Assembly: GCA_049523135.1 (NCBI GenBank) | Contig: JBEKNE010000001.1 | Span: 287,770 to 351,769, forward strand | DNA from: Candidatus Microgenomates bacterium | GTDB taxonomy: Bacteria > Patescibacteriota > Microgenomatia > UBA8517 | Length of the DNA stretch: 64,000 nt | Direction: 5' to 3' | Part shown: piece by piece, positions 1-64,000 of the stretch | How the letters are laid out: every line of letters starts with the position of its first letter | How positions within the stretch are numbered: position 1 is the stretch's first letter | Notes under the pieces: model-generated | Told to the model about the DNA's origin: nothing | The model's input: the letters and a program-made list of their open reading frames with translations, nothing else | Databases searched by the model: none | Position numbers and translations under genes: made by a program

Positions 1-1
1 G

Positions 2-967
2 TCAGTCTTTTGGCAGTCGATGCGCGAATTTCTGATTGAAAAAGGGTTTTTGGAAGTTGAAACTCCTGTTTTGGAAAATACCGCAGGCGGAGCAGATGCC
101 AATCCTTTTATAACACATCATAATGCACTGGATATTGATCTTTATCTTCGTATTTCTACAGGTGAGCTTTGGCAGAAGAGGCTAATGGTTGGAGGTTTTG
201 ATAAAACCTTTGAAATCGGCAGACAGTTCAGAAACGAAGGAATAGATCGCGAGCATCTTCAGGATTATACCCAGATGGAATTTTATTGGGCTTATGCAAA
301 TTATGAAGATACTATGAAGCTGGTTGAAGAAATGTATAAATATGTGGCGGAAAAGACGTTTGGAACTTTGAAGTTTGAGATAGGAGGACATAAGGTTGAC
401 TTGGGAAGTGAATGGAAAAAAATTAATTATCGGGAGACCTTGCTTAAGGAAACCGATATAGATATCTCTAAAGCAACAGGAGAGGAACTTAAAAACGAAT
501 TAAAGAAAAGAAAAATTGAGTACGAAGAAAACGGCGAAAAAGGAAGACTTATAGACTCTCTTTGGAAGTCCGTGAGAAAAAATATTGCCGGTCCGGTCTT
601 TTTGGTTGGACATCCGGTTGAGGTTTCCCCGCTTGCAAAGAGGATGGAGAAAAGCCCCGAATTTGTTGAAAGGTATCAGATAATTATTGCAGGAAGCGAA
701 CTTGGCAATGGTTACTCCGAGCTTAACGACCCGATTGATCAGGCAAAGCGTTTTGGTGAACAGGAAAGAATGCGCAAGAAGGGAGACCTTGAAGCCCAAA
801 TGGAGGATAGTGATTTTGTAAGAGCGCTGGAATATGGAATGCCGCCGGTTTCAGGATTTGGAGTATCCGAACGGCTTTTTTCCTACTTGGCAGGAAAGTC
901 AATTCGTGAGACAGTACTATTCCCTCTCTTAAGACCGGAGGATGGAAAGAAGGTGATTATGAAATGA
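2..967 (+). CDS. lysS: Lysyl-tRNA synthetase (class II), catalytic domain; 5' end lies outside the window
   Basis: The ORF reads open to the window edge. The class II aaRS motifs and lysS-like sequence (FRNEGID, GYSELNDP, GMPPVSGFG) are recognisable in the translation. Confidence 0.9.
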   Translation, partial: SVFWQSMREFLIEKGFLEVETPVLENTAGGADANPFITHHNALDIDLYLRISTGELWQKRLMVGGFDKTFEIGRQFRNEGIDREHLQDYTQMEFYWAYANYEDTMKLVEEMYKYVAEKTFGTLKFEIGGHKVDLGSEWKKINYRETLLKETDIDISKATGEELKNELKKRKIEYEENGEKGRLIDSLWKSVRKNIAGPVFLVGHPVEVSPLAKRMEKSPEFVERYQIIIAGSELGNGYSELNDPIDQAKRFGEQERMRKKGDLEAQMEDSDFVRALEYGMPPVSGFGVSERLFSYLAGKSIRETVLFPLLRPEDGKKVIMK

Positions 968-1257
968 AAGAAGAAATGATGTGGAAAAGAATAAAGTGGA
1001 TGAAGAAAAGTGTAGCTCTTGATTTCCTCTTGAGCTTGTCATTTTCATTTTTTGGATTGCTTTTAATTTTCGGACTGGGTTTTGTATTCCCGACAATTGA
1101 TCCTTATGTTGTAATCAAATGGATTATTATCGTCTGTGCTGTTGTTTTTGTCTATTCATTTGTTAGTTTCTTGGTAATGAAGATTATGGTTATTAAGGCA
1201 AAGATGGCAACCGGAGTTTGGAAATTTGCAAAGAGTAAAAAAACTTCCAAGAAATAA
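964..1257 (+). CDS. Small predicted 2-TM membrane protein (hypothetical)
   Basis: 97-aa ORF whose ATG overlaps the lysS stop (ATGA). Two hydrophobic helices and a Lys-rich tail; no recognisable family. Confidence 0.35.
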   Translation: MKEEMMWKRIKWMKKSVALDFLLSLSFSFFGLLLIFGLGFVFPTIDPYVVIKWIIIVCAVVFVYSFVSFLVMKIMVIKAKMATGVWKFAKSKKTSKK

Positions 1258-1262
1258 TAGTA

Positions 1263-1817
1263 ATGACTAAGGAAAAAGCACTTAAGCTTTTGCGTTTAAA
1301 AATACAATCGCAAAATCTGCAGAGGCATTGTTATAGTGTTGGTGCTGTTATGTGTGCTTTGGCTGAATATTTTGGAGAAGATAAGGATTTGTGGGAAGTG
1401 GCCGGTCTTGTTCATGACATTGACTACGAAAAATATCCTGATACTCACCCCCTTAAGGGGTTAGAAATTCTTCGGAAGGAAGGTTATCCAACGGAAATTA
1501 TTGATGCAGTTGCGACCCATGCTTGGGGTTACAATGACAAATCTCCCAAGCCCAAAAACAAAATGGAGTGGTCACTATACTGTTGCGATGAACTCACAGG
1601 GCTAATTGTTGCGTGCACCCTTATCCGGCCAAGTAAAAAGATTGCAGATGTTACGGTTGATAATATTTTAAGCAAGTGGAAGTCAAAATCTTTTGCGGCA
1701 GGTGTAGACAGGAGCCAAATTGAGAAATGCGAGAAAGAACTGGGAATTCCCTTGAATGAATTTATTAGTATTTCATTAAAGGCTATGCAGGAAATCCATG
1801 AGGATTTAGGATTATAA
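1263..1817 (+). CDS. HD-domain phosphohydrolase (HDIG-like)
   Basis: HD motif (VHDIDYEKY) and a later metal-binding His-Asp region; ~180 aa, typical of stand-alone HD hydrolases. Confidence 0.65.
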   Translation: MTKEKALKLLRLKIQSQNLQRHCYSVGAVMCALAEYFGEDKDLWEVAGLVHDIDYEKYPDTHPLKGLEILRKEGYPTEIIDAVATHAWGYNDKSPKPKNKMEWSLYCCDELTGLIVACTLIRPSKKIADVTVDNILSKWKSKSFAAGVDRSQIEKCEKELGIPLNEFISISLKAMQEIHEDLGL

Positions 1818-1824
1818 TTTAAAT

Positions 1825-3069
1825 ATGCTGGATATTAATTTCATCCGCGAAAATAAGGATTTGGTGAAAAAAGGAGTTGCCGATAAACAGTTTTATCCTG
1901 GCTTGGTTGATAAGGTTTTGGATCTTGATACAGGTAGGAGAAAGTTAATTCTTGAAATAGAACAGCTTCGGGCAAAGCGCAATAAAATTGCCGAGGAGAA
2001 AAAGCCCTCCGAAGAAGGTAAGAAAATTAAGGAAGAACTGAAAGATAAAGAACCGGAGCTTGTGAAAATAACAGAGCAATATTTGGAAACTTTACAAAAA
2101 ATTCCCAATTTGCCTTCATCAAAATCCCCAATAGGTAAAAGCGACAAGGAAAATATTGAAGTCAGAAAATGGGGAACACCTACCAAATTTAATTTCAAAC
2201 CGAAAGATCATCTTGAACTTGGAAAAACGTTGGGAATACTGGACTTTGAAACGGGGGCAAAAGTTACAGGATCACAGTTTTTCTTTCTTTATGGTGACGG
2301 AGCTCTTCTCGAGCTTGCCCTGACTCACTACGTTTTTGATAAACTTGGTAAACTCGGATTTTTACCCGTAATTACGCCCGATCTTGCCAAAAGCCGATAC
2401 TACCTCGGAACCGGTTATGCACCAAAAGGCAACGAGGCTCAAACTTACACAATTGAGGGCACTGATTTGGGATTAATTGCGACGGCTGAGGTAACACTTG
2501 CCGGAGCTCATTCCGATGAAGTAATCCCTGAAGATAAACTACCTTTAAAATATGTAGGTTACTCGCACTGTTTTAGACAGGAAGCCGGAGCTTACGGAAA
2601 ATATTCAAAGGGTTTTTACAGAGTTCATCAATTTGGTAAGACGGAGATGTTTATTTACTGCAAGCCCGAGGAATCGGAAAAATTTCATGAATTAATACTG
2701 AAAATGGAGGAAGAAATTTATCAGGAACTGGGACTTCCTTATCGGGTGGTTGAAATGTGCACGGGAGATCTTGGAGCGCAGGCCTCAAGAAAATTTGATA
2801 TAGAAGTTTGGATGCCCGGAAGGGATGATTATGGGGAAGTTACCTCAACTTCTAATTGTACTGATTATCAGGCAAGAAATCTGAATATCAAATTCAGAAG
2901 GCACACTGGTGAAACAGAATATGTTCATATGCTAAATGGTACCGCGATTGTAATGTCACGTGTTCCTCTGGCAATTCTGGAAAATTTTCAACAAAAAGAC
3001 GGAAGCATTAAAATCCCCGAAGTTCTTCAAAAGTGGATGGGGAAGGAAAAGATTGAAGTTAGGAAATAA
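1825..3069 (+). CDS. serS: Seryl-tRNA synthetase
   Basis: N-terminal coiled-coil arm followed by class II catalytic motifs (GYSHCFRQEAG, FEKTEMF-like, TSTSNCTDYQARNL). Length 414 aa. Confidence 0.9.
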   Translation: MLDINFIRENKDLVKKGVADKQFYPGLVDKVLDLDTGRRKLILEIEQLRAKRNKIAEEKKPSEEGKKIKEELKDKEPELVKITEQYLETLQKIPNLPSSKSPIGKSDKENIEVRKWGTPTKFNFKPKDHLELGKTLGILDFETGAKVTGSQFFFLYGDGALLELALTHYVFDKLGKLGFLPVITPDLAKSRYYLGTGYAPKGNEAQTYTIEGTDLGLIATAEVTLAGAHSDEVIPEDKLPLKYVGYSHCFRQEAGAYGKYSKGFYRVHQFGKTEMFIYCKPEESEKFHELILKMEEEIYQELGLPYRVVEMCTGDLGAQASRKFDIEVWMPGRDDYGEVTSTSNCTDYQARNLNIKFRRHTGETEYVHMLNGTAIVMSRVPLAILENFQQKDGSIKIPEVLQKWMGKEKIEVRK

Positions 3070-3282
3070 TTATTTTCTACCGTCGCGTTTTATATGTTTT
3101 TTACAATTTTCTGCGATTCTTAGGGTTTCTGCCGGTTTTGATCCGTTTTCTCTAGGTGTTTCGCATGGCACAATTGGAGAATGTTTTTCAGACTCTTGTG
3201 GAGGTGGATTTAAATTTGGCTTTCTTTCCATGTGACAATAAATAAAGGATAATCGGAATAGATTAAATTTCAATAAGTAGAT

Positions 3283-4461
3283 TTAGCTTTCAAATTTTTT
3301 GAAATATTTTTTCCCTTGGAGTTTTTCGGGTAGATGGCTTTGGGTGTCATATTTTTCATAACCCTCTCCATAGCCAACATCTTTCATCAATTTTGTAACG
3401 GGATTTCGGATTTTGAGAGGAACCGGAAGATTGCCGAATTTATTAACATCAGCTAGAGCTTCCATGTATGCATTATAAGCACTGCGGTCTTTTTTGGCGT
3501 TTGCTAGGTAGGTAACTCCTGCTGCCAGATTTTCCTGACACTCTGGATAACCGATCTCGTTACAGGCTTGAAAAACCGCATTGGCCACAACCAGTGCAGT
3601 TGGAGAGGCAACGTCCTCTGAAGCGAATACAACCATCCTGCGGGCAATGTAGAGAGGATCCTGACCTGCAGCAACCATTCTGGCCAGATAGTAAAGAGCT
3701 GCATCGGTATCGCTTGCGCGCATTGATTTTATGAATGCCGAAATGACATTGTAAAAATCCTCTCCGCGCTTATCGAAAGTGTATTGACGTCTTTGAAGTG
3801 CGGTTTCGAGATCGGGAATTTTTATAGTGGGGGTTTTAACAAGGCTTGATGCAATTTCCAAAACATTAAGCATTACGCGGGCGTCCCCATTACTGGCTTC
3901 CAACAAAAACTTTTCTGCTTCTTTTCCTAATTTTTTCTTAACCTGTTTGAGGGCTCTGTCCAAAATTTTTAATAAATCTTTTTCTGAGAGCTGCTCTAAA
4001 ATTAAAACACGGCACCTGGAAAGAAGCGGTCCGATTACTTCAAAAGAAGGATTTTCTGTTGTGGCCCCTATCAAAATTATGTCGCCGTGTTCAACATGAG
4101 GGAGAAGCTTATCCTGCTGGGCTTTATTAAATCTGTGGATTTCATCCAAGAATATAATTGGAGAATTTGTTAATTTAAGCTGTTTTTGATCCTGAATTAA
4201 AGATTCAATGTCTTTGACTTTTGTGTTAACTGCAGAAAATTCAAAGAATTCCCGTTTTAAAGTTGCAGCGATTATTCTTGCCAGTGTTGTTTTTCCCGAG
4301 CCGGGCGGACCCCAAAAAATCAGCGACGGGAAAAAATTTGATGTTTTTGCGTTGACAAAAAGCTTGGAAATTATTCCGTCTTTTCCAACCAAGTCTTCCT
4401 GTCCGACAAAATCTTTTAAAGTTTTTGGGCGTAATTTTTCTGGGAGGGGAATATTGTTCAT
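3283..4461 (-). CDS. rarA: Replication-associated recombination protein A (AAA+ ATPase RarA/MgsA)
   Basis: Walker A GPPGSGKTT and Walker B/sensor region FLDEIHRFNKAQQD. The conserved MgsA C-terminal domain is present. Start moved to the internal ATG (MNNIPLPEKLRP...), which matches the conserved RarA N-terminus. Confidence 0.85.
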   Translation of the reverse strand: MNNIPLPEKLRPKTLKDFVGQEDLVGKDGIISKLFVNAKTSNFFPSLIFWGPPGSGKTTLARIIAATLKREFFEFSAVNTKVKDIESLIQDQKQLKLTNSPIIFLDEIHRFNKAQQDKLLPHVEHGDIILIGATTENPSFEVIGPLLSRCRVLILEQLSEKDLLKILDRALKQVKKKLGKEAEKFLLEASNGDARVMLNVLEIASSLVKTPTIKIPDLETALQRRQYTFDKRGEDFYNVISAFIKSMRASDTDAALYYLARMVAAGQDPLYIARRMVVFASEDVASPTALVVANAVFQACNEIGYPECQENLAAGVTYLANAKKDRSAYNAYMEALADVNKFGNLPVPLKIRNPVTKLMKDVGYGEGYEKYDTQSHLPEKLQGKKYFKKFES

Positions 4462-4529
4462 TGAGTATTTTATATCACCAAACAAAATCCGAAACAAGTA
4501 TGCACTTCAGCTTGCGCTATAATCAAATT

Positions 4530-5156
4530 ATGTTGGGAACGAGGGTCTTGGAAGAAAGAGAATCAAAATACAACGGCAATCTGCGCGTGATTAATACTTT
4601 TGGAATGGGAACTTATATCCAAGCGGATGGGCTTACACAGTCAGGGGGAATAGTGGAAACAATTTGGAGACAAACTATCAAGAAAGTTAAAAGTAAAAAA
4701 CCGAAAGCTAAAAATTGTCTAATCTTGGGGCTTGGTGGCGGAACTGTGGCAAAATTAATTAAAAAAAACTGGCCGGAAGTTAGAATTGCAGGAATCGAAA
4801 TAGATCCGATTATGATAGAACTCGGGAAAAAATATTTAGGACTGGATCAGTTAGAGGTTGAAACAAAAATTGGAGACGCGTTTCAAGTAAATCAAAAATT
4901 AAAAAATGAAAAGTTTGATTTAATTATTGTCGATTTATATAACGGCGATAAATTTCCCGAAAAATTTGGAACGGAAAACTATATACGGTTTATGAGGACA
5001 ATTCTTACAAGTGGGGGAATTGTCGTTTTCAATCGTTTATATTATGGAGACAAAAGGCCGGAGACGGTAAAGTTTGGAGATAAACTCAAAAAAATCTTTT
5101 CGGAAGTTGAATGGTTTTATCCTGAGGCTAATTTGATGTTTCTTTGTTCAGGGTAG
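4530..5156 (+). CDS. Spermidine-synthase-like class I SAM-dependent methyltransferase-fold protein (short form)
   Basis: Gly-rich SAM/dcSAM loop LILGLGGGTVA and an IVDLYNGD acidic motif resembling aminopropyltransferases. Start placed at the ATG 6 nt downstream of a TATAAT (4518-4523). The upstream in-frame ATG at 4500 is the alternative. Confidence 0.5.
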   Translation: MLGTRVLEERESKYNGNLRVINTFGMGTYIQADGLTQSGGIVETIWRQTIKKVKSKKPKAKNCLILGLGGGTVAKLIKKNWPEVRIAGIEIDPIMIELGKKYLGLDQLEVETKIGDAFQVNQKLKNEKFDLIIVDLYNGDKFPEKFGTENYIRFMRTILTSGGIVVFNRLYYGDKRPETVKFGDKLKKIFSEVEWFYPEANLMFLCSG

Positions 5157-5182
5157 CTTCAAACCTGCTACAATATATAGCG

Positions 5183-7900
5183 ATGCTTAATATATTTTCT
5201 AGAATTTTGGATCTTAACGCCCGCGAAATTGACAGAGTCGGAAGAATTGTTGAGGAAATTAATTCATTTGAACCGAAAGTTAAAAAACTTAAGGATAAAG
5301 ATTTTGCCAAAAAAACCGAGGAGTTCAAAGAGAGAATCTCAAAAGGCGAATCTTTGGAAAAAATTCTTCCCGAGGCTTATGCACTTGTCCGCGAAGCTTC
5401 TTATAGAATCCTCGGAATGCGGCATTACGACGTTCAGCTTATGGCTGCAGTAGCGCTTTTCGAAGGCAAAGTTGCGGAACAAAAGACCGGAGAAGGAAAA
5501 ACTTTATCGGCTGTTCCCGCACTTTATCTCCATGCTTTAACGGGACGTGGTGCCCATCTTGTTACTGTAAATGATTATCTTGCCAGAAGGGATGCCGGCT
5601 GGAATGCACCTGTTTTTAATCTTTTGGGAATGAGTGTGGGTTCGATTATTCAGGAAAATAAATCATTTGTTTATGATCCTGAATTTACCGATTCAAGTCA
5701 TGGGGATGAAAGACTTGCCCACCTTAAACCTGCAGAAAGAAAACTGGCTTACCAAAGCGATATTTTATACGGAACCAATAATGAATTTGGTTTTGATTAC
5801 CTTAGAGATAACATGGTTTCCTCATTACCTGAAATGGTCCAGCGCGGGCACTATTTTGCAATAGTTGATGAGGTGGATTCCATTTTGATTGATGAAGCCA
5901 GAACCCCGCTTATTATTTCCGCTCCTGATACGGAACCGACGGATAAATATTATAAATTTGCTTCCATGGTTGATAAGTTAAATCCGGATACGGATTATAC
6001 AATTGATGAAAAAGCCAAAAGCGCGAGCCTAACGGAAACAGGAATTACTCGAGTAGAAAAAATACTCGGAGTGGACAACCTTTATGAAAAGGACTTCGAA
6101 TCAATTCATCATATTGAAAATGCTCTCCGGGCAAGAACTTTGTATCTCCGGGATAAAGATTATGTGGTTAAAGATAATCAAGTCATAATTGTTGACGAAT
6201 TTACGGGACGTCTTATGGTCGGCCGCCGCTGGAGTGACGGACTTCATCAGGCGGTTGAAGCAAAAGAGGGTGTGACGATTCAGCAGGAAAGCAAAACCTT
6301 GGCAACAATTTCTTTTCAAAATTACTTCAGAATGTATGAGCATCTTAGCGGAATGACGGGTACCGCCGCAACCGAGGCGGAGGAATTCAGAAAAATTTAT
6401 AAGTTGGAAGTTATTGTTGTTCCGACTAATAAACCAATGATCAGGCGCGACCTGCCTGACGTGATTTATAAGACCTTGAGAGGAAAGTATGGTGCAATTG
6501 TTAATGAAATTGGGGAGTGTTATAAAAAAGGGCAACCTGTGCTTGTAGGTACAACCTCAATTGAGAAGAATGAAATAATTTCGGAATATCTTAAAAGAAA
6601 GAAAATTCCTCATAATGTTCTAAACGCCAAAAATCACGAAAAAGAGGCGGAAATTATTGCTGAAGCCGGAAAACCGAGCGCGGTAACTGTTGCCACCAAC
6701 ATGGCCGGCCGTGGAGTTGATATAGTTCTCGGCGGTGCGGCTCCCGATAGATTGCCAGGGGTTAGTAATGAAAAATTCGAGTCGTTACCGGCTTATAAGG
6801 AGTGGAAGAAAGTTCATGAAAAAGTTGTAAAAGCAGGTGGTCTTCATGTAATTGGAACTGAACGTCATGAGGCACGTCGTGTAGATAATCAGCTTAGAGG
6901 AAGAAGCGGTCGTCAGGGAGATCCCGGAAGTTCCCGTTTTTACCTTTCAATGGAAGACGATCTTATGAGAATTTTCGGAGGGGAACAAATCGGGGGAATC
7001 ATGGGCAGGCTAAATCTTCCCGAAGACCAACCGATTGAAAATTCGTTAATCAGTCGTGCTATTGAGCAGGCACAGGTAAAAGTTGAAGGATTCCATTTTG
7101 ATATCAGAAAACGTCTTGTTGAATTTGATGATGTTGCAAACCAGCAAAGAGATATTATTTATAAACTAAGGAGGAGAATTCTTGACTCGAGTGACGTTAA
7201 AAGGGAGGTTCAGGAAAAACTCCATCAGCAAATAGAAAATACCGTACTTTTGAGCAAATCCGCAACAGATGAAAAATTTGATTATGAAAGGTTAGCGGTA
7301 GGACTTGCTGATATTATTCCTTTTGATGACGCTTCTTTAAAAAGAATCAAATCTCAACTCTCAAATATTGGGTCTCAAGAAGAAATTCAAAAATTTCTTG
7401 ATACTGTTTTGATGGATGTCTACGAGAAAAGGGAAAAAGATTTGAGTGCCAAAGTAATGAGAGAAGTTGAAAAGTTTGCCTATCTAGGTTCAATTGATCA
7501 TCTTTGGATGGATCACATTGATCATATTGATGATCTCCGCGAAGGCGTAACTCTCAGGGCCTACGGGCAGAGAGATCCTTTAGTTGAATTTAAAAATGAA
7601 GCCTACAATTTGTTTGAAAATTTAGTTAATAGAATTGATGAGGAGCTATCCCACAGAATCTTCAGAATTGGAGTTGCAATGCCGCAACCTGAAATTCCTT
7701 TGAATTTGGCAAGAGAAAATATAGATAGAAGTGATATGGAGGGTTTAGCCGGTAATGCGGAGCAGACAGCCAAATCCGGTGAGCCTGCTTTTGCCAAGTC
7801 AAATGTGGTGCATAAAAAAATCGGAAGAAATGATCCCTGCTGGTGTGGAAGCGGAAAAAAGTGGAAGCATTGCCACTATCCCCAATTGCCACCGAATTAA
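5183..7900 (+). CDS. secA: Preprotein translocase ATPase SecA
   Basis: Full-length SecA with its DEAD-like motor and a C-terminal zinc-binding tail CWCGSGKKWKHCH. Start chosen at MLNIFSRILD, which aligns to canonical SecA N-termini. Confidence 0.95.
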   Translation: MLNIFSRILDLNAREIDRVGRIVEEINSFEPKVKKLKDKDFAKKTEEFKERISKGESLEKILPEAYALVREASYRILGMRHYDVQLMAAVALFEGKVAEQKTGEGKTLSAVPALYLHALTGRGAHLVTVNDYLARRDAGWNAPVFNLLGMSVGSIIQENKSFVYDPEFTDSSHGDERLAHLKPAERKLAYQSDILYGTNNEFGFDYLRDNMVSSLPEMVQRGHYFAIVDEVDSILIDEARTPLIISAPDTEPTDKYYKFASMVDKLNPDTDYTIDEKAKSASLTETGITRVEKILGVDNLYEKDFESIHHIENALRARTLYLRDKDYVVKDNQVIIVDEFTGRLMVGRRWSDGLHQAVEAKEGVTIQQESKTLATISFQNYFRMYEHLSGMTGTAATEAEEFRKIYKLEVIVVPTNKPMIRRDLPDVIYKTLRGKYGAIVNEIGECYKKGQPVLVGTTSIEKNEIISEYLKRKKIPHNVLNAKNHEKEAEIIAEAGKPSAVTVATNMAGRGVDIVLGGAAPDRLPGVSNEKFESLPAYKEWKKVHEKVVKAGGLHVIGTERHEARRVDNQLRGRSGRQGDPGSSRFYLSMEDDLMRIFGGEQIGGIMGRLNLPEDQPIENSLISRAIEQAQVKVEGFHFDIRKRLVEFDDVANQQRDIIYKLRRRILDSSDVKREVQEKLHQQIENTVLLSKSATDEKFDYERLAVGLADIIPFDDASLKRIKSQLSNIGSQEEIQKFLDTVLMDVYEKREKDLSAKVMREVEKFAYLGSIDHLWMDHIDHIDDLREGVTLRAYGQRDPLVEFKNEAYNLFENLVNRIDEELSHRIFRIGVAMPQPEIPLNLARENIDRSDMEGLAGNAEQTAKSGEPAFAKSNVVHKKIGRNDPCWCGSGKKWKHCHYPQLPPN

Positions 7901-7911
7901 TTTGTTATAAT
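7886..7911 (+). promoter_or_regulatory. Possible promoter (TTGCCA - 14 nt - TATAAT) 7 nt upstream of the FKBP ATG
   Basis: TATAAT at 7906-7911 with the ATG at 7919. The -35 spacing is suboptimal. Confidence 0.3.
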
Positions 7912-7918
7912 AACTTCC

Positions 7919-8431
7919 ATGAATAAGCAATATTTATTTGTTACGATTTTTCTTATTGTTTTAATCATTGGTGGTGTAATTTTTACCTTTTCTGGGAAAA
8001 AGGAAGAAAAGCAAGTATTACAAACCCCAACTCCTTCTGCTACTATTACTCCTGAGGCATCAGAGACGCCGGCGGCAACAGAGTCTGCTAAAATACAAAC
8101 CATGGAAGACGGATTACAAATTCAAGATGAAGTAGTGGGAACAGGGGTAGAAGCAGTAAGTGGGAAAAGCGTAACGGTAAATTATGTCGGAACTCTTACC
8201 GACGGGACAAAATTTGACAGCTCTTATGACAGAAACCAACCCTTTACCTTTACACTTGGCGCCGGTGAAGTTATTCAGGGATGGGATCAGGGAGTTGCCG
8301 GAATGAAGGTTGGAGGAAAAAGAAAATTAACAATTCCTTCGTCTCTCGGATACGGTGCGACAGGAGCCGGTGGGGCAATTCCTCCCAATGCGACTTTAAT
8401 TTTTGAAGTAGAACTTCTTAAGGTTGAATAA
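7919..8431 (+). CDS. Membrane-anchored FKBP-type peptidyl-prolyl cis-trans isomerase
   Basis: N-terminal TM helix, then a Thr/Pro/Ala-rich linker, then an FKBP domain (VTVNYVGTLTDGTKFDSSYDRNQPFTFTLGAGEVIQGWDQG...LIFEVELL). Confidence 0.8.
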   Translation: MNKQYLFVTIFLIVLIIGGVIFTFSGKKEEKQVLQTPTPSATITPEASETPAATESAKIQTMEDGLQIQDEVVGTGVEAVSGKSVTVNYVGTLTDGTKFDSSYDRNQPFTFTLGAGEVIQGWDQGVAGMKVGGKRKLTIPSSLGYGATGAGGAIPPNATLIFEVELLKVE

Positions 8432-9534
8432 TGGCAAGAAAGTTTTTTAAGTCTAGAAGTAGCAATATTCCTCTGCCGATATTTTTTCCGGATGCAACAC
8501 GGGCAGTTGTAAGGTCGATCGATACATCTGATCTTGAATCTTCAAAAACTCCGGGCGTTTTAGTAAATACTTTTCATCTTTGGCAGGAGCTTAATGAGAG
8601 CACTTTAAAAAAATTTGACGGAATCGCAAAATTCATGGGTTTTAAGGGTGGAATAATCTCTGATTCCGGGGGATTCCAAGTAATGTCTGTGATTAAATCC
8701 GGAAATGTTAAAGGAAGAATTACGGACGAAGGTGTTGTTTTTTATCCAACCAGAAAAACCAAAAAAATTTTAACTCCGGAAAAATCAATTGATTTTCAGA
8801 TTGAGTTGAAAAGCGATATGGTTATCGTACTGGATGATTTTACGAATCCGAAATCTTCATATAAAGAAGCTAGAGAGTCGGTTGAGCGGACTATCTTTTG
8901 GGCAAAGCGCAGTAAAGATGAATTTATCAAAGTTTGTGATCGGGAGAAACTTGGTGAGGCCGAAAGACCCTACATTTTGGGTGTAGTGCAAGGCGGGAAG
9001 TACCAAGATCTTAGAAAATATTGTGCGGAAGAACTGACAAAGATTGGTTTTGATGGCTTGGGTTTCGGTGGTTGGCCGATTGATGATAAAGGAAATTTTG
9101 ATCTTGATTCGGCAAAGACAATTGTCGAAAACACACCCGAAAATTATTTTTTGTACGGACTCGGAGTCGGAAAACCGGAGGATATTATTAAATGCGTCAA
9201 ATTGGGATTTAATATTTTTGATTGTGTTTTACCGACACGTGACGCGCGGCACGAGCGGCTCTATATTTACAACGCCGGATCGATTGATGAAATTAATATA
9301 ATGAAGCCCGATTTTTATTCTTTTTATAGACCCGATAGGGAAAAATGTTTAGATGATGGCTCCCCAGTAAGCCTTGCTTGTGATTGTCTTCTTTGTAAAA
9401 AATACTCAAAAGCTTATCTTGCACACCTTTTTAAAATTAACGACTTTACCGCCGGTAGGCTTGCGACGATTCATAATTTGAGATTTTATTCCATATTTAT
9501 GGAAAAACTTCGGGAAACTCTTGACAGGAAGTAG
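8431..9534 (+). CDS. tgt: tRNA-guanine transglycosylase family (queuine tRNA-ribosyltransferase-like)
   Basis: Catalytic DSGGFQ and FDCV motifs and a C-terminal zinc site CDCLLC...H. The N-terminus is shorter and more divergent than classical bacterial Tgt. Confidence 0.8.
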   Translation: MARKFFKSRSSNIPLPIFFPDATRAVVRSIDTSDLESSKTPGVLVNTFHLWQELNESTLKKFDGIAKFMGFKGGIISDSGGFQVMSVIKSGNVKGRITDEGVVFYPTRKTKKILTPEKSIDFQIELKSDMVIVLDDFTNPKSSYKEARESVERTIFWAKRSKDEFIKVCDREKLGEAERPYILGVVQGGKYQDLRKYCAEELTKIGFDGLGFGGWPIDDKGNFDLDSAKTIVENTPENYFLYGLGVGKPEDIIKCVKLGFNIFDCVLPTRDARHERLYIYNAGSIDEINIMKPDFYSFYRPDREKCLDDGSPVSLACDCLLCKKYSKAYLAHLFKINDFTAGRLATIHNLRFYSIFMEKLRETLDRK

Positions 9535-9550
9535 TGTAAGTGTTTATACT
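9521..9550 (+). promoter_or_regulatory. Sigma70-like promoter (TTGACA - 18 nt - TATACT) ~11 nt upstream of the 9562 start codon
   Basis: Perfect -35 hexamer TTGACA at 9521-9526 and TATACT at 9545-9550. No Shine-Dalgarno between the -10 and the ATG. Confidence 0.45.
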
Positions 9551-9561
9551 GCTACGCAAAT

Positions 9562-10215
9562 ATGGAAGACGAACAAAATTCGCAAAGTCAGACACAGGAA
9601 AGTCCTCAAGTTTCCAGTCCAACACAGGGAAACGGGGTTTCTTTCCCGACAGTAGGTGAACCAAAGAAAAGCGGGGGAGCAAAAACCTTGTTGATTATTG
9701 GAATTCTTATATTAGTCGGAATACTTGGATTTGTGATTTATAAAAATGCTTCTAAAGGAAGTGAGACAACTTTAACTCAGCCAACACCTTATGACAATTT
9801 AACAACTTCGGATCAGAATCAAGCTACTACGGTAGCTACGGCAACACCGGCAGCTTTCGATAGAAGTAAAATTAAAGTCCAAATTCAAAACGGAACAGGT
9901 ATTGCAGGAGAAGCAGCATATCTCCAAACTCAGTTAAAGGGATTGGGATATACAAGTGTTTCAGTTGCGAATTCCGCTCAGCAAAATTTAACCACTGCAC
10001 AGGTTAGTTTCTCGAGTTCGCTTTCACAAAGTGCGGTTGATGAGCTGACTAATGAACTTAATTCAATTTATCAAAATGTTACCAGTACGAATTCCGCGAG
10101 CCCCACTTATGATGTTGTTATCATAACAGGACTCAGAAAAGGAGCGACAGCTAAGCCTTCGGCTACACCAACTTCGACTCCGGCCGCTACGCCGACAGCT
10201 TCACCTACTCCGTAA
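9562..10215 (+). CDS. Membrane-anchored LytR_C-like domain protein with Pro/Thr/Ala-rich termini
   Basis: TM helix, a LytR_C-like core (KVQIQNGTGIAGEAAYLQTQLKGLGY) and a low-complexity C-terminal tail ATAKPSATPTSTPAATPTASPTP. Confidence 0.5.
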   Translation: MEDEQNSQSQTQESPQVSSPTQGNGVSFPTVGEPKKSGGAKTLLIIGILILVGILGFVIYKNASKGSETTLTQPTPYDNLTTSDQNQATTVATATPAAFDRSKIKVQIQNGTGIAGEAAYLQTQLKGLGYTSVSVANSAQQNLTTAQVSFSSSLSQSAVDELTNELNSIYQNVTSTNSASPTYDVVIITGLRKGATAKPSATPTSTPAATPTASPTP

Positions 10216-10237
10216 TTCTTCTGTGTTAAAATAAATT

Positions 10238-10699
10238 GTGGCAAGTATAGCTAAACTTATCGTCGGCAGTTTTACTTTAAACTTGGGAAAGTTTTCTCTC
10301 CCCGTTACCTATATTCAGGCAATTGCAGTTCTTGCCCTTATTTTTTTTCTTGTCTTAATTCTTGCGCAGTTTAGGAGGCACTATGTCAACTGGTCTTTTA
10401 AAGGAGCCCTGTTTGGAATTGTTATCGGTTTTTTATTGGCTTTAGCTCTTGAAGGATTCTTACTTGTTGGTGGGAAAACCGTACTGATAAGTGTTTTGGG
10501 CTGGAAAAACCCGCCCGCTCCAATCTCAAATGCACTTGATGCAGGAAGAAGTAAATTGCTTCAGGTTTTGGGAACGGAAACTCAGGTTTCACCGACTCTT
10601 ATACAGGATGAAGTTACTGTAACCAATGCAATTGAACTTTTTCAAAGTTTAAACCCGACTGATATAAAAAAGGTAAAGTCGATTATTTGCCAACCTTGA
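10238..10699 (+). CDS. Hypothetical polytopic membrane protein
   Basis: GTG start; 3 predicted hydrophobic helices; no family recognised. Confidence 0.4.
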   Translation: MASIAKLIVGSFTLNLGKFSLPVTYIQAIAVLALIFFLVLILAQFRRHYVNWSFKGALFGIVIGFLLALALEGFLLVGGKTVLISVLGWKNPPAPISNALDAGRSKLLQVLGTETQVSPTLIQDEVTVTNAIELFQSLNPTDIKKVKSIICQP

Positions 10700-10756
10700 T
10701 TTTTGTTCCCGCCCTTTACTTTTAACTTTTGCCTTCTTTGGATATACTTCAGATAT

Positions 10757-11806
10757 ATGCAAGATATTGATGGAAAGGTTGATCAAATGACCTCCCGTTT
10801 GAATAAATTAATTGAGGTGGTGGATATTCCGAGTAAAAAGAAGAAAATAGAGGAACTTGAGGCTAAAGCGGCTGAGCCTTCTCTTTGGAACGATCCTCAA
10901 AGTGCCCGCGGGGTTACGCAGGAGCTTTCCGACCTGAAAAAGGAGGTGGAGGAAATTACCGATCTTTCGGATACGTTGGAAATTCTGAAGGAAGTGCCGG
11001 ATGAAGCCGAGGCCAGAAAGGCCGAGAAAGCTCTCGGGAAGCTTGAGCTAATATCTTATTTATCGGGTGAATATGATGCTAAAAACGCCCTAATTTCAAT
11101 CCATGCCGGCCAGGGAGGGACTGAAGCGATGGATTGGACAAATATGCTTTACCGCATGTATCTCAGGTTCTGCGAGCGTCAGGGATGGCCTACAGAGACT
11201 CTGGATTACACGGCTGGGGAAGAAGCCGGAGTCAAAAGTGTAACTTTTAAGGTTACGGGGCACTTCGCCTATGGCTACCTTAAGGGTGAGGCAGGAACCC
11301 ACAGGCTTGTCAGACAGTCTCCATTCAATGCGGATAAGCTTAGGCAAACTTCATTCGCCTTGGTTGAAGTGATGCCTGAGCTTGCCGATACCGATCTTAA
11401 GGATATTGAGATCAAGGATACCGACCTGGATTGGCAGTTCATTCACGCAGGAGGACATGGGGGTCAGAATGTAAATAAGGTGGCGACAGCAGTCCGGCTT
11501 ACCCACGTCCCGACAGGGATTGTAATTACGGCTTCAACCGAACGTTTTCAGGAACAAAATAGAAAAGCAGCCCTGGAACTACTGCGTGCCAAGCTTTGGA
11601 TTAGGCAGCAGGAAGTTGAGAAAGGTTTGAAAAAGGAGATTAAGGGTGACTATCGTCCGGCTTCATGGGGAACTCAAATCCGAAGCTATGTTCTTCATCC
11701 ATATAAGATGGTTAAAGATCTTCGTACGGATGTGGAAATCGGAAATACTGAGGCCGTTCTTGATGGAGGAATTGATGAATTTATAGATGCTGAGTTAAAA
11801 CTCTAA
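10757..11806 (+). CDS. prfB: Peptide chain release factor 2 (contiguous ORF, no programmed +1 frameshift)
   Basis: SPF tripeptide (RQSPFNA) and GGQ motif (HAGGHGGQNVNK); aligns along its length with RF2. Start at MQDIDGKVDQ, by homology with RF2 N-termini. Confidence 0.9.
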   Translation: MQDIDGKVDQMTSRLNKLIEVVDIPSKKKKIEELEAKAAEPSLWNDPQSARGVTQELSDLKKEVEEITDLSDTLEILKEVPDEAEARKAEKALGKLELISYLSGEYDAKNALISIHAGQGGTEAMDWTNMLYRMYLRFCERQGWPTETLDYTAGEEAGVKSVTFKVTGHFAYGYLKGEAGTHRLVRQSPFNADKLRQTSFALVEVMPELADTDLKDIEIKDTDLDWQFIHAGGHGGQNVNKVATAVRLTHVPTGIVITASTERFQEQNRKAALELLRAKLWIRQQEVEKGLKKEIKGDYRPASWGTQIRSYVLHPYKMVKDLRTDVEIGNTEAVLDGGIDEFIDAELKL

Positions 11807-11854
11807 TTTGGATTTGCTTTTTTGAGTTTTTAGGTGTTATATTGAGGTTAACCT

Positions 11855-12286
11855 ATGGAACCTCAAAATAAAAATATTTTCTCCAGGATTGATTTCAAAA
11901 AAAACTGGCCGTTTATTGCAATAGGATTGGCAATTATTCTTATCGGAGTCGGAACCTCATGGTTTATTTCTACAAGGTTAATAAATCAAACCAGCAGTGG
12001 TGAAGCTGCTCCTGGAGTAAAAGTTACTTCAACTGAAGCCGGAGTGCTGGATCCAAGCGTTAAGTATGATACTGCACAGGGGGTTGTGCAGGAGGGCGGA
12101 CTAAATGGTGAGGGTACTTTTCACCTTGTTCGTGACGGCGGACCATCCGACTATGTTTATTTAACTTCAAGTGTTCTTGATCTGAGTAATTTTGTTAATA
12201 AAAAAGTACAGATTTGGGGAGAAACTCTTGCTTCCAAAAAAGTCGGCTGGCTAATGGACGTAGCCAAGGTCCAGGTAACCCAGTAA
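11855..12286 (+). CDS. Hypothetical membrane-anchored exported protein
   Basis: N-terminal TM anchor followed by a Ser/Thr/Gly-rich linker and a small beta-rich domain. Confidence 0.4.
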   Translation: MEPQNKNIFSRIDFKKNWPFIAIGLAIILIGVGTSWFISTRLINQTSSGEAAPGVKVTSTEAGVLDPSVKYDTAQGVVQEGGLNGEGTFHLVRDGGPSDYVYLTSSVLDLSNFVNKKVQIWGETLASKKVGWLMDVAKVQVTQ

Positions 12287-12341
12287 ACTTTTAACACTGG
12301 CTTTATGCCTTTTCACTTGATACCCTAAAGTATCTTGTATT

Positions 12342-13013
12342 ATGTCTCAGGAAGAAAATAATTTGATAGTTTTTAAAGATGTTACGAAAGTATTCGGTCC
12401 GCTGACTGCGCTGGACAAAGTTTCCTTTGAAGTTAAAAATGGGGAATTTGTGTTTATCACGGGTCCTTCAGGTGCGGGCAAGACTACGATCTTAAAATTA
12501 ATATTGGGTGAGCTTATTCCGGATTCGGGAGGGGTAGTTGTGGACGGATCCGATGTTGCAAAGCTGACGGAAAAAGATTTACCTTCTTACCGCCAGAAAA
12601 TAGGAACGGTTTTCCAGGATTTTAAAGTTCTTTCTGAGAGAACTGTTTTTGAAAATACTGCGGTAGCGCTTGCCGTAATTGGACTTCCCGAAAGCGAATG
12701 GGACCTAAGAGTTCAACATGTTTTAAAATTAGTTGGGCTTTCCAGAAATTCCGATCATTTTCCGTCCCAGCTTTCCGGAGGAGAACTTCAGAGAGTTTCA
12801 CTTGCGCGTGCTTTGGTAGTCAATCCTAAAATAATTTTGGCAGATGAACCGACCGGAAACTTGGATTGGGAAACTTCCGACAATCTTATGCAGCTTTTTG
12901 AGAAAATAAACAAAGAGGGTAAAACCATTATTATGGCTACGCATAATATGGAAATAGTTAAAAAATACAAAAAAAGAATTATTAATATTGTGGGTGGTAA
13001 AATAAATAAATGA
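12342..13013 (+). CDS. ftsE: Cell-division ABC transporter ATP-binding protein FtsE
   Basis: Walker A GPSGAGKTT, ABC signature LSGGELQR and Walker B ILADEPTGNLD; ~220 aa, the typical FtsE length. Immediately followed by ftsX. Confidence 0.9.
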   Translation: MSQEENNLIVFKDVTKVFGPLTALDKVSFEVKNGEFVFITGPSGAGKTTILKLILGELIPDSGGVVVDGSDVAKLTEKDLPSYRQKIGTVFQDFKVLSERTVFENTAVALAVIGLPESEWDLRVQHVLKLVGLSRNSDHFPSQLSGGELQRVSLARALVVNPKIILADEPTGNLDWETSDNLMQLFEKINKEGKTIIMATHNMEIVKKYKKRIINIVGGKINK

Positions 13014-13924
13014 ATATTCATTTTAAAACTGCTTGGGGATATATCAGACGTTCTCCATTTCAGGCGCTTGCCGTATCATTTGTTCTTACTTTAACCTTTT
13101 TTGTGGCAACTTTGGTTTCTACCCTTGTTTATTCATCCTCAAAACTTATTAATTATTTTGAAACAAGACCTCAGGTAATTGCATTCTTAAAAAGTGATGC
13201 ACAGGATTCCGATATAGCGGATCTGCAGCATAAACTTGAAGATAATCCCCACATTAAAGACGTTAAGTATGTCAGCAAAGAGGAAGCGCTTTCAATTTAT
13301 AAAAATGCCACAAGCGACAATCCGCTATTAGGACAGCTTGTTGACCCGTCGATTTTCCCGGCATCACTTGAATTTTCCGTAACGGATTTATCTTTTGCTC
13401 AAAACATAATTGATCAGGTAAAAACCGAAAATATAGTAGATTCTGTTGGTTTTACTGCAGCTCTTGGGGGTGAATCCAGTTTAAATAGTGTTATTCAGAG
13501 ACTGAAAACAATTACAACTTACGTAAGAATTGGAGGAGCGGTTTTTGTGGGACTTTTGGCCGTAACCTCGCTTGTTGTTCTTCTTGTGATTACCAGTATG
13601 AGGGTTGTAGGAAGGAGAGAGGAAGTTGACATTTTGAATCTTATCGGGGCAACAAAAGGGTTTATTAGAAGCCCGATTGTTATTGAAGCTTTTATTTATA
13701 CTATTTTCGGAGTGGTCTTGGGTTGGGCAATTGCCTTTATTGCAGTCTTGTATTCTGCACCGACTATTGTTTCTTATTTCGGAGAAATTCCCATCCTTCC
13801 CAAAGATGTCTTGGGAATTCTTGAACTTTTTGGAGTAATACTTGCAATTGAACTTTTTGTCGGTGCGGCCCTTGCACTTTCCGGAAGTTTATTGGCAGTT
13901 TCGAGGGTTAAGAAAGTAAGATGA
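13010..13924 (+). CDS. ftsX: Cell-division permease-like protein FtsX
   Basis: N-terminal TM, a large extracytoplasmic loop, and the C-terminal FtsX 3-TM bundle. Start overlaps the ftsE stop. Confidence 0.85.
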   Translation: MNIHFKTAWGYIRRSPFQALAVSFVLTLTFFVATLVSTLVYSSSKLINYFETRPQVIAFLKSDAQDSDIADLQHKLEDNPHIKDVKYVSKEEALSIYKNATSDNPLLGQLVDPSIFPASLEFSVTDLSFAQNIIDQVKTENIVDSVGFTAALGGESSLNSVIQRLKTITTYVRIGGAVFVGLLAVTSLVVLLVITSMRVVGRREEVDILNLIGATKGFIRSPIVIEAFIYTIFGVVLGWAIAFIAVLYSAPTIVSYFGEIPILPKDVLGILELFGVILAIELFVGAALALSGSLLAVSRVKKVR

Positions 13925-15126
13925 AATTGGGCTATGGTAAAAAAAAATTATTTCTCCTCTCTTTAGCAGTAGGATTTTTTTTCTTCTTAGTTGGTGAAGT
14001 TAAAGCACAAACTTCCTGTGATAGTATGTGTGATCCAAGTGACAAAACATGTTTGAGTAATTTGCAGAATCTTTGTCAGGCCAAGGTTACAGAACTTGGC
14101 AATCAGGCAAACACACTTTCAAATCAAATTGCCCAATTTAATGCGCAAATTAAACTTACCTCACTTAAAATTTCTCAAACTGAAGCTCAAATTGCTCTTT
14201 TGGGTGGAAGAATTGATCAACTTGGACAATCTTTGGATAGTCTAAATCAAGCTTTTTCAGCAAGAGTAGTAGAAACTTATAAACTTTCGAGATTTGAAAA
14301 TAATTTTATTTTTCTTCTTTCGGCATCAAATCTGACGGATGCAGTATCAAGAATGCATTATCTTGAGAAAATTCAGGAAGAAGATAGGGATTTGCTTAAT
14401 AGATTACAAACTGCTCAGTCGACCTATCAGGGACAAAAACAAAGTCAAGAAAATTTGCAAAAACAGTTGCAGGTACAGCAGTCAAGCTTAAATCAGCAAA
14501 AAGCAGCAAAAAATGAATTATTGGCGGCGACTCAGAATAGTGAAACAAAATATCAATCCCTTTTGTTACAAGCTCGAAAAGAATTAGCAGCATTATCTCA
14601 ATATGCTCTAGGTAGGACTTCGACTGCACCAAATCAAACAGTTTGTGATGACTGGGGTTGTTATTATGCACAAGGTGACCCTCAATGGGGAAATATGATG
14701 CTTGGTAATTCTGGTTATACGGTTACGCAAGCTGGATGTTTAATAACCTCAAGTGCAATGATAGCAACTCATTATAAAAGAAACTATAAAAGAAACTTGA
14801 CTCCAGCTGATGTAGATACCGATCCTTCAGCGGGTTGGTTGTCTAAGACCATTACTGTCAATGGGGTGACAATAACAAGAACAAGTATAGGTGCCGACCC
14901 TTCTAATGTAAGTACTACAATAAATAGTATTGATAGTGAATTGAATGCTGGTAGACCTGTGATTGTTGGTTTAAGTGGACCTCATTTTATAGTTTTGCGA
15001 AGTGGGTCCAAAGGAAATTATAAAATGAATGATCCTTTAGGCAAAGATATCGGATATGATAAAGACTTCTCTAGTCAATATAGCCTTTCTGACATAATAG
15101 ATGTTGAGAGTGTGAGTGTGAATTGA
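13921..15126 (+). CDS. FtsEX-associated coiled-coil peptidoglycan hydrolase (PcsB/EnvC-like) with C-terminal papain-like (C39-like/CHAP-like) cysteine peptidase domain
   Basis: Signal peptide; a Cys-rich stretch (CDSMCDPSDKTCLSNLQNLC); a long Q-rich coiled coil containing the EnvC/PcsB-type segment ARVVETYK...FLLSASNLTDAVSRMHYLEKI. The C-terminal domain carries Cys (QAGCLITSAM) and His (GPHFIVL) motifs. Start overlaps the ftsX stop (ATGA). Confidence 0.7.
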   Translation: MKLGYGKKKLFLLSLAVGFFFFLVGEVKAQTSCDSMCDPSDKTCLSNLQNLCQAKVTELGNQANTLSNQIAQFNAQIKLTSLKISQTEAQIALLGGRIDQLGQSLDSLNQAFSARVVETYKLSRFENNFIFLLSASNLTDAVSRMHYLEKIQEEDRDLLNRLQTAQSTYQGQKQSQENLQKQLQVQQSSLNQQKAAKNELLAATQNSETKYQSLLLQARKELAALSQYALGRTSTAPNQTVCDDWGCYYAQGDPQWGNMMLGNSGYTVTQAGCLITSSAMIATHYKRNYKRNLTPADVDTDPSAGWLSKTITVNGVTITRTSIGADPSNVSTTINSIDSELNAGRPVIVGLSGPHFIVLRSGSKGNYKMNDPLGKDIGYDKDFSSQYSLSDIIDVESVSVN

Positions 15127-15253
15127 AAAAATTTAGGTTATCCAACGATGCATTTGTAATTCCAATAGTACTAAATTTCGAAATTGTTACTGATTATAAT
15201 AATAAATATTTATATAGGTTTTATTAACTCCCTAATTTTTAGTATCATTAGGA

Positions 15254-15676
15254 ATGTCTAGAAAAATTTTGAAATTTCTTAATTTATGGCTTCCTCCGAT
15301 TTTGTGGGCAGCCCTTATTTTTAAGTTTTCATCGGGAAGTATTCCTGTAGCCTCGCAAGTTTTTTGGCAGGACTTTATTATTAAAAAAACCGGCCACGTT
15401 CTGCTCTTTGGCATGTTCGCACTTCTTTCTTACAGGGGACTTACCGGTGAGGGGCTAAGCCGTAAAAAAGCTGCAATTTGGTCTGTTGCTATAGCGTTTT
15501 TGTACGGCGCATCCGATGAATTCCACCAAATGTTTACCCAGGGACGGGAAGCGACTGTCAGGGACGTTTTTATAGATGGAATTGGGGCAGGCGTTGTGAT
15601 GTATCTTTTCTATAATTTTTTGCCAAGGTTGCCTAAAAAAGTTCGTCTGTTTTTGCTACAATTCGATATCCTATGA
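15254..15676 (+). CDS. VanZ-like family membrane protein
   Basis: About 140 aa with 4 TM helices; KTGHVLLFGMFALL and SDEFHQ motifs typical of VanZ-like proteins. Confidence 0.65.
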   Translation: MSRKILKFLNLWLPPILWAALIFKFSSGSIPVASQVFWQDFIIKKTGHVLLFGMFALLSYRGLTGEGLSRKKAAIWSVAIAFLYGASDEFHQMFTQGREATVRDVFIDGIGAGVVMYLFYNFLPRLPKKVRLFLLQFDIL

Positions 15677-16665
15677 AAAAAATATTGGTAACGGGCGGAG
15701 CCGGCTACATAGGATCGTTTATGGTCCGCGAACTTCAATTGAAGGGTTTTGAACCGGTTATTGTGGATAATCTGTCGCAAGGACACAAAGAATCAGTTAA
15801 AGATTTTAGATTGGAGACTATCGATTTGGTTACGGAAAAAGAAAAATTGGATGCTCTTTTAACTTCCGAAAAATTTGACGGTGTAATTCATATGGCAAGT
15901 TTTATTCAAATGGGTGAGTCATATGCAAATCCTGCTAAGTATTACAAAAATAATGTGATAGGGATGATGAATTTACTCGATTCCATGAGGAAAAGCGGAA
16001 CCAATAAAATTATTTTATCCAGCAGTGCCGGAGTTTACGGTAATCCCGTTAAGCTTCCGATTGAAGAGGATGATCCCAAAAATCCGCTTAACCCTTACGG
16101 GGAAACAAAATATATTATGGAGCGGATGCTTGAGGATTACGATGCGGCTTACGGAATTAAATTTATAGGTATCCGCTATTTTAATGCGGCGGGAGCGGCA
16201 CTCGACGGAAGCATTGGTGAGGACCATCCGGAAGAAAGCCATTTAATTCCCAATATTATTAAAAAAGCCCTAAAAGGTGAGGAAATTGAAATCTTCGGTC
16301 AGGATTATAAAACGCCTGACGGAACTAATGTCAGGGATTATATCCACGTAATGGACCTGACGGAAATACATTCTACCGCTATGCAAAAATTACTGGATGG
16401 AGCCGAGAGCAATTTTTATAATGCAGGAATCGGCAGGGGATATTCAAATAAGGAAGTAATCGACATGATAAAAACAGTAACAGGGTTGGATTTGAAAATA
16501 AAATATGGTGAAAGAAGAGCGGGGGATGCCGATACCCTTTATGCATCAATTGAAAAGATCGGACATGATTTTTCCTGGGCTCCTAAATACGGATTAAAGG
16601 AGATTGTTGAAACTGCCTATGCTTGGCACAAAAATCACCCCCAAGGGTATGCTAATATGGATTAA
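15673..16665 (+). CDS. galE: UDP-glucose 4-epimerase
   Basis: N-terminal Rossmann motif VTGGAGYIGS and the SSSAGVYG/YxxxK catalytic region; 330 aa. Confidence 0.85.
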   Translation: MKKILVTGGAGYIGSFMVRELQLKGFEPVIVDNLSQGHKESVKDFRLETIDLVTEKEKLDALLTSEKFDGVIHMASFIQMGESYANPAKYYKNNVIGMMNLLDSMRKSGTNKIILSSSAGVYGNPVKLPIEEDDPKNPLNPYGETKYIMERMLEDYDAAYGIKFIGIRYFNAAGAALDGSIGEDHPEESHLIPNIIKKALKGEEIEIFGQDYKTPDGTNVRDYIHVMDLTEIHSTAMQKLLDGAESNFYNAGIGRGYSNKEVIDMIKTVTGLDLKIKYGERRAGDADTLYASIEKIGHDFSWAPKYGLKEIVETAYAWHKNHPQGYANMD

Positions 16666-17570
16666 TGACCCTTTTTGAAACCCTAAGACATATATTTGTT
16701 CCTCACGAGAGTAATAACCAGAAGGCAAAGCTACTGCACCCAGAAGGTTTATTCCTAATTATTATTGGGCTTATTTTTTATCAGCTAATGTTGGGCTTTA
16801 TCCATAAGGCGTTTCCGGAAGTATTGGGGTATGCGGCCAATATTTCTCCATCCGAAGTAATCAGTTTGACAAATCAGGAGAGAGTTGAAAACGGTCTGGC
16901 TCCCCTTAACGCAAATTCCACATTGTCCCAAGCTGCGGTGGCTAAGGGTAATGATATGCTTGCCAAGGGCTATTGGGCTCATTTTGCGCCCGACGGGACT
17001 TCACCTTGGAGCTTCTTTTTGAAATTCGGGTATAAGTATGAATATGCGGGAGAAAACTTGGCTCGGGATTTCCCGGATGCCGCCTCGGCCGTTACCGCCT
17101 GGATGAATTCCCCTTCCCATAGAGAAAACATTTTAAATCCCAACTATCAGGATATCGGTATCGGAGTTGTTGAAGGAAACTTGGCGGGTGTGGATACGAC
17201 CATAATTGTTCAATTTTTTGGAACTCCACTGGGAAGTCAGGCTTCAGTACCCGTTGTGCAGGCTAAAGAAGAAACAACCGTTTTGGGTGCCAAGCCGACC
17301 TATGTGCCTTCCCCAACCGCAACTCCCGGTGCGGCAGTTGTCTATGAAGCCACTTCGGCGGCTATCGTTTCATTTATTTCACCTTTCACTTCAACTAAAA
17401 GTATTTCGCTTCTGGTTACGGGAATCTTGATTTTGGTTCTGTCTGCCGATCTCATTATTGTTAGAAGAAAAAGGATTGCCAGGATTGGAGGAAGAACCCT
17501 GGCGCATTTGGCATTTTTCGGAATGATTTTAGCGGTTATACTGATACTGAAAGCGGGGCAGGTCATATGA
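16665..17570 (+). CDS. CAP/SCP (YkwD-like) domain protein flanked by N- and C-terminal TM helices
   Basis: CAP-domain motifs (GYWAHFAPDG, AWMNSPSHRENIL). A Pro/Thr/Ala-rich linker sits before the C-terminal hydrophobic segment. Confidence 0.7.
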   Translation: MTLFETLRHIFVPHESNNQKAKLLHPEGLFLIIIGLIFYQLMLGFIHKAFPEVLGYAANISPSEVISLTNQERVENGLAPLNANSTLSQAAVAKGNDMLAKGYWAHFAPDGTSPWSFFLKFGYKYEYAGENLARDFPDAASAVTAWMNSPSHRENILNPNYQDIGIGVVEGNLAGVDTTIIVQFFGTPLGSQASVPVVQAKEETTVLGAKPTYVPSPTATPGAAVVYEATSAAIVSFISPFTSTKSISLLVTGILILVLSADLIIVRRKRIARIGGRTLAHLAFFGMILAVILILKAGQVI

Positions 17571-17827
17571 AAGAATTTATAAAAGATTTATCTCACTATT
17601 TAGTACTTTTTGGGATACTTTTGGCAGGATTTACCGGACTTATAATTTTTTCCTATGATAAGTCTTTTCAAATTGCCGTATCTTTAGCCTTGGTTGCGGC
17701 TTACGTTTCATGGGGAGTGGTACACCACTATCTTCACAAAGATCTGCATTTCGAAGTAGTTCTGGAATATCTTGTTGTTGCGGTATTGGGGTTTGTAATT
17801 ATTTTTTCAATAATAGTTAGGACGTGA
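17567..17827 (+). CDS. Small 2-3 TM membrane protein (hypothetical)
   Basis: 86-aa hydrophobic ORF whose start overlaps the upstream stop (ATGA). Confidence 0.35.
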   Translation: MKEFIKDLSHYLVLFGILLAGFTGLIIFSYDKSFQIAVSLALVAAYVSWGVVHHYLHKDLHFEVVLEYLVVAVLGFVIIFSIIVRT

Positions 17828-17866
17828 TTTACTTAATATAAGCGTGATATACTTCTATCTACAGCC

Positions 17867-18757
17867 ATGAAAAAGGTAACTAAAGCAGTAATTCCGGCGG
17901 CAGGCTTCGGTACGAGATTTTTACCCCAAACCAAGGCTATGCCCAAAGAGATGCTTCCGATCGTGGATAAACCGATAATTCAATATATTGTTGAGGAACT
18001 GGTTGATGCAGGAATAAAAGACATAATTATTGTAACAGGCTACCACAAGCGTACTATTGAGGACCATTTTGACTATCCGAATCTTGATTTGGTTGAGAAT
18101 CTTAAGATGGGTGGAGACAAGAAACGCCCGCTTTTGGAAGAGGTTGAAAAAATTGCGGATTTGGCTAATTTTATCTATGTCAGGCAAAAAGGCCCTTACG
18201 GTAACGGCACGCCACTACTCAACGTTAGGGATATAATCGGAGACGAACCTTTTATTTATACCTGGAGCGATGACTTTATCGTTGCCCATCCCTCAAGATT
18301 TAAACAGCTGATTGCAGCCTATGAAAAGTACGGATATAGCTGTCTTAGCGGTGTAAAAGCGATTAAAGATGAAGATTATGACAGATATGGTTTTGTCGGC
18401 GGAAAGAGTCTCGAGCCCGGGGTTATTGATGCCAATGTGATTATAGAAAAGCCTGGTAAAGAAAACGCCCCTTCCGATCTGGCCACTGTTTCGGGATTTT
18501 TATTCACTCCCGATATTTTTGATTGTTTGGACAGAGCTTTAGCCAGGCTTGAAGACGGTCGGGAATTTTATTATGTGGATGCCCTGAAACTTATGCTTGA
18601 GGATGGGAAGCATGTGCTTGGGGTAGAAATAAAGGACGGCAAATACTATGATACCGGCAATAAGCTTGAGTACCTAAAAACTGTAGTTGAATTTGCTCTG
18701 AAACACCCGGATATGGGTGAAAAATTTAGAGATTATCTCAAATCCCTGGAGTTTTAA
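17867..18757 (+). CDS. galU: UTP--glucose-1-phosphate uridylyltransferase
   Basis: AVIPAAGFGTRFLPQTKAMPKEMLPIVDKPIIQY, the canonical GalU N-terminus; 296 aa. Confidence 0.9.
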   Translation: MKKVTKAVIPAAGFGTRFLPQTKAMPKEMLPIVDKPIIQYIVEELVDAGIKDIIIVTGYHKRTIEDHFDYPNLDLVENLKMGGDKKRPLLEEVEKIADLANFIYVRQKGPYGNGTPLLNVRDIIGDEPFIYTWSDDFIVAHPSRFKQLIAAYEKYGYSCLSGVKAIKDEDYDRYGFVGGKSLEPGVIDANVIIEKPGKENAPSDLATVSGFLFTPDIFDCLDRALARLEDGREFYYVDALKLMLEDGKHVLGVEIKDGKYYDTGNKLEYLKTVVEFALKHPDMGEKFRDYLKSLEF

Positions 18758-18772
18758 GATTCTTCCTCAAAA

Positions 18773-18801
18773 TTGATCCGGATTGCTCCTAGCAGTATAA
18801 T
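18773..18801 (+). promoter_or_regulatory. Sigma70-like promoter (TTGATC - 17 nt - TATAAT) 10 nt upstream of the ATG at 18812
   Basis: Hexamers at 18773-18778 and 18796-18801; no SD; implies a near-leaderless transcript. Confidence 0.45.
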
Positions 18802-18811
18802 TTGAACCTAT

Positions 18812-19312
18812 ATGAATGAAAAAGACGGTCTATTTATAAGTCCCACCAAAGGTAGGATGACTTCTTCTGAGGCTATTGAGGATATATCAAAATTTATAAA
18901 TGAAATGCCTGAAAAGTTTTACCGGATCGTAATAGGTTCGGATTCTCAGGCCAAAAGGACCAACGGTAAAAGCGAAGTTGACTATGTTACGGCTTTGATA
19001 GTCCATCGGGAAGGCTGTGGAGCCAGGTATTTTTGGAGGAAGGAAAAAGTTTTTCAGACTCCAATTCTGAGGGATAAAATTTATAGAGAAACTTCAATGT
19101 CGCTTGCCACCGCCGAGGAAGTAGTTCCTCTCCTTAGGGAAGCTATTTCCCCCACAAAATATAATTTTGAGATCCATATTGATGTTGGACCCTTGGGTCC
19201 TACCCGCGATATGATAAACGAGGTAACCGGTATGGTTCAGGGAAACGGCTTCAAAGCCAAAACCAAGCCCGAGAGCTGGGGAGCTTCAACTGTTGCGGAT
19301 AAACACACCTAA
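18812..19312 (+). CDS. Hypothetical protein (possibly YkuK/DUF458-like RNase-H-like fold; assignment from memory only)
   Basis: 166-aa ORF preceded by TTGATC-17-TATAAT. No motif I can assign firmly. Confidence 0.45.
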   Translation: MNEKDGLFISPTKGRMTSSEAIEDISKFINEMPEKFYRIVIGSDSQAKRTNGKSEVDYVTALIVHREGCGARYFWRKEKVFQTPILRDKIYRETSMSLATAEEVVPLLREAISPTKYNFEIHIDVGPLGPTRDMINEVTGMVQGNGFKAKTKPESWGASTVADKHT

Positions 19313-19325
19313 ATACCCTGTAGTC

Positions 19326-19354
19326 TTGACTTTTAGATTCAGTAGTGGTAGCAT
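19326..19354 (+). promoter_or_regulatory. Possible promoter (TTGACT - 17 nt - TAGCAT) driving a ~135-nt leader for the GC-rich Nudix-like gene
   Basis: Hexamers at 19326-19331 and 19349-19354; a strong AAGGAG RBS lies downstream at ~19481-19486. Confidence 0.35.
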
Positions 19355-19422
19355 CTCTCCGTTCGTGGAATAACTCGCCCTTTCAAATCAGCTTCAAATT
19401 ACACCCTAAATTCATTTTAGAG

Positions 19423-19437
19423 GTGCCCGAACAATTT
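19423..19437. repeat. Left arm of an inverted-repeat pair flanking the GC-rich gene (GTGCCCGAACAATT)
   Basis: A perfect 12-nt reverse-complement match (GTGCCCGAACAA vs TTGTTCGGGCAC at 20183-20194), extending to 15 nt with one mismatch. GC-rich in an AT-rich background. Confidence 0.6.
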
Positions 19438-19494
19438 TGGGTAAAAAACTGTTATAAATCTATATTTTGAAAAGCCAAGAAAAGGAGAAAAGAA

Positions 19495-20181
19495 ATGGCT
19501 ACTCAGAAGTTCGTTCCTGTAAGTGAAATCGATTCCAAACTTCTTCCGAAAATTCAAAATTACCTTCCAAGGTATGAGAACGGCATTTTTGTCGGTCTCG
19601 GAAAAACCGGGAAAGATTCGTACATTCGTGGATTCGTCTGCGATGTCGAAGATGACGGAACGATCGTAAAAGTCAGGTACGATGCCCTCAAGAAATTTGA
19701 TGGGCTTGTCGGCGAAGACGGTCATGCGACTCCAAGCGCGGTTATGGTGGTTGCGGAAAGTCGTGCAGACGGCATCTATCTCTATTGTGCCCCTGAGTAT
19801 CGCGTCTTTATCTATGACCATGTTAATAATCAACTTGGTGTTACAGTAGAAGGCTTTGCGGGCGGATTTACGGAAAAAGGTAAGGAACCGGCGGAGACGG
19901 CATTGGAAGAGGTTCTTCAGGAACATGGTATTGTTGTCGGAGCCGTTTGGCCTATTGTGCGAATCGGATATGCCTCGGATAATCGAGCCATGACTGAGAC
20001 GTGCATTGAATATTATCTTGGTATGTTTGAACGCCAGGTCGGCCAAGATCTACAAGGGGATGAAGTTATCCAAAAAACCGAAGCAATTCGTGTCGATCAC
20101 TTTGTTCCCGGTCTTGACGGTATCGTCGATACGGCTTACGCTTTCTTGGTTTCGCACCTCAAGCTTGTCAAGCCAATGTAA
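19495..20181 (+). CDS. Nudix-fold protein with degenerate Nudix box; GC-rich, probably horizontally acquired
   Basis: Strong AAGGAG RBS 8 nt upstream of ATG. The segment GGFTEKGKEPAETALEEVLQEHGI aligns position-by-position with the Nudix box but has K, E and Q at three catalytic positions. GC content is clearly higher than in neighbouring genes. Confidence 0.6.
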   Translation: MATQKFVPVSEIDSKLLPKIQNYLPRYENGIFVGLGKTGKDSYIRGFVCDVEDDGTIVKVRYDALKKFDGLVGEDGHATPSAVMVVAESRADGIYLYCAPEYRVFIYDHVNNQLGVTVEGFAGGFTEKGKEPAETALEEVLQEHGIVVGAVWPIVRIGYASDNRAMTETCIEYYLGMFERQVGQDLQGDEVIQKTEAIRVDHFVPGLDGIVDTAYAFLVSHLKLVKPM

Positions 20182-20194
20182 TTTGTTCGGGCAC
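20180..20194. repeat. Right arm of the inverted-repeat pair (AATTTGTTCGGGCAC), abutting the stop codon of the Nudix-like gene
   Basis: See the left arm; the arm centres are 758 bp apart. Confidence 0.6.
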
Positions 20195-20202
20195 TTCTGG
20201 CG

Positions 20203-20261
20203 CCAGCCCCTCTTGGGAATACTGTATCAATTGCTGCTACTGATACAAAAGAGGTGGCTGG
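20203..20261 (+). other. Branched stem-loop: 12-bp GC-rich outer stem with one bulged T, enclosing a 34-nt loop that contains a nested 6-7 bp hairpin (GTATCA...TGATAC)
   Basis: CCAGCCCCTCTT (20203-20214) pairs with AAGAGG-T-GGCTGG (20249-20261). Inner stem 20224-20229/20241-20246. Confidence 0.45.
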
Positions 20262-20279
20262 TTGTCATGAAGAAGTTGC

Positions 20280-20340
20280 CTGTGCGGTTGTAAGAATTTT
20301 AATTTACAAAAATTAAAAGATCCCAACCGCACAGCAAGAA
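20280..20340 (+). terminator. Second branched stem-loop (11-bp outer stem CTGTGCGGTTG/CAACCGCACAG with a nested perfect 9-bp AT hairpin) followed by a T-rich tract; probable intrinsic terminator for the 19495..20181 transcript
   Basis: Outer stem 20280-20290/20324-20334; inner TTTTAATTT-acaa-AAATTAAAA at 20297-20318; downstream sequence ...attttcatttttta. Confidence 0.4.
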
Positions 20341-20427
20341 TAAAGTATTTTCATTTTTTATATACAAACTTCATGTTTGTTGAAGCAATTCAAGACCAAT
20401 TCCTATTTTTCGAATCTTAATTGAAGA

Positions 20428-20456
20428 TTGCATCTCGTCGTTTCTTTTGCTACTAT
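20428..20456 (+). promoter_or_regulatory. Sigma70-like promoter (TTGCAT - 17 nt - TACTAT) 7 nt upstream of the rfbF ATG (leaderless-type)
   Basis: Hexamers at 20428-20433 and 20451-20456; ATG at 20464; no SD. Confidence 0.45.
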
Positions 20457-20463
20457 TTAAGCC

Positions 20464-21255
20464 ATGCAGACAGTTATTTTGTGCGGCGGCAAGGGCACAA
20501 GAATGAAAGAAGAGACGGAATTTCGTCCCAAGCCACTGGTTGAGATAGGTGGTATACCAATCCTCTGGCATATTATGCAAATCTACATGTACTATGGTTA
20601 TAACGACTTCATCTTGGCGTTAGGATATAAGGGAAACATGATCCGCGACCTATTTAAGGAGTGGTATACAAATACGAACGATTTCTCCATTGATATGTCT
20701 ACCGGTAAGACTACGGTTTTGAGTAATAGGCAGAGAAATTTTAAAGTCACTTTGGTAGAGACCGGGGACACACCCGATAAAGAAATCTTAACCGGTGAGA
20801 GAATTTTAAGGACAGCCCCATACATTAAAGGTGATGAATTTATGCTTACCTATGGTGACGGGGTTTCCGATATCGATATAAAGAAAGTCGTAGACTTTCA
20901 TCATAAGATGGGAACTCTGGCTACTGTTTCAGGTGTCCATCCCAAATCCAGATTCGGCCTTGTCGAAAGAGATAATAAAACAGGACTGGTTACTCAGTTT
21001 AGTCAGTATCCTGTCATGCGTGAGTATATAAGTGGAGGTTTTATGGTTTTTAAAAGAAAAGCCTTGGACTATTTTACAGACGGTCAGATGGAAGAAGGTT
21101 TGGGTCATCTTGCTGAAGACAAGCAGTTATCAATGTATATTCACGAAGGATTCTGGAAGGCTGTTGATACATATAAAGAATTGGAACAACTTAATCAGCT
21201 TTGGTATGATGGCCGTCCTTGGGCCGTATGGGAGAAAAAAGATAATCAGAAATGA
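20464..21255 (+). CDS. rfbF: Glucose-1-phosphate cytidylyltransferase
   Basis: Near-collinear similarity to Salmonella RfbF/Yersinia DdhA: MQTVILCGGKGTRMKEE..RPKPLVEIGGIPILWHIM ... LTYGDGVSDIDI ... GGFMVF. Confidence 0.9.
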   Translation: MQTVILCGGKGTRMKEETEFRPKPLVEIGGIPILWHIMQIYMYYGYNDFILALGYKGNMIRDLFKEWYTNTNDFSIDMSTGKTTVLSNRQRNFKVTLVETGDTPDKEILTGERILRTAPYIKGDEFMLTYGDGVSDIDIKKVVDFHHKMGTLATVSGVHPKSRFGLVERDNKTGLVTQFSQYPVMREYISGGFMVFKRKALDYFTDGQMEEGLGHLAEDKQLSMYIHEGFWKAVDTYKELEQLNQLWYDGRPWAVWEKKDNQK

Positions 21256-22319
21256 AGGAAGACCTTGGAAAATTTTTTAAGGGTAAAAAAGTCCTTATAA
21301 CAGGTCATACCGGCTTCAAGGGAGCTTGGCTTGCCGAAGTTCTCACTCTCTGGGGAGCCAAAGTAATCGGAGTATCTCTGGAGCCATACACGGAACCCAA
21401 TCTCTACACTGTTCTTAAACTTGGTGAAAAGGTAAATAATTATTTTGCCGATATCACGGATCAAAGGAGGCTGGCGGATATTTTTGCAAAAGAACAGCCG
21501 GAAATTGTTTTTCACTTGGCAGCCCAAGCAATAGTCAAGATAAGTTATGAGGATCCTCTCCGTACATTTAGGGCAAATGTCATAGGATCTGCAAATGTAC
21601 TTCAAACAATCCGCGAGACAAAATCGGTTAAAACCGGAGTAATGATAACTTCTGACAAGGTTTACGAAAATAAAGAGTGGGTACATCCGTACCGTGAGAT
21701 AGACAGGCTTGGAGGGCACGATCCGTACAGTGCCAGTAAAGCCGCAGCGGACATTATTGATCAGTCTTTCATAAAATCTTTTTTCACTGAGGAAACTGAT
21801 CCCTTTGTCGGTATTACCCGTGCGGGAAATGTCATTGGAGGTGGGGATTGGTCGCCTTACAGAATTATTCCGGACGTGGTACGTGCAATTTACGAAAAAG
21901 GCGAAGCTGTCGTAATTCGAAACCCTCAGTCAATTAGGCCTTGGCAGTTTGTTTTGGAGCCGCTTTCCGGTTATCTTCTTCTTGCCAAAAAACTATTTGA
22001 AGGTGACAGGTCATTAATAACCACTTGGAATTTTGGTCCGCATCAGGGCAATTTTGTAACTGTTTCTGAGTTGGTTGAAGCCGGAGTTAAAATTCTCGAC
22101 AAGGGTTCATACAAAGTTGTGCCCGATAAGAGTTTTCACGAATCAACATTTTTAAAACTCGATATTTCCAAAGCCCACGATCTCCTTGGCTGGAGTCCAA
22201 AACTGGATATCAAAGAAACATTGGGATACACATACGATTGGTATAAAAATTATTATGAGCATCTGAAGTCTCCAACTGAATTTACCGATAAGCAGATAAC
22301 CGAATATTTTTCTAAATAA
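21252..22319 (+). CDS. rfbG: CDP-glucose 4,6-dehydratase
   Basis: KVLITGHTGFKGAWL Rossmann motif, YSASKAA catalytic region, RAGNVIGGGDW and IRPWQFVLEPLSGY motifs shared with RfbG/DdhB. Start overlaps the rfbF stop. Confidence 0.9.
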   Translation: MKEDLGKFFKGKKVLITGHTGFKGAWLAEVLTLWGAKVIGVSLEPYTEPNLYTVLKLGEKVNNYFADITDQRRLADIFAKEQPEIVFHLAAQAIVKISYEDPLRTFRANVIGSANVLQTIRETKSVKTGVMITSDKVYENKEWVHPYREIDRLGGHDPYSASKAAADIIDQSFIKSFFTEETDPFVGITRAGNVIGGGDWSPYRIIPDVVRAIYEKGEAVVIRNPQSIRPWQFVLEPLSGYLLLAKKLFEGDRSLITTWNFGPHQGNFVTVSELVEAGVKILDKGSYKVVPDKSFHESTFLKLDISKAHDLLGWSPKLDIKETLGYTYDWYKNYYEHLKSPTEFTDKQITEYFSK

Positions 22320-22852
22320 TGATTTTCACTCCAACAAAAATTGACGGAATGTTTGAAGTTACTCTTGAACCCCATGAAGACGAAAGAGGTTATTTCAGAC
22401 GTATGTTTGCCGAAGAGGAATTTGCAAAGGCGGGGATAACCGATTTCAAAATAGTCCAAATTAATCAAGCTTATACAAAATCTGCCGGGGTTTTGCGGGG
22501 ACTTCACTGGCAGACGGAACCAAAACTGGAAGCGAAATACTTCCAATGTTTAAATGGAGAGATCTTTGATGTTGTGGCAGATACAAGACTGGATTCAAAA
22601 ACTTATGGTGTCTGGGCGGGTTTTCATCTCAAGAGTGACGAAAAGAAACTTTTGTTTATTCCCGGAGGCGTTGCCCATGGATATGAAACATTAACAGATA
22701 ATTGCATGGTTCAATATATGGTTTCGGAATTTTATTCGCCTGAGGTAGAAAAAGGTATCAGATGGAATGACCCCACATTTAATATTGAATGGCCTCTTGA
22801 ACCCACCTTCATGTCCGAAAAAGATAAAAATCTGCCGGATTTTAAAAAATGA
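22319..22852 (+). CDS. RmlC-like cupin sugar-nucleotide 3,5-epimerase (predicted to act on the CDP-4-keto-6-deoxyhexose)
   Basis: About 177 aa; ERGYFRRMF and RGLHWQ motifs of the dTDP-4-dehydrorhamnose 3,5-epimerase family. Confidence 0.8.
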   Translation: MIFTPTKIDGMFEVTLEPHEDERGYFRRMFAEEEFAKAGITDFKIVQINQAYTKSAGVLRGLHWQTEPKLEAKYFQCLNGEIFDVVADTRLDSKTYGVWAGFHLKSDEKKLLFIPGGVAHGYETLTDNCMVQYMVSEFYSPEVEKGIRWNDPTFNIEWPLEPTFMSEKDKNLPDFKK

Positions 22853-23718
22853 AAAATAAAGTATTGATATTGGGTTCTCAGGGAACACTTGGACAATCTT
22901 TGGTTAATGAATTTCAAAAGAATGGGTATGAAGTGGTTGCATGGGATAGGGGTGACTTGGATGTCACTGCTCCCGACGCTCCAAAAAAGATTAAGGATCT
23001 CCATCCTCAAATAATAATTAATGCTATTGCCTATAATGCGGTAAATAAGATGGAGACTGATGAAAATGAGAGAAAAATTGCGTTTCTGATTAACGCTAAA
23101 GCCCCCGGAATTCTGGCAAATACAGCGAAAAGTATTGGAGCGATTTTTGTTCATTATTCCACGAGTTATGTATTTCCCGGAGATAAAAAAGAAGGGTACA
23201 GGGAAACAGACACTCCGGGCCCTGTAGATATTTATGGTGAATCTAAGCTGGAAGGCGAGAAAGCAGTAGAAAAAGTTGGAGGCAAATATTATATCTTAAG
23301 GCTTTCCCGTCTTTTTGGTGTAAAAGGTGCAAGTGAGATGAGCAAAAGAACATTCGTGGATATTATGATTACCGAGATTGACAAGAGTGAATTGGAAGTT
23401 GGCGACACGGAGGTTAGTTCACTGACCTACGCTCCCGACTTGGCGAAGGTGACAAGAAAAATTGTCGAAGAAAATAAACCTTATGGCATCTACCACTCCG
23501 CAAACGAGGGACTGTGTACCTGGTATGAATGGGCAAAAGAAATTTTCAAAGATTTGGGTAAAGGACCAAAAGTAATTCCCGCAAAACACACTCTAACACC
23601 AGGTGGAGTAAAACATCCCCAATATTCGGGTCTTATAAATACAAAACTTTCCAAGCAAAGAACATGGCAGGAAGCTTTGAAGGAGTTTATAGAAGCGGAG
23701 TATAAAAATCAAAAATGA
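22849..23718 (+). CDS. RmlD-like NAD(P)H-dependent 4-ketoreductase (dTDP-4-dehydrorhamnose reductase family)
   Basis: N-terminal Gly-rich dinucleotide-binding motif ILGSQGTLGQ, a YSTSYVF/YGESK catalytic region, and RmlD-like length. Confidence 0.8.
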   Translation: MKNKVLILGSQGTLGQSLVNEFQKNGYEVVAWDRGDLDVTAPDAPKKIKDLHPQIIINAIAYNAVNKMETDENERKIAFLINAKAPGILANTAKSIGAIFVHYSTSYVFPGDKKEGYRETDTPGPVDIYGESKLEGEKAVEKVGGKYYILRLSRLFGVKGASEMSKRTFVDIMITEIDKSELEVGDTEVSSLTYAPDLAKVTRKIVEENKPYGIYHSANEGLCTWYEWAKEIFKDLGKGPKVIPAKHTLTPGGVKHPQYSGLINTKLSKQRTWQEALKEFIEAEYKNQK

Positions 23719-24305
23719 CTGAAAAAACAAGCGGTTTTGATGATGGTGATGACCAAAAAGTTATCGACATCTTAAATAAATGGGACGGAGGGCCACTTTC
23801 CGACAAGCTTTTTACAAAGTTTGCGGAGATGGCTCCCCAGACGAGTGTAATAACGGTGGTGTTCAGGAAAGATGGAGATATGCTTGAGACACTGCTTCTG
23901 AAAAGACCTGAAACCGATCCGATTTGGCCTGGAGTTTTGAACTTGCCCGGAAAAATGTTCAGAAAAATTGATTTTGTGAGGGAGGATAACCATCCTGAGA
24001 GGGGTCCTATCGGGAGGATTGAGAAAGACGAAATAGGTTCAAATTTTACCCAAAAACCTGAATTTGCCGGAGTGGCTTTCCAGGACACAAAACGCGGTCC
24101 GACAATCGTTTTAGTTTATGTAATTAATGAAGACGTAAAACTACCGAAAGGTGGAGAATGGCACAATGTGGATGAACTTAAGAATTTACCCAATTTGATA
24201 GAAACGGAACGGGTTGCTATTGATGTGGCTCTAAAAAGTCATTTGGCAGGTTCAAACCACTTACCTTCTTTATATCCTGTGGAATTCCAGAAGAAATCGG
24301 CCTGA
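23715..24305 (+). CDS. Hypothetical protein, possible degenerate Nudix-like sugar-nucleotide hydrolase
   Basis: Last gene of the translationally coupled CDP-sugar operon. The WPGVLNLPGKMFRK segment resembles the start of a Nudix box but lacks canonical catalytic residues. Confidence 0.4.
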   Translation: MTEKTSGFDDGDDQKVIDILNKWDGGPLSDKLFTKFAEMAPQTSVITVVFRKDGDMLETLLLKRPETDPIWPGVLNLPGKMFRKIDFVREDNHPERGPIGRIEKDEIGSNFTQKPEFAGVAFQDTKRGPTIVLVYVINEDVKLPKGGEWHNVDELKNLPNLIETERVAIDVALKSHLAGSNHLPSLYPVEFQKKSA

Positions 24306-25210
24306 CTCACTTTTTTGTAGAGCCAGAGTGGAGCTCTATGGTAGCAAAGTCTGCCGAATTGATATCCCAGCCAACCAAAGGCCAGCTGGAAAAATGCAGT
24401 GGGTAACATAAGCGGTTCCTCTTTTAGTACATTGATTAGCAGATATTTGGCGTACGAAGCTCCGCGCGCCTGGTCTCCTCCTTTTCCTAAATTTAAAGTT
24501 TGGTGCCATTGTTTTCTGTACATTCCGGTATCAAAATGCCTGACAAACTCTTTTGCCGGGGAATAGTTATGTGAGTGTTCGACAACCGCATCGGCAGCGT
24601 AAGCGACTTTATAACCCTTTTTAAGCAGCATCGCTACGGCGATAGTGTCTTCTCCCGAGAGAGTCCATCTGAATCCGCCGATGTCGTCAAGAGCTCTATT
24701 AAGATAGGCGGCACAGGAGTCCGAACAAAAAATTGTATAGACACCATATTTTTTTGCATCACCTATACCTCTAATATTACTTTCTTCCGGAAAATTAAAT
24801 TTTCTTCCCAGCCTGGCAATAACATTTGCCCCCGGGTGGGCTACTTGCCTTGCATAAGAGACTGCGGCTTTCCCATCGATAATAGGTTTGACTAATTTCG
24901 AAAGCATTTCCTTATCCTTCGGGTAGGCATCAGGCGTCATCATGACGACAATATCGGTTCCCAGTTTTTTTCTGCAAAGCTCGCGGGCACTTCCATGATT
25001 CATTTCAATCCTTGGAATTACTAAAGTGTCGGCTTCCATCTTTTTTGCCAACTCAATCGTTCCGTCATTGGAACTGGAGTTAAAAACAAGAACTTTTGGT
25101 CTAAGTGGCGAATTCAAAAGCGGAGGTAAGCATTTATCAAGATGACGGATATCTTTAAATGTGATAACGGCAACTCCAATACTCATCTTTTTAGGCCGTT
25201 TTTTGTCCAT
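24239..25210 (-). CDS. GT2-family glycosyltransferase
   Basis: The N-terminal GT-A domain begins at SIGVAVITFKD and the TDIVVMMTPDAYP segment lies within it. Start set to the internal ATG (MDKKRPKK...). Confidence 0.7.
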   Translation of the reverse strand: MDKKRPKKMSIGVAVITFKDIRHLDKCLPPLLNSPLRPKVLVFNSSSNDGTIELAKKMEADTLVIPRIEMNHGSARELCRKKLGTDIVVMMTPDAYPKDKEMLSKLVKPIIDGKAAVSYARQVAHPGANVIARLGRKFNFPEESNIRGIGDAKKYGVYTIFCSDSCAAYLNRALDDIGGFRWTLSGEDTIAVAMLLKKGYKVAYAADAVVEHSHNYSPAKEFVRHFDTGMYRKQWHQTLNLGKGGDQARGASYAKYLLINVLKEEPLMLPTAFFQLAFGWLGYQFGRLCYHRAPLWLYKKVSQADFFWNSTGYKEGKWFEPAK

Positions 25211-25275
25211 AATTGTGATTAATATTATACAACGTTGCGTAGGAGGGTATCGGTAGGGTATCATTTCTCTAGCGT

Positions 25276-26226
25276 ATGAGTACGAAAAAGGTGGGTATTT
25301 CAGTCGTAATTGTCAGTTGGAACACCAAGGAAATAACAGATACATGCTTGGCTTCAATGAAGAAGGCTGTGGATTATGTTAAGGATAGGGCAAATGTCGA
25401 GGTAATTGTGGTTGAAAACGCCTCAGAAGACGGGTCTTTTGAGATGATTGCTAAAAAACACCCCTGGGTTAAGTTAAAGTCCTCGGGTGCCGACTTAGGT
25501 TATGGTAAAGGAAATAATTTTGGATATAAACTTTGCGATTCAAAAAATGAATATCTGCTTCTTCTTAATAACGACGCTTATGTAAATGAAGATACCCTGG
25601 CCAGATCGTTGGATTTTATGGCTGGTCACCCCGATTGTGGCGTACTTGGCTGCCAACTTAGATTTTTAGACGGCAGATTCCAACCCTCGGCCGGTTTCTT
25701 GCCGACCCCGGCTTCGGTTTGGTCCTGGATTTGGGGGTTAAGCCTCGTTCCGGGAGTCAAATTGTTTTTCAAACCATTTCATCCTGCCGATAAGGATTTC
25801 TTTAAAAAAGACCGTGAAGTTGGTTGGACAATGGGAGCTTTCTTGTTTATGAAAATGGAGGTCTTTAAGGATAGCAAAGGCTTTGATGAAAACTTCTTTA
25901 TGTATATGGAAGAAGTGGAATGGTGCAGACGCGCCAAAAAAGCAGGTTATAGAATCTTTTATACGCCAAGTTTCTGGGTGACCCATGTAGATAAGGCAAG
26001 TGCGATGGGTAAACCCGAAGAGCTTGCAAAGATCTTTAGGCGCGAGATTTTAGGGTTTGTTTATTACCTAAACAAAAATTACAAAAACCAATCTTGGTGG
26101 TTTATTCCGGCGATTAAGGCCGGAATTGCCTTGCGTTTATTGGCTTTTACTTTGTTAGGTAATAAAATGAGGCAAGACGCTTATAAGCAAACGCTTGAGC
26201 AATTCGGGAAAGCGCTTTCAAACTAA
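25276..26226 (+). CDS. GT2-family glycosyltransferase (rhamnosyltransferase-like)
   Basis: ISVVIVSWNT ... VVENASEDGS ... LLLNNDAY motifs, the DxD region, and a C-terminal amphipathic/TM tail. Confidence 0.8.
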   Translation: MSTKKVGISVVIVSWNTKEITDTCLASMKKAVDYVKDRANVEVIVVENASEDGSFEMIAKKHPWVKLKSSGADLGYGKGNNFGYKLCDSKNEYLLLLNNDAYVNEDTLARSLDFMAGHPDCGVLGCQLRFLDGRFQPSAGFLPTPASVWSWIWGLSLVPGVKLFFKPFHPADKDFFKKDREVGWTMGAFLFMKMEVFKDSKGFDENFFMYMEEVEWCRRAKKAGYRIFYTPSFWVTHVDKASAMGKPEELAKIFRREILGFVYYLNKNYKNQSWWFIPAIKAGIALRLLAFTLLGNKMRQDAYKQTLEQFGKALSN

Positions 26227-26235
26227 ATTTAATAT

Positions 26236-28011
26236 ATGACAGAACTTAAAAAAGTGGCACTTGTTACGGTTAACTTTGGTAAACCTGATGACACTTTGGA
26301 TCTTCTTAAAACCGTCAGAACTCTTGATACAAAGGGGTTGGATTTTAAGATGGTCGTGGTTGATAAAACTCCGGATACATGGATTGGTGACGCAATCCCC
26401 AAGGATTTTCCTGATATCGAAATAATTCAGGCCGGTTGTGATAAAGGTTTTACCGGTGGGTACAACCTCGGAATGAGATATGCTGCCGCATGGGGTGCAG
26501 ATTATATAGCTATTATCAATAACGATACACTGATTGGGGATCCTCAGATTCTCAAAAAATTTATTGAGGTGTTGGACGAAAATAGAGACGGGGTTGTGTC
26601 GCCAAAAATATATTTTGCAAAAGGCTACGAATTTAAAGACAGATATGCAAAAAAGGATTTGGGACATGTAATTTGGTATGCGGGAGGGGAATTTGATTGG
26701 GCAAATGTTCGCTCGGTTCACAAGGGAATTGATGAGGTTGATGAAGGTAAATATGACGCAGTCACAAAGACCGGTTTTGTAACCGGATGTTGTTTTATGG
26801 TGAAGCGGCATACTCTGGAAAAAGCCGGATACTTCGATGAAGACCTGTTTGCTTATTTTGATGACAACGATTGGCAACAGCGAATCTTAAAAATTGGAGG
26901 AGCTCTTTATTATCATGGCGGAACGCATATTTATCATAAAGTTTCCCAGACAATGGGGATTGGCTCCGAACAGACGGATTATTTATTAACAAGGAATAGA
27001 CTCTATTTCACTTTTAAGTATGCAAAACCCCGTGTTAAATTCGCGGTTTTTAGGGAGATGATAAGACAGCTTGTAACGGGTCGGCCTGCACAGAAAAAAG
27101 GCGTTATGGATTTTATTAAAGGAGTTAAGGGACACTCTCCTTATAAAATTCCGTCAGAAGGACTCTACCATTATCCTGTCAGGCTTTCTGTAATTGTCTC
27201 CAGTTATAAAACAAGTGCTCTTACGTCTGAGCTTCTAAAGAGCATTTATAGGGAGGGATCCGGTTTTGATCCAAAGCAGGATGAAGTTATTGTTTTGGAT
27301 AACGCAACCGATGACGACTTTTCAGTTGTTACTAAAAATTTTCCACAAGCAAGATACCTTAGGAATGTTGTTAATAAGGGTTTTGTCGGCGGAAACAATC
27401 GACTTTTTGAATACTCGCGCGGTGAGCTGGTCTTGATGTTTAATACAGATATAGAAGTAAAAGGTAACAGTATTGGGGAACTCATTAGGACTAGCCGCGA
27501 GTTTAATGATGAGGCAGTGTTAACCGGTAGACTTCTTTTCCCTGACGGAAGCCCGCAGGATTGTTGCTTTAATTTACCTACCATACGCGGTGTTCTTAAG
27601 GAATATTTATTAAAGCAAAAAGGCAGTTTCTTTATGTTTTTGCCGAAAGGAGATAATCCTGTAAGAGTTGAGGGTGGAGTAATGGCCGACTTTTTGATTC
27701 CCCGCAAGGTAATAAACAAAATTGGGGTATTGAATAGGAAGCTTTTTATGTACTTTGAAGACATTGACTATTGCAGAAGACTTAAAAAAGCTAAAATTCC
27801 GGTCTATTACATTCCAAAGGCTGAGTTTTATCATCACCACGGAGCAACAGCCAAGAAGATTGGTAAGCCGGCGATTAATACACAAATAATTGAAAGTTCA
27901 AAGATCTATCACGGTAAGTTCCGTTATGCTCTTATTACGGCCGCGTTGTGGTTTGTGCAAAAAGTAAATATTGTTACATCTCCAAAATCGAGGTGGGAAA
28001 AAGATAAATAA
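26236..28011 (+). CDS. Tandem two-domain GT2 glycosyltransferase
   Basis: Two successive GT-A modules (VALVTVNFGK...IAIINNDTL and LSVIVSSYKT...VLMFNTDIEV), each with its own DxD-like segment. Confidence 0.8.
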   Translation: MTELKKVALVTVNFGKPDDTLDLLKTVRTLDTKGLDFKMVVVDKTPDTWIGDAIPKDFPDIEIIQAGCDKGFTGGYNLGMRYAAAWGADYIAIINNDTLIGDPQILKKFIEVLDENRDGVVSPKIYFAKGYEFKDRYAKKDLGHVIWYAGGEFDWANVRSVHKGIDEVDEGKYDAVTKTGFVTGCCFMVKRHTLEKAGYFDEDLFAYFDDNDWQQRILKIGGALYYHGGTHIYHKVSQTMGIGSEQTDYLLTRNRLYFTFKYAKPRVKFAVFREMIRQLVTGRPAQKKGVMDFIKGVKGHSPYKIPSEGLYHYPVRLSVIVSSYKTSALTSELLKSIYREGSGFDPKQDEVIVLDNATDDDFSVVTKNFPQARYLRNVVNKGFVGGNNRLFEYSRGELVLMFNTDIEVKGNSIGELIRTSREFNDEAVLTGRLLFPDGSPQDCCFNLPTIRGVLKEYLLKQKGSFFMFLPKGDNPVRVEGGVMADFLIPRKVINKIGVLNRKLFMYFEDIDYCRRLKKAKIPVYYIPKAEFYHHHGATAKKIGKPAINTQIIESSKIYHGKFRYALITAALWFVQKVNIVTSPKSRWEKDK

Positions 28012-28012
28012 A

Positions 28013-37702: not shown

Positions 37703-38419
37703 ATGAATAAAGTTTCCGCAATAGTTCTTGTTGGTAGAAGTACTGATAAAAATTTGCTCGAAAAATGTCTGAACTCTCTAAGTTGGACTGATGAAATAGT
37801 TAAAATTAATACAGAGAATGTACCCGGTAATTTTGCGGACTGGAGAAATGAAGGGGCAAAAAGAGCCAAGGGTGAGTGGCTTTTTTACGTTGATACCGAC
37901 GAGGAGGTGACCCTAAAACTTAAAGAAATTATCCTTCAAGTAATCGGGTCTAATGAATTTTCAGGTTATGCAATTTCAAGACGGAATATATTTTTAGGCC
38001 ACGAAATGCATTGGGGCGGGTGGTATCCGGATTTTGTCTTAAGACTTATCAGGAAAGATAAACTAAAGGCATGGAAAGGTGAACTTCATGAACAGCCCGA
38101 AATAGTAGGTACGATTTGTCATCTGAAAGAACCTCTTATTCATAGAAGTCATAGAAGTTTAACTGAGATGGTAGAGAAAACGAACAAATGGTCTGAAATT
38201 GAAGCAAAACTTTTATACGATTCGGGACACCCAAAGATGAATATCTTCAGATTTTTTACAGCAGGTTTTCGTGAAGCATGGTATAGAGGAGTAGTGCACT
38301 TAGGTTTTTTGGACGGAACAGTAGGGGTAATAGAGATAGTTTACCAAACCTACAGCCGGCTGATTACTTATTCTAAACTTTGGGAACTACAACTTAAAAA
38401 TGCGCGCGGCAATTTATAA
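37703..38419 (+). CDS. WaaE-like GT2 paralog, diverged (nucleotide-binding D-x-S-T-D segment replaced)
   Basis: Collinear with 36806..37702 (YVDTDEEV, GWYPDFVLRLIRK). It lacks the VVDxxSTD motif and is ~60 aa shorter. Confidence 0.55.
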   Translation: MNKVSAIVLVGRSTDKNLLEKCLNSLSWTDEIVKINTENVPGNFADWRNEGAKRAKGEWLFYVDTDEEVTLKLKEIILQVIGSNEFSGYAISRRNIFLGHEMHWGGWYPDFVLRLIRKDKLKAWKGELHEQPEIVGTICHLKEPLIHRSHRSLTEMVEKTNKWSEIEAKLLYDSGHPKMNIFRFFTAGFREAWYRGVVHLGFLDGTVGVIEIVYQTYSRLITYSKLWELQLKNARGNL

Positions 38420-39428
38420 TCCATATCTAGATACGTTAGGGGGAGGGGAACGATATACTCTTTCTTTTGCAAAAGTACTTACCGACTTGGGTTGGCAGAC
38501 AGATCTAGAGTGGAAAGATTTGGGGATATTAAAAAGTCTTTCGGAGCGATTTGGAATGGATCTATCCGGAATAAACATTGTAGAGGATGTAAAAAAAGGA
38601 GATGGTTATGATCTTTGTTTTTGGGTTTCGGATGGAAGCGTTCCATTACTCCACGGCAGAAACAACATTCTCCATTTTCAGGTGCCGTTTCATAATGTGG
38701 GTGGAAAAAGTCTGCTTAATAAAATGAAATTTTTTAGGATTAATAAAATTGTCTGCAACTCGCGTTTTACAAAAGAGATAATCGATAAGGAATATGGCGT
38801 TGATAGTATAGTGATTTATCCGCCGGTAGGTATTGAAAACATAAAACCTAAGAGGAAGGAAAATATTATTCTATATGTAGGTAGATTTTCAAAAATACTT
38901 CAAAGCAAAAGACAAGATGTCCTTATTAAAGCCTTTAAGAAAATTTACAATAATGGATTTTCGGATTGGAAACTAATTCTTGCAGGTGGGGCGGAGGTTG
39001 GAAATGACGGTTGTGTTGATGAGTTAGAGAAGCTTTCTGAAAATTACCCTATTGAAATATTGGTTAGCCCAAGTTATAAGGAGCTAAAGGATTTATATGG
39101 AAAGGCGAAGTTTTTTTGGAGTGCAGCTGGTTTTGAGGAAAATGAAACAAAAAATCCGGAAAAAGTTGAGCATTTTGGAATAACTGTTGTCGAAGCAATG
39201 GCGGGTGGTGCAGTACCAGTTGTCTATAATGCGGGTGGTTATAAAGAAGTTGTTGAGAATGGGAAAACAGGGTTTCTGTGGAATAGGACTTCAGAACTAA
39301 CTAGATTTACTACTTCCTTGGCTGAAGATCCAAAATCTTTTAGAGAGATGCAAGTTCATATAAAAGAAAGAGCGAAAAAATATGACTATAACATTTTTAA
39401 AGAAAGGATTAAGGAAATTCTTAAATAA
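38400..39428 (+). CDS. GT4-family (GT-B) glycosyltransferase
   Basis: The C-terminal EX7E region EHFGITVVEAMAGGAVPVV...GKTGFL is typical of GT4. Confidence 0.8.
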   Translation: MRAAIYNPYLDTLGGGERYTLSFAKVLTDLGWQTDLEWKDLGILKSLSERFGMDLSGINIVEDVKKGDGYDLCFWVSDGSVPLLHGRNNILHFQVPFHNVGGKSLLNKMKFFRINKIVCNSRFTKEIIDKEYGVDSIVIYPPVGIENIKPKRKENIILYVGRFSKILQSKRQDVLIKAFKKIYNNGFSDWKLILAGGAEVGNDGCVDELEKLSENYPIEILVSPSYKELKDLYGKAKFFWSAAGFEENETKNPEKVEHFGITVVEAMAGGAVPVVYNAGGYKEVVENGKTGFLWNRTSELTRFTTSLAEDPKSFREMQVHIKERAKKYDYNIFKERIKEILK

Positions 39429-41766
39429 GTTTTGGCCCATATTTGCAATACTTGTTGTTGTAGCTGTATTTTTTTACCCCGTTTTTTTAAAAAAACTTGC
39501 TCCAATTCCCGGTGATTTTATAGTTGGAACTTATTTCCCTTGGTTGGATTATAAATGGGGATACTTAGTTAGGGTTCCTGTTAAAAATCCCATAACTTCC
39601 GATGTAGTCTCAATAATTTACCCCCTAAGAAGTTATGCAGTTGACATCCTTAAAACTGGGCATCTGCCTTTATGGAACCCGTTTATGTTTGCAGGAACAC
39701 CACTGCTTGGGGATTTTCAGGTAGGAGTGCTTTCTCCCACAATATTTACCTATTTTATATTGCCAAAAATTTGGGCGTGGAGTGCTCAAGTAATTTTGCA
39801 ACCAGTTCTTGCTGCCATTTTTTGTTATTTACTTTTGCGGAATTTTGGCCTGAAGAAAATTGAGTCTATTTTTGGGGGAATATTTTTTGCGTTTAGTGCA
39901 TTTAATATAATTTGGATGGAATGGAACACGAATACCTTAACGGCAGCTTTTATCCCACTAGTTATATTATTTTTGGATAAGTTTATTGATACTAACAAGT
40001 TATTTTGGGGGGTATTACTGTCATTCAGTATTGAGTTACAGGTACTTTCTGGGTATCCACAGTTGGTTATATTTACAATATTTTTTCTCGGGCTATTTCT
40101 TCTCTTTCGATTAGATAGACTTAACAAGGTTAAAGCATTTTATATTTTTATTTTTATACTTCTTGGTATTTTGCTTTCCTCAATTGTTTCAGTGCCAGCA
40201 TCTGAACTGATATTAAATTCTCAGAGAAAATATGCAATTTTAGATAAAGATTTAATATATTTTCCTTGGCAAAACTTAATTACTTTTTTGGTTCCTGACT
40301 ATTTTGGAAATTCTGCAACCTATAACTACTTCGGAGCTGGCAATTATACAATAAATACTGGTTATACAGGATTAATTGTTTTATATCTTGCAGTCATTGG
40401 GGCCTTTAAGTATTGGAGGGAAAGGAAAGTAAAATTTTTGGTTGCAACATTCTTGTTGGCTCTTCTATTTGCTTTGCCAACTCCTTTGGGTAAAGCACTT
40501 TTTAACTCACCAATTCCTGGGATTTCTCTCTCTTCGAATACAAGAATTTTGGTATTCACGAATTTTTCCTTAGCAGTTCTTGCCGCTTTGGGTATTTCAG
40601 CCCTTCTAAAGAAAGAGAAAATTCATAGCGTCTTCTTTTTTACTATGCCTTTATTAATAATTCTTTTAATTATTTTTGGCATAACCCATTTTTTTGGTGT
40701 GAACAAAAGCGTTTCTCTGAGAAATATGATTTTGCCGGTTGGTTTAGCAATATTTGCTTCATGTTTGATTTTTGTTAGGGAAAGATTGTTTAGGAGTAAT
40801 CTATTGAGACAACTGTTGGTAATAACTCTGTGTTTAGTCGCGGTATTTGAGCTTTTTAGATATGGCTGGAAGTACACTCCTTTTTCTTCACCAAATCTTG
40901 TTTTTCCAAAAACACCCGTTTTAGACTTTCTTGATAATAAGAATGGCATCTTTCGAGTATCTACTGGGAATGCAATTCCAATGAATATGTGGATTCCCTA
41001 TGGTTTTGAATCTGTTTCTGGATATGATGCTTCGTACCCTATACAGTGGGCAAGGTTTTTTGATGCAATTCGAGGTGGAAATTTAGATAAACCTTCTTAT
41101 AGCTATTATGCGCAGTTTGATCAATATTTTAGTCCTTGGTTTGATTTGTTAAATAACAAATATTTGCTTACCCTGGATCCCTCGGAAACACATGATATAT
41201 CCAACCCAGATCTTTTTTATCAGATTGAAAAAAGTCAAAAGTTTGAGAAGGTATTTCAGGACAAATCAGTTGTTATCTATCAGAATAATAGTGTCTTACC
41301 GCGAGCTTTTTTGGTCTCGGATTGGGAATATGTTTCTGAAGATCAAACTCTTTCCGTCTTAACAGATCCCGATTTTCCGGTAGAGAAGAAAATAGTTTTA
41401 AATGTACCCATACCACTTGATAAAAATCAGAAAATAACTGGCGAGGTGGCTTATGAATCTTATTCACCCGAGGATAGTGTTATCCGTGTTACAACAAATA
41501 AAGAAGCCCTTCTTTTTGTATCTGATACTTGGTATCCGGGTTGGAATGTTACCGTAGACGGAAAGAAATCTACTTTATATAAAGCAGATTATACATTTCG
41601 GGCAGTTCTTGTTCCCGTAGGATCCCATAAAGTAGAATTTTATTTTAAACCGAAGTCCGTAATGATCGGTAAGATACTATCATTTACTACTTTAATATTG
41701 TTAGTTGTGTTATTAATTTTTGAGAGACAACTTACATTAAGAATAAATAAGAACGAGAAGACATAA
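39382..41766 (+). CDS. YfhO-family GT-C membrane glycosyltransferase (long form, ~790 aa)
   Basis: About 14 TM helices, then a C-terminal extracytoplasmic domain ending in the YfhO-type module WYPGWNVTVDGKKSTLYKADYTFRAVLVPVGSHKVEFYF and a final TM helix. Confidence 0.7.
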   Translation: MTITFLKKGLRKFLNKFWPIFAILVVVAVFFYPVFLKKLAPIPGDFIVGTYFPWLDYKWGYLVRVPVKNPITSDVVSIIYPLRSYAVDILKTGHLPLWNPFMFAGTPLLGDFQVGVLSPTIFTYFILPKIWAWSAQVILQPVLAAIFCYLLLRNFGLKKIESIFGGIFFAFSAFNIIWMEWNTNTLTAAFIPLVILFLDKFIDTNKLFWGVLLSFSIELQVLSGYPQLVIFTIFFLGLFLLFRLDRLNKVKAFYIFIFILLGILLSSIVSVPASELILNSQRKYAILDKDLIYFPWQNLITFLVPDYFGNSATYNYFGAGNYTINTGYTGLIVLYLAVIGAFKYWRERKVKFLVATFLLALLFALPTPLGKALFNSPIPGISLSSNTRILVFTNFSLAVLAALGISALLKKEKIHSVFFFTMPLLIILLIIFGITHFFGVNKSVSLRNMILPVGLAIFASCLIFVRERLFRSNLLRQLLVITLCLVAVFELFRYGWKYTPFSSPNLVFPKTPVLDFLDNKNGIFRVSTGNAIPMNMWIPYGFESVSGYDASYPIQWARFFDAIRGGNLDKPSYSYYAQFDQYFSPWFDLLNNKYLLTLDPSETHDISNPDLFYQIEKSQKFEKVFQDKSVVIYQNNSVLPRAFLVSDWEYVSEDQTLSVLTDPDFPVEKKIVLNVPIPLDKNQKITGEVAYESYSPEDSVIRVTTNKEALLFVSDTWYPGWNVTVDGKKSTLYKADYTFRAVLVPVGSHKVEFYFKPKSVMIGKILSFTTLILLVVLLIFERQLTLRINKNEKT

Positions 41767-41836
41767 ATATTTACTATTTCAACCGTTGTTTGTGAGCTTG
41801 CTGGGATGTAAAATACTTCAAATATCTTGATTTAAA

Positions 41837-42733
41837 ATGGGTAAATTGAATGTTTCGATAATTATCCCGAATTATAACGGTAGCCAACTTCTTCGTAAAA
41901 ATCTGCTGGCCGTAGTTGCCGCAAGTGAGTATGCACCCAATCGAGTCTTGGAAATCATAGTAGTTGATGATGGATCTCAAGATAATAGTGTTCGTTTTTT
42001 GAAGAAGAACTATCCTGCTATTAGACTTTTTAGGCATAAGGTTAATAGAGGGTTTTCTGCAGCTGTGAATACTGGAGCAAGAGCGGCTAAGGGAGAGTTA
42101 ATAATACTTATTAATAGTGATGTAATTCCAAGTAAAGATTTTTTGGCTCCAGCCCTGAGACTTTTTGAAAATAAGAAAGTATTTGCTGTTTCACTTCATG
42201 AAAAGGGTTTTGGTTGGGCCAAGGGAAGTTTTTCCGATGGGTTTATACAGTTGGGAATGGGAGAAGAAACTCCCGAGTCCCATAGCAGTTTTTATGTGAG
42301 TGGCGACAGTGGGGTTTTTAGAAGAAAATATTGGATAGAATTGGGAGGAATGGATGAAAAGCTTCTTTCACCATTTTATTGGGAAGATATTGATCTTTGT
42401 TATAGAGCTGAAAAAAGAGGATATTTAAATCTTTGGGAGCCGGAGGCAAATGTTATCCATAATCATGAATCGACAATCAGTAAGCTTCCTAAATCTTACG
42501 TTCAAAGAATTAAGGAAAGAAATCAGTTATTGGTTATTTGGAAGAATATCCAAAGCCCCACCCTTATCCGAAAACATTTTGCCGGAGTTTTTAAAAGAGT
42601 TATACAGCACCCCGGATATTTTAGGATTGTTTTAATGGCTTTGGGAAAATTGGGGATAGTTTTGAAGGAAAGGAAAAAAGAAATTAAACTTAGTAGCATT
42701 TCGGATGAAGCGGTGTTTTCAAAATTTGGATGA
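41837..42733 (+). CDS. GT2-family glycosyltransferase
   Basis: VSIIIPNYNGSQLL ... IVVDDGSQDNS ... ILINSDV motifs. Confidence 0.8.
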   Translation: MGKLNVSIIIPNYNGSQLLRKNLLAVVAASEYAPNRVLEIIVVDDGSQDNSVRFLKKNYPAIRLFRHKVNRGFSAAVNTGARAAKGELIILINSDVIPSKDFLAPALRLFENKKVFAVSLHEKGFGWAKGSFSDGFIQLGMGEETPESHSSFYVSGDSGVFRRKYWIELGGMDEKLLSPFYWEDIDLCYRAEKRGYLNLWEPEANVIHNHESTISKLPKSYVQRIKERNQLLVIWKNIQSPTLIRKHFAGVFKRVIQHPGYFRIVLMALGKLGIVLKERKKEIKLSSISDEAVFSKFG

Positions 42734-44217
42734 ATATGAAAAAATATTTAAAGTATCTTCCAATTGTTTTAATTCTAGCATTGGCATTTTTCTTGCGGGT
42801 TTATAAAGCCAAGGAATTATTTAACTATGATCACGATAATGATTTAGCATTTTGGATTGTTAAAGATGTTTTGGTTAATCATCATTTGAGACTTATCGGG
42901 CAGCAAACTTCCGTAACGGGAGTTTTTATTGGAGCACTATTTTATTATTTACAAATACCTTTTTATCTAATCGGAAAAATGGATTCTTATCCTACAGTTT
43001 TTTTAACAGTCATCTTAGGAACTTTTTCTGTTTTTAGTTTTTATTTTGTTTTCTCCAAAATTTTTGGCAAAAAGGTTGGTTTAATCGGAGCTTTGATATA
43101 TGCAGTATCCCAACTGATAGTTTTTTCAGATAGGGAAGTGGTTCCGACAATGCCTGTAATGGTCTGGACAGTGTGGTATCTCTATGATTTGTTTTTAATT
43201 TACAAAGGAAAGCAAAAGACCGGATTTATTCTTTTTGGAATTCTTATTGCTTTAATCTGGCATATAAACCTTGCTTTATATGTAATTTCTCCATTAGCAG
43301 TTCTTGCATGGATTTTATCAAAGAAGAAAATTCAATGGAGATATTTTTTCCTGGGGATAGGATTATTGATAGTTTTAAGCGCACCGCTAATTATTTTTGA
43401 AGCTAGGCATAACTTTCAGCAAACAAAGGCAGTGATAGCCTCAGTAACAACAAACCGGAATTTAATACCACAAACGTCAACCGGCTGGGCAAAACTTGAT
43501 AGGGTAATGCAGTTAGTTGAAGAGAATACAAGGAATATTTTTCTACCATCAATTTCACAAGTTCCGGATAAGTTGGCATTTATTATGCTAGTTGGTTCAT
43601 TTTTGTTTTTAATTGCAGCTAAGAAAATTTCAAAGGAGATGGCTTTAACATTTTTCCTTTGGCAGATTTTTTATGTTAGCTTTTTTACTGCAAATTCCTT
43701 GAATTTATCTGAATACTATCTAGACGGTATGAATGTTATTTGGATTGCTGTTGCCTCACTGACCCTAGGATGTTTTTTTGAGAAACGGATTTTGAAAGCA
43801 GTGGGAGTTTTAGTATTAGCTTCTTATTCAATCTGGAATATCTATTTGGTATTGAATTCTAAAGGAAGCCAAATGGGTTATGTAGAAAGGAAAGCAATTG
43901 TCAAATATATTAATGAGGATGCGGAAGCGCACGGTTATCCGTGTATTTCCATATCATATATTACAAATCCTGGTTATAACCTTGGATATAGATACTTTTT
44001 CTATCTTGATAATATGCACGTAAATGATCCCAAAAGCGGGAGCCCTGTTTATACTATCGTTTTTCCACTTTCTCTGGTTGATAAATTTGATAAGCGTTTT
44101 GGAGTCTTGGGATTAATACTTCCTGATTATATTAAGTATAATAAGAAGGATGTGGATAAAAGCTGCCAGGGAGAAAATGCAAATCTGACTGATCCAATGT
44201 TTGGTTATACGGAATAA
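42730..44217 (+). CDS. GT-C membrane glycosyltransferase, PMT_2/ArnT-like (family A1 paralog)
   Basis: NYDHDNDLAFW loop motif and QQTSVTGVFIGALFYYL shared with 32001.. and 34506..; polytopic. Confidence 0.7.
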   Translation: MNMKKYLKYLPIVLILALAFFLRVYKAKELFNYDHDNDLAFWIVKDVLVNHHLRLIGQQTSVTGVFIGALFYYLQIPFYLIGKMDSYPTVFLTVILGTFSVFSFYFVFSKIFGKKVGLIGALIYAVSQLIVFSDREVVPTMPVMVWTVWYLYDLFLIYKGKQKTGFILFGILIALIWHINLALYVISPLAVLAWILSKKKIQWRYFFLGIGLLIVLSAPLIIFEARHNFQQTKAVIASVTTNRNLIPQTSTGWAKLDRVMQLVEENTRNIFLPSISQVPDKLAFIMLVGSFLFLIAAKKISKEMALTFFLWQIFYVSFFTANSLNLSEYYLDGMNVIWIAVASLTLGCFFEKRILKAVGVLVLASYSIWNIYLVLNSKGSQMGYVERKAIVKYINEDAEAHGYPCISISYITNPGYNLGYRYFFYLDNMHVNDPKSGSPVYTIVFPLSLVDKFDKRFGVLGLILPDYIKYNKKDVDKSCQGENANLTDPMFGYTE

Positions 44218-45720
44218 ATGATGAAATATATTAAAAATAATTGGATTTATATTTTGGGAGCAGTTCTTATATTGGCACTTTTTTCCCTAAGATTTTTCCA
44301 TTTAACAATCATTCCGGTTTTTGCGGATGAGGCAATCTATATCCGTTGGGCACAAGTGATGAAAGCGGAGGAGACTTTGAGATTTCTTCCACTTTCTGAC
44401 GGCAAAGAGCCTCTTTTTATGTGGGTAGCAATTGCATTTTTGAAATTTATCCGCGATCCATTGGTTGCGGGAAGAATTGTTTCAATTCTTTCGGGCTTTG
44501 GGACAATGATTGGAGTTTCTCTTCTGTCATATTTATTATTCAAAAACAAAAAAGTTGCTCTTGCCGCGGCATTAATTTATGCAGTTTCTCCATTTAGTTT
44601 CTTTTTTGACCGGATGGCTTTAGTTGACTCTATGCTTACAATGTTTGGAGTCTGGACATTTGTTTTTGCATACCTTTCCTTTACGGAGGAAAGATTGGAC
44701 TATGCAATGATAGCTGGTTTTACCCTAGGTGGTGCATGGCTGACCAAATCTCCTGCACTTTTCTTTGCTATCATGCTTCCAACCTTGTGGTTATTTATAA
44801 AATCTCCCAAGACATTAATTAAAGTAATTCCATTGACTTTGGTGACGCTAATAATCGGCTATGGAATGTTTAATGTACTGCGGCTTGGACCCAATTTTGA
44901 ACTTATTGCCAGCAGGAATTTGGATTATGTTTATCCGTTAAATCATTTTTTGGTAAGCCCTTTGGATCCTCTTAAACCATTTTTAATCGCATCTTGGCAA
45001 TGGCTTACCACAATGGGACCATGGTCGTTATTAATTTTGGCTTTGATTGGCTGTGTAATTAATTTTAAGAAGCATTGGAAGGAGTTAACCATTTTACTGA
45101 TTTGGTTTTTGGGTCCGATTATAGTTCAATCGGAATTTGCTAAGGTTTTGACTGCACGTTATATTCTTTTTTCAGTTCCGTTTTTAGTAATTATTTCCGC
45201 CTCTGTATTTTTGGAAAAACGCAGGAATTTAGTAAAAATTTTAGTGGTAATATTGGCATTTTTTATTGGCCAGTCGTTAATTTTTGATTATCAGCTTTTG
45301 GAAAATCCACAAAAAGCCAATTTACCTAGAAGTGAAAGATCGGGGTATTTGGAGGAATGGACTTCCGGGTATGGAATTAAGGAAACATCCGTTTATCTTA
45401 GAAATCTGCAAAATTCAAACCCTAGAGTGAAAATAGTTGCTGGAACGGAAGGGTATTTTGGAACCCTTCCTGATGGGCTTGAAATATACCTTAATGACAT
45501 GCCCCAGATAACTATTGTAGGTGTGGGATTAGGTATTGGTAAAGTTCCCGATCCTTTAAGTTCTGCAAGGAAAGCGGGAGATGAAACATTCTTGGTAATT
45601 AATCAATCGAGGCTAAATGCGGATCCCTTAAAAATTGGTTTTGATATAATTGCTTCTTATCCAAAGGCATACCGTCCTGACGGGACCCGTGACAGCCTTC
45701 TGCTTCTCAAAGTAAGATAA
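44218..45720 (+). CDS. GT-C membrane glycosyltransferase, classic ArnT/GT83-like
   Basis: FADEAIYIRWAQVM first-loop motif followed by multiple TM helices; 500 aa. Confidence 0.75.
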   Translation: MMKYIKNNWIYILGAVLILALFSLRFFHLTIIPVFADEAIYIRWAQVMKAEETLRFLPLSDGKEPLFMWVAIAFLKFIRDPLVAGRIVSILSGFGTMIGVSLLSYLLFKNKKVALAAALIYAVSPFSFFFDRMALVDSMLTMFGVWTFVFAYLSFTEERLDYAMIAGFTLGGAWLTKSPALFFAIMLPTLWLFIKSPKTLIKVIPLTLVTLIIGYGMFNVLRLGPNFELIASRNLDYVYPLNHFLVSPLDPLKPFLIASWQWLTTMGPWSLLILALIGCVINFKKHWKELTILLIWFLGPIIVQSEFAKVLTARYILFSVPFLVIISASVFLEKRRNLVKILVVILAFFIGQSLIFDYQLLENPQKANLPRSERSGYLEEWTSGYGIKETSVYLRNLQNSNPRVKIVAGTEGYFGTLPDGLEIYLNDMPQITIVGVGLGIGKVPDPLSSARKAGDETFLVINQSRLNADPLKIGFDIIASYPKAYRPDGTRDSLLLLKVR

Positions 45721-45752
45721 ATTATTACCTTCAGGCATGCTACAATTGAAGG

Positions 45753-47255
45753 GTGGAAGAAGATGCTTTTGGAGGTCATATTGATCCTACATCCGAGATA
45801 AACCTTGAGACTGTTAAAGGAAGAACAGTAAAAGGGATAGTTGCCTTAACCCAACAGTATTTTGGCGTTTATATAATCACCATAATTGCCTACTTCTTCC
45901 TGGGTAAATTTTTGAACCCTGTGCTTTTTGGGACATTTGGGGTAGTCTCGGCAATTATCAACTTTTTGGTTTACTTTTCCGATATCGGGTTAGCAGCTTC
46001 CTTAATTCAGAAAAAAGAAAAGATTACTCAAGAAGACTTGAGAACAACTTTTACAATTCAGCAAATCCTTGTATTTACCCTGGTAGCAATTGTTATCGGT
46101 GCAACTTCTCTTATAAGACGGTTTTACAACCTGGATCAGAGTTCCGTATATCTTCTTTATGCACTTTGTTTTTCTTTCATAATGTCCTCACTTAAATCAG
46201 TGCCGTCGGTAATCTTGGAGAGACATTTAAAATTCGAAATAATTGCCCTTTCAGCAGTTATAGAAACCACGGTTTACAATGTAATTTTGGTATTTTTTGC
46301 TTGGAAAGGGTTTGGAATTACCAGTTTTACTATTTCGGTAATTGCGAGAGGAATCATTGGTGTAATAGTTTTGTATTTGTTTCAGCCATGGAGACCGGTG
46401 CTCCAGATATCCAGACCGTCACTTAAAAAACTTCTTGTTTTTGGAATTCCTTATCAAATAAACACGTTTATTGCCGTTGTTAAAGATGATGGATTAACTC
46501 TAATTTTGGGTAGAGTAATAGGATTGGGACCTCTTGGAATTCTTTCCTGGGCCCAAGGATGGATTCAAATGCCCCTGAGAGTAATTCTTGATAATGTAAC
46601 CAGAGTTACTTTCCCTGCCTTTTCCAGAATGCAGGATAAAACCGATGAATTAAAAAAGAGCGTAACAAGTTCTATCTTTTTTATTACCTTTTTAGTTTTC
46701 CCTGCGGTTACCGGAATTGTTATTTTGGCCCCTATTGTTTTTCAGACGATACCTAAATTCCAGCAGTGGATGCCTGCAGTTATCCCTCTTACTTTTCTTG
46801 CGGTGAATGTTCTTTTTGCCGCGGTTACGACACAATTAACCAATCTTCTCAATGCAGTGGGTAAGATCAAAATAACTTCAGGCCTCATGATAATGTGGAC
46901 TGCTTTAACTTGGATTCTTGTTCCCTATTTAGGGGTGAAATATGGAGTAAATGGAGCCTCGTTAGGTTATGCGATTGTTGGAGCATCTTCGGTTGTGGCA
47001 ATAGCAATAGCGAAAAGATATGTTGATTTTTCTCTATCGGAAAGTACTCTTAAACCGCTTTTAGCTTCATTTGTAATGGGAGTAACCTTGTTCGTTTTGA
47101 GAAGATTTTTACCTGTTAATCTTTACTCAATATTTATATTGACTATAGTGGGAATGGTGACTTATTTTGCTTCAATTTTTGCTCTTGTCGGGATGTCGAT
47201 AGTTACAGACGTTAAGAGAGTTGTCGGATTAATAATTCACAAAAATGAAGCTTAA
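45753..47255 (+). CDS. Wzx-like MOP-superfamily polysaccharide/oligosaccharide flippase
   Basis: GTG start directly after an in-frame TGA. 12-14 TM helices with the MOP/Wzx N-terminal pattern (KG..VKG...L.....FG...). Confidence 0.7.
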   Translation: MEEDAFGGHIDPTSEINLETVKGRTVKGIVALTQQYFGVYIITIIAYFFLGKFLNPVLFGTFGVVSAIINFLVYFSDIGLAASLIQKKEKITQEDLRTTFTIQQILVFTLVAIVIGATSLIRRFYNLDQSSVYLLYALCFSFIMSSLKSVPSVILERHLKFEIIALSAVIETTVYNVILVFFAWKGFGITSFTISVIARGIIGVIVLYLFQPWRPVLQISRPSLKKLLVFGIPYQINTFIAVVKDDGLTLILGRVIGLGPLGILSWAQGWIQMPLRVILDNVTRVTFPAFSRMQDKTDELKKSVTSSIFFITFLVFPAVTGIVILAPIVFQTIPKFQQWMPAVIPLTFLAVNVLFAAVTTQLTNLLNAVGKIKITSGLMIMWTALTWILVPYLGVKYGVNGASLGYAIVGASSVVAIAIAKRYVDFSLSESTLKPLLASFVMGVTLFVLRRFLPVNLYSIFILTIVGMVTYFASIFALVGMSIVTDVKRVVGLIIHKNEA

Positions 47256-48933
47256 TTGGAAAAAGTGGCTTTTGATTTTGGTTGGGTCGATCACATGGTC
47301 TTTAACCATGGTCAGAAGTGGCTTAACTTATTCTTTTGGAATAGGCTTTTGGGGAGCAAACGGGCACGATGGAATTTGGCATATTGCACTAATTAAAAGT
47401 TTGGCTAAGGGAAATTTCCAAATGCCAATTTTTTCCGGTTGGGGAATACAAAATTACCATATCGGCTTTGATTTACTTCTTTCATATATAGTCAGGTTTA
47501 CCAAAATCTCCCCATCTTTCCTGTATTTTCAGATAGTTCCTCCACTGCTCGCTCTTTTTATAGGTTTTCTGACGTATAAATTTGTTTATCTTTGGAGAAA
47601 GTCTGAAGGTCAGTCACTTCTCGCAGTATTTTTCGTGTATTTCGGTGGAAGTTTTGGATGGCTTATCTCACTGATCAGCAATCAGGGTTGGGGAGGGGAA
47701 AGCATGTTCTGGTCTCAGCAGTCAATCTCCACCCTTATTAATCCCCCTTTTGCACTTTCTTTAATAATAATTCTTGCCGGATTAATTTATCTGAAAAAAT
47801 ATTTGGAAAAGAAATTGTTGTTAAATTTTTGTCTTACGGTTTTCTTTTTCGGCATATCGATTTTTATTAAAGTTTATGCAGGTCTTTTGGTGTTAATATC
47901 AATTTTGGTTGCTTCTATCTGGCAAGTTATCAAAAAGAAGAATTATTCTTTGCTTGGGATAACTTTAGTATCCGGGATAATATCTCTACTCTTATTTTTG
48001 CCGTTTAATAAATCGTCTGCCAATTTAATTTCCTTTAATCCTTTCTGGTTTTTACAAACAATGCTTATTGCGGCGGATCGGCTGGATTGGCAAAAGCTAT
48101 ATTCGGCAATGACAACTTATGCAAGCGGACATATTTGGATAAAAGCAGTGCTTGCTTATGGCTTGGCATTTATAATTTTTATTCTTGGTAATTTCGGTAC
48201 CAGGATTATCGCTCTAAAATCATTATTCAAAAAACCTAAAAAGTTATTATTGGCAGGCCCTATCGAAATCTTCATTTTTACTCTTATTGCGGCAGGTATA
48301 ACTGTACCCATGCTTTTTACTCAAAAAGGAACAGCATGGAATACGATCCAGTTTTTATATTACTCGCTGATTTTTGCAGGAATAGTGGCAGGGATAGAAA
48401 TAGATAGTTGGGTTAATAATTTATCTTTGTTCAAAAAGAGTTTAATAATAATTGTTTTTGTATTGATTACAATTCCGACCACTATTGCCTCAATGGATAA
48501 TTATTTCCCGGTTAAGCCTCAATCAATGCTTCCAACTAGTGAGGTTGAGGCTTTGAAATTTCTCTCGACCCAACCTGATGGAGTAGTTTTAACTTATCCG
48601 TTTGATGCGGATAAAGCTCTGGCGGCAAAACCCCCAAGACCTTTATATCTCTATACGTCCACAGCTTATGTTTCTGCTTTTTCCGGAAAGACAACCTTTT
48701 TAGAGGATCAGATAAATTTAGATATTATGCAATATCCCTGGCAGGAGAGAAGAGCTTCCGTTGAAGACTTCTTAAATATGGCAAATACTTTTACGGCCCA
48801 ATCTTTTCTCAAGGAAAACGATATATCATATGTTTACTGGATTACGGGTCAGCATGCAAAAATACCTGATGTTAATTTGAGTCTCATGCCTATATTTAAA
48901 AACAGTGATGTAACAATTTTCAAGGTAAAGTAA
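47245..48933 (+). CDS. Uncharacterised polytopic membrane protein, 'NGHDGxWH' family (family B; candidate polymerase/ligase or GT-C)
   Basis: Many TM helices plus a ~150-aa C-terminal soluble domain. Clear paralog of 54065..55903, sharing GANGHDGIWHIAL, FGGSFGW..GGESMFW and the C-terminal VVLTYPFD...AFSGKTTF motifs. Confidence 0.5.
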   Translation: MKLNWKKWLLILVGSITWSLTMVRSGLTYSFGIGFWGANGHDGIWHIALIKSLAKGNFQMPIFSGWGIQNYHIGFDLLLSYIVRFTKISPSFLYFQIVPPLLALFIGFLTYKFVYLWRKSEGQSLLAVFFVYFGGSFGWLISLISNQGWGGESMFWSQQSISTLINPPFALSLIIILAGLIYLKKYLEKKLLLNFCLTVFFFGISIFIKVYAGLLVLISILVASIWQVIKKKNYSLLGITLVSGIISLLLFLPFNKSSANLISFNPFWFLQTMLIAADRLDWQKLYSAMTTYASGHIWIKAVLAYGLAFIIFILGNFGTRIIALKSLFKKPKKLLLAGPIEIFIFTLIAAGITVPMLFTQKGTAWNTIQFLYYSLIFAGIVAGIEIDSWVNNLSLFKKSLIIIVFVLITIPTTIASMDNYFPVKPQSMLPTSEVEALKFLSTQPDGVVLTYPFDADKALAAKPPRPLYLYTSTAYVSAFSGKTTFLEDQINLDIMQYPWQERRASVEDFLNMANTFTAQSFLKENDISYVYWITGQHAKIPDVNLSLMPIFKNSDVTIFKVK

Positions 48934-48935
48934 AG

Positions 48936-50621
48936 ATGTTTAAAAATCTTATTAATAATAAAATATTTTGGGTAATCATTATTACACTCTTAACTATTCC
49001 GACATTTTGGAGCATGTGCAGAGCAGGCTACTTTCCGATGCAGGATGACCTTCAGGCTTTTAGGATTTATGAGATGGATAAATGCTGGCAGGATTTTCAA
49101 ATTCCCTGTCGTTGGGTTCCAGATGCCGGATATGAATATGGTTACCCGCAATTTAACTATTATCCTCCGAGTGTTTACTACGTGGGAGAAGCCATCCATA
49201 AAGTGGGATTTCAATTTATTGATTCAGTAAAAATACTCTTTGCATTAGGTTTTGTTCTGTCTGCACTTGCAATGTTCCTTTTGGTTAGCGATATTCTGGG
49301 GAATTTTCCAGGATTTGTGTCCGCTCTTATCTATACGTACGTTCCCTATAAAGCTGTTGATGTTTATGTAAGAGGTGACATGAGTGAATTTTGGTCAATG
49401 GTATTTTACCCGTTGGTTTTTTGGGCCGTTTATAAAATTATTAGGACAGCAAAGTGGAGGTATATAGCTTTGCTCGCCGTTTCTCTGGGACTGCTTTTTA
49501 TGACGCACCTTCTCATGTCTATGATTTTTTCTTTGTCGGCAGCCGTGTGGACTCTCTATTGGTTAATTAAAGAAAAGAAGTTCAAACGAATTTATAGAGT
49601 TATTGCCGGGGTTGCCTTGGGGTTTGGTTTTGCGGCATTTTATGTTTTACCAGTAATTCTTGAGAGGCAATATGCCCACACGGAGACACTTACTGAAGGC
49701 TATTTCGGTTATCAACAGCATTTTGTGAACCTTTATAAATTGTTTATTTCCAGAGAATGGGGGTATGGGTCTTCTGGCTTTCCTAATGAGAAGTTAAATC
49801 TTTCGACGGGGTTGATTCAGTGGATATTTGGGCTTATTACAATCGGAATTGCAAGTCTTTATATATTACTTAAGAAAAAGAAAGAGCATCTTTACCTTGT
49901 TCTCACTTTGGGTGCACTTGAGCTTTTTACTCTTTTTATGATTCATGTAAAGTCCAGTTTTATTTGGAATGCTATCCCAATTCTTTCCTGGCTGCAATTT
50001 CCGTGGCGGTTTTTGGCTATCAGTATTTTCCTTTTGGCAATTTTAGCCGGAATTGGGGTTTATCTTATACCAAAATTTAAAGTTTGGGTTGGGTTAGCAA
50101 TTATCTTAATAGCTTTCGTGCTTAACGTCGGTTATTTTATACCGAAGGCTTGGGAGAATATTACTGATGCTGACAAGTTCTCAGGAGTTTCGTGGCAAAA
50201 GGAGCTTACAATCAGCATTTTTGATTACTTGCCGATATATGCTAAACTTCCGCCGATAACCGCCGCTCCCGCTACTCCCGAGGTTCTTGAGGGAATGGCG
50301 ACGTTTTCAAATTATACAAAAGGCAGCGATTTCCAAAGGGGAATTATCAATACCGGTAAAAATGGAGCGCTAATAAGGCTTCCGCTTTTTGACTTCCCAG
50401 GGATGGTTGCAAAAATTGACGGAAATGTTGTTGCCCATGTTAACAATAATTGTCAGGGTGAGGAATTTTGCTTGGGGCTTATTACTTTTGAAGTACCTAG
50501 TGGAGAACATAAAATTGAAGTAGAATTAACAGATACGCTGGTGCGGAGGGTTGGCAATTATTTATCAATTGTTTCGTTAGTTGCCGTTGGCGGACTTTAT
50601 ATTTTTAAAAGAAAGAAATGA
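48936..50621 (+). CDS. YfhO-related short-form GT-C membrane protein (family C)
   Basis: First-loop FPMQDDLQAFRIYEMD. The C-terminal module FDFPGMVAKIDGNVV...EVPSGEHKIEVEL plus a terminal TM matches the C-terminus of the YfhO-like gene at 39382... Confidence 0.55.
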   Translation: MFKNLINNKIFWVIIITLLTIPTFWSMCRAGYFPMQDDLQAFRIYEMDKCWQDFQIPCRWVPDAGYEYGYPQFNYYPPSVYYVGEAIHKVGFQFIDSVKILFALGFVLSALAMFLLVSDILGNFPGFVSALIYTYVPYKAVDVYVRGDMSEFWSMVFYPLVFWAVYKIIRTAKWRYIALLAVSLGLLFMTHLLMSMIFSLSAAVWTLYWLIKEKKFKRIYRVIAGVALGFGFAAFYVLPVILERQYAHTETLTEGYFGYQQHFVNLYKLFISREWGYGSSGFPNEKLNLSTGLIQWIFGLITIGIASLYILLKKKKEHLYLVLTLGALELFTLFMIHVKSSFIWNAIPILSWLQFPWRFLAISIFLLAILAGIGVYLIPKFKVWVGLAIILIAFVLNVGYFIPKAWENITDADKFSGVSWQKELTISIFDYLPIYAKLPPITAAPATPEVLEGMATFSNYTKGSDFQRGIINTGKNGALIRLPLFDFPGMVAKIDGNVVAHVNNNCQGEEFCLGLITFEVPSGEHKIEVELTDTLVRRVGNYLSIVSLVAVGGLYIFKRKK

Positions 50622-52312
50622 AGAACTTTTCAAAAATTATAAAAGCTTTAAGTAAATTTTGGTGGGTTTTGATTTTGCTGTGTTTAATTCCTTCTTTCAA
50701 CAGGTTAATTCACAAAGGCTTTTTCCCGACTCAGGATTATATATATGTTGCCCGGATTTATGAGATGGATAAATCTCTCAAAGATGGGCAATTTCCGGTA
50801 AGGTGGGTTCCGGATTTTCGCTACGGTGAACCGCTTTTTAATTATTATGCGCCACTTCCTTATTATTTGGGATCTGTAATTCACACTTTCAATTTCAGTT
50901 TTCTTGATACCTCCAAGATTCTCTATGCACTGGGATTGATTCTTTCGTTTGGTACAATGTACATTCTTGGAAAAGAACTTTGGGGAAAGGCGGGGGGATT
51001 GATATCCGGCTTTGTTTATCTTTATGCTCCCTACCGGGCGGTGGATATTTTTGTTAGGGGAGATATTTCGGAGAGCTGGGTATTTGTATTTTTCCCGCTT
51101 TGTTTTTGGGCGGCTTTGAGATTGTCAAAAAAGGTTAACGGCAAAAATATTTTTCTTCTCGCAATATCTTTAGCCGGACTTTTCTTTACGCATAATGTGA
51201 TGACCATGCTTTTTGCTCCGTTTTTTGCGCTTTGGATACTTTATTTAGTTTGGGATAGAAAGAAATTTAGTCTGATTTATCCTCTGGTATTTTCTTCAGT
51301 TTTGGCCGCAGGTGTCGCAGCAAGCTTTCTTCTACCGGCATTTTTTGAAAGATCGTATATTCAGACGCAGCACTTGACGGGAGGATATTTTGATTTCAGA
51401 GGACATTTTGTGGAACTTAAGCAATTCTTTTCAACTTTCTGGGGATATGGCGCCTCGGTTTGGGGTCCGGAAGACGGCATGTCTTTCCAGGTTGGGGTAG
51501 TCCAATGGGTGACGATTGGGTTGACTCTTGTTTTTGCATTTATAAAAAGAAAGCAGATTATAAAAGATCGGACAATATATCTTCTCGTGGTGGTTTTTGC
51601 ATCATTTCTTTTCTCCCTATTTATGCAACATAACAGATCAACTTTTATTTGGCTTGCGGTACCCATGCTTCAATATGTCCAGTTTCCGTGGAGATTTCTG
51701 GCAATAACAGTTTTCTTTGTTGCGGTTTTTGCCGGAAGTTTGGCGAAATTACTACCCAAGTATAAATATGCAATATTAACTTTGGTGGTGATCTCTTGTA
51801 TTGCTTTTACTTATAACTATTTCAGACCCGAAAGTTATTATGATGATGCAACCGATGCTGGTTATATTTCCCAGCAAACCCTTTCGATTGACGATAAACT
51901 TCCCAAAGATTACTTGCCTATTTGGGTGAAAAAAATAACATCTCCAAAGATAACTCAACCGCAGATAGTCAGCGGCCAAGCGAATGCTTCGGATTATTCC
52001 GCAAGGAGCAACTCCGCAACCTTTAACATAAATGTTGAAAAGAATTCAGTAATTGATGTTCCTTTGACATATTTTCCAGGATGGGTAGCCGAACTAAACG
52101 GGAAGAAAATTTCTTTAATGGATCCGTCGGACCTTGGAATCATCAGATTTTCGGTACCGGAAGGAAATTATAAAATTTCTCTTTATTTGGGTAATACTCC
52201 GCTTAGGGAAGCAGCTAATATTATTTCCGTTATATCTATTCTGGGTTGTCTTGTCTTTGTTTTGTATAAAGGTCCATTATGTGTCTGGAGAAAAGGCGAT
52301 AAAAATAATTAA
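50618..52312 (+). CDS. YfhO-related short-form GT-C membrane protein (family C paralog)
   Basis: FPTQDYIYVARIYEMD, and the C-terminal YFPGWVAELNGKKISL...SVPEGNYKISLYL module plus terminal TM. Tandem paralog of 48936... Confidence 0.55.
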   Translation: MKNFSKIIKALSKFWWVLILLCLIPSFNRLIHKGFFPTQDYIYVARIYEMDKSLKDGQFPVRWVPDFRYGEPLFNYYAPLPYYLGSVIHTFNFSFLDTSKILYALGLILSFGTMYILGKELWGKAGGLISGFVYLYAPYRAVDIFVRGDISESWVFVFFPLCFWAALRLSKKVNGKNIFLLAISLAGLFFTHNVMTMLFAPFFALWILYLVWDRKKFSLIYPLVFSSVLAAGVAASFLLPAFFERSYIQTQHLTGGYFDFRGHFVELKQFFSTFWGYGASVWGPEDGMSFQVGVVQWVTIGLTLVFAFIKRKQIIKDRTIYLLVVVFASFLFSLFMQHNRSTFIWLAVPMLQYVQFPWRFLAITVFFVAVFAGSLAKLLPKYKYAILTLVVISCIAFTYNYFRPESYYDDATDAGYISQQTLSIDDKLPKDYLPIWVKKITSPKITQPQIVSGQANASDYSARSNSATFNINVEKNSVIDVPLTYFPGWVAELNGKKISLMDPSDLGIIRFSVPEGNYKISLYLGNTPLREAANIISVISILGCLVFVLYKGPLCVWRKGDKNN

Positions 52313-52315
52313 TCT

Positions 52316-53515
52316 GTGAAAAAATTATTAATTTTGGCAATTGTATTGCGAGTTTTGGTGGCAGCATTTTTTTTCCATCCGGATATTAAAACTTTTAACT
52401 ACCAAGCTTCATTTTTAAAACAAGGGGTTTTTAATATCTATTCTTATTTAGTTGACAATAAAGCGCGTTTGCCTCTGAAGGATAATTTCGTTTATTTTCC
52501 TCTAACATATTTTACCCTTGGTGGATATCAAGCCGCCATCTCGCCAATATTGGGTAGGGGATTTGATAGTTGGTTAGGAAATCCTGACTCCGCCACTATG
52601 GTTACCAATCCGAATATCTTCGGATATATGTTGGCCTTAAAATTGCCATATTTGGTTTTGGATATTCTGGTGGCATACATGCTTTTGAAGTTTATTGAGG
52701 ATAGGAAGAAGGCTCAAAAAGCATTTCTAATTTGGCTCTTTAATCCCATCACAATAATACTTATTTATGTTTATGGGAATATTGATATTTTTCCGGTTGT
52801 TCTTACTGTTTTTTCCCTCCTGCTTATTAAAAAAGACAAGCTGAAGTCTGCGGTAGCCATCTTGGGACTGGCTGCGGGTTTTAAGCTTTATCCTCTGCTT
52901 TTGGTGCCTTTTTTGGCTCTTGCCGGCAAAAATACTAAGGAAAAAATTTGGTTGGTGGCAATTCCCTTTTTAATATTCGGGGCAATATGTGTTCCATTTT
53001 TGTCTGGAGCTTTTGTTCAATCGGCGTTAATCTCCGGTCTTACAACAGGAACCTTTAGCCCGAGTTTTAGCGTTGGATTCGGCGAATCAATAATTGTGGG
53101 TTTGGTCGGAATGACGGTTCTTTTTTTCTATGAAATGCTGATAAATAAAAAACCCAACGTTTTAATTTATTGGATAGCGCTTTTGATGATCATCTTTTCT
53201 TTTTCCCATTTCCATATTCAGTGGCTTTTGTGGGTTGCACCGTTTATAACAATAATTTTGGCGGAGGATAGCGACCTTACCTTGTTAATTTCTTCAGTTT
53301 CAGTAATGGCAGTTGCGATCCCTCTTTTGTACGAAGATCGTTTTATGACGATGGGGCTTTTGCGTACCTTTAGTCTTTATTACGATATGTTGCCAACACC
53401 GTTTGTGGTTATACAAAGAGTGTTTGACCCTTATAATTTGCAGAGCATTTTACATTCTATGATGGCAGGTGGCACACTGGTTATGATATATAGACTATTT
53501 AAAGTAAAATCATGA
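52316..53515 (+). CDS. GT-C membrane glycosyltransferase, GT87/DUF2029-like
   Basis: GTG start; about 10 TM helices; AAGFKLYPLLLVP motif. Related to 30085..31275. Confidence 0.55.
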   Translation: MKKLLILAIVLRVLVAAFFFHPDIKTFNYQASFLKQGVFNIYSYLVDNKARLPLKDNFVYFPLTYFTLGGYQAAISPILGRGFDSWLGNPDSATMVTNPNIFGYMLALKLPYLVLDILVAYMLLKFIEDRKKAQKAFLIWLFNPITIILIYVYGNIDIFPVVLTVFSLLLIKKDKLKSAVAILGLAAGFKLYPLLLVPFLALAGKNTKEKIWLVAIPFLIFGAICVPFLSGAFVQSALISGLTTGTFSPSFSVGFGESIIVGLVGMTVLFFYEMLINKKPNVLIYWIALLMIIFSFSHFHIQWLLWVAPFITIILAEDSDLTLLISSVSVMAVAIPLLYEDRFMTMGLLRTFSLYYDMLPTPFVVIQRVFDPYNLQSILHSMMAGGTLVMIYRLFKVKS

Positions 53516-54108
53516 AAAAGCTTATTTGGTTTACCAGTATTTTTATTTTAGTTTTAATATTTATAGTCCCCGCAATTATGGTGTTAGGAATTAAGATAAT
53601 TCCTTCTGATGTTCAACCACCCCTTCAATATACACAAGATGTTTATCAGGATCTCTACATATCTCAGGAATTTACCAGTCTTTTACCAAATCTTACAGAT
53701 ATTGGTATGTCCATCAAAAACCCAAATCTTAAAGATCAAAATGATATAACTCTTTCTTTGTACGATCAGAATGGGCAGCTGGTTAGGACTTCAAAACTAA
53801 ATGGACTAAATATTGGCGATGGAGCTTTCGTTAAATTCCAATTTAGTCCTATTATAGATTCCCTGAATCAGAGATATTCGTTTACCATAATGTCTCCGTC
53901 CTCCTATCCTGAAGATTTATTTGAACTTTTTTACACGGATGACAAGCCTTCGTGGATAGGTCAGATGCAATTTAACGGTAAGAATGTGGTCGGAGGGCTT
54001 TCGTTTGTAACTTTTCACCAACCTGTAAGTAAGATTGGTTTGATTAAGAGTATCTATTCCGATTTCATTTCCAGATTTCTACATCTTCATTCTCAAAAAT
54101 CAATTTAA
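53512..54108 (+). CDS. Hypothetical membrane-anchored exported protein inside the GT-C array
   Basis: Start overlaps the upstream stop. N-terminal TM anchor followed by a beta-rich ~170-aa domain. The 3' end overlaps the convergent gene by ~44 nt. Confidence 0.4.
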   Translation: MKKLIWFTSIFILVLIFIVPAIMVLGIKIIPSDVQPPLQYTQDVYQDLYISQEFTSLLPNLTDIGMSIKNPNLKDQNDITLSLYDQNGQLVRTSKLNGLNIGDGAFVKFQFSPIIDSLNQRYSFTIMSPSSYPEDLFELFYTDDKPSWIGQMQFNGKNVVGGLSFVTFHQPVSKIGLIKSIYSDFISRFLHLHSQKSI

Positions 54109-55903
54109 GCCCTATCTTTGACGGGTCAACGACGGGTTTCATTGCTTTGGGGTAGTAAAGAATATTTGCACTGGATTTTTCAAAAGCCGATTTCACTTCA
54201 TTGATATTTTTATCCGAAAATACGGTAGTTTTTATATCCAACCTTGGTTTCCAATTATAGCCCATGATATCCACTTGTTCGTAGTCGTCCATGAAAGTTC
54301 TTCTATCCGAAAATGCGGCGAGGTAAGATGTATCAAACCAATCCCAAATATTTGGAGTATCTCCTCCGAGATTAAGATATGGATTGTATGGAGGAGTTAG
54401 TATTACCGAATTTTGTGGAGTATCTTTCTTTAAGAAATTTATTGCTTGCAGTTCCTGTGCGCTTATCATTGCGTAAGCCGGTCGGGAATAAAATTCATAA
54501 AGTAGGCCAACTTGAGTCGGAATCATTAAGAGAATGATCATAGGTATAAGTAGTTTGTATTTAGAAGTAAGCTTGGAAACTTCTATACCTGCCAGAATTC
54601 CGAAAAAGAGCAAAAAGTATTGTAAAAATTGAATGGTGTTACTAGCTATACCATTCTGCAGGAATAGGAGAGGAAAGATAATCGATAGTGCAATTGCAAC
54701 CTTAATAAATAAGTGTGTTTTCAAATACTGACGTAGCCCCAGGAATCTCATACCCAGGTTACCGAAAAAGAAAATCAAGAAGGCAATACCTTCGTACTCA
54801 ATTACTCTTAAAATAGATTTGATTCCTCCATGGGCTACGTAAAATTCCCTTCTGAGTTCCAAGTCTAGCCAATTAAGCCTAGAAGGTTCTACCACCATTG
54901 TCCGTATATACCACCAAGGTTGGAAAATTAGAAACGAGGTTGAATTGGAGGCGTTTGGAAAATATAGGAATACAGATAAAGCTCCACTTATGATGGTCAG
55001 GAATATAAGTGTTATATCCTTTTTCCTAAAAAACTTCCATAGACTATAAATGCCGAGGGAAATTAGAGCTATAATTCCGGCATAAACTTTAAAACTGACT
55101 AGGGTTCCAAAAAGGATTATACAAATTATAAATAAGATATTTCTTTTCTTTTTATCTTTTTCCCGCTCTAAACTTATCAAAAAATATAAAGCGGTAAAAA
55201 TCAGAAAATCCGATGCTATTTGAGGAGAATTTCCGCTTGCACTTTGTGGCTGGCTGGCCCAGAAAATACTTTCTCCGCCGATGGTTCTATTTTTTAGATA
55301 AGTAACGATAAATCCAAAACTTCCGGCGAAATAGGAAAAAATTGTTGACCAGATAGCAGCTGATTTTTCCCCATCAGCTTTTTTTATCAGAAAGTATGCA
55401 GATACACCAAAGAACAGAGAGTAAATAAAAGGAAATATGCGAAAATATAAATCAATGTTGTTAACCGGTGTATATTTACTTACAACCGCTGGCAATATAT
55501 CACTGAAGAAATGATAGTTGACGAGTTTTTCTCCGGCAAGAACAGGATTTTGGAAAGGCCAGCCTCTTTTTATTTCATTCATAAGGGCAATATGCCAGCT
55601 TCCGTCGTGTCCATTAGAACTCCAAAAAAGTAAGTCTCCTGCTTTATCAAAAGTTCCACTTGGGGAAATCACCGCTAATTGTCCCGCAATACCAACAACA
55701 AAGACCAAAATTGTAATGATGGCGGTTAAATCAAATTTGACCCTAATAGATTTAACTATTTTAATGAATGACTTTGCTGCCAGTATTACCCCGATAATTA
55801 CAATTGGGATAATAAGATATAATCCGTGAATTAATATTAAAAGATAGGAGATAAGTGTTAATGTGGCAAATGCAGCAATTCCACTCATTAGTATTTCTTC
55901 CAT
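54065..55903 (-). CDS. Uncharacterised polytopic membrane protein, 'NGHDGxWH' family (family B paralog)
   Basis: SSNGHDGSWHIAL, FAGSFGF...GGESIFW and a C-terminal VILTPPYN...AFSDRRTF domain, collinear with 47245... Start set at the internal ATG (MEEILMSG...); the longest ORF begins with TTG at 55936. Confidence 0.5.
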   Translation of the reverse strand: MEEILMSGIAAFATLTLISYLLILIHGLYLIIPIVIIGVILAAKSFIKIVKSIRVKFDLTAIITILVFVVGIAGQLAVISPSGTFDKAGDLLFWSSNGHDGSWHIALMNEIKRGWPFQNPVLAGEKLVNYHFFSDILPAVVSKYTPVNNIDLYFRIFPFIYSLFFGVSAYFLIKKADGEKSAAIWSTIFSYFAGSFGFIVTYLKNRTIGGESIFWASQPQSASGNSPQIASDFLIFTALYFLISLEREKDKKKRNILFIICIILFGTLVSFKVYAGIIALISLGIYSLWKFFRKKDITLIFLTIISGALSVFLYFPNASNSTSFLIFQPWWYIRTMVVEPSRLNWLDLELRREFYVAHGGIKSILRVIEYEGIAFLIFFFGNLGMRFLGLRQYLKTHLFIKVAIALSIIFPLLFLQNGIASNTIQFLQYFLLFFGILAGIEVSKLTSKYKLLIPMIILLMIPTQVGLLYEFYSRPAYAMISAQELQAINFLKKDTPQNSVILTPPYNPYLNLGGDTPNIWDWFDTSYLAAFSDRRTFMDDYEQVDIMGYNWKPRLDIKTTVFSDKNINEVKSAFEKSSANILYYPKAMKPVVDPSKIGLKLIFENEDVEIWK

Positions 55904-55929
55904 ATATAAATTATATATAATAGTAGCAT

Positions 55930-57345
55930 ATGGCAAAGAAGTTGTGGCTAATTCTTCTCGGAATTGTAACTCTGGGGTTTGTTATAAGGGTTTACAAAAT
56001 TCAATCCCTTCCTATGTATGGTGACGAGTTGACGATGGTTTATGATGAATACTCCATTCTTAAAACCGGAATGGATGCAACAGGTCAAAAATTTCCCTTA
56101 ACTTTCAAGATGGGAGCAGGACGACCTGGTGGGTATATTTATTTTTCTGTTCCATTTGTTGCAGTTTTCGGACCCACGCTTTGGGGAGAAAGAACACTAT
56201 CCCTACTTTCAGGTCTTGGGATTATAGTCCTGATGTATTTCTTGGGTAAAAAACTTTTTAACGAAAAAGTTGGGATAATAGCATCTCTTCTTACTGCTGT
56301 TTGTCCTTGGGACATTTATCTAAGTCGGGCCGGTTTTGAGGCGCATTTTGCTTTATTTTTGGCGCTTTTGGGAGTAGTATTTTTTCTTGATAAAAAATAT
56401 ATTGGGTGGGCAATTGCATGGGGACTCACCATTTTTACGTATCCAACCTTTAAATTAACTCTTCCTTTAATGTTAATTTTTCTAGTTTTTTGGAAAGGAA
56501 TTAAAGATATTGTTAAGGATAAAATTTTTTGGATAGGAATTGTTGTTCTTGCAGTTTTCGGATTAATAATCGGTTATCAAACGTTTTTTGCGGGAAGCGA
56601 GCAAAGATTTTTCTCACTAAATATTTTTTCTGATGAAACCATAAAAAACAACATTATTCAGACTGTTGACAATGACAGGAATTTTGCGACATTGCCAATA
56701 GTTTTTAAGGATATATTTATAAATAGAGAAATTGAATATGGAAGGCTTCTTCTTGATAATTATGTAGCCAATCTTTCTCCGGATTTTCTATTTTTGAGGG
56801 GTGATGGACAACCACGCGACAATCCGGGAGAAATGGGAATGCTTTATTTAATTGATTTTCCGCTCTTGATTGCAGGTTTGGTTCTTCTTTGGAAAGATGA
56901 AAGAAAAAAATTTACTCTTCTTTTGGCTTGGATTTTAATTACCCCTTTAGCAACAATGTTTTTTATGAATCCGCATGCACTGAGAAATGATTTGATGATA
57001 CCACCACTGCTTGTAATTATTTCCTACGCTTTTACAAAGATATCAAGAAAGTTTACTTATGTTGCAATCGCTCTTATTGCAATTCAACTAATTTATATAT
57101 TAGTACATATTTACAATATTGCCCCTGCAAAGTTTGTATCGTTTTGGTCGGCGGATGCGGAATCGGTTGCTTTGAAAGCTATCCAGGCTCAAAAATCGGG
57201 ACAAAAAGTAACCTTAAATGTAACAAAAGTAGATAATATTGAATATGCATATGAAGTTTATGCGAAACTAGATCCGCGGGAAGTTATTGCCCAGTCGGGC
57301 AAATTTCCTAAAGTTTATGGCAATGTTACAATTACTGACAAATAA
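55930..57345 (+). CDS. GT-C membrane glycosyltransferase, ArnT/PMT-like (family A2)
   Basis: First-loop YGDELTMVYDEYSIL motif; polytopic; 471 aa. Confidence 0.7.
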   Translation: MAKKLWLILLGIVTLGFVIRVYKIQSLPMYGDELTMVYDEYSILKTGMDATGQKFPLTFKMGAGRPGGYIYFSVPFVAVFGPTLWGERTLSLLSGLGIIVLMYFLGKKLFNEKVGIIASLLTAVCPWDIYLSRAGFEAHFALFLALLGVVFFLDKKYIGWAIAWGLTIFTYPTFKLTLPLMLIFLVFWKGIKDIVKDKIFWIGIVVLAVFGLIIGYQTFFAGSEQRFFSLNIFSDETIKNNIIQTVDNDRNFATLPIVFKDIFINREIEYGRLLLDNYVANLSPDFLFLRGDGQPRDNPGEMGMLYLIDFPLLIAGLVLLWKDERKKFTLLLAWILITPLATMFFMNPHALRNDLMIPPLLVIISYAFTKISRKFTYVAIALIAIQLIYILVHIYNIAPAKFVSFWSADAESVALKAIQAQKSGQKVTLNVTKVDNIEYAYEVYAKLDPREVIAQSGKFPKVYGNVTITDK

Positions 57346-58849
57346 TCTCAAAAAATTGAAGATATTTGTAAAATCAAAATGGTTTAAAATTTTTGTATTT
57401 GCGTTGGTCTTTGTCTTTACTTTTATCCTTCGTGCTCATAATTATGAAAGAACACCAACTTCTAACCATCTCGATGAACAGTTATATGCACTTTCCGGGA
57501 TTTATTTGGTAGAAACCGGGACACCGGTTTCCTGGTCAACCTTAAATTATCCCAAAAGTGCTGAAGTCTTTTCTGGACTTTTAACTTATAAAGGAGGACA
57601 ACCATCAGCTTACGTGACACTTTTCAGACCCTGGCTTGATGAGCCACCTCTGTTCTCTCTTTTGGTAGGGGAGTCAGCGCATATATTCCATGTAGACAGA
57701 ACCGGTTGGATACCCTCTTCATATATCAGATTTCCGATAGTTATAATTTCTGCTTTTACCTCAATACTGATTTTTTTGATAGCCATGGAAGTTAGCGGAT
57801 TTTGGACGGGTATTTTGACAATGCTTATCTACGGAACTGAACCAATTATGGTTTTTGCATCACGTACGGCAATGCCCGAGACTCTTATCGCATTTTTCTT
57901 TTGCTTAATGATCTATTTGCTTCTGAAGTTTATGAAGAATAAAAGTTTTTGGTATATTGTTCCTATCCCAGTTTTTGCAGGACTTTCTGGACTTTCCAAA
58001 CCAACTGGTTATTTTATTTTAGGTCTTGCAATCTATGTTGTTTTTTCAGAGTTTTATAAACTGAAACCTATTAAATGGGACAAGGTAGTTAAATATTTAT
58101 TATATTTGGTGCTAGCTACTGTTCCATTTGTTTTGATATACATTTGGTATGGGAATCACTTCAATTCTGAAATATTCAAGAGTATAGTCTTAACTCAGGG
58201 TTTTAGACCTGCTGGTTTTAATAGTCTTGCTTGGTTTTTCATAACTCCCAGTGCAGATACAACAATTCTTAGAAGTGCTTGGTATGTTTTTTGTCTTGTA
58301 TCAGCTGCTTTCTTTATCTTTCAGCCAAAAGAAAAAGTAAAGCAGCTTATTAGTCTCAGCTTTATCTATTGGGTGGTGGTTGTAATGCTTTCAGGGGGTG
58401 AAAATGATCTGCTTTCTTGGTATAGATTTCCTGCTTTTCCATTCCTTGCAATACTCGGGGCATGGGGGGTTGAATATATTTATGAAAAAGCTGACTTTTT
58501 TGCATCTTTCTTTGGCGTAGGATTTTTGCTGGGTAGCAGAATGCTTTTAGTAAATGCTTTTAGGCCAAATGTGTCTGCTGATACCTTTCGCTTTTCTTTT
58601 TCGATGCTTTTAGCACCGTCTTTACTTAACACAATCTTTAATAGGAGGTGGCTTAAGTTTCTGAGTCGGATTGTTATCGTTGGAGTGGTAGTTGTAGGAA
58701 TGTGGTGGAATGTTAAATATATTTACAATGCTTACGAACTTGATTGTGAGAGTCAGACTTGTCCCATGGTACCCTCAACAATTCTTTCCAGCCTGCATTA
58801 TCCTGTTATCTGGCGCTTCTTTGTACTTGGAGATTCGGTTCTGCACTAA
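57317..58849 (+). CDS. GT-C membrane glycosyltransferase, ArnT/PMT-like (family A2)
   Basis: HLDEQLYALSGIYL loop motif and multiple TM helices. Start at the internal ATG; it overlaps the upstream gene by ~29 nt. Confidence 0.65.
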   Translation: MAMLQLLTNNLKKLKIFVKSKWFKIFVFALVFVFTFILRAHNYERTPTSNHLDEQLYALSGIYLVETGTPVSWSTLNYPKSAEVFSGLLTYKGGQPSAYVTLFRPWLDEPPLFSLLVGESAHIFHVDRTGWIPSSYIRFPIVIISAFTSILIFLIAMEVSGFWTGILTMLIYGTEPIMVFASRTAMPETLIAFFFCLMIYLLLKFMKNKSFWYIVPIPVFAGLSGLSKPTGYFILGLAIYVVFSEFYKLKPIKWDKVVKYLLYLVLATVPFVLIYIWYGNHFNSEIFKSIVLTQGFRPAGFNSLAWFFITPSADTTILRSAWYVFCLVSAAFFIFQPKEKVKQLISLSFIYWVVVVMLSGGENDLLSWYRFPAFPFLAILGAWGVEYIYEKADFFASFFGVGFLLGSRMLLVNAFRPNVSADTFRFSFSMLLAPSLLNTIFNRRWLKFLSRIVIVGVVVVGMWWNVKYIYNAYELDCESQTCPMVPSTILSSLHYPVIWRFFVLGDSVLH

Positions 58850-58895
58850 TTTGTCGGAAAAATTTTACTTGCAGTTTTGAAGCTGGTACCATTGA

Positions 58896-60554
58896 ATGAG
58901 AATGAAAAAAGTCATTTACCCCGCGCTTTTAAGTTTGGTTTTGGTCTTAGCTTTCTTTTTGAGGTTCTACAAACTCACCAGCGATCCGCCATCTCTGAAT
59001 TGGGATGAGGTTGCAATCGGATACAATGCCTATTCAATCCTGAAAACAGGGAAAGATGAGTGGGGAGTAAAGCTTCCTTTAAATTTTGAATCATATAGCG
59101 AATATAAACTTCCTACCCAGATCTATGCCTCAATACCGGCGATTGCTATATTTGGGCTTAATGACTTTTCGGTGAGAATAACTCCTGTGATTTATGGTGT
59201 ACTAACGGTTCTGTCTGTATATTTTTTGACTTACGCCCTTTTTAAGAAAAAAAGCGTTGCTCTACTTACCGCTTTTTTGGTTGCAACTTCAGCTTGGCAT
59301 ATTCAGCTCACACGTGCGTCTTTCGAATCTTCATTTTCGGTTCTTTGGGTAGTTCTTGGACTTTGGCTCTTAATTTTGGGATTTAAAAAACCCAAGTATT
59401 GGATAGTTTCTGCCATTCCATTTGCGATTTCTGTTTATACATATAATAGTGCTAGGGTTTTTACTCCACTTTTCCTTCTTGCGATTCTATTGATTTACAG
59501 AAAAGAATTTCTTAAAAACGTCAAGTATGCTGTCGCTGCCACCATTTTACTTTTTGTTTTGGTTGCACCTCTGATACCAATTATTCTTAATGGTCAGGCA
59601 ACCGATCGGTACAAGCTAGTTAGTATTACCAACGACCCAGGTCTTATTCCGCGAATTGATCAGGCCAGGAATAACTCAAAATTACCACCTCTTTTGACTA
59701 AACTTGTCTATAACAGAGTAACTTATGTAAGTATCTATTTTACCGAAAATTACTTGGCCCATTTTACGCCAAACTTTCTTTTTATTAGTGGTGCTGGGCA
59801 TAAGCAGCATAATGTTCAGGGAATGGGGGAACTCTACCTTTTTCAAGCGCCGTTTATTCTCGTAGGACTATATTTTCTTTTCAAAAAGAAAGTGCCTTTC
59901 AGGTGGCTTCTACTAAGTTGGCTCTTGATTGCTTTTATTCCTGTTGCCACAACCGATGATAGTATTCCCAATGCTTTGCGAACTATTATTGCTGAACCCT
60001 TTTACGAACTTATAACTGCATATGGAATTTATGAGGTGTACTTGTGGGCTAAAGATAAAAAAATAACAAGTTATGTTCTCTGGGGGGCAACAATAATTCT
60101 TGCTTCTTACAATTTTTATCATTACCTTTATCTTTTTTATGACGTCTATCCATATAAATATTCTGAAGATTGGCAATATGGATATGAACAGGCGGTTTCA
60201 TATATTCAAAAAAATTACAGTAAGTATGATTTGATTGTTTTTACCCGAACTTATGGTGAGCCATATATGTTTACTCTTTTTTATCTCAAATATGATCCTG
60301 CTGAATTTCAAAATAATCCGAACTTGGACCGTTTTATAGCCAACAATTGGGAATGGGTTTTGAAGTTTGATAAGTTTTATTTTCCCGATTTGGGAGATCC
60401 CGGAACGCACTATCAGGATATAGTTAAAGCAAATCCTGGCAAAAAGATTCTTTTTATAGGTAAACCTGGGGACTTTCCGGCGGGTACTCCGATTTTGGAA
60501 CAAATAAATTTCTTGGATGGAAAAGGTGACTTCCAGATTACAGATATAAAATGA
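58896..60554 (+). CDS. GT-C membrane glycosyltransferase, ArnT/PMT-like (family A2, tandem paralog 1 of 3)
   Basis: LNWDEVAIGYNAYSIL loop motif. Conserved C-terminal segment DWQYGYEQAVSYI...GEPYMFTLFYLKYDP shared with the next two genes. Confidence 0.7.
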   Translation: MRMKKVIYPALLSLVLVLAFFLRFYKLTSDPPSLNWDEVAIGYNAYSILKTGKDEWGVKLPLNFESYSEYKLPTQIYASIPAIAIFGLNDFSVRITPVIYGVLTVLSVYFLTYALFKKKSVALLTAFLVATSAWHIQLTRASFESSFSVLWVVLGLWLLILGFKKPKYWIVSAIPFAISVYTYNSARVFTPLFLLAILLIYRKEFLKNVKYAVAATILLFVLVAPLIPIILNGQATDRYKLVSITNDPGLIPRIDQARNNSKLPPLLTKLVYNRVTYVSIYFTENYLAHFTPNFLFISGAGHKQHNVQGMGELYLFQAPFILVGLYFLFKKKVPFRWLLLSWLLIAFIPVATTDDSIPNALRTIIAEPFYELITAYGIYEVYLWAKDKKITSYVLWGATIILASYNFYHYLYLFYDVYPYKYSEDWQYGYEQAVSYIQKNYSKYDLIVFTRTYGEPYMFTLFYLKYDPAEFQNNPNLDRFIANNWEWVLKFDKFYFPDLGDPGTHYQDIVKANPGKKILFIGKPGDFPAGTPILEQINFLDGKGDFQITDIK

Positions 60555-62122
60555 AAAGAATAGAAATTATTTTTTTGTCGGTTATCGTAGTTATTGCAGC
60601 CGTTATACGTTTTATCGCAATAACCAGTATTCCTCCTTCATTGGATTGGGATGAGGCCTCAGTTGGATACGATGCTTATTCGATTTTACAAACCGGCAAA
60701 GACCAGTGGGGAAAGATTTTTCCTATTGTTTTTCAATCTTTCGGTGAATTTAAATACCCTATCCATATTTATTTTACGGCTTTGACTACGTGGATATTCG
60801 GATATGGCACTTTTTCGGTTAGAGTCGGGTCGGCATTTTTTGGAGTTATAAATATTGTACTGTTATTTTTCCTCGTTTGGATTTTGACGAAGAGTAAAAC
60901 GGTTGCATTTACGGCAAGTTTACTTATGGCATTTTCCCCTTGGGCGATTCAATTCTCCAGAGTTAATTGGGAAACAAATTTTGGGCTTTTCTTTTTCTTT
61001 TTGGGGATAATTTATTTCTTTAAAGGTTTGGAAAAGAAAAGATGGTTTATCCCTCTTTCTTTTCTGCTTTTTGGGATCGACCTTTTTACTTATAATGCTG
61101 CAAAGGTTTTTATACCTTTATTTGTTTTTGCTTTGGTAGTTATTTATTGGAAAGATCTACTTCAGAATAAATTTTATTCAATAATAGGTGCCTTGATATT
61201 TTTTGGCTTTATCTTAGTTAATGTTTTTCAGCCCGACTTATCTGGCATTGGTCGTTTGGGTCAAGTAGTTTTTCCGGACAGTGAGATTAAGTCCACATAC
61301 CTATATAAATTGACAAAGCACGAAAAAGTAGGCATGCTTCAGCTTGTCGCTCAAAATTATTTATTCCACTTTACACCTCAATTCCTTTTTATTTCGGGTG
61401 ATTCCAACCCAAGACATTCAATACAAACAGTAGGGGAACTTTACTGGTTTGATGCCATATTATTGCCTATTGGTTTCTATTACATAATTAGAAATAACAA
61501 GAAATGGTCATGGCTTTTACTTGTCTGGTTTTTTCTGGCTCCAATTCCGGCATCAATAGCGACGGAAGCTCCACATGCATCGCGTACAATGTTTGCAATT
61601 GGAGGGTGGCAGGTTGTTTCGACATTGGGTTTTTGCTGGTTGTTGGACTTAGCTAAAAAGCTTAAATTCCAATTGTGGTTTGTTACAATTTCAACTTTAG
61701 TGTTTTTACTCTTTACCGAAAATTATCTTTTTAAATATTTTGGGGCTTATTCCGTAAACTATTCGAGTGATTGGCAATATGGTTATATGAAAATATTTAC
61801 GGGCTATAAAAATGATTTTGGCAGATACAACCACATCGTTGTCTCCGATCAAGATGGACAGCCATATATTTTTGCCCTTTTTTACCTTAAATATAACCCT
61901 GATTTGTTCAGGGAAACCGTTGTCTATAACCCGGAAAACGATTGGGGAGCCTCGACCGTAAAAAGTTTTGATAAGTTTGTATTTAAAAAGGTTGAAAATT
62001 CTGATTTACAAAAAAATACTTTAATTTTTGCTACGCCTATGGATATGATTACAAATGCGACACCATTGGGAGTTATTAGGAATTTGGACGGAAGCGTAGC
62101 TTTTTGGGTTTATTCTAAATGA
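60551..62122 (+). CDS. GT-C membrane glycosyltransferase, ArnT/PMT-like (family A2, tandem paralog 2 of 3)
   Basis: LDWDEASVGYDAYSIL and DWQYGYMKIF...GQPYIFALFYLKYNP motifs; ATGA overlap with the upstream gene. Confidence 0.7.
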   Translation: MKRIEIIFLSVIVVIAAVIRFIAITSIPPSLDWDEASVGYDAYSILQTGKDQWGKIFPIVFQSFGEFKYPIHIYFTALTTWIFGYGTFSVRVGSAFFGVINIVLLFFLVWILTKSKTVAFTASLLMAFSPWAIQFSRVNWETNFGLFFFFLGIIYFFKGLEKKRWFIPLSFLLFGIDLFTYNAAKVFIPLFVFALVVIYWKDLLQNKFYSIIGALIFFGFILVNVFQPDLSGIGRLGQVVFPDSEIKSTYLYKLTKHEKVGMLQLVAQNYLFHFTPQFLFISGDSNPRHSIQTVGELYWFDAILLPIGFYYIIRNNKKWSWLLLVWFFLAPIPASIATEAPHASRTMFAIGGWQVVSTLGFCWLLDLAKKLKFQLWFVTISTLVFLLFTENYLFKYFGAYSVNYSSDWQYGYMKIFTGYKNDFGRYNHIVVSDQDGQPYIFALFYLKYNPDLFRETVVYNPENDWGASTVKSFDKFVFKKVENSDLQKNTLIFATPMDMITNATPLGVIRNLDGSVAFWVYSK

Positions 62123-63720
62123 AAAATTATATTAAATATCTACTACTGACATTAATAGTAATTGGGGCTGCTTTTTTAAGGATCTATAAACTTACTCAAG
62201 TGCCTTCATCTCTTAACTGGGATGAAGTAGCAGCAGGGTATAATGCTTTCACAATTGCCAATTGGGGTGAGGATGAGTATGGCAACAAATTTCCTCTTGT
62301 TTTTAGATCATTTGGGGACGATAAACATCCAGTCCATATTTATATAACTGCATTTTTCGTAAAGATTTTTGGTTTGAATGAATTTACAACAAGATTTCCC
62401 AGTGCTCTTTTTGGAACTTTGACAGTGGTTGCAATTTATTTTCTTATAAAATTGATGTTTAAAAACGAACTTGCTGGTATTCTCTCTGCTCTTTTTCTGG
62501 CAATTTCACCTTATCACTTGCAATTTTCCAGAGGCCTTTGGGAGATTACATTTGCTGTATTTTTTTATATTTTAGCTCTACTACTTTTCTATCTAGGAAT
62601 TAAAAAGAAATCTTGGCTTCTGCCCCTGTCTTGTTTCAGTTTTGGGATTTCATTTTTCTCTTATCACTCATCAAAAGTTATGGTGCCTCCGACAATTCTT
62701 CTTTTGTCCGTTTTATATTTTAAAGACATAATTAAAAACAAAACAGCACTTATTTTCAGCGGTTTGGTAATACTTCTTTTTACAGGCTTAACTATCCATG
62801 ACCCAAGGATTTTAGGTTTTGCCAGGATCGAGCAAAATCAAATACCCCAAAGTGAACTTGATGCAACCGTTCTGTACAAAAAAACTCACAATCAGTATTT
62901 GGCTATGGTGGAGGTTACTCTGAATCATTATAAAACATATTTCTACCCAAGTTATTTGTTTGTCACGGGGGATAGTAATCCTAGGAATGCCGTGCAGAAC
63001 TTTGGAGAGTTTTATAAAGTTGATGCATTTTTAGTTTTGGCTGGAATTGTGTATCTTATTTGGAAGAGGCCAAGAGAAGGATTGGTTTTGGCATTATGGC
63101 TTGTCTTGGCTCCTATTGCGGCTGCTTTTGCAGGTGGTCCACAAAATGCAATTAGAGCCGGTTTTATGATGGGTGGTGTTAATATCCTTGCTGCTTTAGG
63201 GGCAAGTGGTTTTATTAGTTTTATTAAGAATAAAATTTGGTATGTTGTTGCTGGTCTTATTATTTTAGTTCCTCTTTTTACGGAATTTGGAATGTATTTG
63301 AAATATTACTATACGGAATACTCGAATAAATATGCGATCGAATGGCAGTATGGCATGAAACAGATTGTTGAATATTTAAAAGCTAACCCAAATTACATTC
63401 AAGTGTATATGGATAATATTAGACAGCAGCCGTATATCTTTTTCTTGTACTACTTTAAGACACCTCTTCCGGATTTGCTCAATACAGTACATTATGACGA
63501 CAGCCGGTCAAAAAGTTATAACACAGTAGTATCCTTTGGAGAATATCAGTTCGGTGGAAACTGGAATATAATAGATAGCTATCCAAACGATGATGTTTTG
63601 TACATAATGACACCAAGCTATTATGGGGGACTGAGGTATATCAGTCAATTTGATGTTAAAGATTTGATTAAATATCCAAACGATGCTAACGCGTTTTATA
63701 TTGTAGAAGCAAAACAATGA
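62119..63720 (+). CDS. GT-C membrane glycosyltransferase, ArnT/PMT-like (family A2, tandem paralog 3 of 3)
   Basis: LNWDEVAAGYNAFTI and EWQYGMKQIV...QQPYIFFLYYFKTP motifs; ATGA overlap with the upstream gene. Confidence 0.7.
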   Translation: MKNYIKYLLLTLIVIGAAFLRIYKLTQVPSSLNWDEVAAGYNAFTIANWGEDEYGNKFPLVFRSFGDDKHPVHIYITAFFVKIFGLNEFTTRFPSALFGTLTVVAIYFLIKLMFKNELAGILSALFLAISPYHLQFSRGLWEITFAVFFYILALLLFYLGIKKKSWLLPLSCFSFGISFFSYHSSKVMVPPTILLLSVLYFKDIIKNKTALIFSGLVILLFTGLTIHDPRILGFARIEQNQIPQSELDATVLYKKTHNQYLAMVEVTLNHYKTYFYPSYLFVTGDSNPRNAVQNFGEFYKVDAFLVLAGIVYLIWKRPREGLVLALWLVLAPIAAAFAGGPQNAIRAGFMMGGVNILAALGASGFISFIKNKIWYVVAGLIILVPLFTEFGMYLKYYYTEYSNKYAIEWQYGMKQIVEYLKANPNYIQVYMDNIRQQPYIFFLYYFKTPLPDLLNTVHYDDSRSKSYNTVVSFGEYQFGGNWNIIDSYPNDDVLYIMTPSYYGGLRYISQFDVKDLIKYPNDANAFYIVEAKQ

Positions 63721-64000
63721 TTAAACTCTCAGTTATTCTGGCTACGAGGAATGAAGAAGAAAATATTGGCAGGTGTTTAGAGTCTGTCAAAAATATTGTC
63801 GATGAGATAATTGTGGTTGATGAAAATTCAACTGATAAAACCCGCGAAATTGCCGAAAAAAATGGAGCGAAAGTATTTTTGGAACCCCATCATGATATTT
63901 TTCATATAACTAAAGAAAAGGCTTTGGAAAAAGCGACAGGGGATTGGATACTTCAACTTGATGCGGATGAGGTTGTAACCTCTGAACTGTCGAAAGAAAT
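63717..64000 (+). CDS. GT2 glycosyltransferase, WaaE/KdtX-like; 3' end outside window
   Basis: MIKLSVILATRNEEENIGRCLESV...DEIIVVDENSTDKTREIAEKNGAKVF...ILQLDADEVV; paralog of 36806... ATGA overlap with the upstream stop. Confidence 0.7.
   Translation, partial: MIKLSVILATRNEEENIGRCLESVKNIVDEIIVVDENSTDKTREIAEKNGAKVFLEPHHDIFHITKEKALEKATGDWILQLDADEVVTSELSKE

Follow-up and report, generated by a model that had tools for sequence, protein, structure and literature searches.

Three tandem genes of a Candidatus Microgenomates bacterium, here called A, B and C, encode membrane glycosyltransferases of the GT-C_A class. The operon that holds them lies within a very large island for building surface sugars, and the bacterium is one of the ultra-small CPR group. 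A and C form separate orthogroups whose order is kept across Davies-/Woesebacteria-type genomes, and the gene between them is exchangeable. The three enzymes may transfer sugars from polyprenyl phosphate onto an acceptor outside the cytoplasm, preferably a rhamnose-containing glycopolymer or lipid-anchored glycan; we assign this reading, drawn from sequence comparisons, a probability of about 0.5. The result is a well-supported refinement of the annotation of proteins already labelled "GT39 family" and not a new kind of system.

An array of diverged paralogs

The window, by which we mean the whole stretch of 64,000 nucleotides that was analysed, ends in five successive + strand open reading frames (D, X, A, B and C; Table 1), of which the last is followed by a GT2 gene that runs past the window end. 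The original prediction described five consecutive ArnT/PMT-like GT-C genes. All five exceed the Pfam PMT_2 cut-off, but "five" is an arbitrary cut, because 15 GT-C-like genes, recognised by Pfam and HHalign and occupying about 24 kb, lie between 31986 and 63720. The start of X is placed at TTG 57287 in the mechanical reading frame and at ATG 57317 or 57323 in public gene calls, which overlap the 3' end of D by 23–29 nt. Four-nucleotide overlaps had been proposed for all three starts of the trio; ATGA junctions are present at 60551 and 62119, but 58896 lies 46 nt past the previous stop. A third ATGA overlap sets the start of the GT2 gene at 63717 on the stop of C, and further overlapping or abutting starts follow beyond the window end on an identical contig, L080. 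The ATGA overlaps at three junctions suggest that A, B and C are co-translated from a single operon with GT2 and GT4. Scans for promoter-like sites (25 versus 35 expected) and terminator-like sites (11 versus 8.6 expected) gave no excess and were uninformative.

Table 1. Features of the window, in window coordinates
Feature	Coordinates	Strand	Description
Nucleotide-sugar/cytoplasmic glycosyltransferase part	15673..31275	+	Epimerase, two RmlA-like nucleotidyltransferases, RmlB-like, RmlC, RmlD, rhamnosyltransferase-like GT2s (Pfam, NCBIfam)
GT2 fused to GtrA membrane domain	28666-29814	+	Within the preceding part
Upstream island part	31986..53515	+	Nine more GT-C-like genes, starting at 31986, 34506, 39382 (YfhO), 42730, 44218, 47245, 48936, 50618 and 52316 (GT87); GT2/GT4 enzymes (Pfam, NCBIfam, HHalign)
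Wzx/MOP flippase	45753-47255	+	Within the upstream island part
Divergent membrane protein	54065..55936	-	612-623 aa; no Pfam family; GT-C-like by profile comparison
Paralog D	55930..57345	+	471 aa; GT-C (PMT_2); heads the + strand operon
Gene X	57317..58849	+	~510 aa; divergent PMT_2/PMT-type GT-C
Paralog A	58896..60554	+	552 aa; GT-C with full C-terminal alpha/beta domain
C-terminal region of A	~60081-60551	+	Equivalent to that of B
Paralog B	60551..62122	+	523 aa; variable middle position of the trio
C-terminal domain of B	61736..62119	+	Residues 396-523; alpha/beta; WQYG and P-Y-I-F-x-L-x-Y motifs
Paralog C	62119..63720	+	533 aa; GT-C; third of the trio
C-terminal region of C	63304-63717	+	Equivalent to that of B
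GT2 after C	63717..64000	+	283 aa in the full contig; cut by the window end; Pfam Glycos_transf_2, 76 bits

Paralog D belongs to the same subfamily as A, B and C (~30% identity, E 1e-32 to 1e-45); its C-terminal domain is short and diverged and lacks the WQYG and PYIF motifs, and the loop-1 Asp-Glu pair is kept. X has no BLASTP or phmmer match among the other GT-C genes and is joined to the family by profile comparison (HHalign probability 97%, E 8e-11). The gene at 54065 aligns with the same profile over 352 columns (94%, E 1.6e-7) and is a paralog, at 33% identity, of the gene at 47245-48933. Within the window A, B and C are mutual best matches by BLASTP (37%, 33% and 32% identity, E 1e-65 to 1e-103), whereas other GT-C genes match them at no more than 27% or not at all. 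The trio had been proposed to be nearer to one another than to unrelated GT-C proteins, and this comparison bears it out. The predicted N-terminal loop and C-terminal block motifs likewise occur in all three proteins, the sole deviation being LDWDE in place of LNWDE in B. To call the triplet closely related is nevertheless an overstatement at 32–37% identity, with DNA likeness limited to patches of 65–150 nt at 69–81%. Recent duplication or gene conversion within the trio is ruled out by DNA similarity.

In neighbor-joining trees the A clade has 49 members (bootstrap 89) and the C clade 44 (bootstrap 100), each with one member per locus. A is the most conserved of the trio, its orthologs being 55–64% identical (83% in one locus, L001); those of C are 43–70% identical. 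Since orthologs resemble each other at 43–70% and paralogs at only 32–37%, the duplications are ancient: the idea of duplication followed by specialization is supported, that of local serial duplication is not. The order A–middle–C is fixed in more than 35 loci. Upstream of A, orthologs of D (40–67% identity) occur in about 15 loci and orthologs of X in 10 of 38. In each of 31 loci the gene directly after C is a GT2; C, GT2 and GT4 stand in that order in 30–31 of them, and a PF04188 GT-C comes next in 28.

The middle position behaves differently. The B type is present in just 5 loci, and about 31 carry in its place a shorter paralog, B', with a truncated C-terminal domain; in a few, such as L036, the middle gene is missing and A abuts C. 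The possibility that B' is a fast-evolving ortholog of B was rejected, given that one locus (L007) has a B-like gene plus B' and that 91 of 100 bootstraps place B with C. Deeper nodes are weak (bootstrap 22 for A+B+C). We propose that A, B and C are three ancient paralogs that are non-redundant and may differ in donor, acceptor or linkage; for A and C this proposal follows from their occurrence as single-copy orthogroups, in fixed order, in 49 and 44 loci.

Fold, candidate catalytic residues and the C-terminal domain

All five proteins score above the gathering threshold of Pfam PMT_2 (PF13231, 26.1 bits; D 35.8, X 47.0, A 43.8, B 42.1, C 66.4). Against Pfam PMT (PF02366, cut-off 22.7 bits) X, A and B lie above the cut-off (30.0, 31.6 and 27.2), C lies below it (18.0), and D has no match. 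NCBIfam equivalogs are another matter: the best score against the bacterial Pmt model NF058602 is 22.6 bits, for B, versus a cut-off of 800; A and B reach 22.3 and 29.9 bits against the ArnT model NF009784 (cut-off 567); and scores for Agl23 (TIGR03663) are 18–44 bits versus a curated 126.25. The label "ArnT/PMT-like" is thus right for fold and Pfam family but wrong for orthology.

The proteins have the multi-helix membrane core of the GT-C superfamily, and their fold matches solved GT-C_A enzymes. A phmmer search with A found no match among PDB sequences at E ≤ 1; a profile of 95 family sequences found ArnT as its only match (E 9.6e-6), and ArnT also has the highest Foldseek TM-score (0.56–0.58). 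Structural matches include AftA, AftB, AftD, EmbA/B, PimE and the heterodimers Pmt1–Pmt2 (6p25) and EmbA–EmbB (7bvc/7bvf). The acidic loop-1 motif typical of GT-C_A enzymes is present as D34-E35, directly after TM1. This pair, together with D51, K/R68, R91, R137, E141, Y181, R235 and R345, is 87–100% conserved in the five clades A, B, C, D and B'. From homology, loop 1 probably faces outward.

The conserved C-terminal block, it had been suggested, may be a lineage-specific soluble domain. It is indeed part of a soluble alpha/beta domain unlike those known from ArnT and PMT, and the ArnT-type periplasmic domain is absent from the trio, but the block is matched by 2,825 clusters at 50% identity and is therefore family-wide rather than restricted to this lineage. 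Searches of Pfam and of PDB sequences gave no relative for it, and comparison with PDB folds gave none that was convincing. The domain probably lies outside the membrane, as in ArnT, PglB and AglB; we argue here from analogy because a Kyte–Doolittle count of membrane helices is too coarse to fix the side on which the C terminus lies. The type of enzyme, a membrane glycosyltransferase that uses lipid-linked sugars, is known, while its subfamily, tail domain and target are uncharacterised.

The sugar island and possible acceptors

[quoted passage not shown] The GT2s at 31264, 36005 and 28666 have ArnC, PgfS, PpgS and AglJ as best NCBIfam matches, and a PpgS-like GT2 paired with a DUF2304 protein lies 2.2 kb beyond the window end; all of these synthase matches fall far below curated cut-offs. 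On L080, C and its GT2 are followed by a GT4, an epimerase, the PpgS-like GT2 with DUF2304, a GT2 and a 395-aa membrane protein. Neighbours of the trio in the window and on L080 are GT2, GT4, epimerase and more GT-C genes, with no context of the arnA/B/D/E/F type. The source organism's contigs reach about 0.78 Mb. Genes resembling rmlA–D, with rhamnosyltransferase-like GT2s, lie at 17.8–28 kb; they are some 35 kb from the trio, and the linkage is weak.

A plausible scheme begins with cytoplasmic GT2s of the ArnC/PgfS/PpgS/GtrB type, which would place single sugars on polyprenyl phosphate, and continues with a GtrA-domain protein, a Wzx flippase or both, which would flip the lipid-linked sugars. 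Each GT-C paralog would then, on the membrane's outer side, pass one sugar to an extracytoplasmic acceptor, catalysis depending on the loop-1 Asp-Glu pair and conserved Lys/Arg residues, with acceptor choice perhaps aided by the C-terminal alpha/beta domain. The preferred acceptor would be a rhamnose-containing secondary cell-wall glycopolymer or a lipid-anchored glycan that the island itself produces. That the paralogs add several sugars one after another, as first suggested, would agree with the data; a heteromeric complex is no less possible.

It is possible, if doubtful, that A, B and C are instead PMT- or Pgf-like enzymes of protein O-glycosylation, which would move polyprenyl-phosphate sugars to Ser/Thr residues of proteins that are secreted or displayed on the surface, for instance pilins, adhesins or S-layer proteins, the paralogs differing in protein substrate or building a glycan stepwise. 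A protein acceptor is kept in play because X, A and B exceed the cut-off of Pfam PMT, the protein O-mannosyltransferase family. The mycobacterial Emb, Aft and Pim enzymes act on LAM and arabinogalactan, and by a similar account for the trio, which we think unlikely, the paralogs would lengthen or branch, on the cell's exterior, a glycan anchored in the membrane. The 15 diverse GT-C genes of the island, which include GT87-, PIG-M- and PF04188-type mannosyltransferase-like proteins, favor such lipoglycan or glycolipid assembly, as do the Aft, Emb and PimE structural matches and the PpgS-like GT2 with DUF2304; in mycobacteria, PpgS and Rv3632 together supply a GT-C enzyme.

Fixed gene order and ATGA coupling could also serve stoichiometric assembly of A, the middle paralog and C into one complex rather than three independent steps, and the Pmt1–Pmt2 and EmbA–EmbB heterodimers provide precedents. 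We judge this rather improbable: a middle subunit that swaps between B and the truncated B', or is missing, argues against an obligate three-part complex, and since every member has the full catalytic set none looks like a pure scaffold. That the trio is a recent tandem amplification of redundant or decaying duplicates is scarcely credible. The genes are tandem, co-oriented and of one family, but the paralogs have diverged widely and share almost nothing at the DNA level, A and C are each present as a single-copy orthogroup in 44–49 genomes, and all reading frames are intact with conserved catalytic residues kept; the orthogroup analysis already contradicts it.

Glycosyl transfer to a rhamnose-containing or lipid-anchored glycan remains the preferred reading. 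A bolder extension, which we regard as a long shot, is that A and C, together with the exchangeable paralog between them, are a dedicated extracytoplasmic glycan-assembly machine specific to Microgenomates-type CPR, in which three GT-C active sites and the uncatalogued, putatively acceptor-binding C-terminal domain would put together a defined structure of several sugars outside the membrane from polyprenyl-phosphate sugars. Exchange of B for B' would then re-programme the surface glycan, for example in host attachment or phage evasion, and GT-C arrays would be the chief means by which these reduced genomes build glycans. Little is known of the envelope chemistry of CPR/Patescibacteria, whose genomes are tiny and which live attached to other cells. 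An island of 15 GT-C genes and a three-paralog module conserved with GT2 and GT4 in Davies-/Woesebacteria-type lineages suggest that elaborate outer-face sugar chemistry is a core trait. Surface variation may be determined by the exchangeable middle gene, and the orthogroups, conserved residues and C-terminal domain offer concrete targets for expression, structural and glycan work.

Comparison with known systems

No paper describing this operon was found in the limited collection searched for CPR GT-C arrays. ArnT, the undecaprenyl-phosphate-L-Ara4N:lipid A transferase (CAZy GT83; PDB 5ezm/5f15), shares with the trio the GT-C_A fold, a length near 540 aa and an architecture in which a soluble C-terminal domain comes after the membrane core; its K-P-P aligns with the K-x-P that is conserved past loop 1 in the family. 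PMT/POMT enzymes (GT39; Pmt1–Pmt2 6p25, Pmt4 9e61) align over just 337–349 residues, and the trio lacks their MIR domain and has a different soluble domain at the C terminus. In the S. mutans Pgf system (PgfS, PgfM1, PgfE, PgfM2; bioRxiv 10.1101/2022.10.10.511621) paralogous membrane glycosyltransferases, 38.5% identical, carry an extracellular alpha/beta domain without assigned function, and their genes, as here, accompany those for a GT2 and an epimerase. PgfS is among the best matches of the island GT2s, but at 65–77 bits versus a cut-off of 500; PgfM1/M2, by contrast with the trio, have been described as similar to YfhO/GtlB. The mycobacterial embC–embA–embB genes (GT53 arabinosyltransferases) likewise form a tandem trio of paralogous GT-Cs, which have C-terminal extracytoplasmic domains and use a polyprenyl-phosphate sugar, and EmbA and EmbB form a heterodimer (PDB 7bvc/7bvf).

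In Gram-positive bacteria, systems consisting of a GT-A synthase, a GtrA or Wzx flippase and a GT-C enzyme decorate teichoic acids and rhamnose polysaccharides (PMC8035078). CsbB/GtcA/YfhO, GtlA/GtlB and GacI/J/K/L follow the logic proposed here, starting from polyprenyl-phosphate sugars; they adjoin rhamnose-polysaccharide genes, as in this island, and GtlB and GttB are PMT_2 proteins too (PMC8035078). No island component is orthologous to a characterised one, all NCBIfam scores being far below cut-off. The known Gram-positive systems have a single GT-C for each modification and few per genome, whereas here 15 are gathered in one island with a conserved sub-operon of three paralogs.

The array and the sugar island

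Five consecutive genes of GT-C type, called here D, X, A, B and C, stand at the end of an island of 15 GT-C-like genes (31986-63720; about 24 kb together), ten of which lie upstream of the array (31986-55936). All five exceed the gathering score of Pfam PMT_2 (35.8-66.4 bits, against 26.1), and X, A and B also pass the cut-off of Pfam PMT. The trio A, B and C had been predicted to be a closely related tandem triplet arising by serial duplication. BLASTP, run all-against-all among the island's 15 large membrane proteins, gives 37% identity for B and C (E about 1e-103), 33% for A and B (about 1e-92) and 32% for A and C (1e-65 to 1e-69). D is about 30% identical to the trio (1e-32 to 1e-45), the remaining GT-C genes match the trio or D at 28% at most (1e-8 or weaker), and X has no match below 1e-3 to any other of these proteins. 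The trio is thus closer within itself than to unrelated GT-C proteins and constitutes a real subfamily. Its members are mutually most similar, but "closely related" is too strong a term, since DNA likeness is limited to patches of 65-150 nt at 69-81% identity, which sit around two motif regions.

Those motifs were largely as described. The C-terminal block (D/E)WQYG ... PY(M/I)F.L(F/Y)Y(L/F)K is present near the C-terminus of all three proteins. The N-terminal motif reads LNWDEV..GYNA(Y/F).I in A and C, but LDWDEA..GYDAY.I in B, which therefore lacks the LNWDE attributed to all three. Similarly, ATGA overlaps occur at 60551 and 62119, and again at 63717 where a GT2 starts, but A is preceded by a 46-nt spacer. 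The start of X is ambiguous among three codons; whichever is used, X shares 23-59 nt with the end of D in a different frame, whereas the overlaps later in the array measure 4 nt.

Features of the sugar island and the downstream operon (window positions unless stated otherwise)
Feature	Position	Strand	Description
RmlA-like nucleotidyltransferases	17867, 20464		
RmlB-like dehydratase	21252		
RmlC	22319-22852		PF00908, 197 bits
RmlD	22849-23718		
Rhamnosyltransferase- and GlfT1-like GT2s	25276-28011		
PMT_2 genes other than D to C	31986, 34506, 42730, 44218		
YfhO gene	39382		
MOP/Wzx flippase	45753		
Pair without Pfam family	47245, 54065c	opposite	33% identity; HHalign to the family (PMT_2-like) profile, 94-95% probability
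PTPS_related/YfhO pair	48936, 50618		40% mutual identity
GT87/PIG-M-like gene	52316		
GT4	interspersed in island		one gene
Epimerase	upstream part of island		
D	55930-57345	+	long ORF, 471 aa; PMT_2
X	mechanical ORF from TTG 57287; public gene calls ATG 57317 or 57323	+	508-510 aa from public starts; PMT_2
A	58896-60554	+	long ORF, 552 aa; PMT_2
B	60551-62122	+	long ORF, 523 aa; PMT_2
C	62119-63720	+	long ORF, 533 aa; PMT_2
GT2, next after C	starts 63717	+	283 aa; operon continues past window end
Downstream GT4			328 aa
Downstream epimerase			312 aa
Downstream PpgS-like GT2			223 aa
Downstream DUF2304			110 aa
Downstream GT2			261 aa
Downstream multi-pass membrane protein	L080 17726-18913, about 7.2-8.4 kb beyond window end		395 aa; N-D-D loop motif
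Downstream methyltransferase			last in listed order

The island also carries eight GT2 genes within 25276-42733, in addition to the one following C. The GT2s at 28666, 31264 and 36005 find their best matches among polyprenyl-phosphate-sugar synthases of the ArnC, PgfS, PpgS or AglJ type. That at 28666-29814 continues at its C-terminus into a fused GtrA/DPMS transmembrane domain (PF04138) and might combine synthase and flippase of a polyprenyl-phosphate sugar in one protein. A complete dTDP-L-rhamnose pathway is probably encoded by 17867-23718. Two further island genes have no Pfam match, one (53512-54108) for a 198-aa protein with a single N-terminal membrane helix and the other (30085-31275, minus strand) for a 396-aa protein.

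Housekeeping genes (aminoacyl-tRNA synthetases, SecA, Tgt, release factor, FtsEX) fill the window's first 15 kb. FtsE and FtsX (region 12342-17570) are followed by a protein (13921-15126) whose PcsB-type coiled-coil match falls just below the Pfam cut-off, and a secreted CAP-domain protein (16665-17570) adjoins the start of the sugar island. Almost all genes of the window are on the plus strand; GC skew stays above zero in all 2-kb bins of 1-64000, with values of 0.01 to 0.27, and its cumulative curve climbs unbroken. In one study, strand composition disparity was reportedly unusual in a Microgenomates genome (PMC7143001).

Fold, conserved residues and the C-terminal domain

An AlphaFold2 model of B, built from a 95-sequence alignment, has a pLDDT of 96.3 and a pTM of 0.94. 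Its significant Foldseek matches are GT-C enzymes without exception, including AglB, PglB and ArnT (TM-score 0.56-0.58), STT3, Pmt4, ALG9/12 and AftB. In the structural match table the values are 23.9 for STT3B, 23.5 for Pmt4, 23.3 for ALG12, 22.0 for AglB and 21.6 for ArnT; 337-405 residues are aligned in each case, which in the model can be read as the membrane core minus the last ~120 residues. The modelled fold does not tell ArnT-, PMT- and OST-type enzymes apart. By sequence, a solved structure is reached only with the family profile, and that structure is ArnT (5ezm, E 9.6e-6). Scores against the curated ArnT, bacterial Pmt and Agl23 models of NCBIfam fall far below the cut-offs. The genes thus belong to the PMT_2/GT-C_A superfamily and are not orthologs of any characterised enzyme.

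Ten polar residues are invariant in the family (B numbering: D34, E35, D51, K68, which is R in D, R91, R137, E141, Y181, R235 and R345) and each of the clades A, B, C, D and B', a shorter middle-gene type, retains them at 87-100%. Judged by these sequences, no paralog looks like a pseudoenzyme.

Past the last membrane helix comes a domain of about 120 residues that contains the WQYG and PYIF motifs. Modelled alone (pLDDT 93.8), this domain is a small alpha/beta fold. No Pfam family was found for it, and its profile has no match among PDB sequences at E<=10. A search of 1.84 billion cluster representatives gives 2,825 matching clusters at E<=1e-3, of which 1,107 also pass E<=1e-10; in the best 150 of these matches the domain is always C-terminal, in proteins of about 500-585 aa or fragments. 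The domain is thus uncatalogued and characterises the subfamily, not just this organism. It has diverged in D and is truncated in B', where 76 residues follow the conserved Trp, compared with 116-127. If ArnT, PglB and AglB are a guide, it should face outward and help to bind the acceptor.

An old duplication with a variable middle gene

B is 100% identical to an NCBI [quoted passage not shown], found on contigs up to 780 kb, and L080, a Logan contig of the same genome, is identical to window 50551-64000. A scan of GTDB-species genomes yielded at least 583 relatives. The 74 loci retained are almost all from Davies-, Woese-, Shapiro-, Chisholm-, Levy- or Collierbacteria or unnamed Patescibacteria, and two to seven family members in tandem are the rule among them. 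The "uncultured Gammaproteobacteria" titles on many records are taken to be placeholder names. Members in bins labelled "Candidatus Acidiferrales" (L069, a 40-kb contig) and "Actinobacteria" (P0037, partial), both non-CPR, could reflect mis-binning or horizontal transfer.

Paralogs were assigned by the best hits of 268 family members against the four window paralogs, and a neighbour-joining tree was computed (270 sequences, 498 columns, 100 bootstraps). Clade A (49 members, bootstrap 89) and clade C (44 members, bootstrap 100) each contribute one gene per locus. A orthologs are mostly 55-64% identical to the window protein (83% in locus L001) and C orthologs 43-70%. Because orthologs resemble each other more than the paralogs do, the duplication is older than the divergence of these lineages. 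Deeper nodes of the tree are poorly supported, and the A+B+C grouping has a bootstrap of 22.

The middle position is variable. The window's B type occurs in only five loci (bootstrap 99), its first partner being C in 91 of 100 bootstraps. In about 31 others the place between A and C is taken by B', of about 450-475 aa, whose 36 members make up a separate clade (bootstrap 85). The Daviesbacteria contig L007 holds both types: a short B' gene (7946-9403) and a B-like gene (2783-4378) that is 43% identical to B and branches as sister of B+C. B and B' are thus paralogs, and L007 may be an intermediate in replacement of the middle gene. D orthologs (40-67% identity) lie upstream of A in about 15 loci, and X orthologs between D and A in 10 of 38.

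A GT2 immediately follows C in all 31 loci with sufficient flank, a GT4 comes after it in 30, and a PF04188 (Mannosyl_trans2) GT-C in 28. Most genes of the downstream operon have starts that overlap or abut. The array, from D, is divergent to a minus-strand gene (54065-55936); promoter- and terminator-like sites show no enrichment across 53.5-64 kb. The 395-aa protein downstream has its N-D-D motif in the loop following the first helix, no Pfam family and no BLAST likeness to the PF04188 protein at the equivalent position elsewhere; it may be a sixteenth GT-C-like enzyme of the operon.

Possible roles of the trio

The enzyme class is already known, and public records label these genes "GT39 family". 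What is new is an ancient A/(B|B')/C module, kept with its GT2 and GT4 partners across Davies- and Woesebacteria-type CPR, together with the exchangeable gene between A and C, a family of uncatalogued C-terminal domains and the density of GT-C genes within a reduced genome. A full-text literature search found no published description of the A/(B|B')/C operon.

Single-copy orthogroups in a fixed order argue for non-redundant roles of A, the middle paralog and C. We propose that each would take a single sugar from a polyprenyl-phosphate donor and attach it to an acceptor outside the cytoplasm, the three differing in donor, acceptor or linkage. The preferred acceptor would be a rhamnose-containing wall glycopolymer or lipid-anchored glycan made by the same island. 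There are two serious rivals. The trio may instead O-glycosylate proteins in the manner of PMT or Pgf enzymes (bioRxiv 10.1101/2022.10.10.511621), or its members may form a hetero-oligomeric arrangement like that of Pmt1-Pmt2 or EmbA-EmbB.

The proposal of one-sugar transfer by each trio member follows from the match of parts with multi-component transmembrane glycosylation systems, in which a sugar is loaded onto C55-P by a GT-A enzyme, carried outward by a flippase of GtrA or Wzx type and finally added to a wall polymer by a GT-C enzyme (PMC8035078). The island holds candidates for each of these parts.
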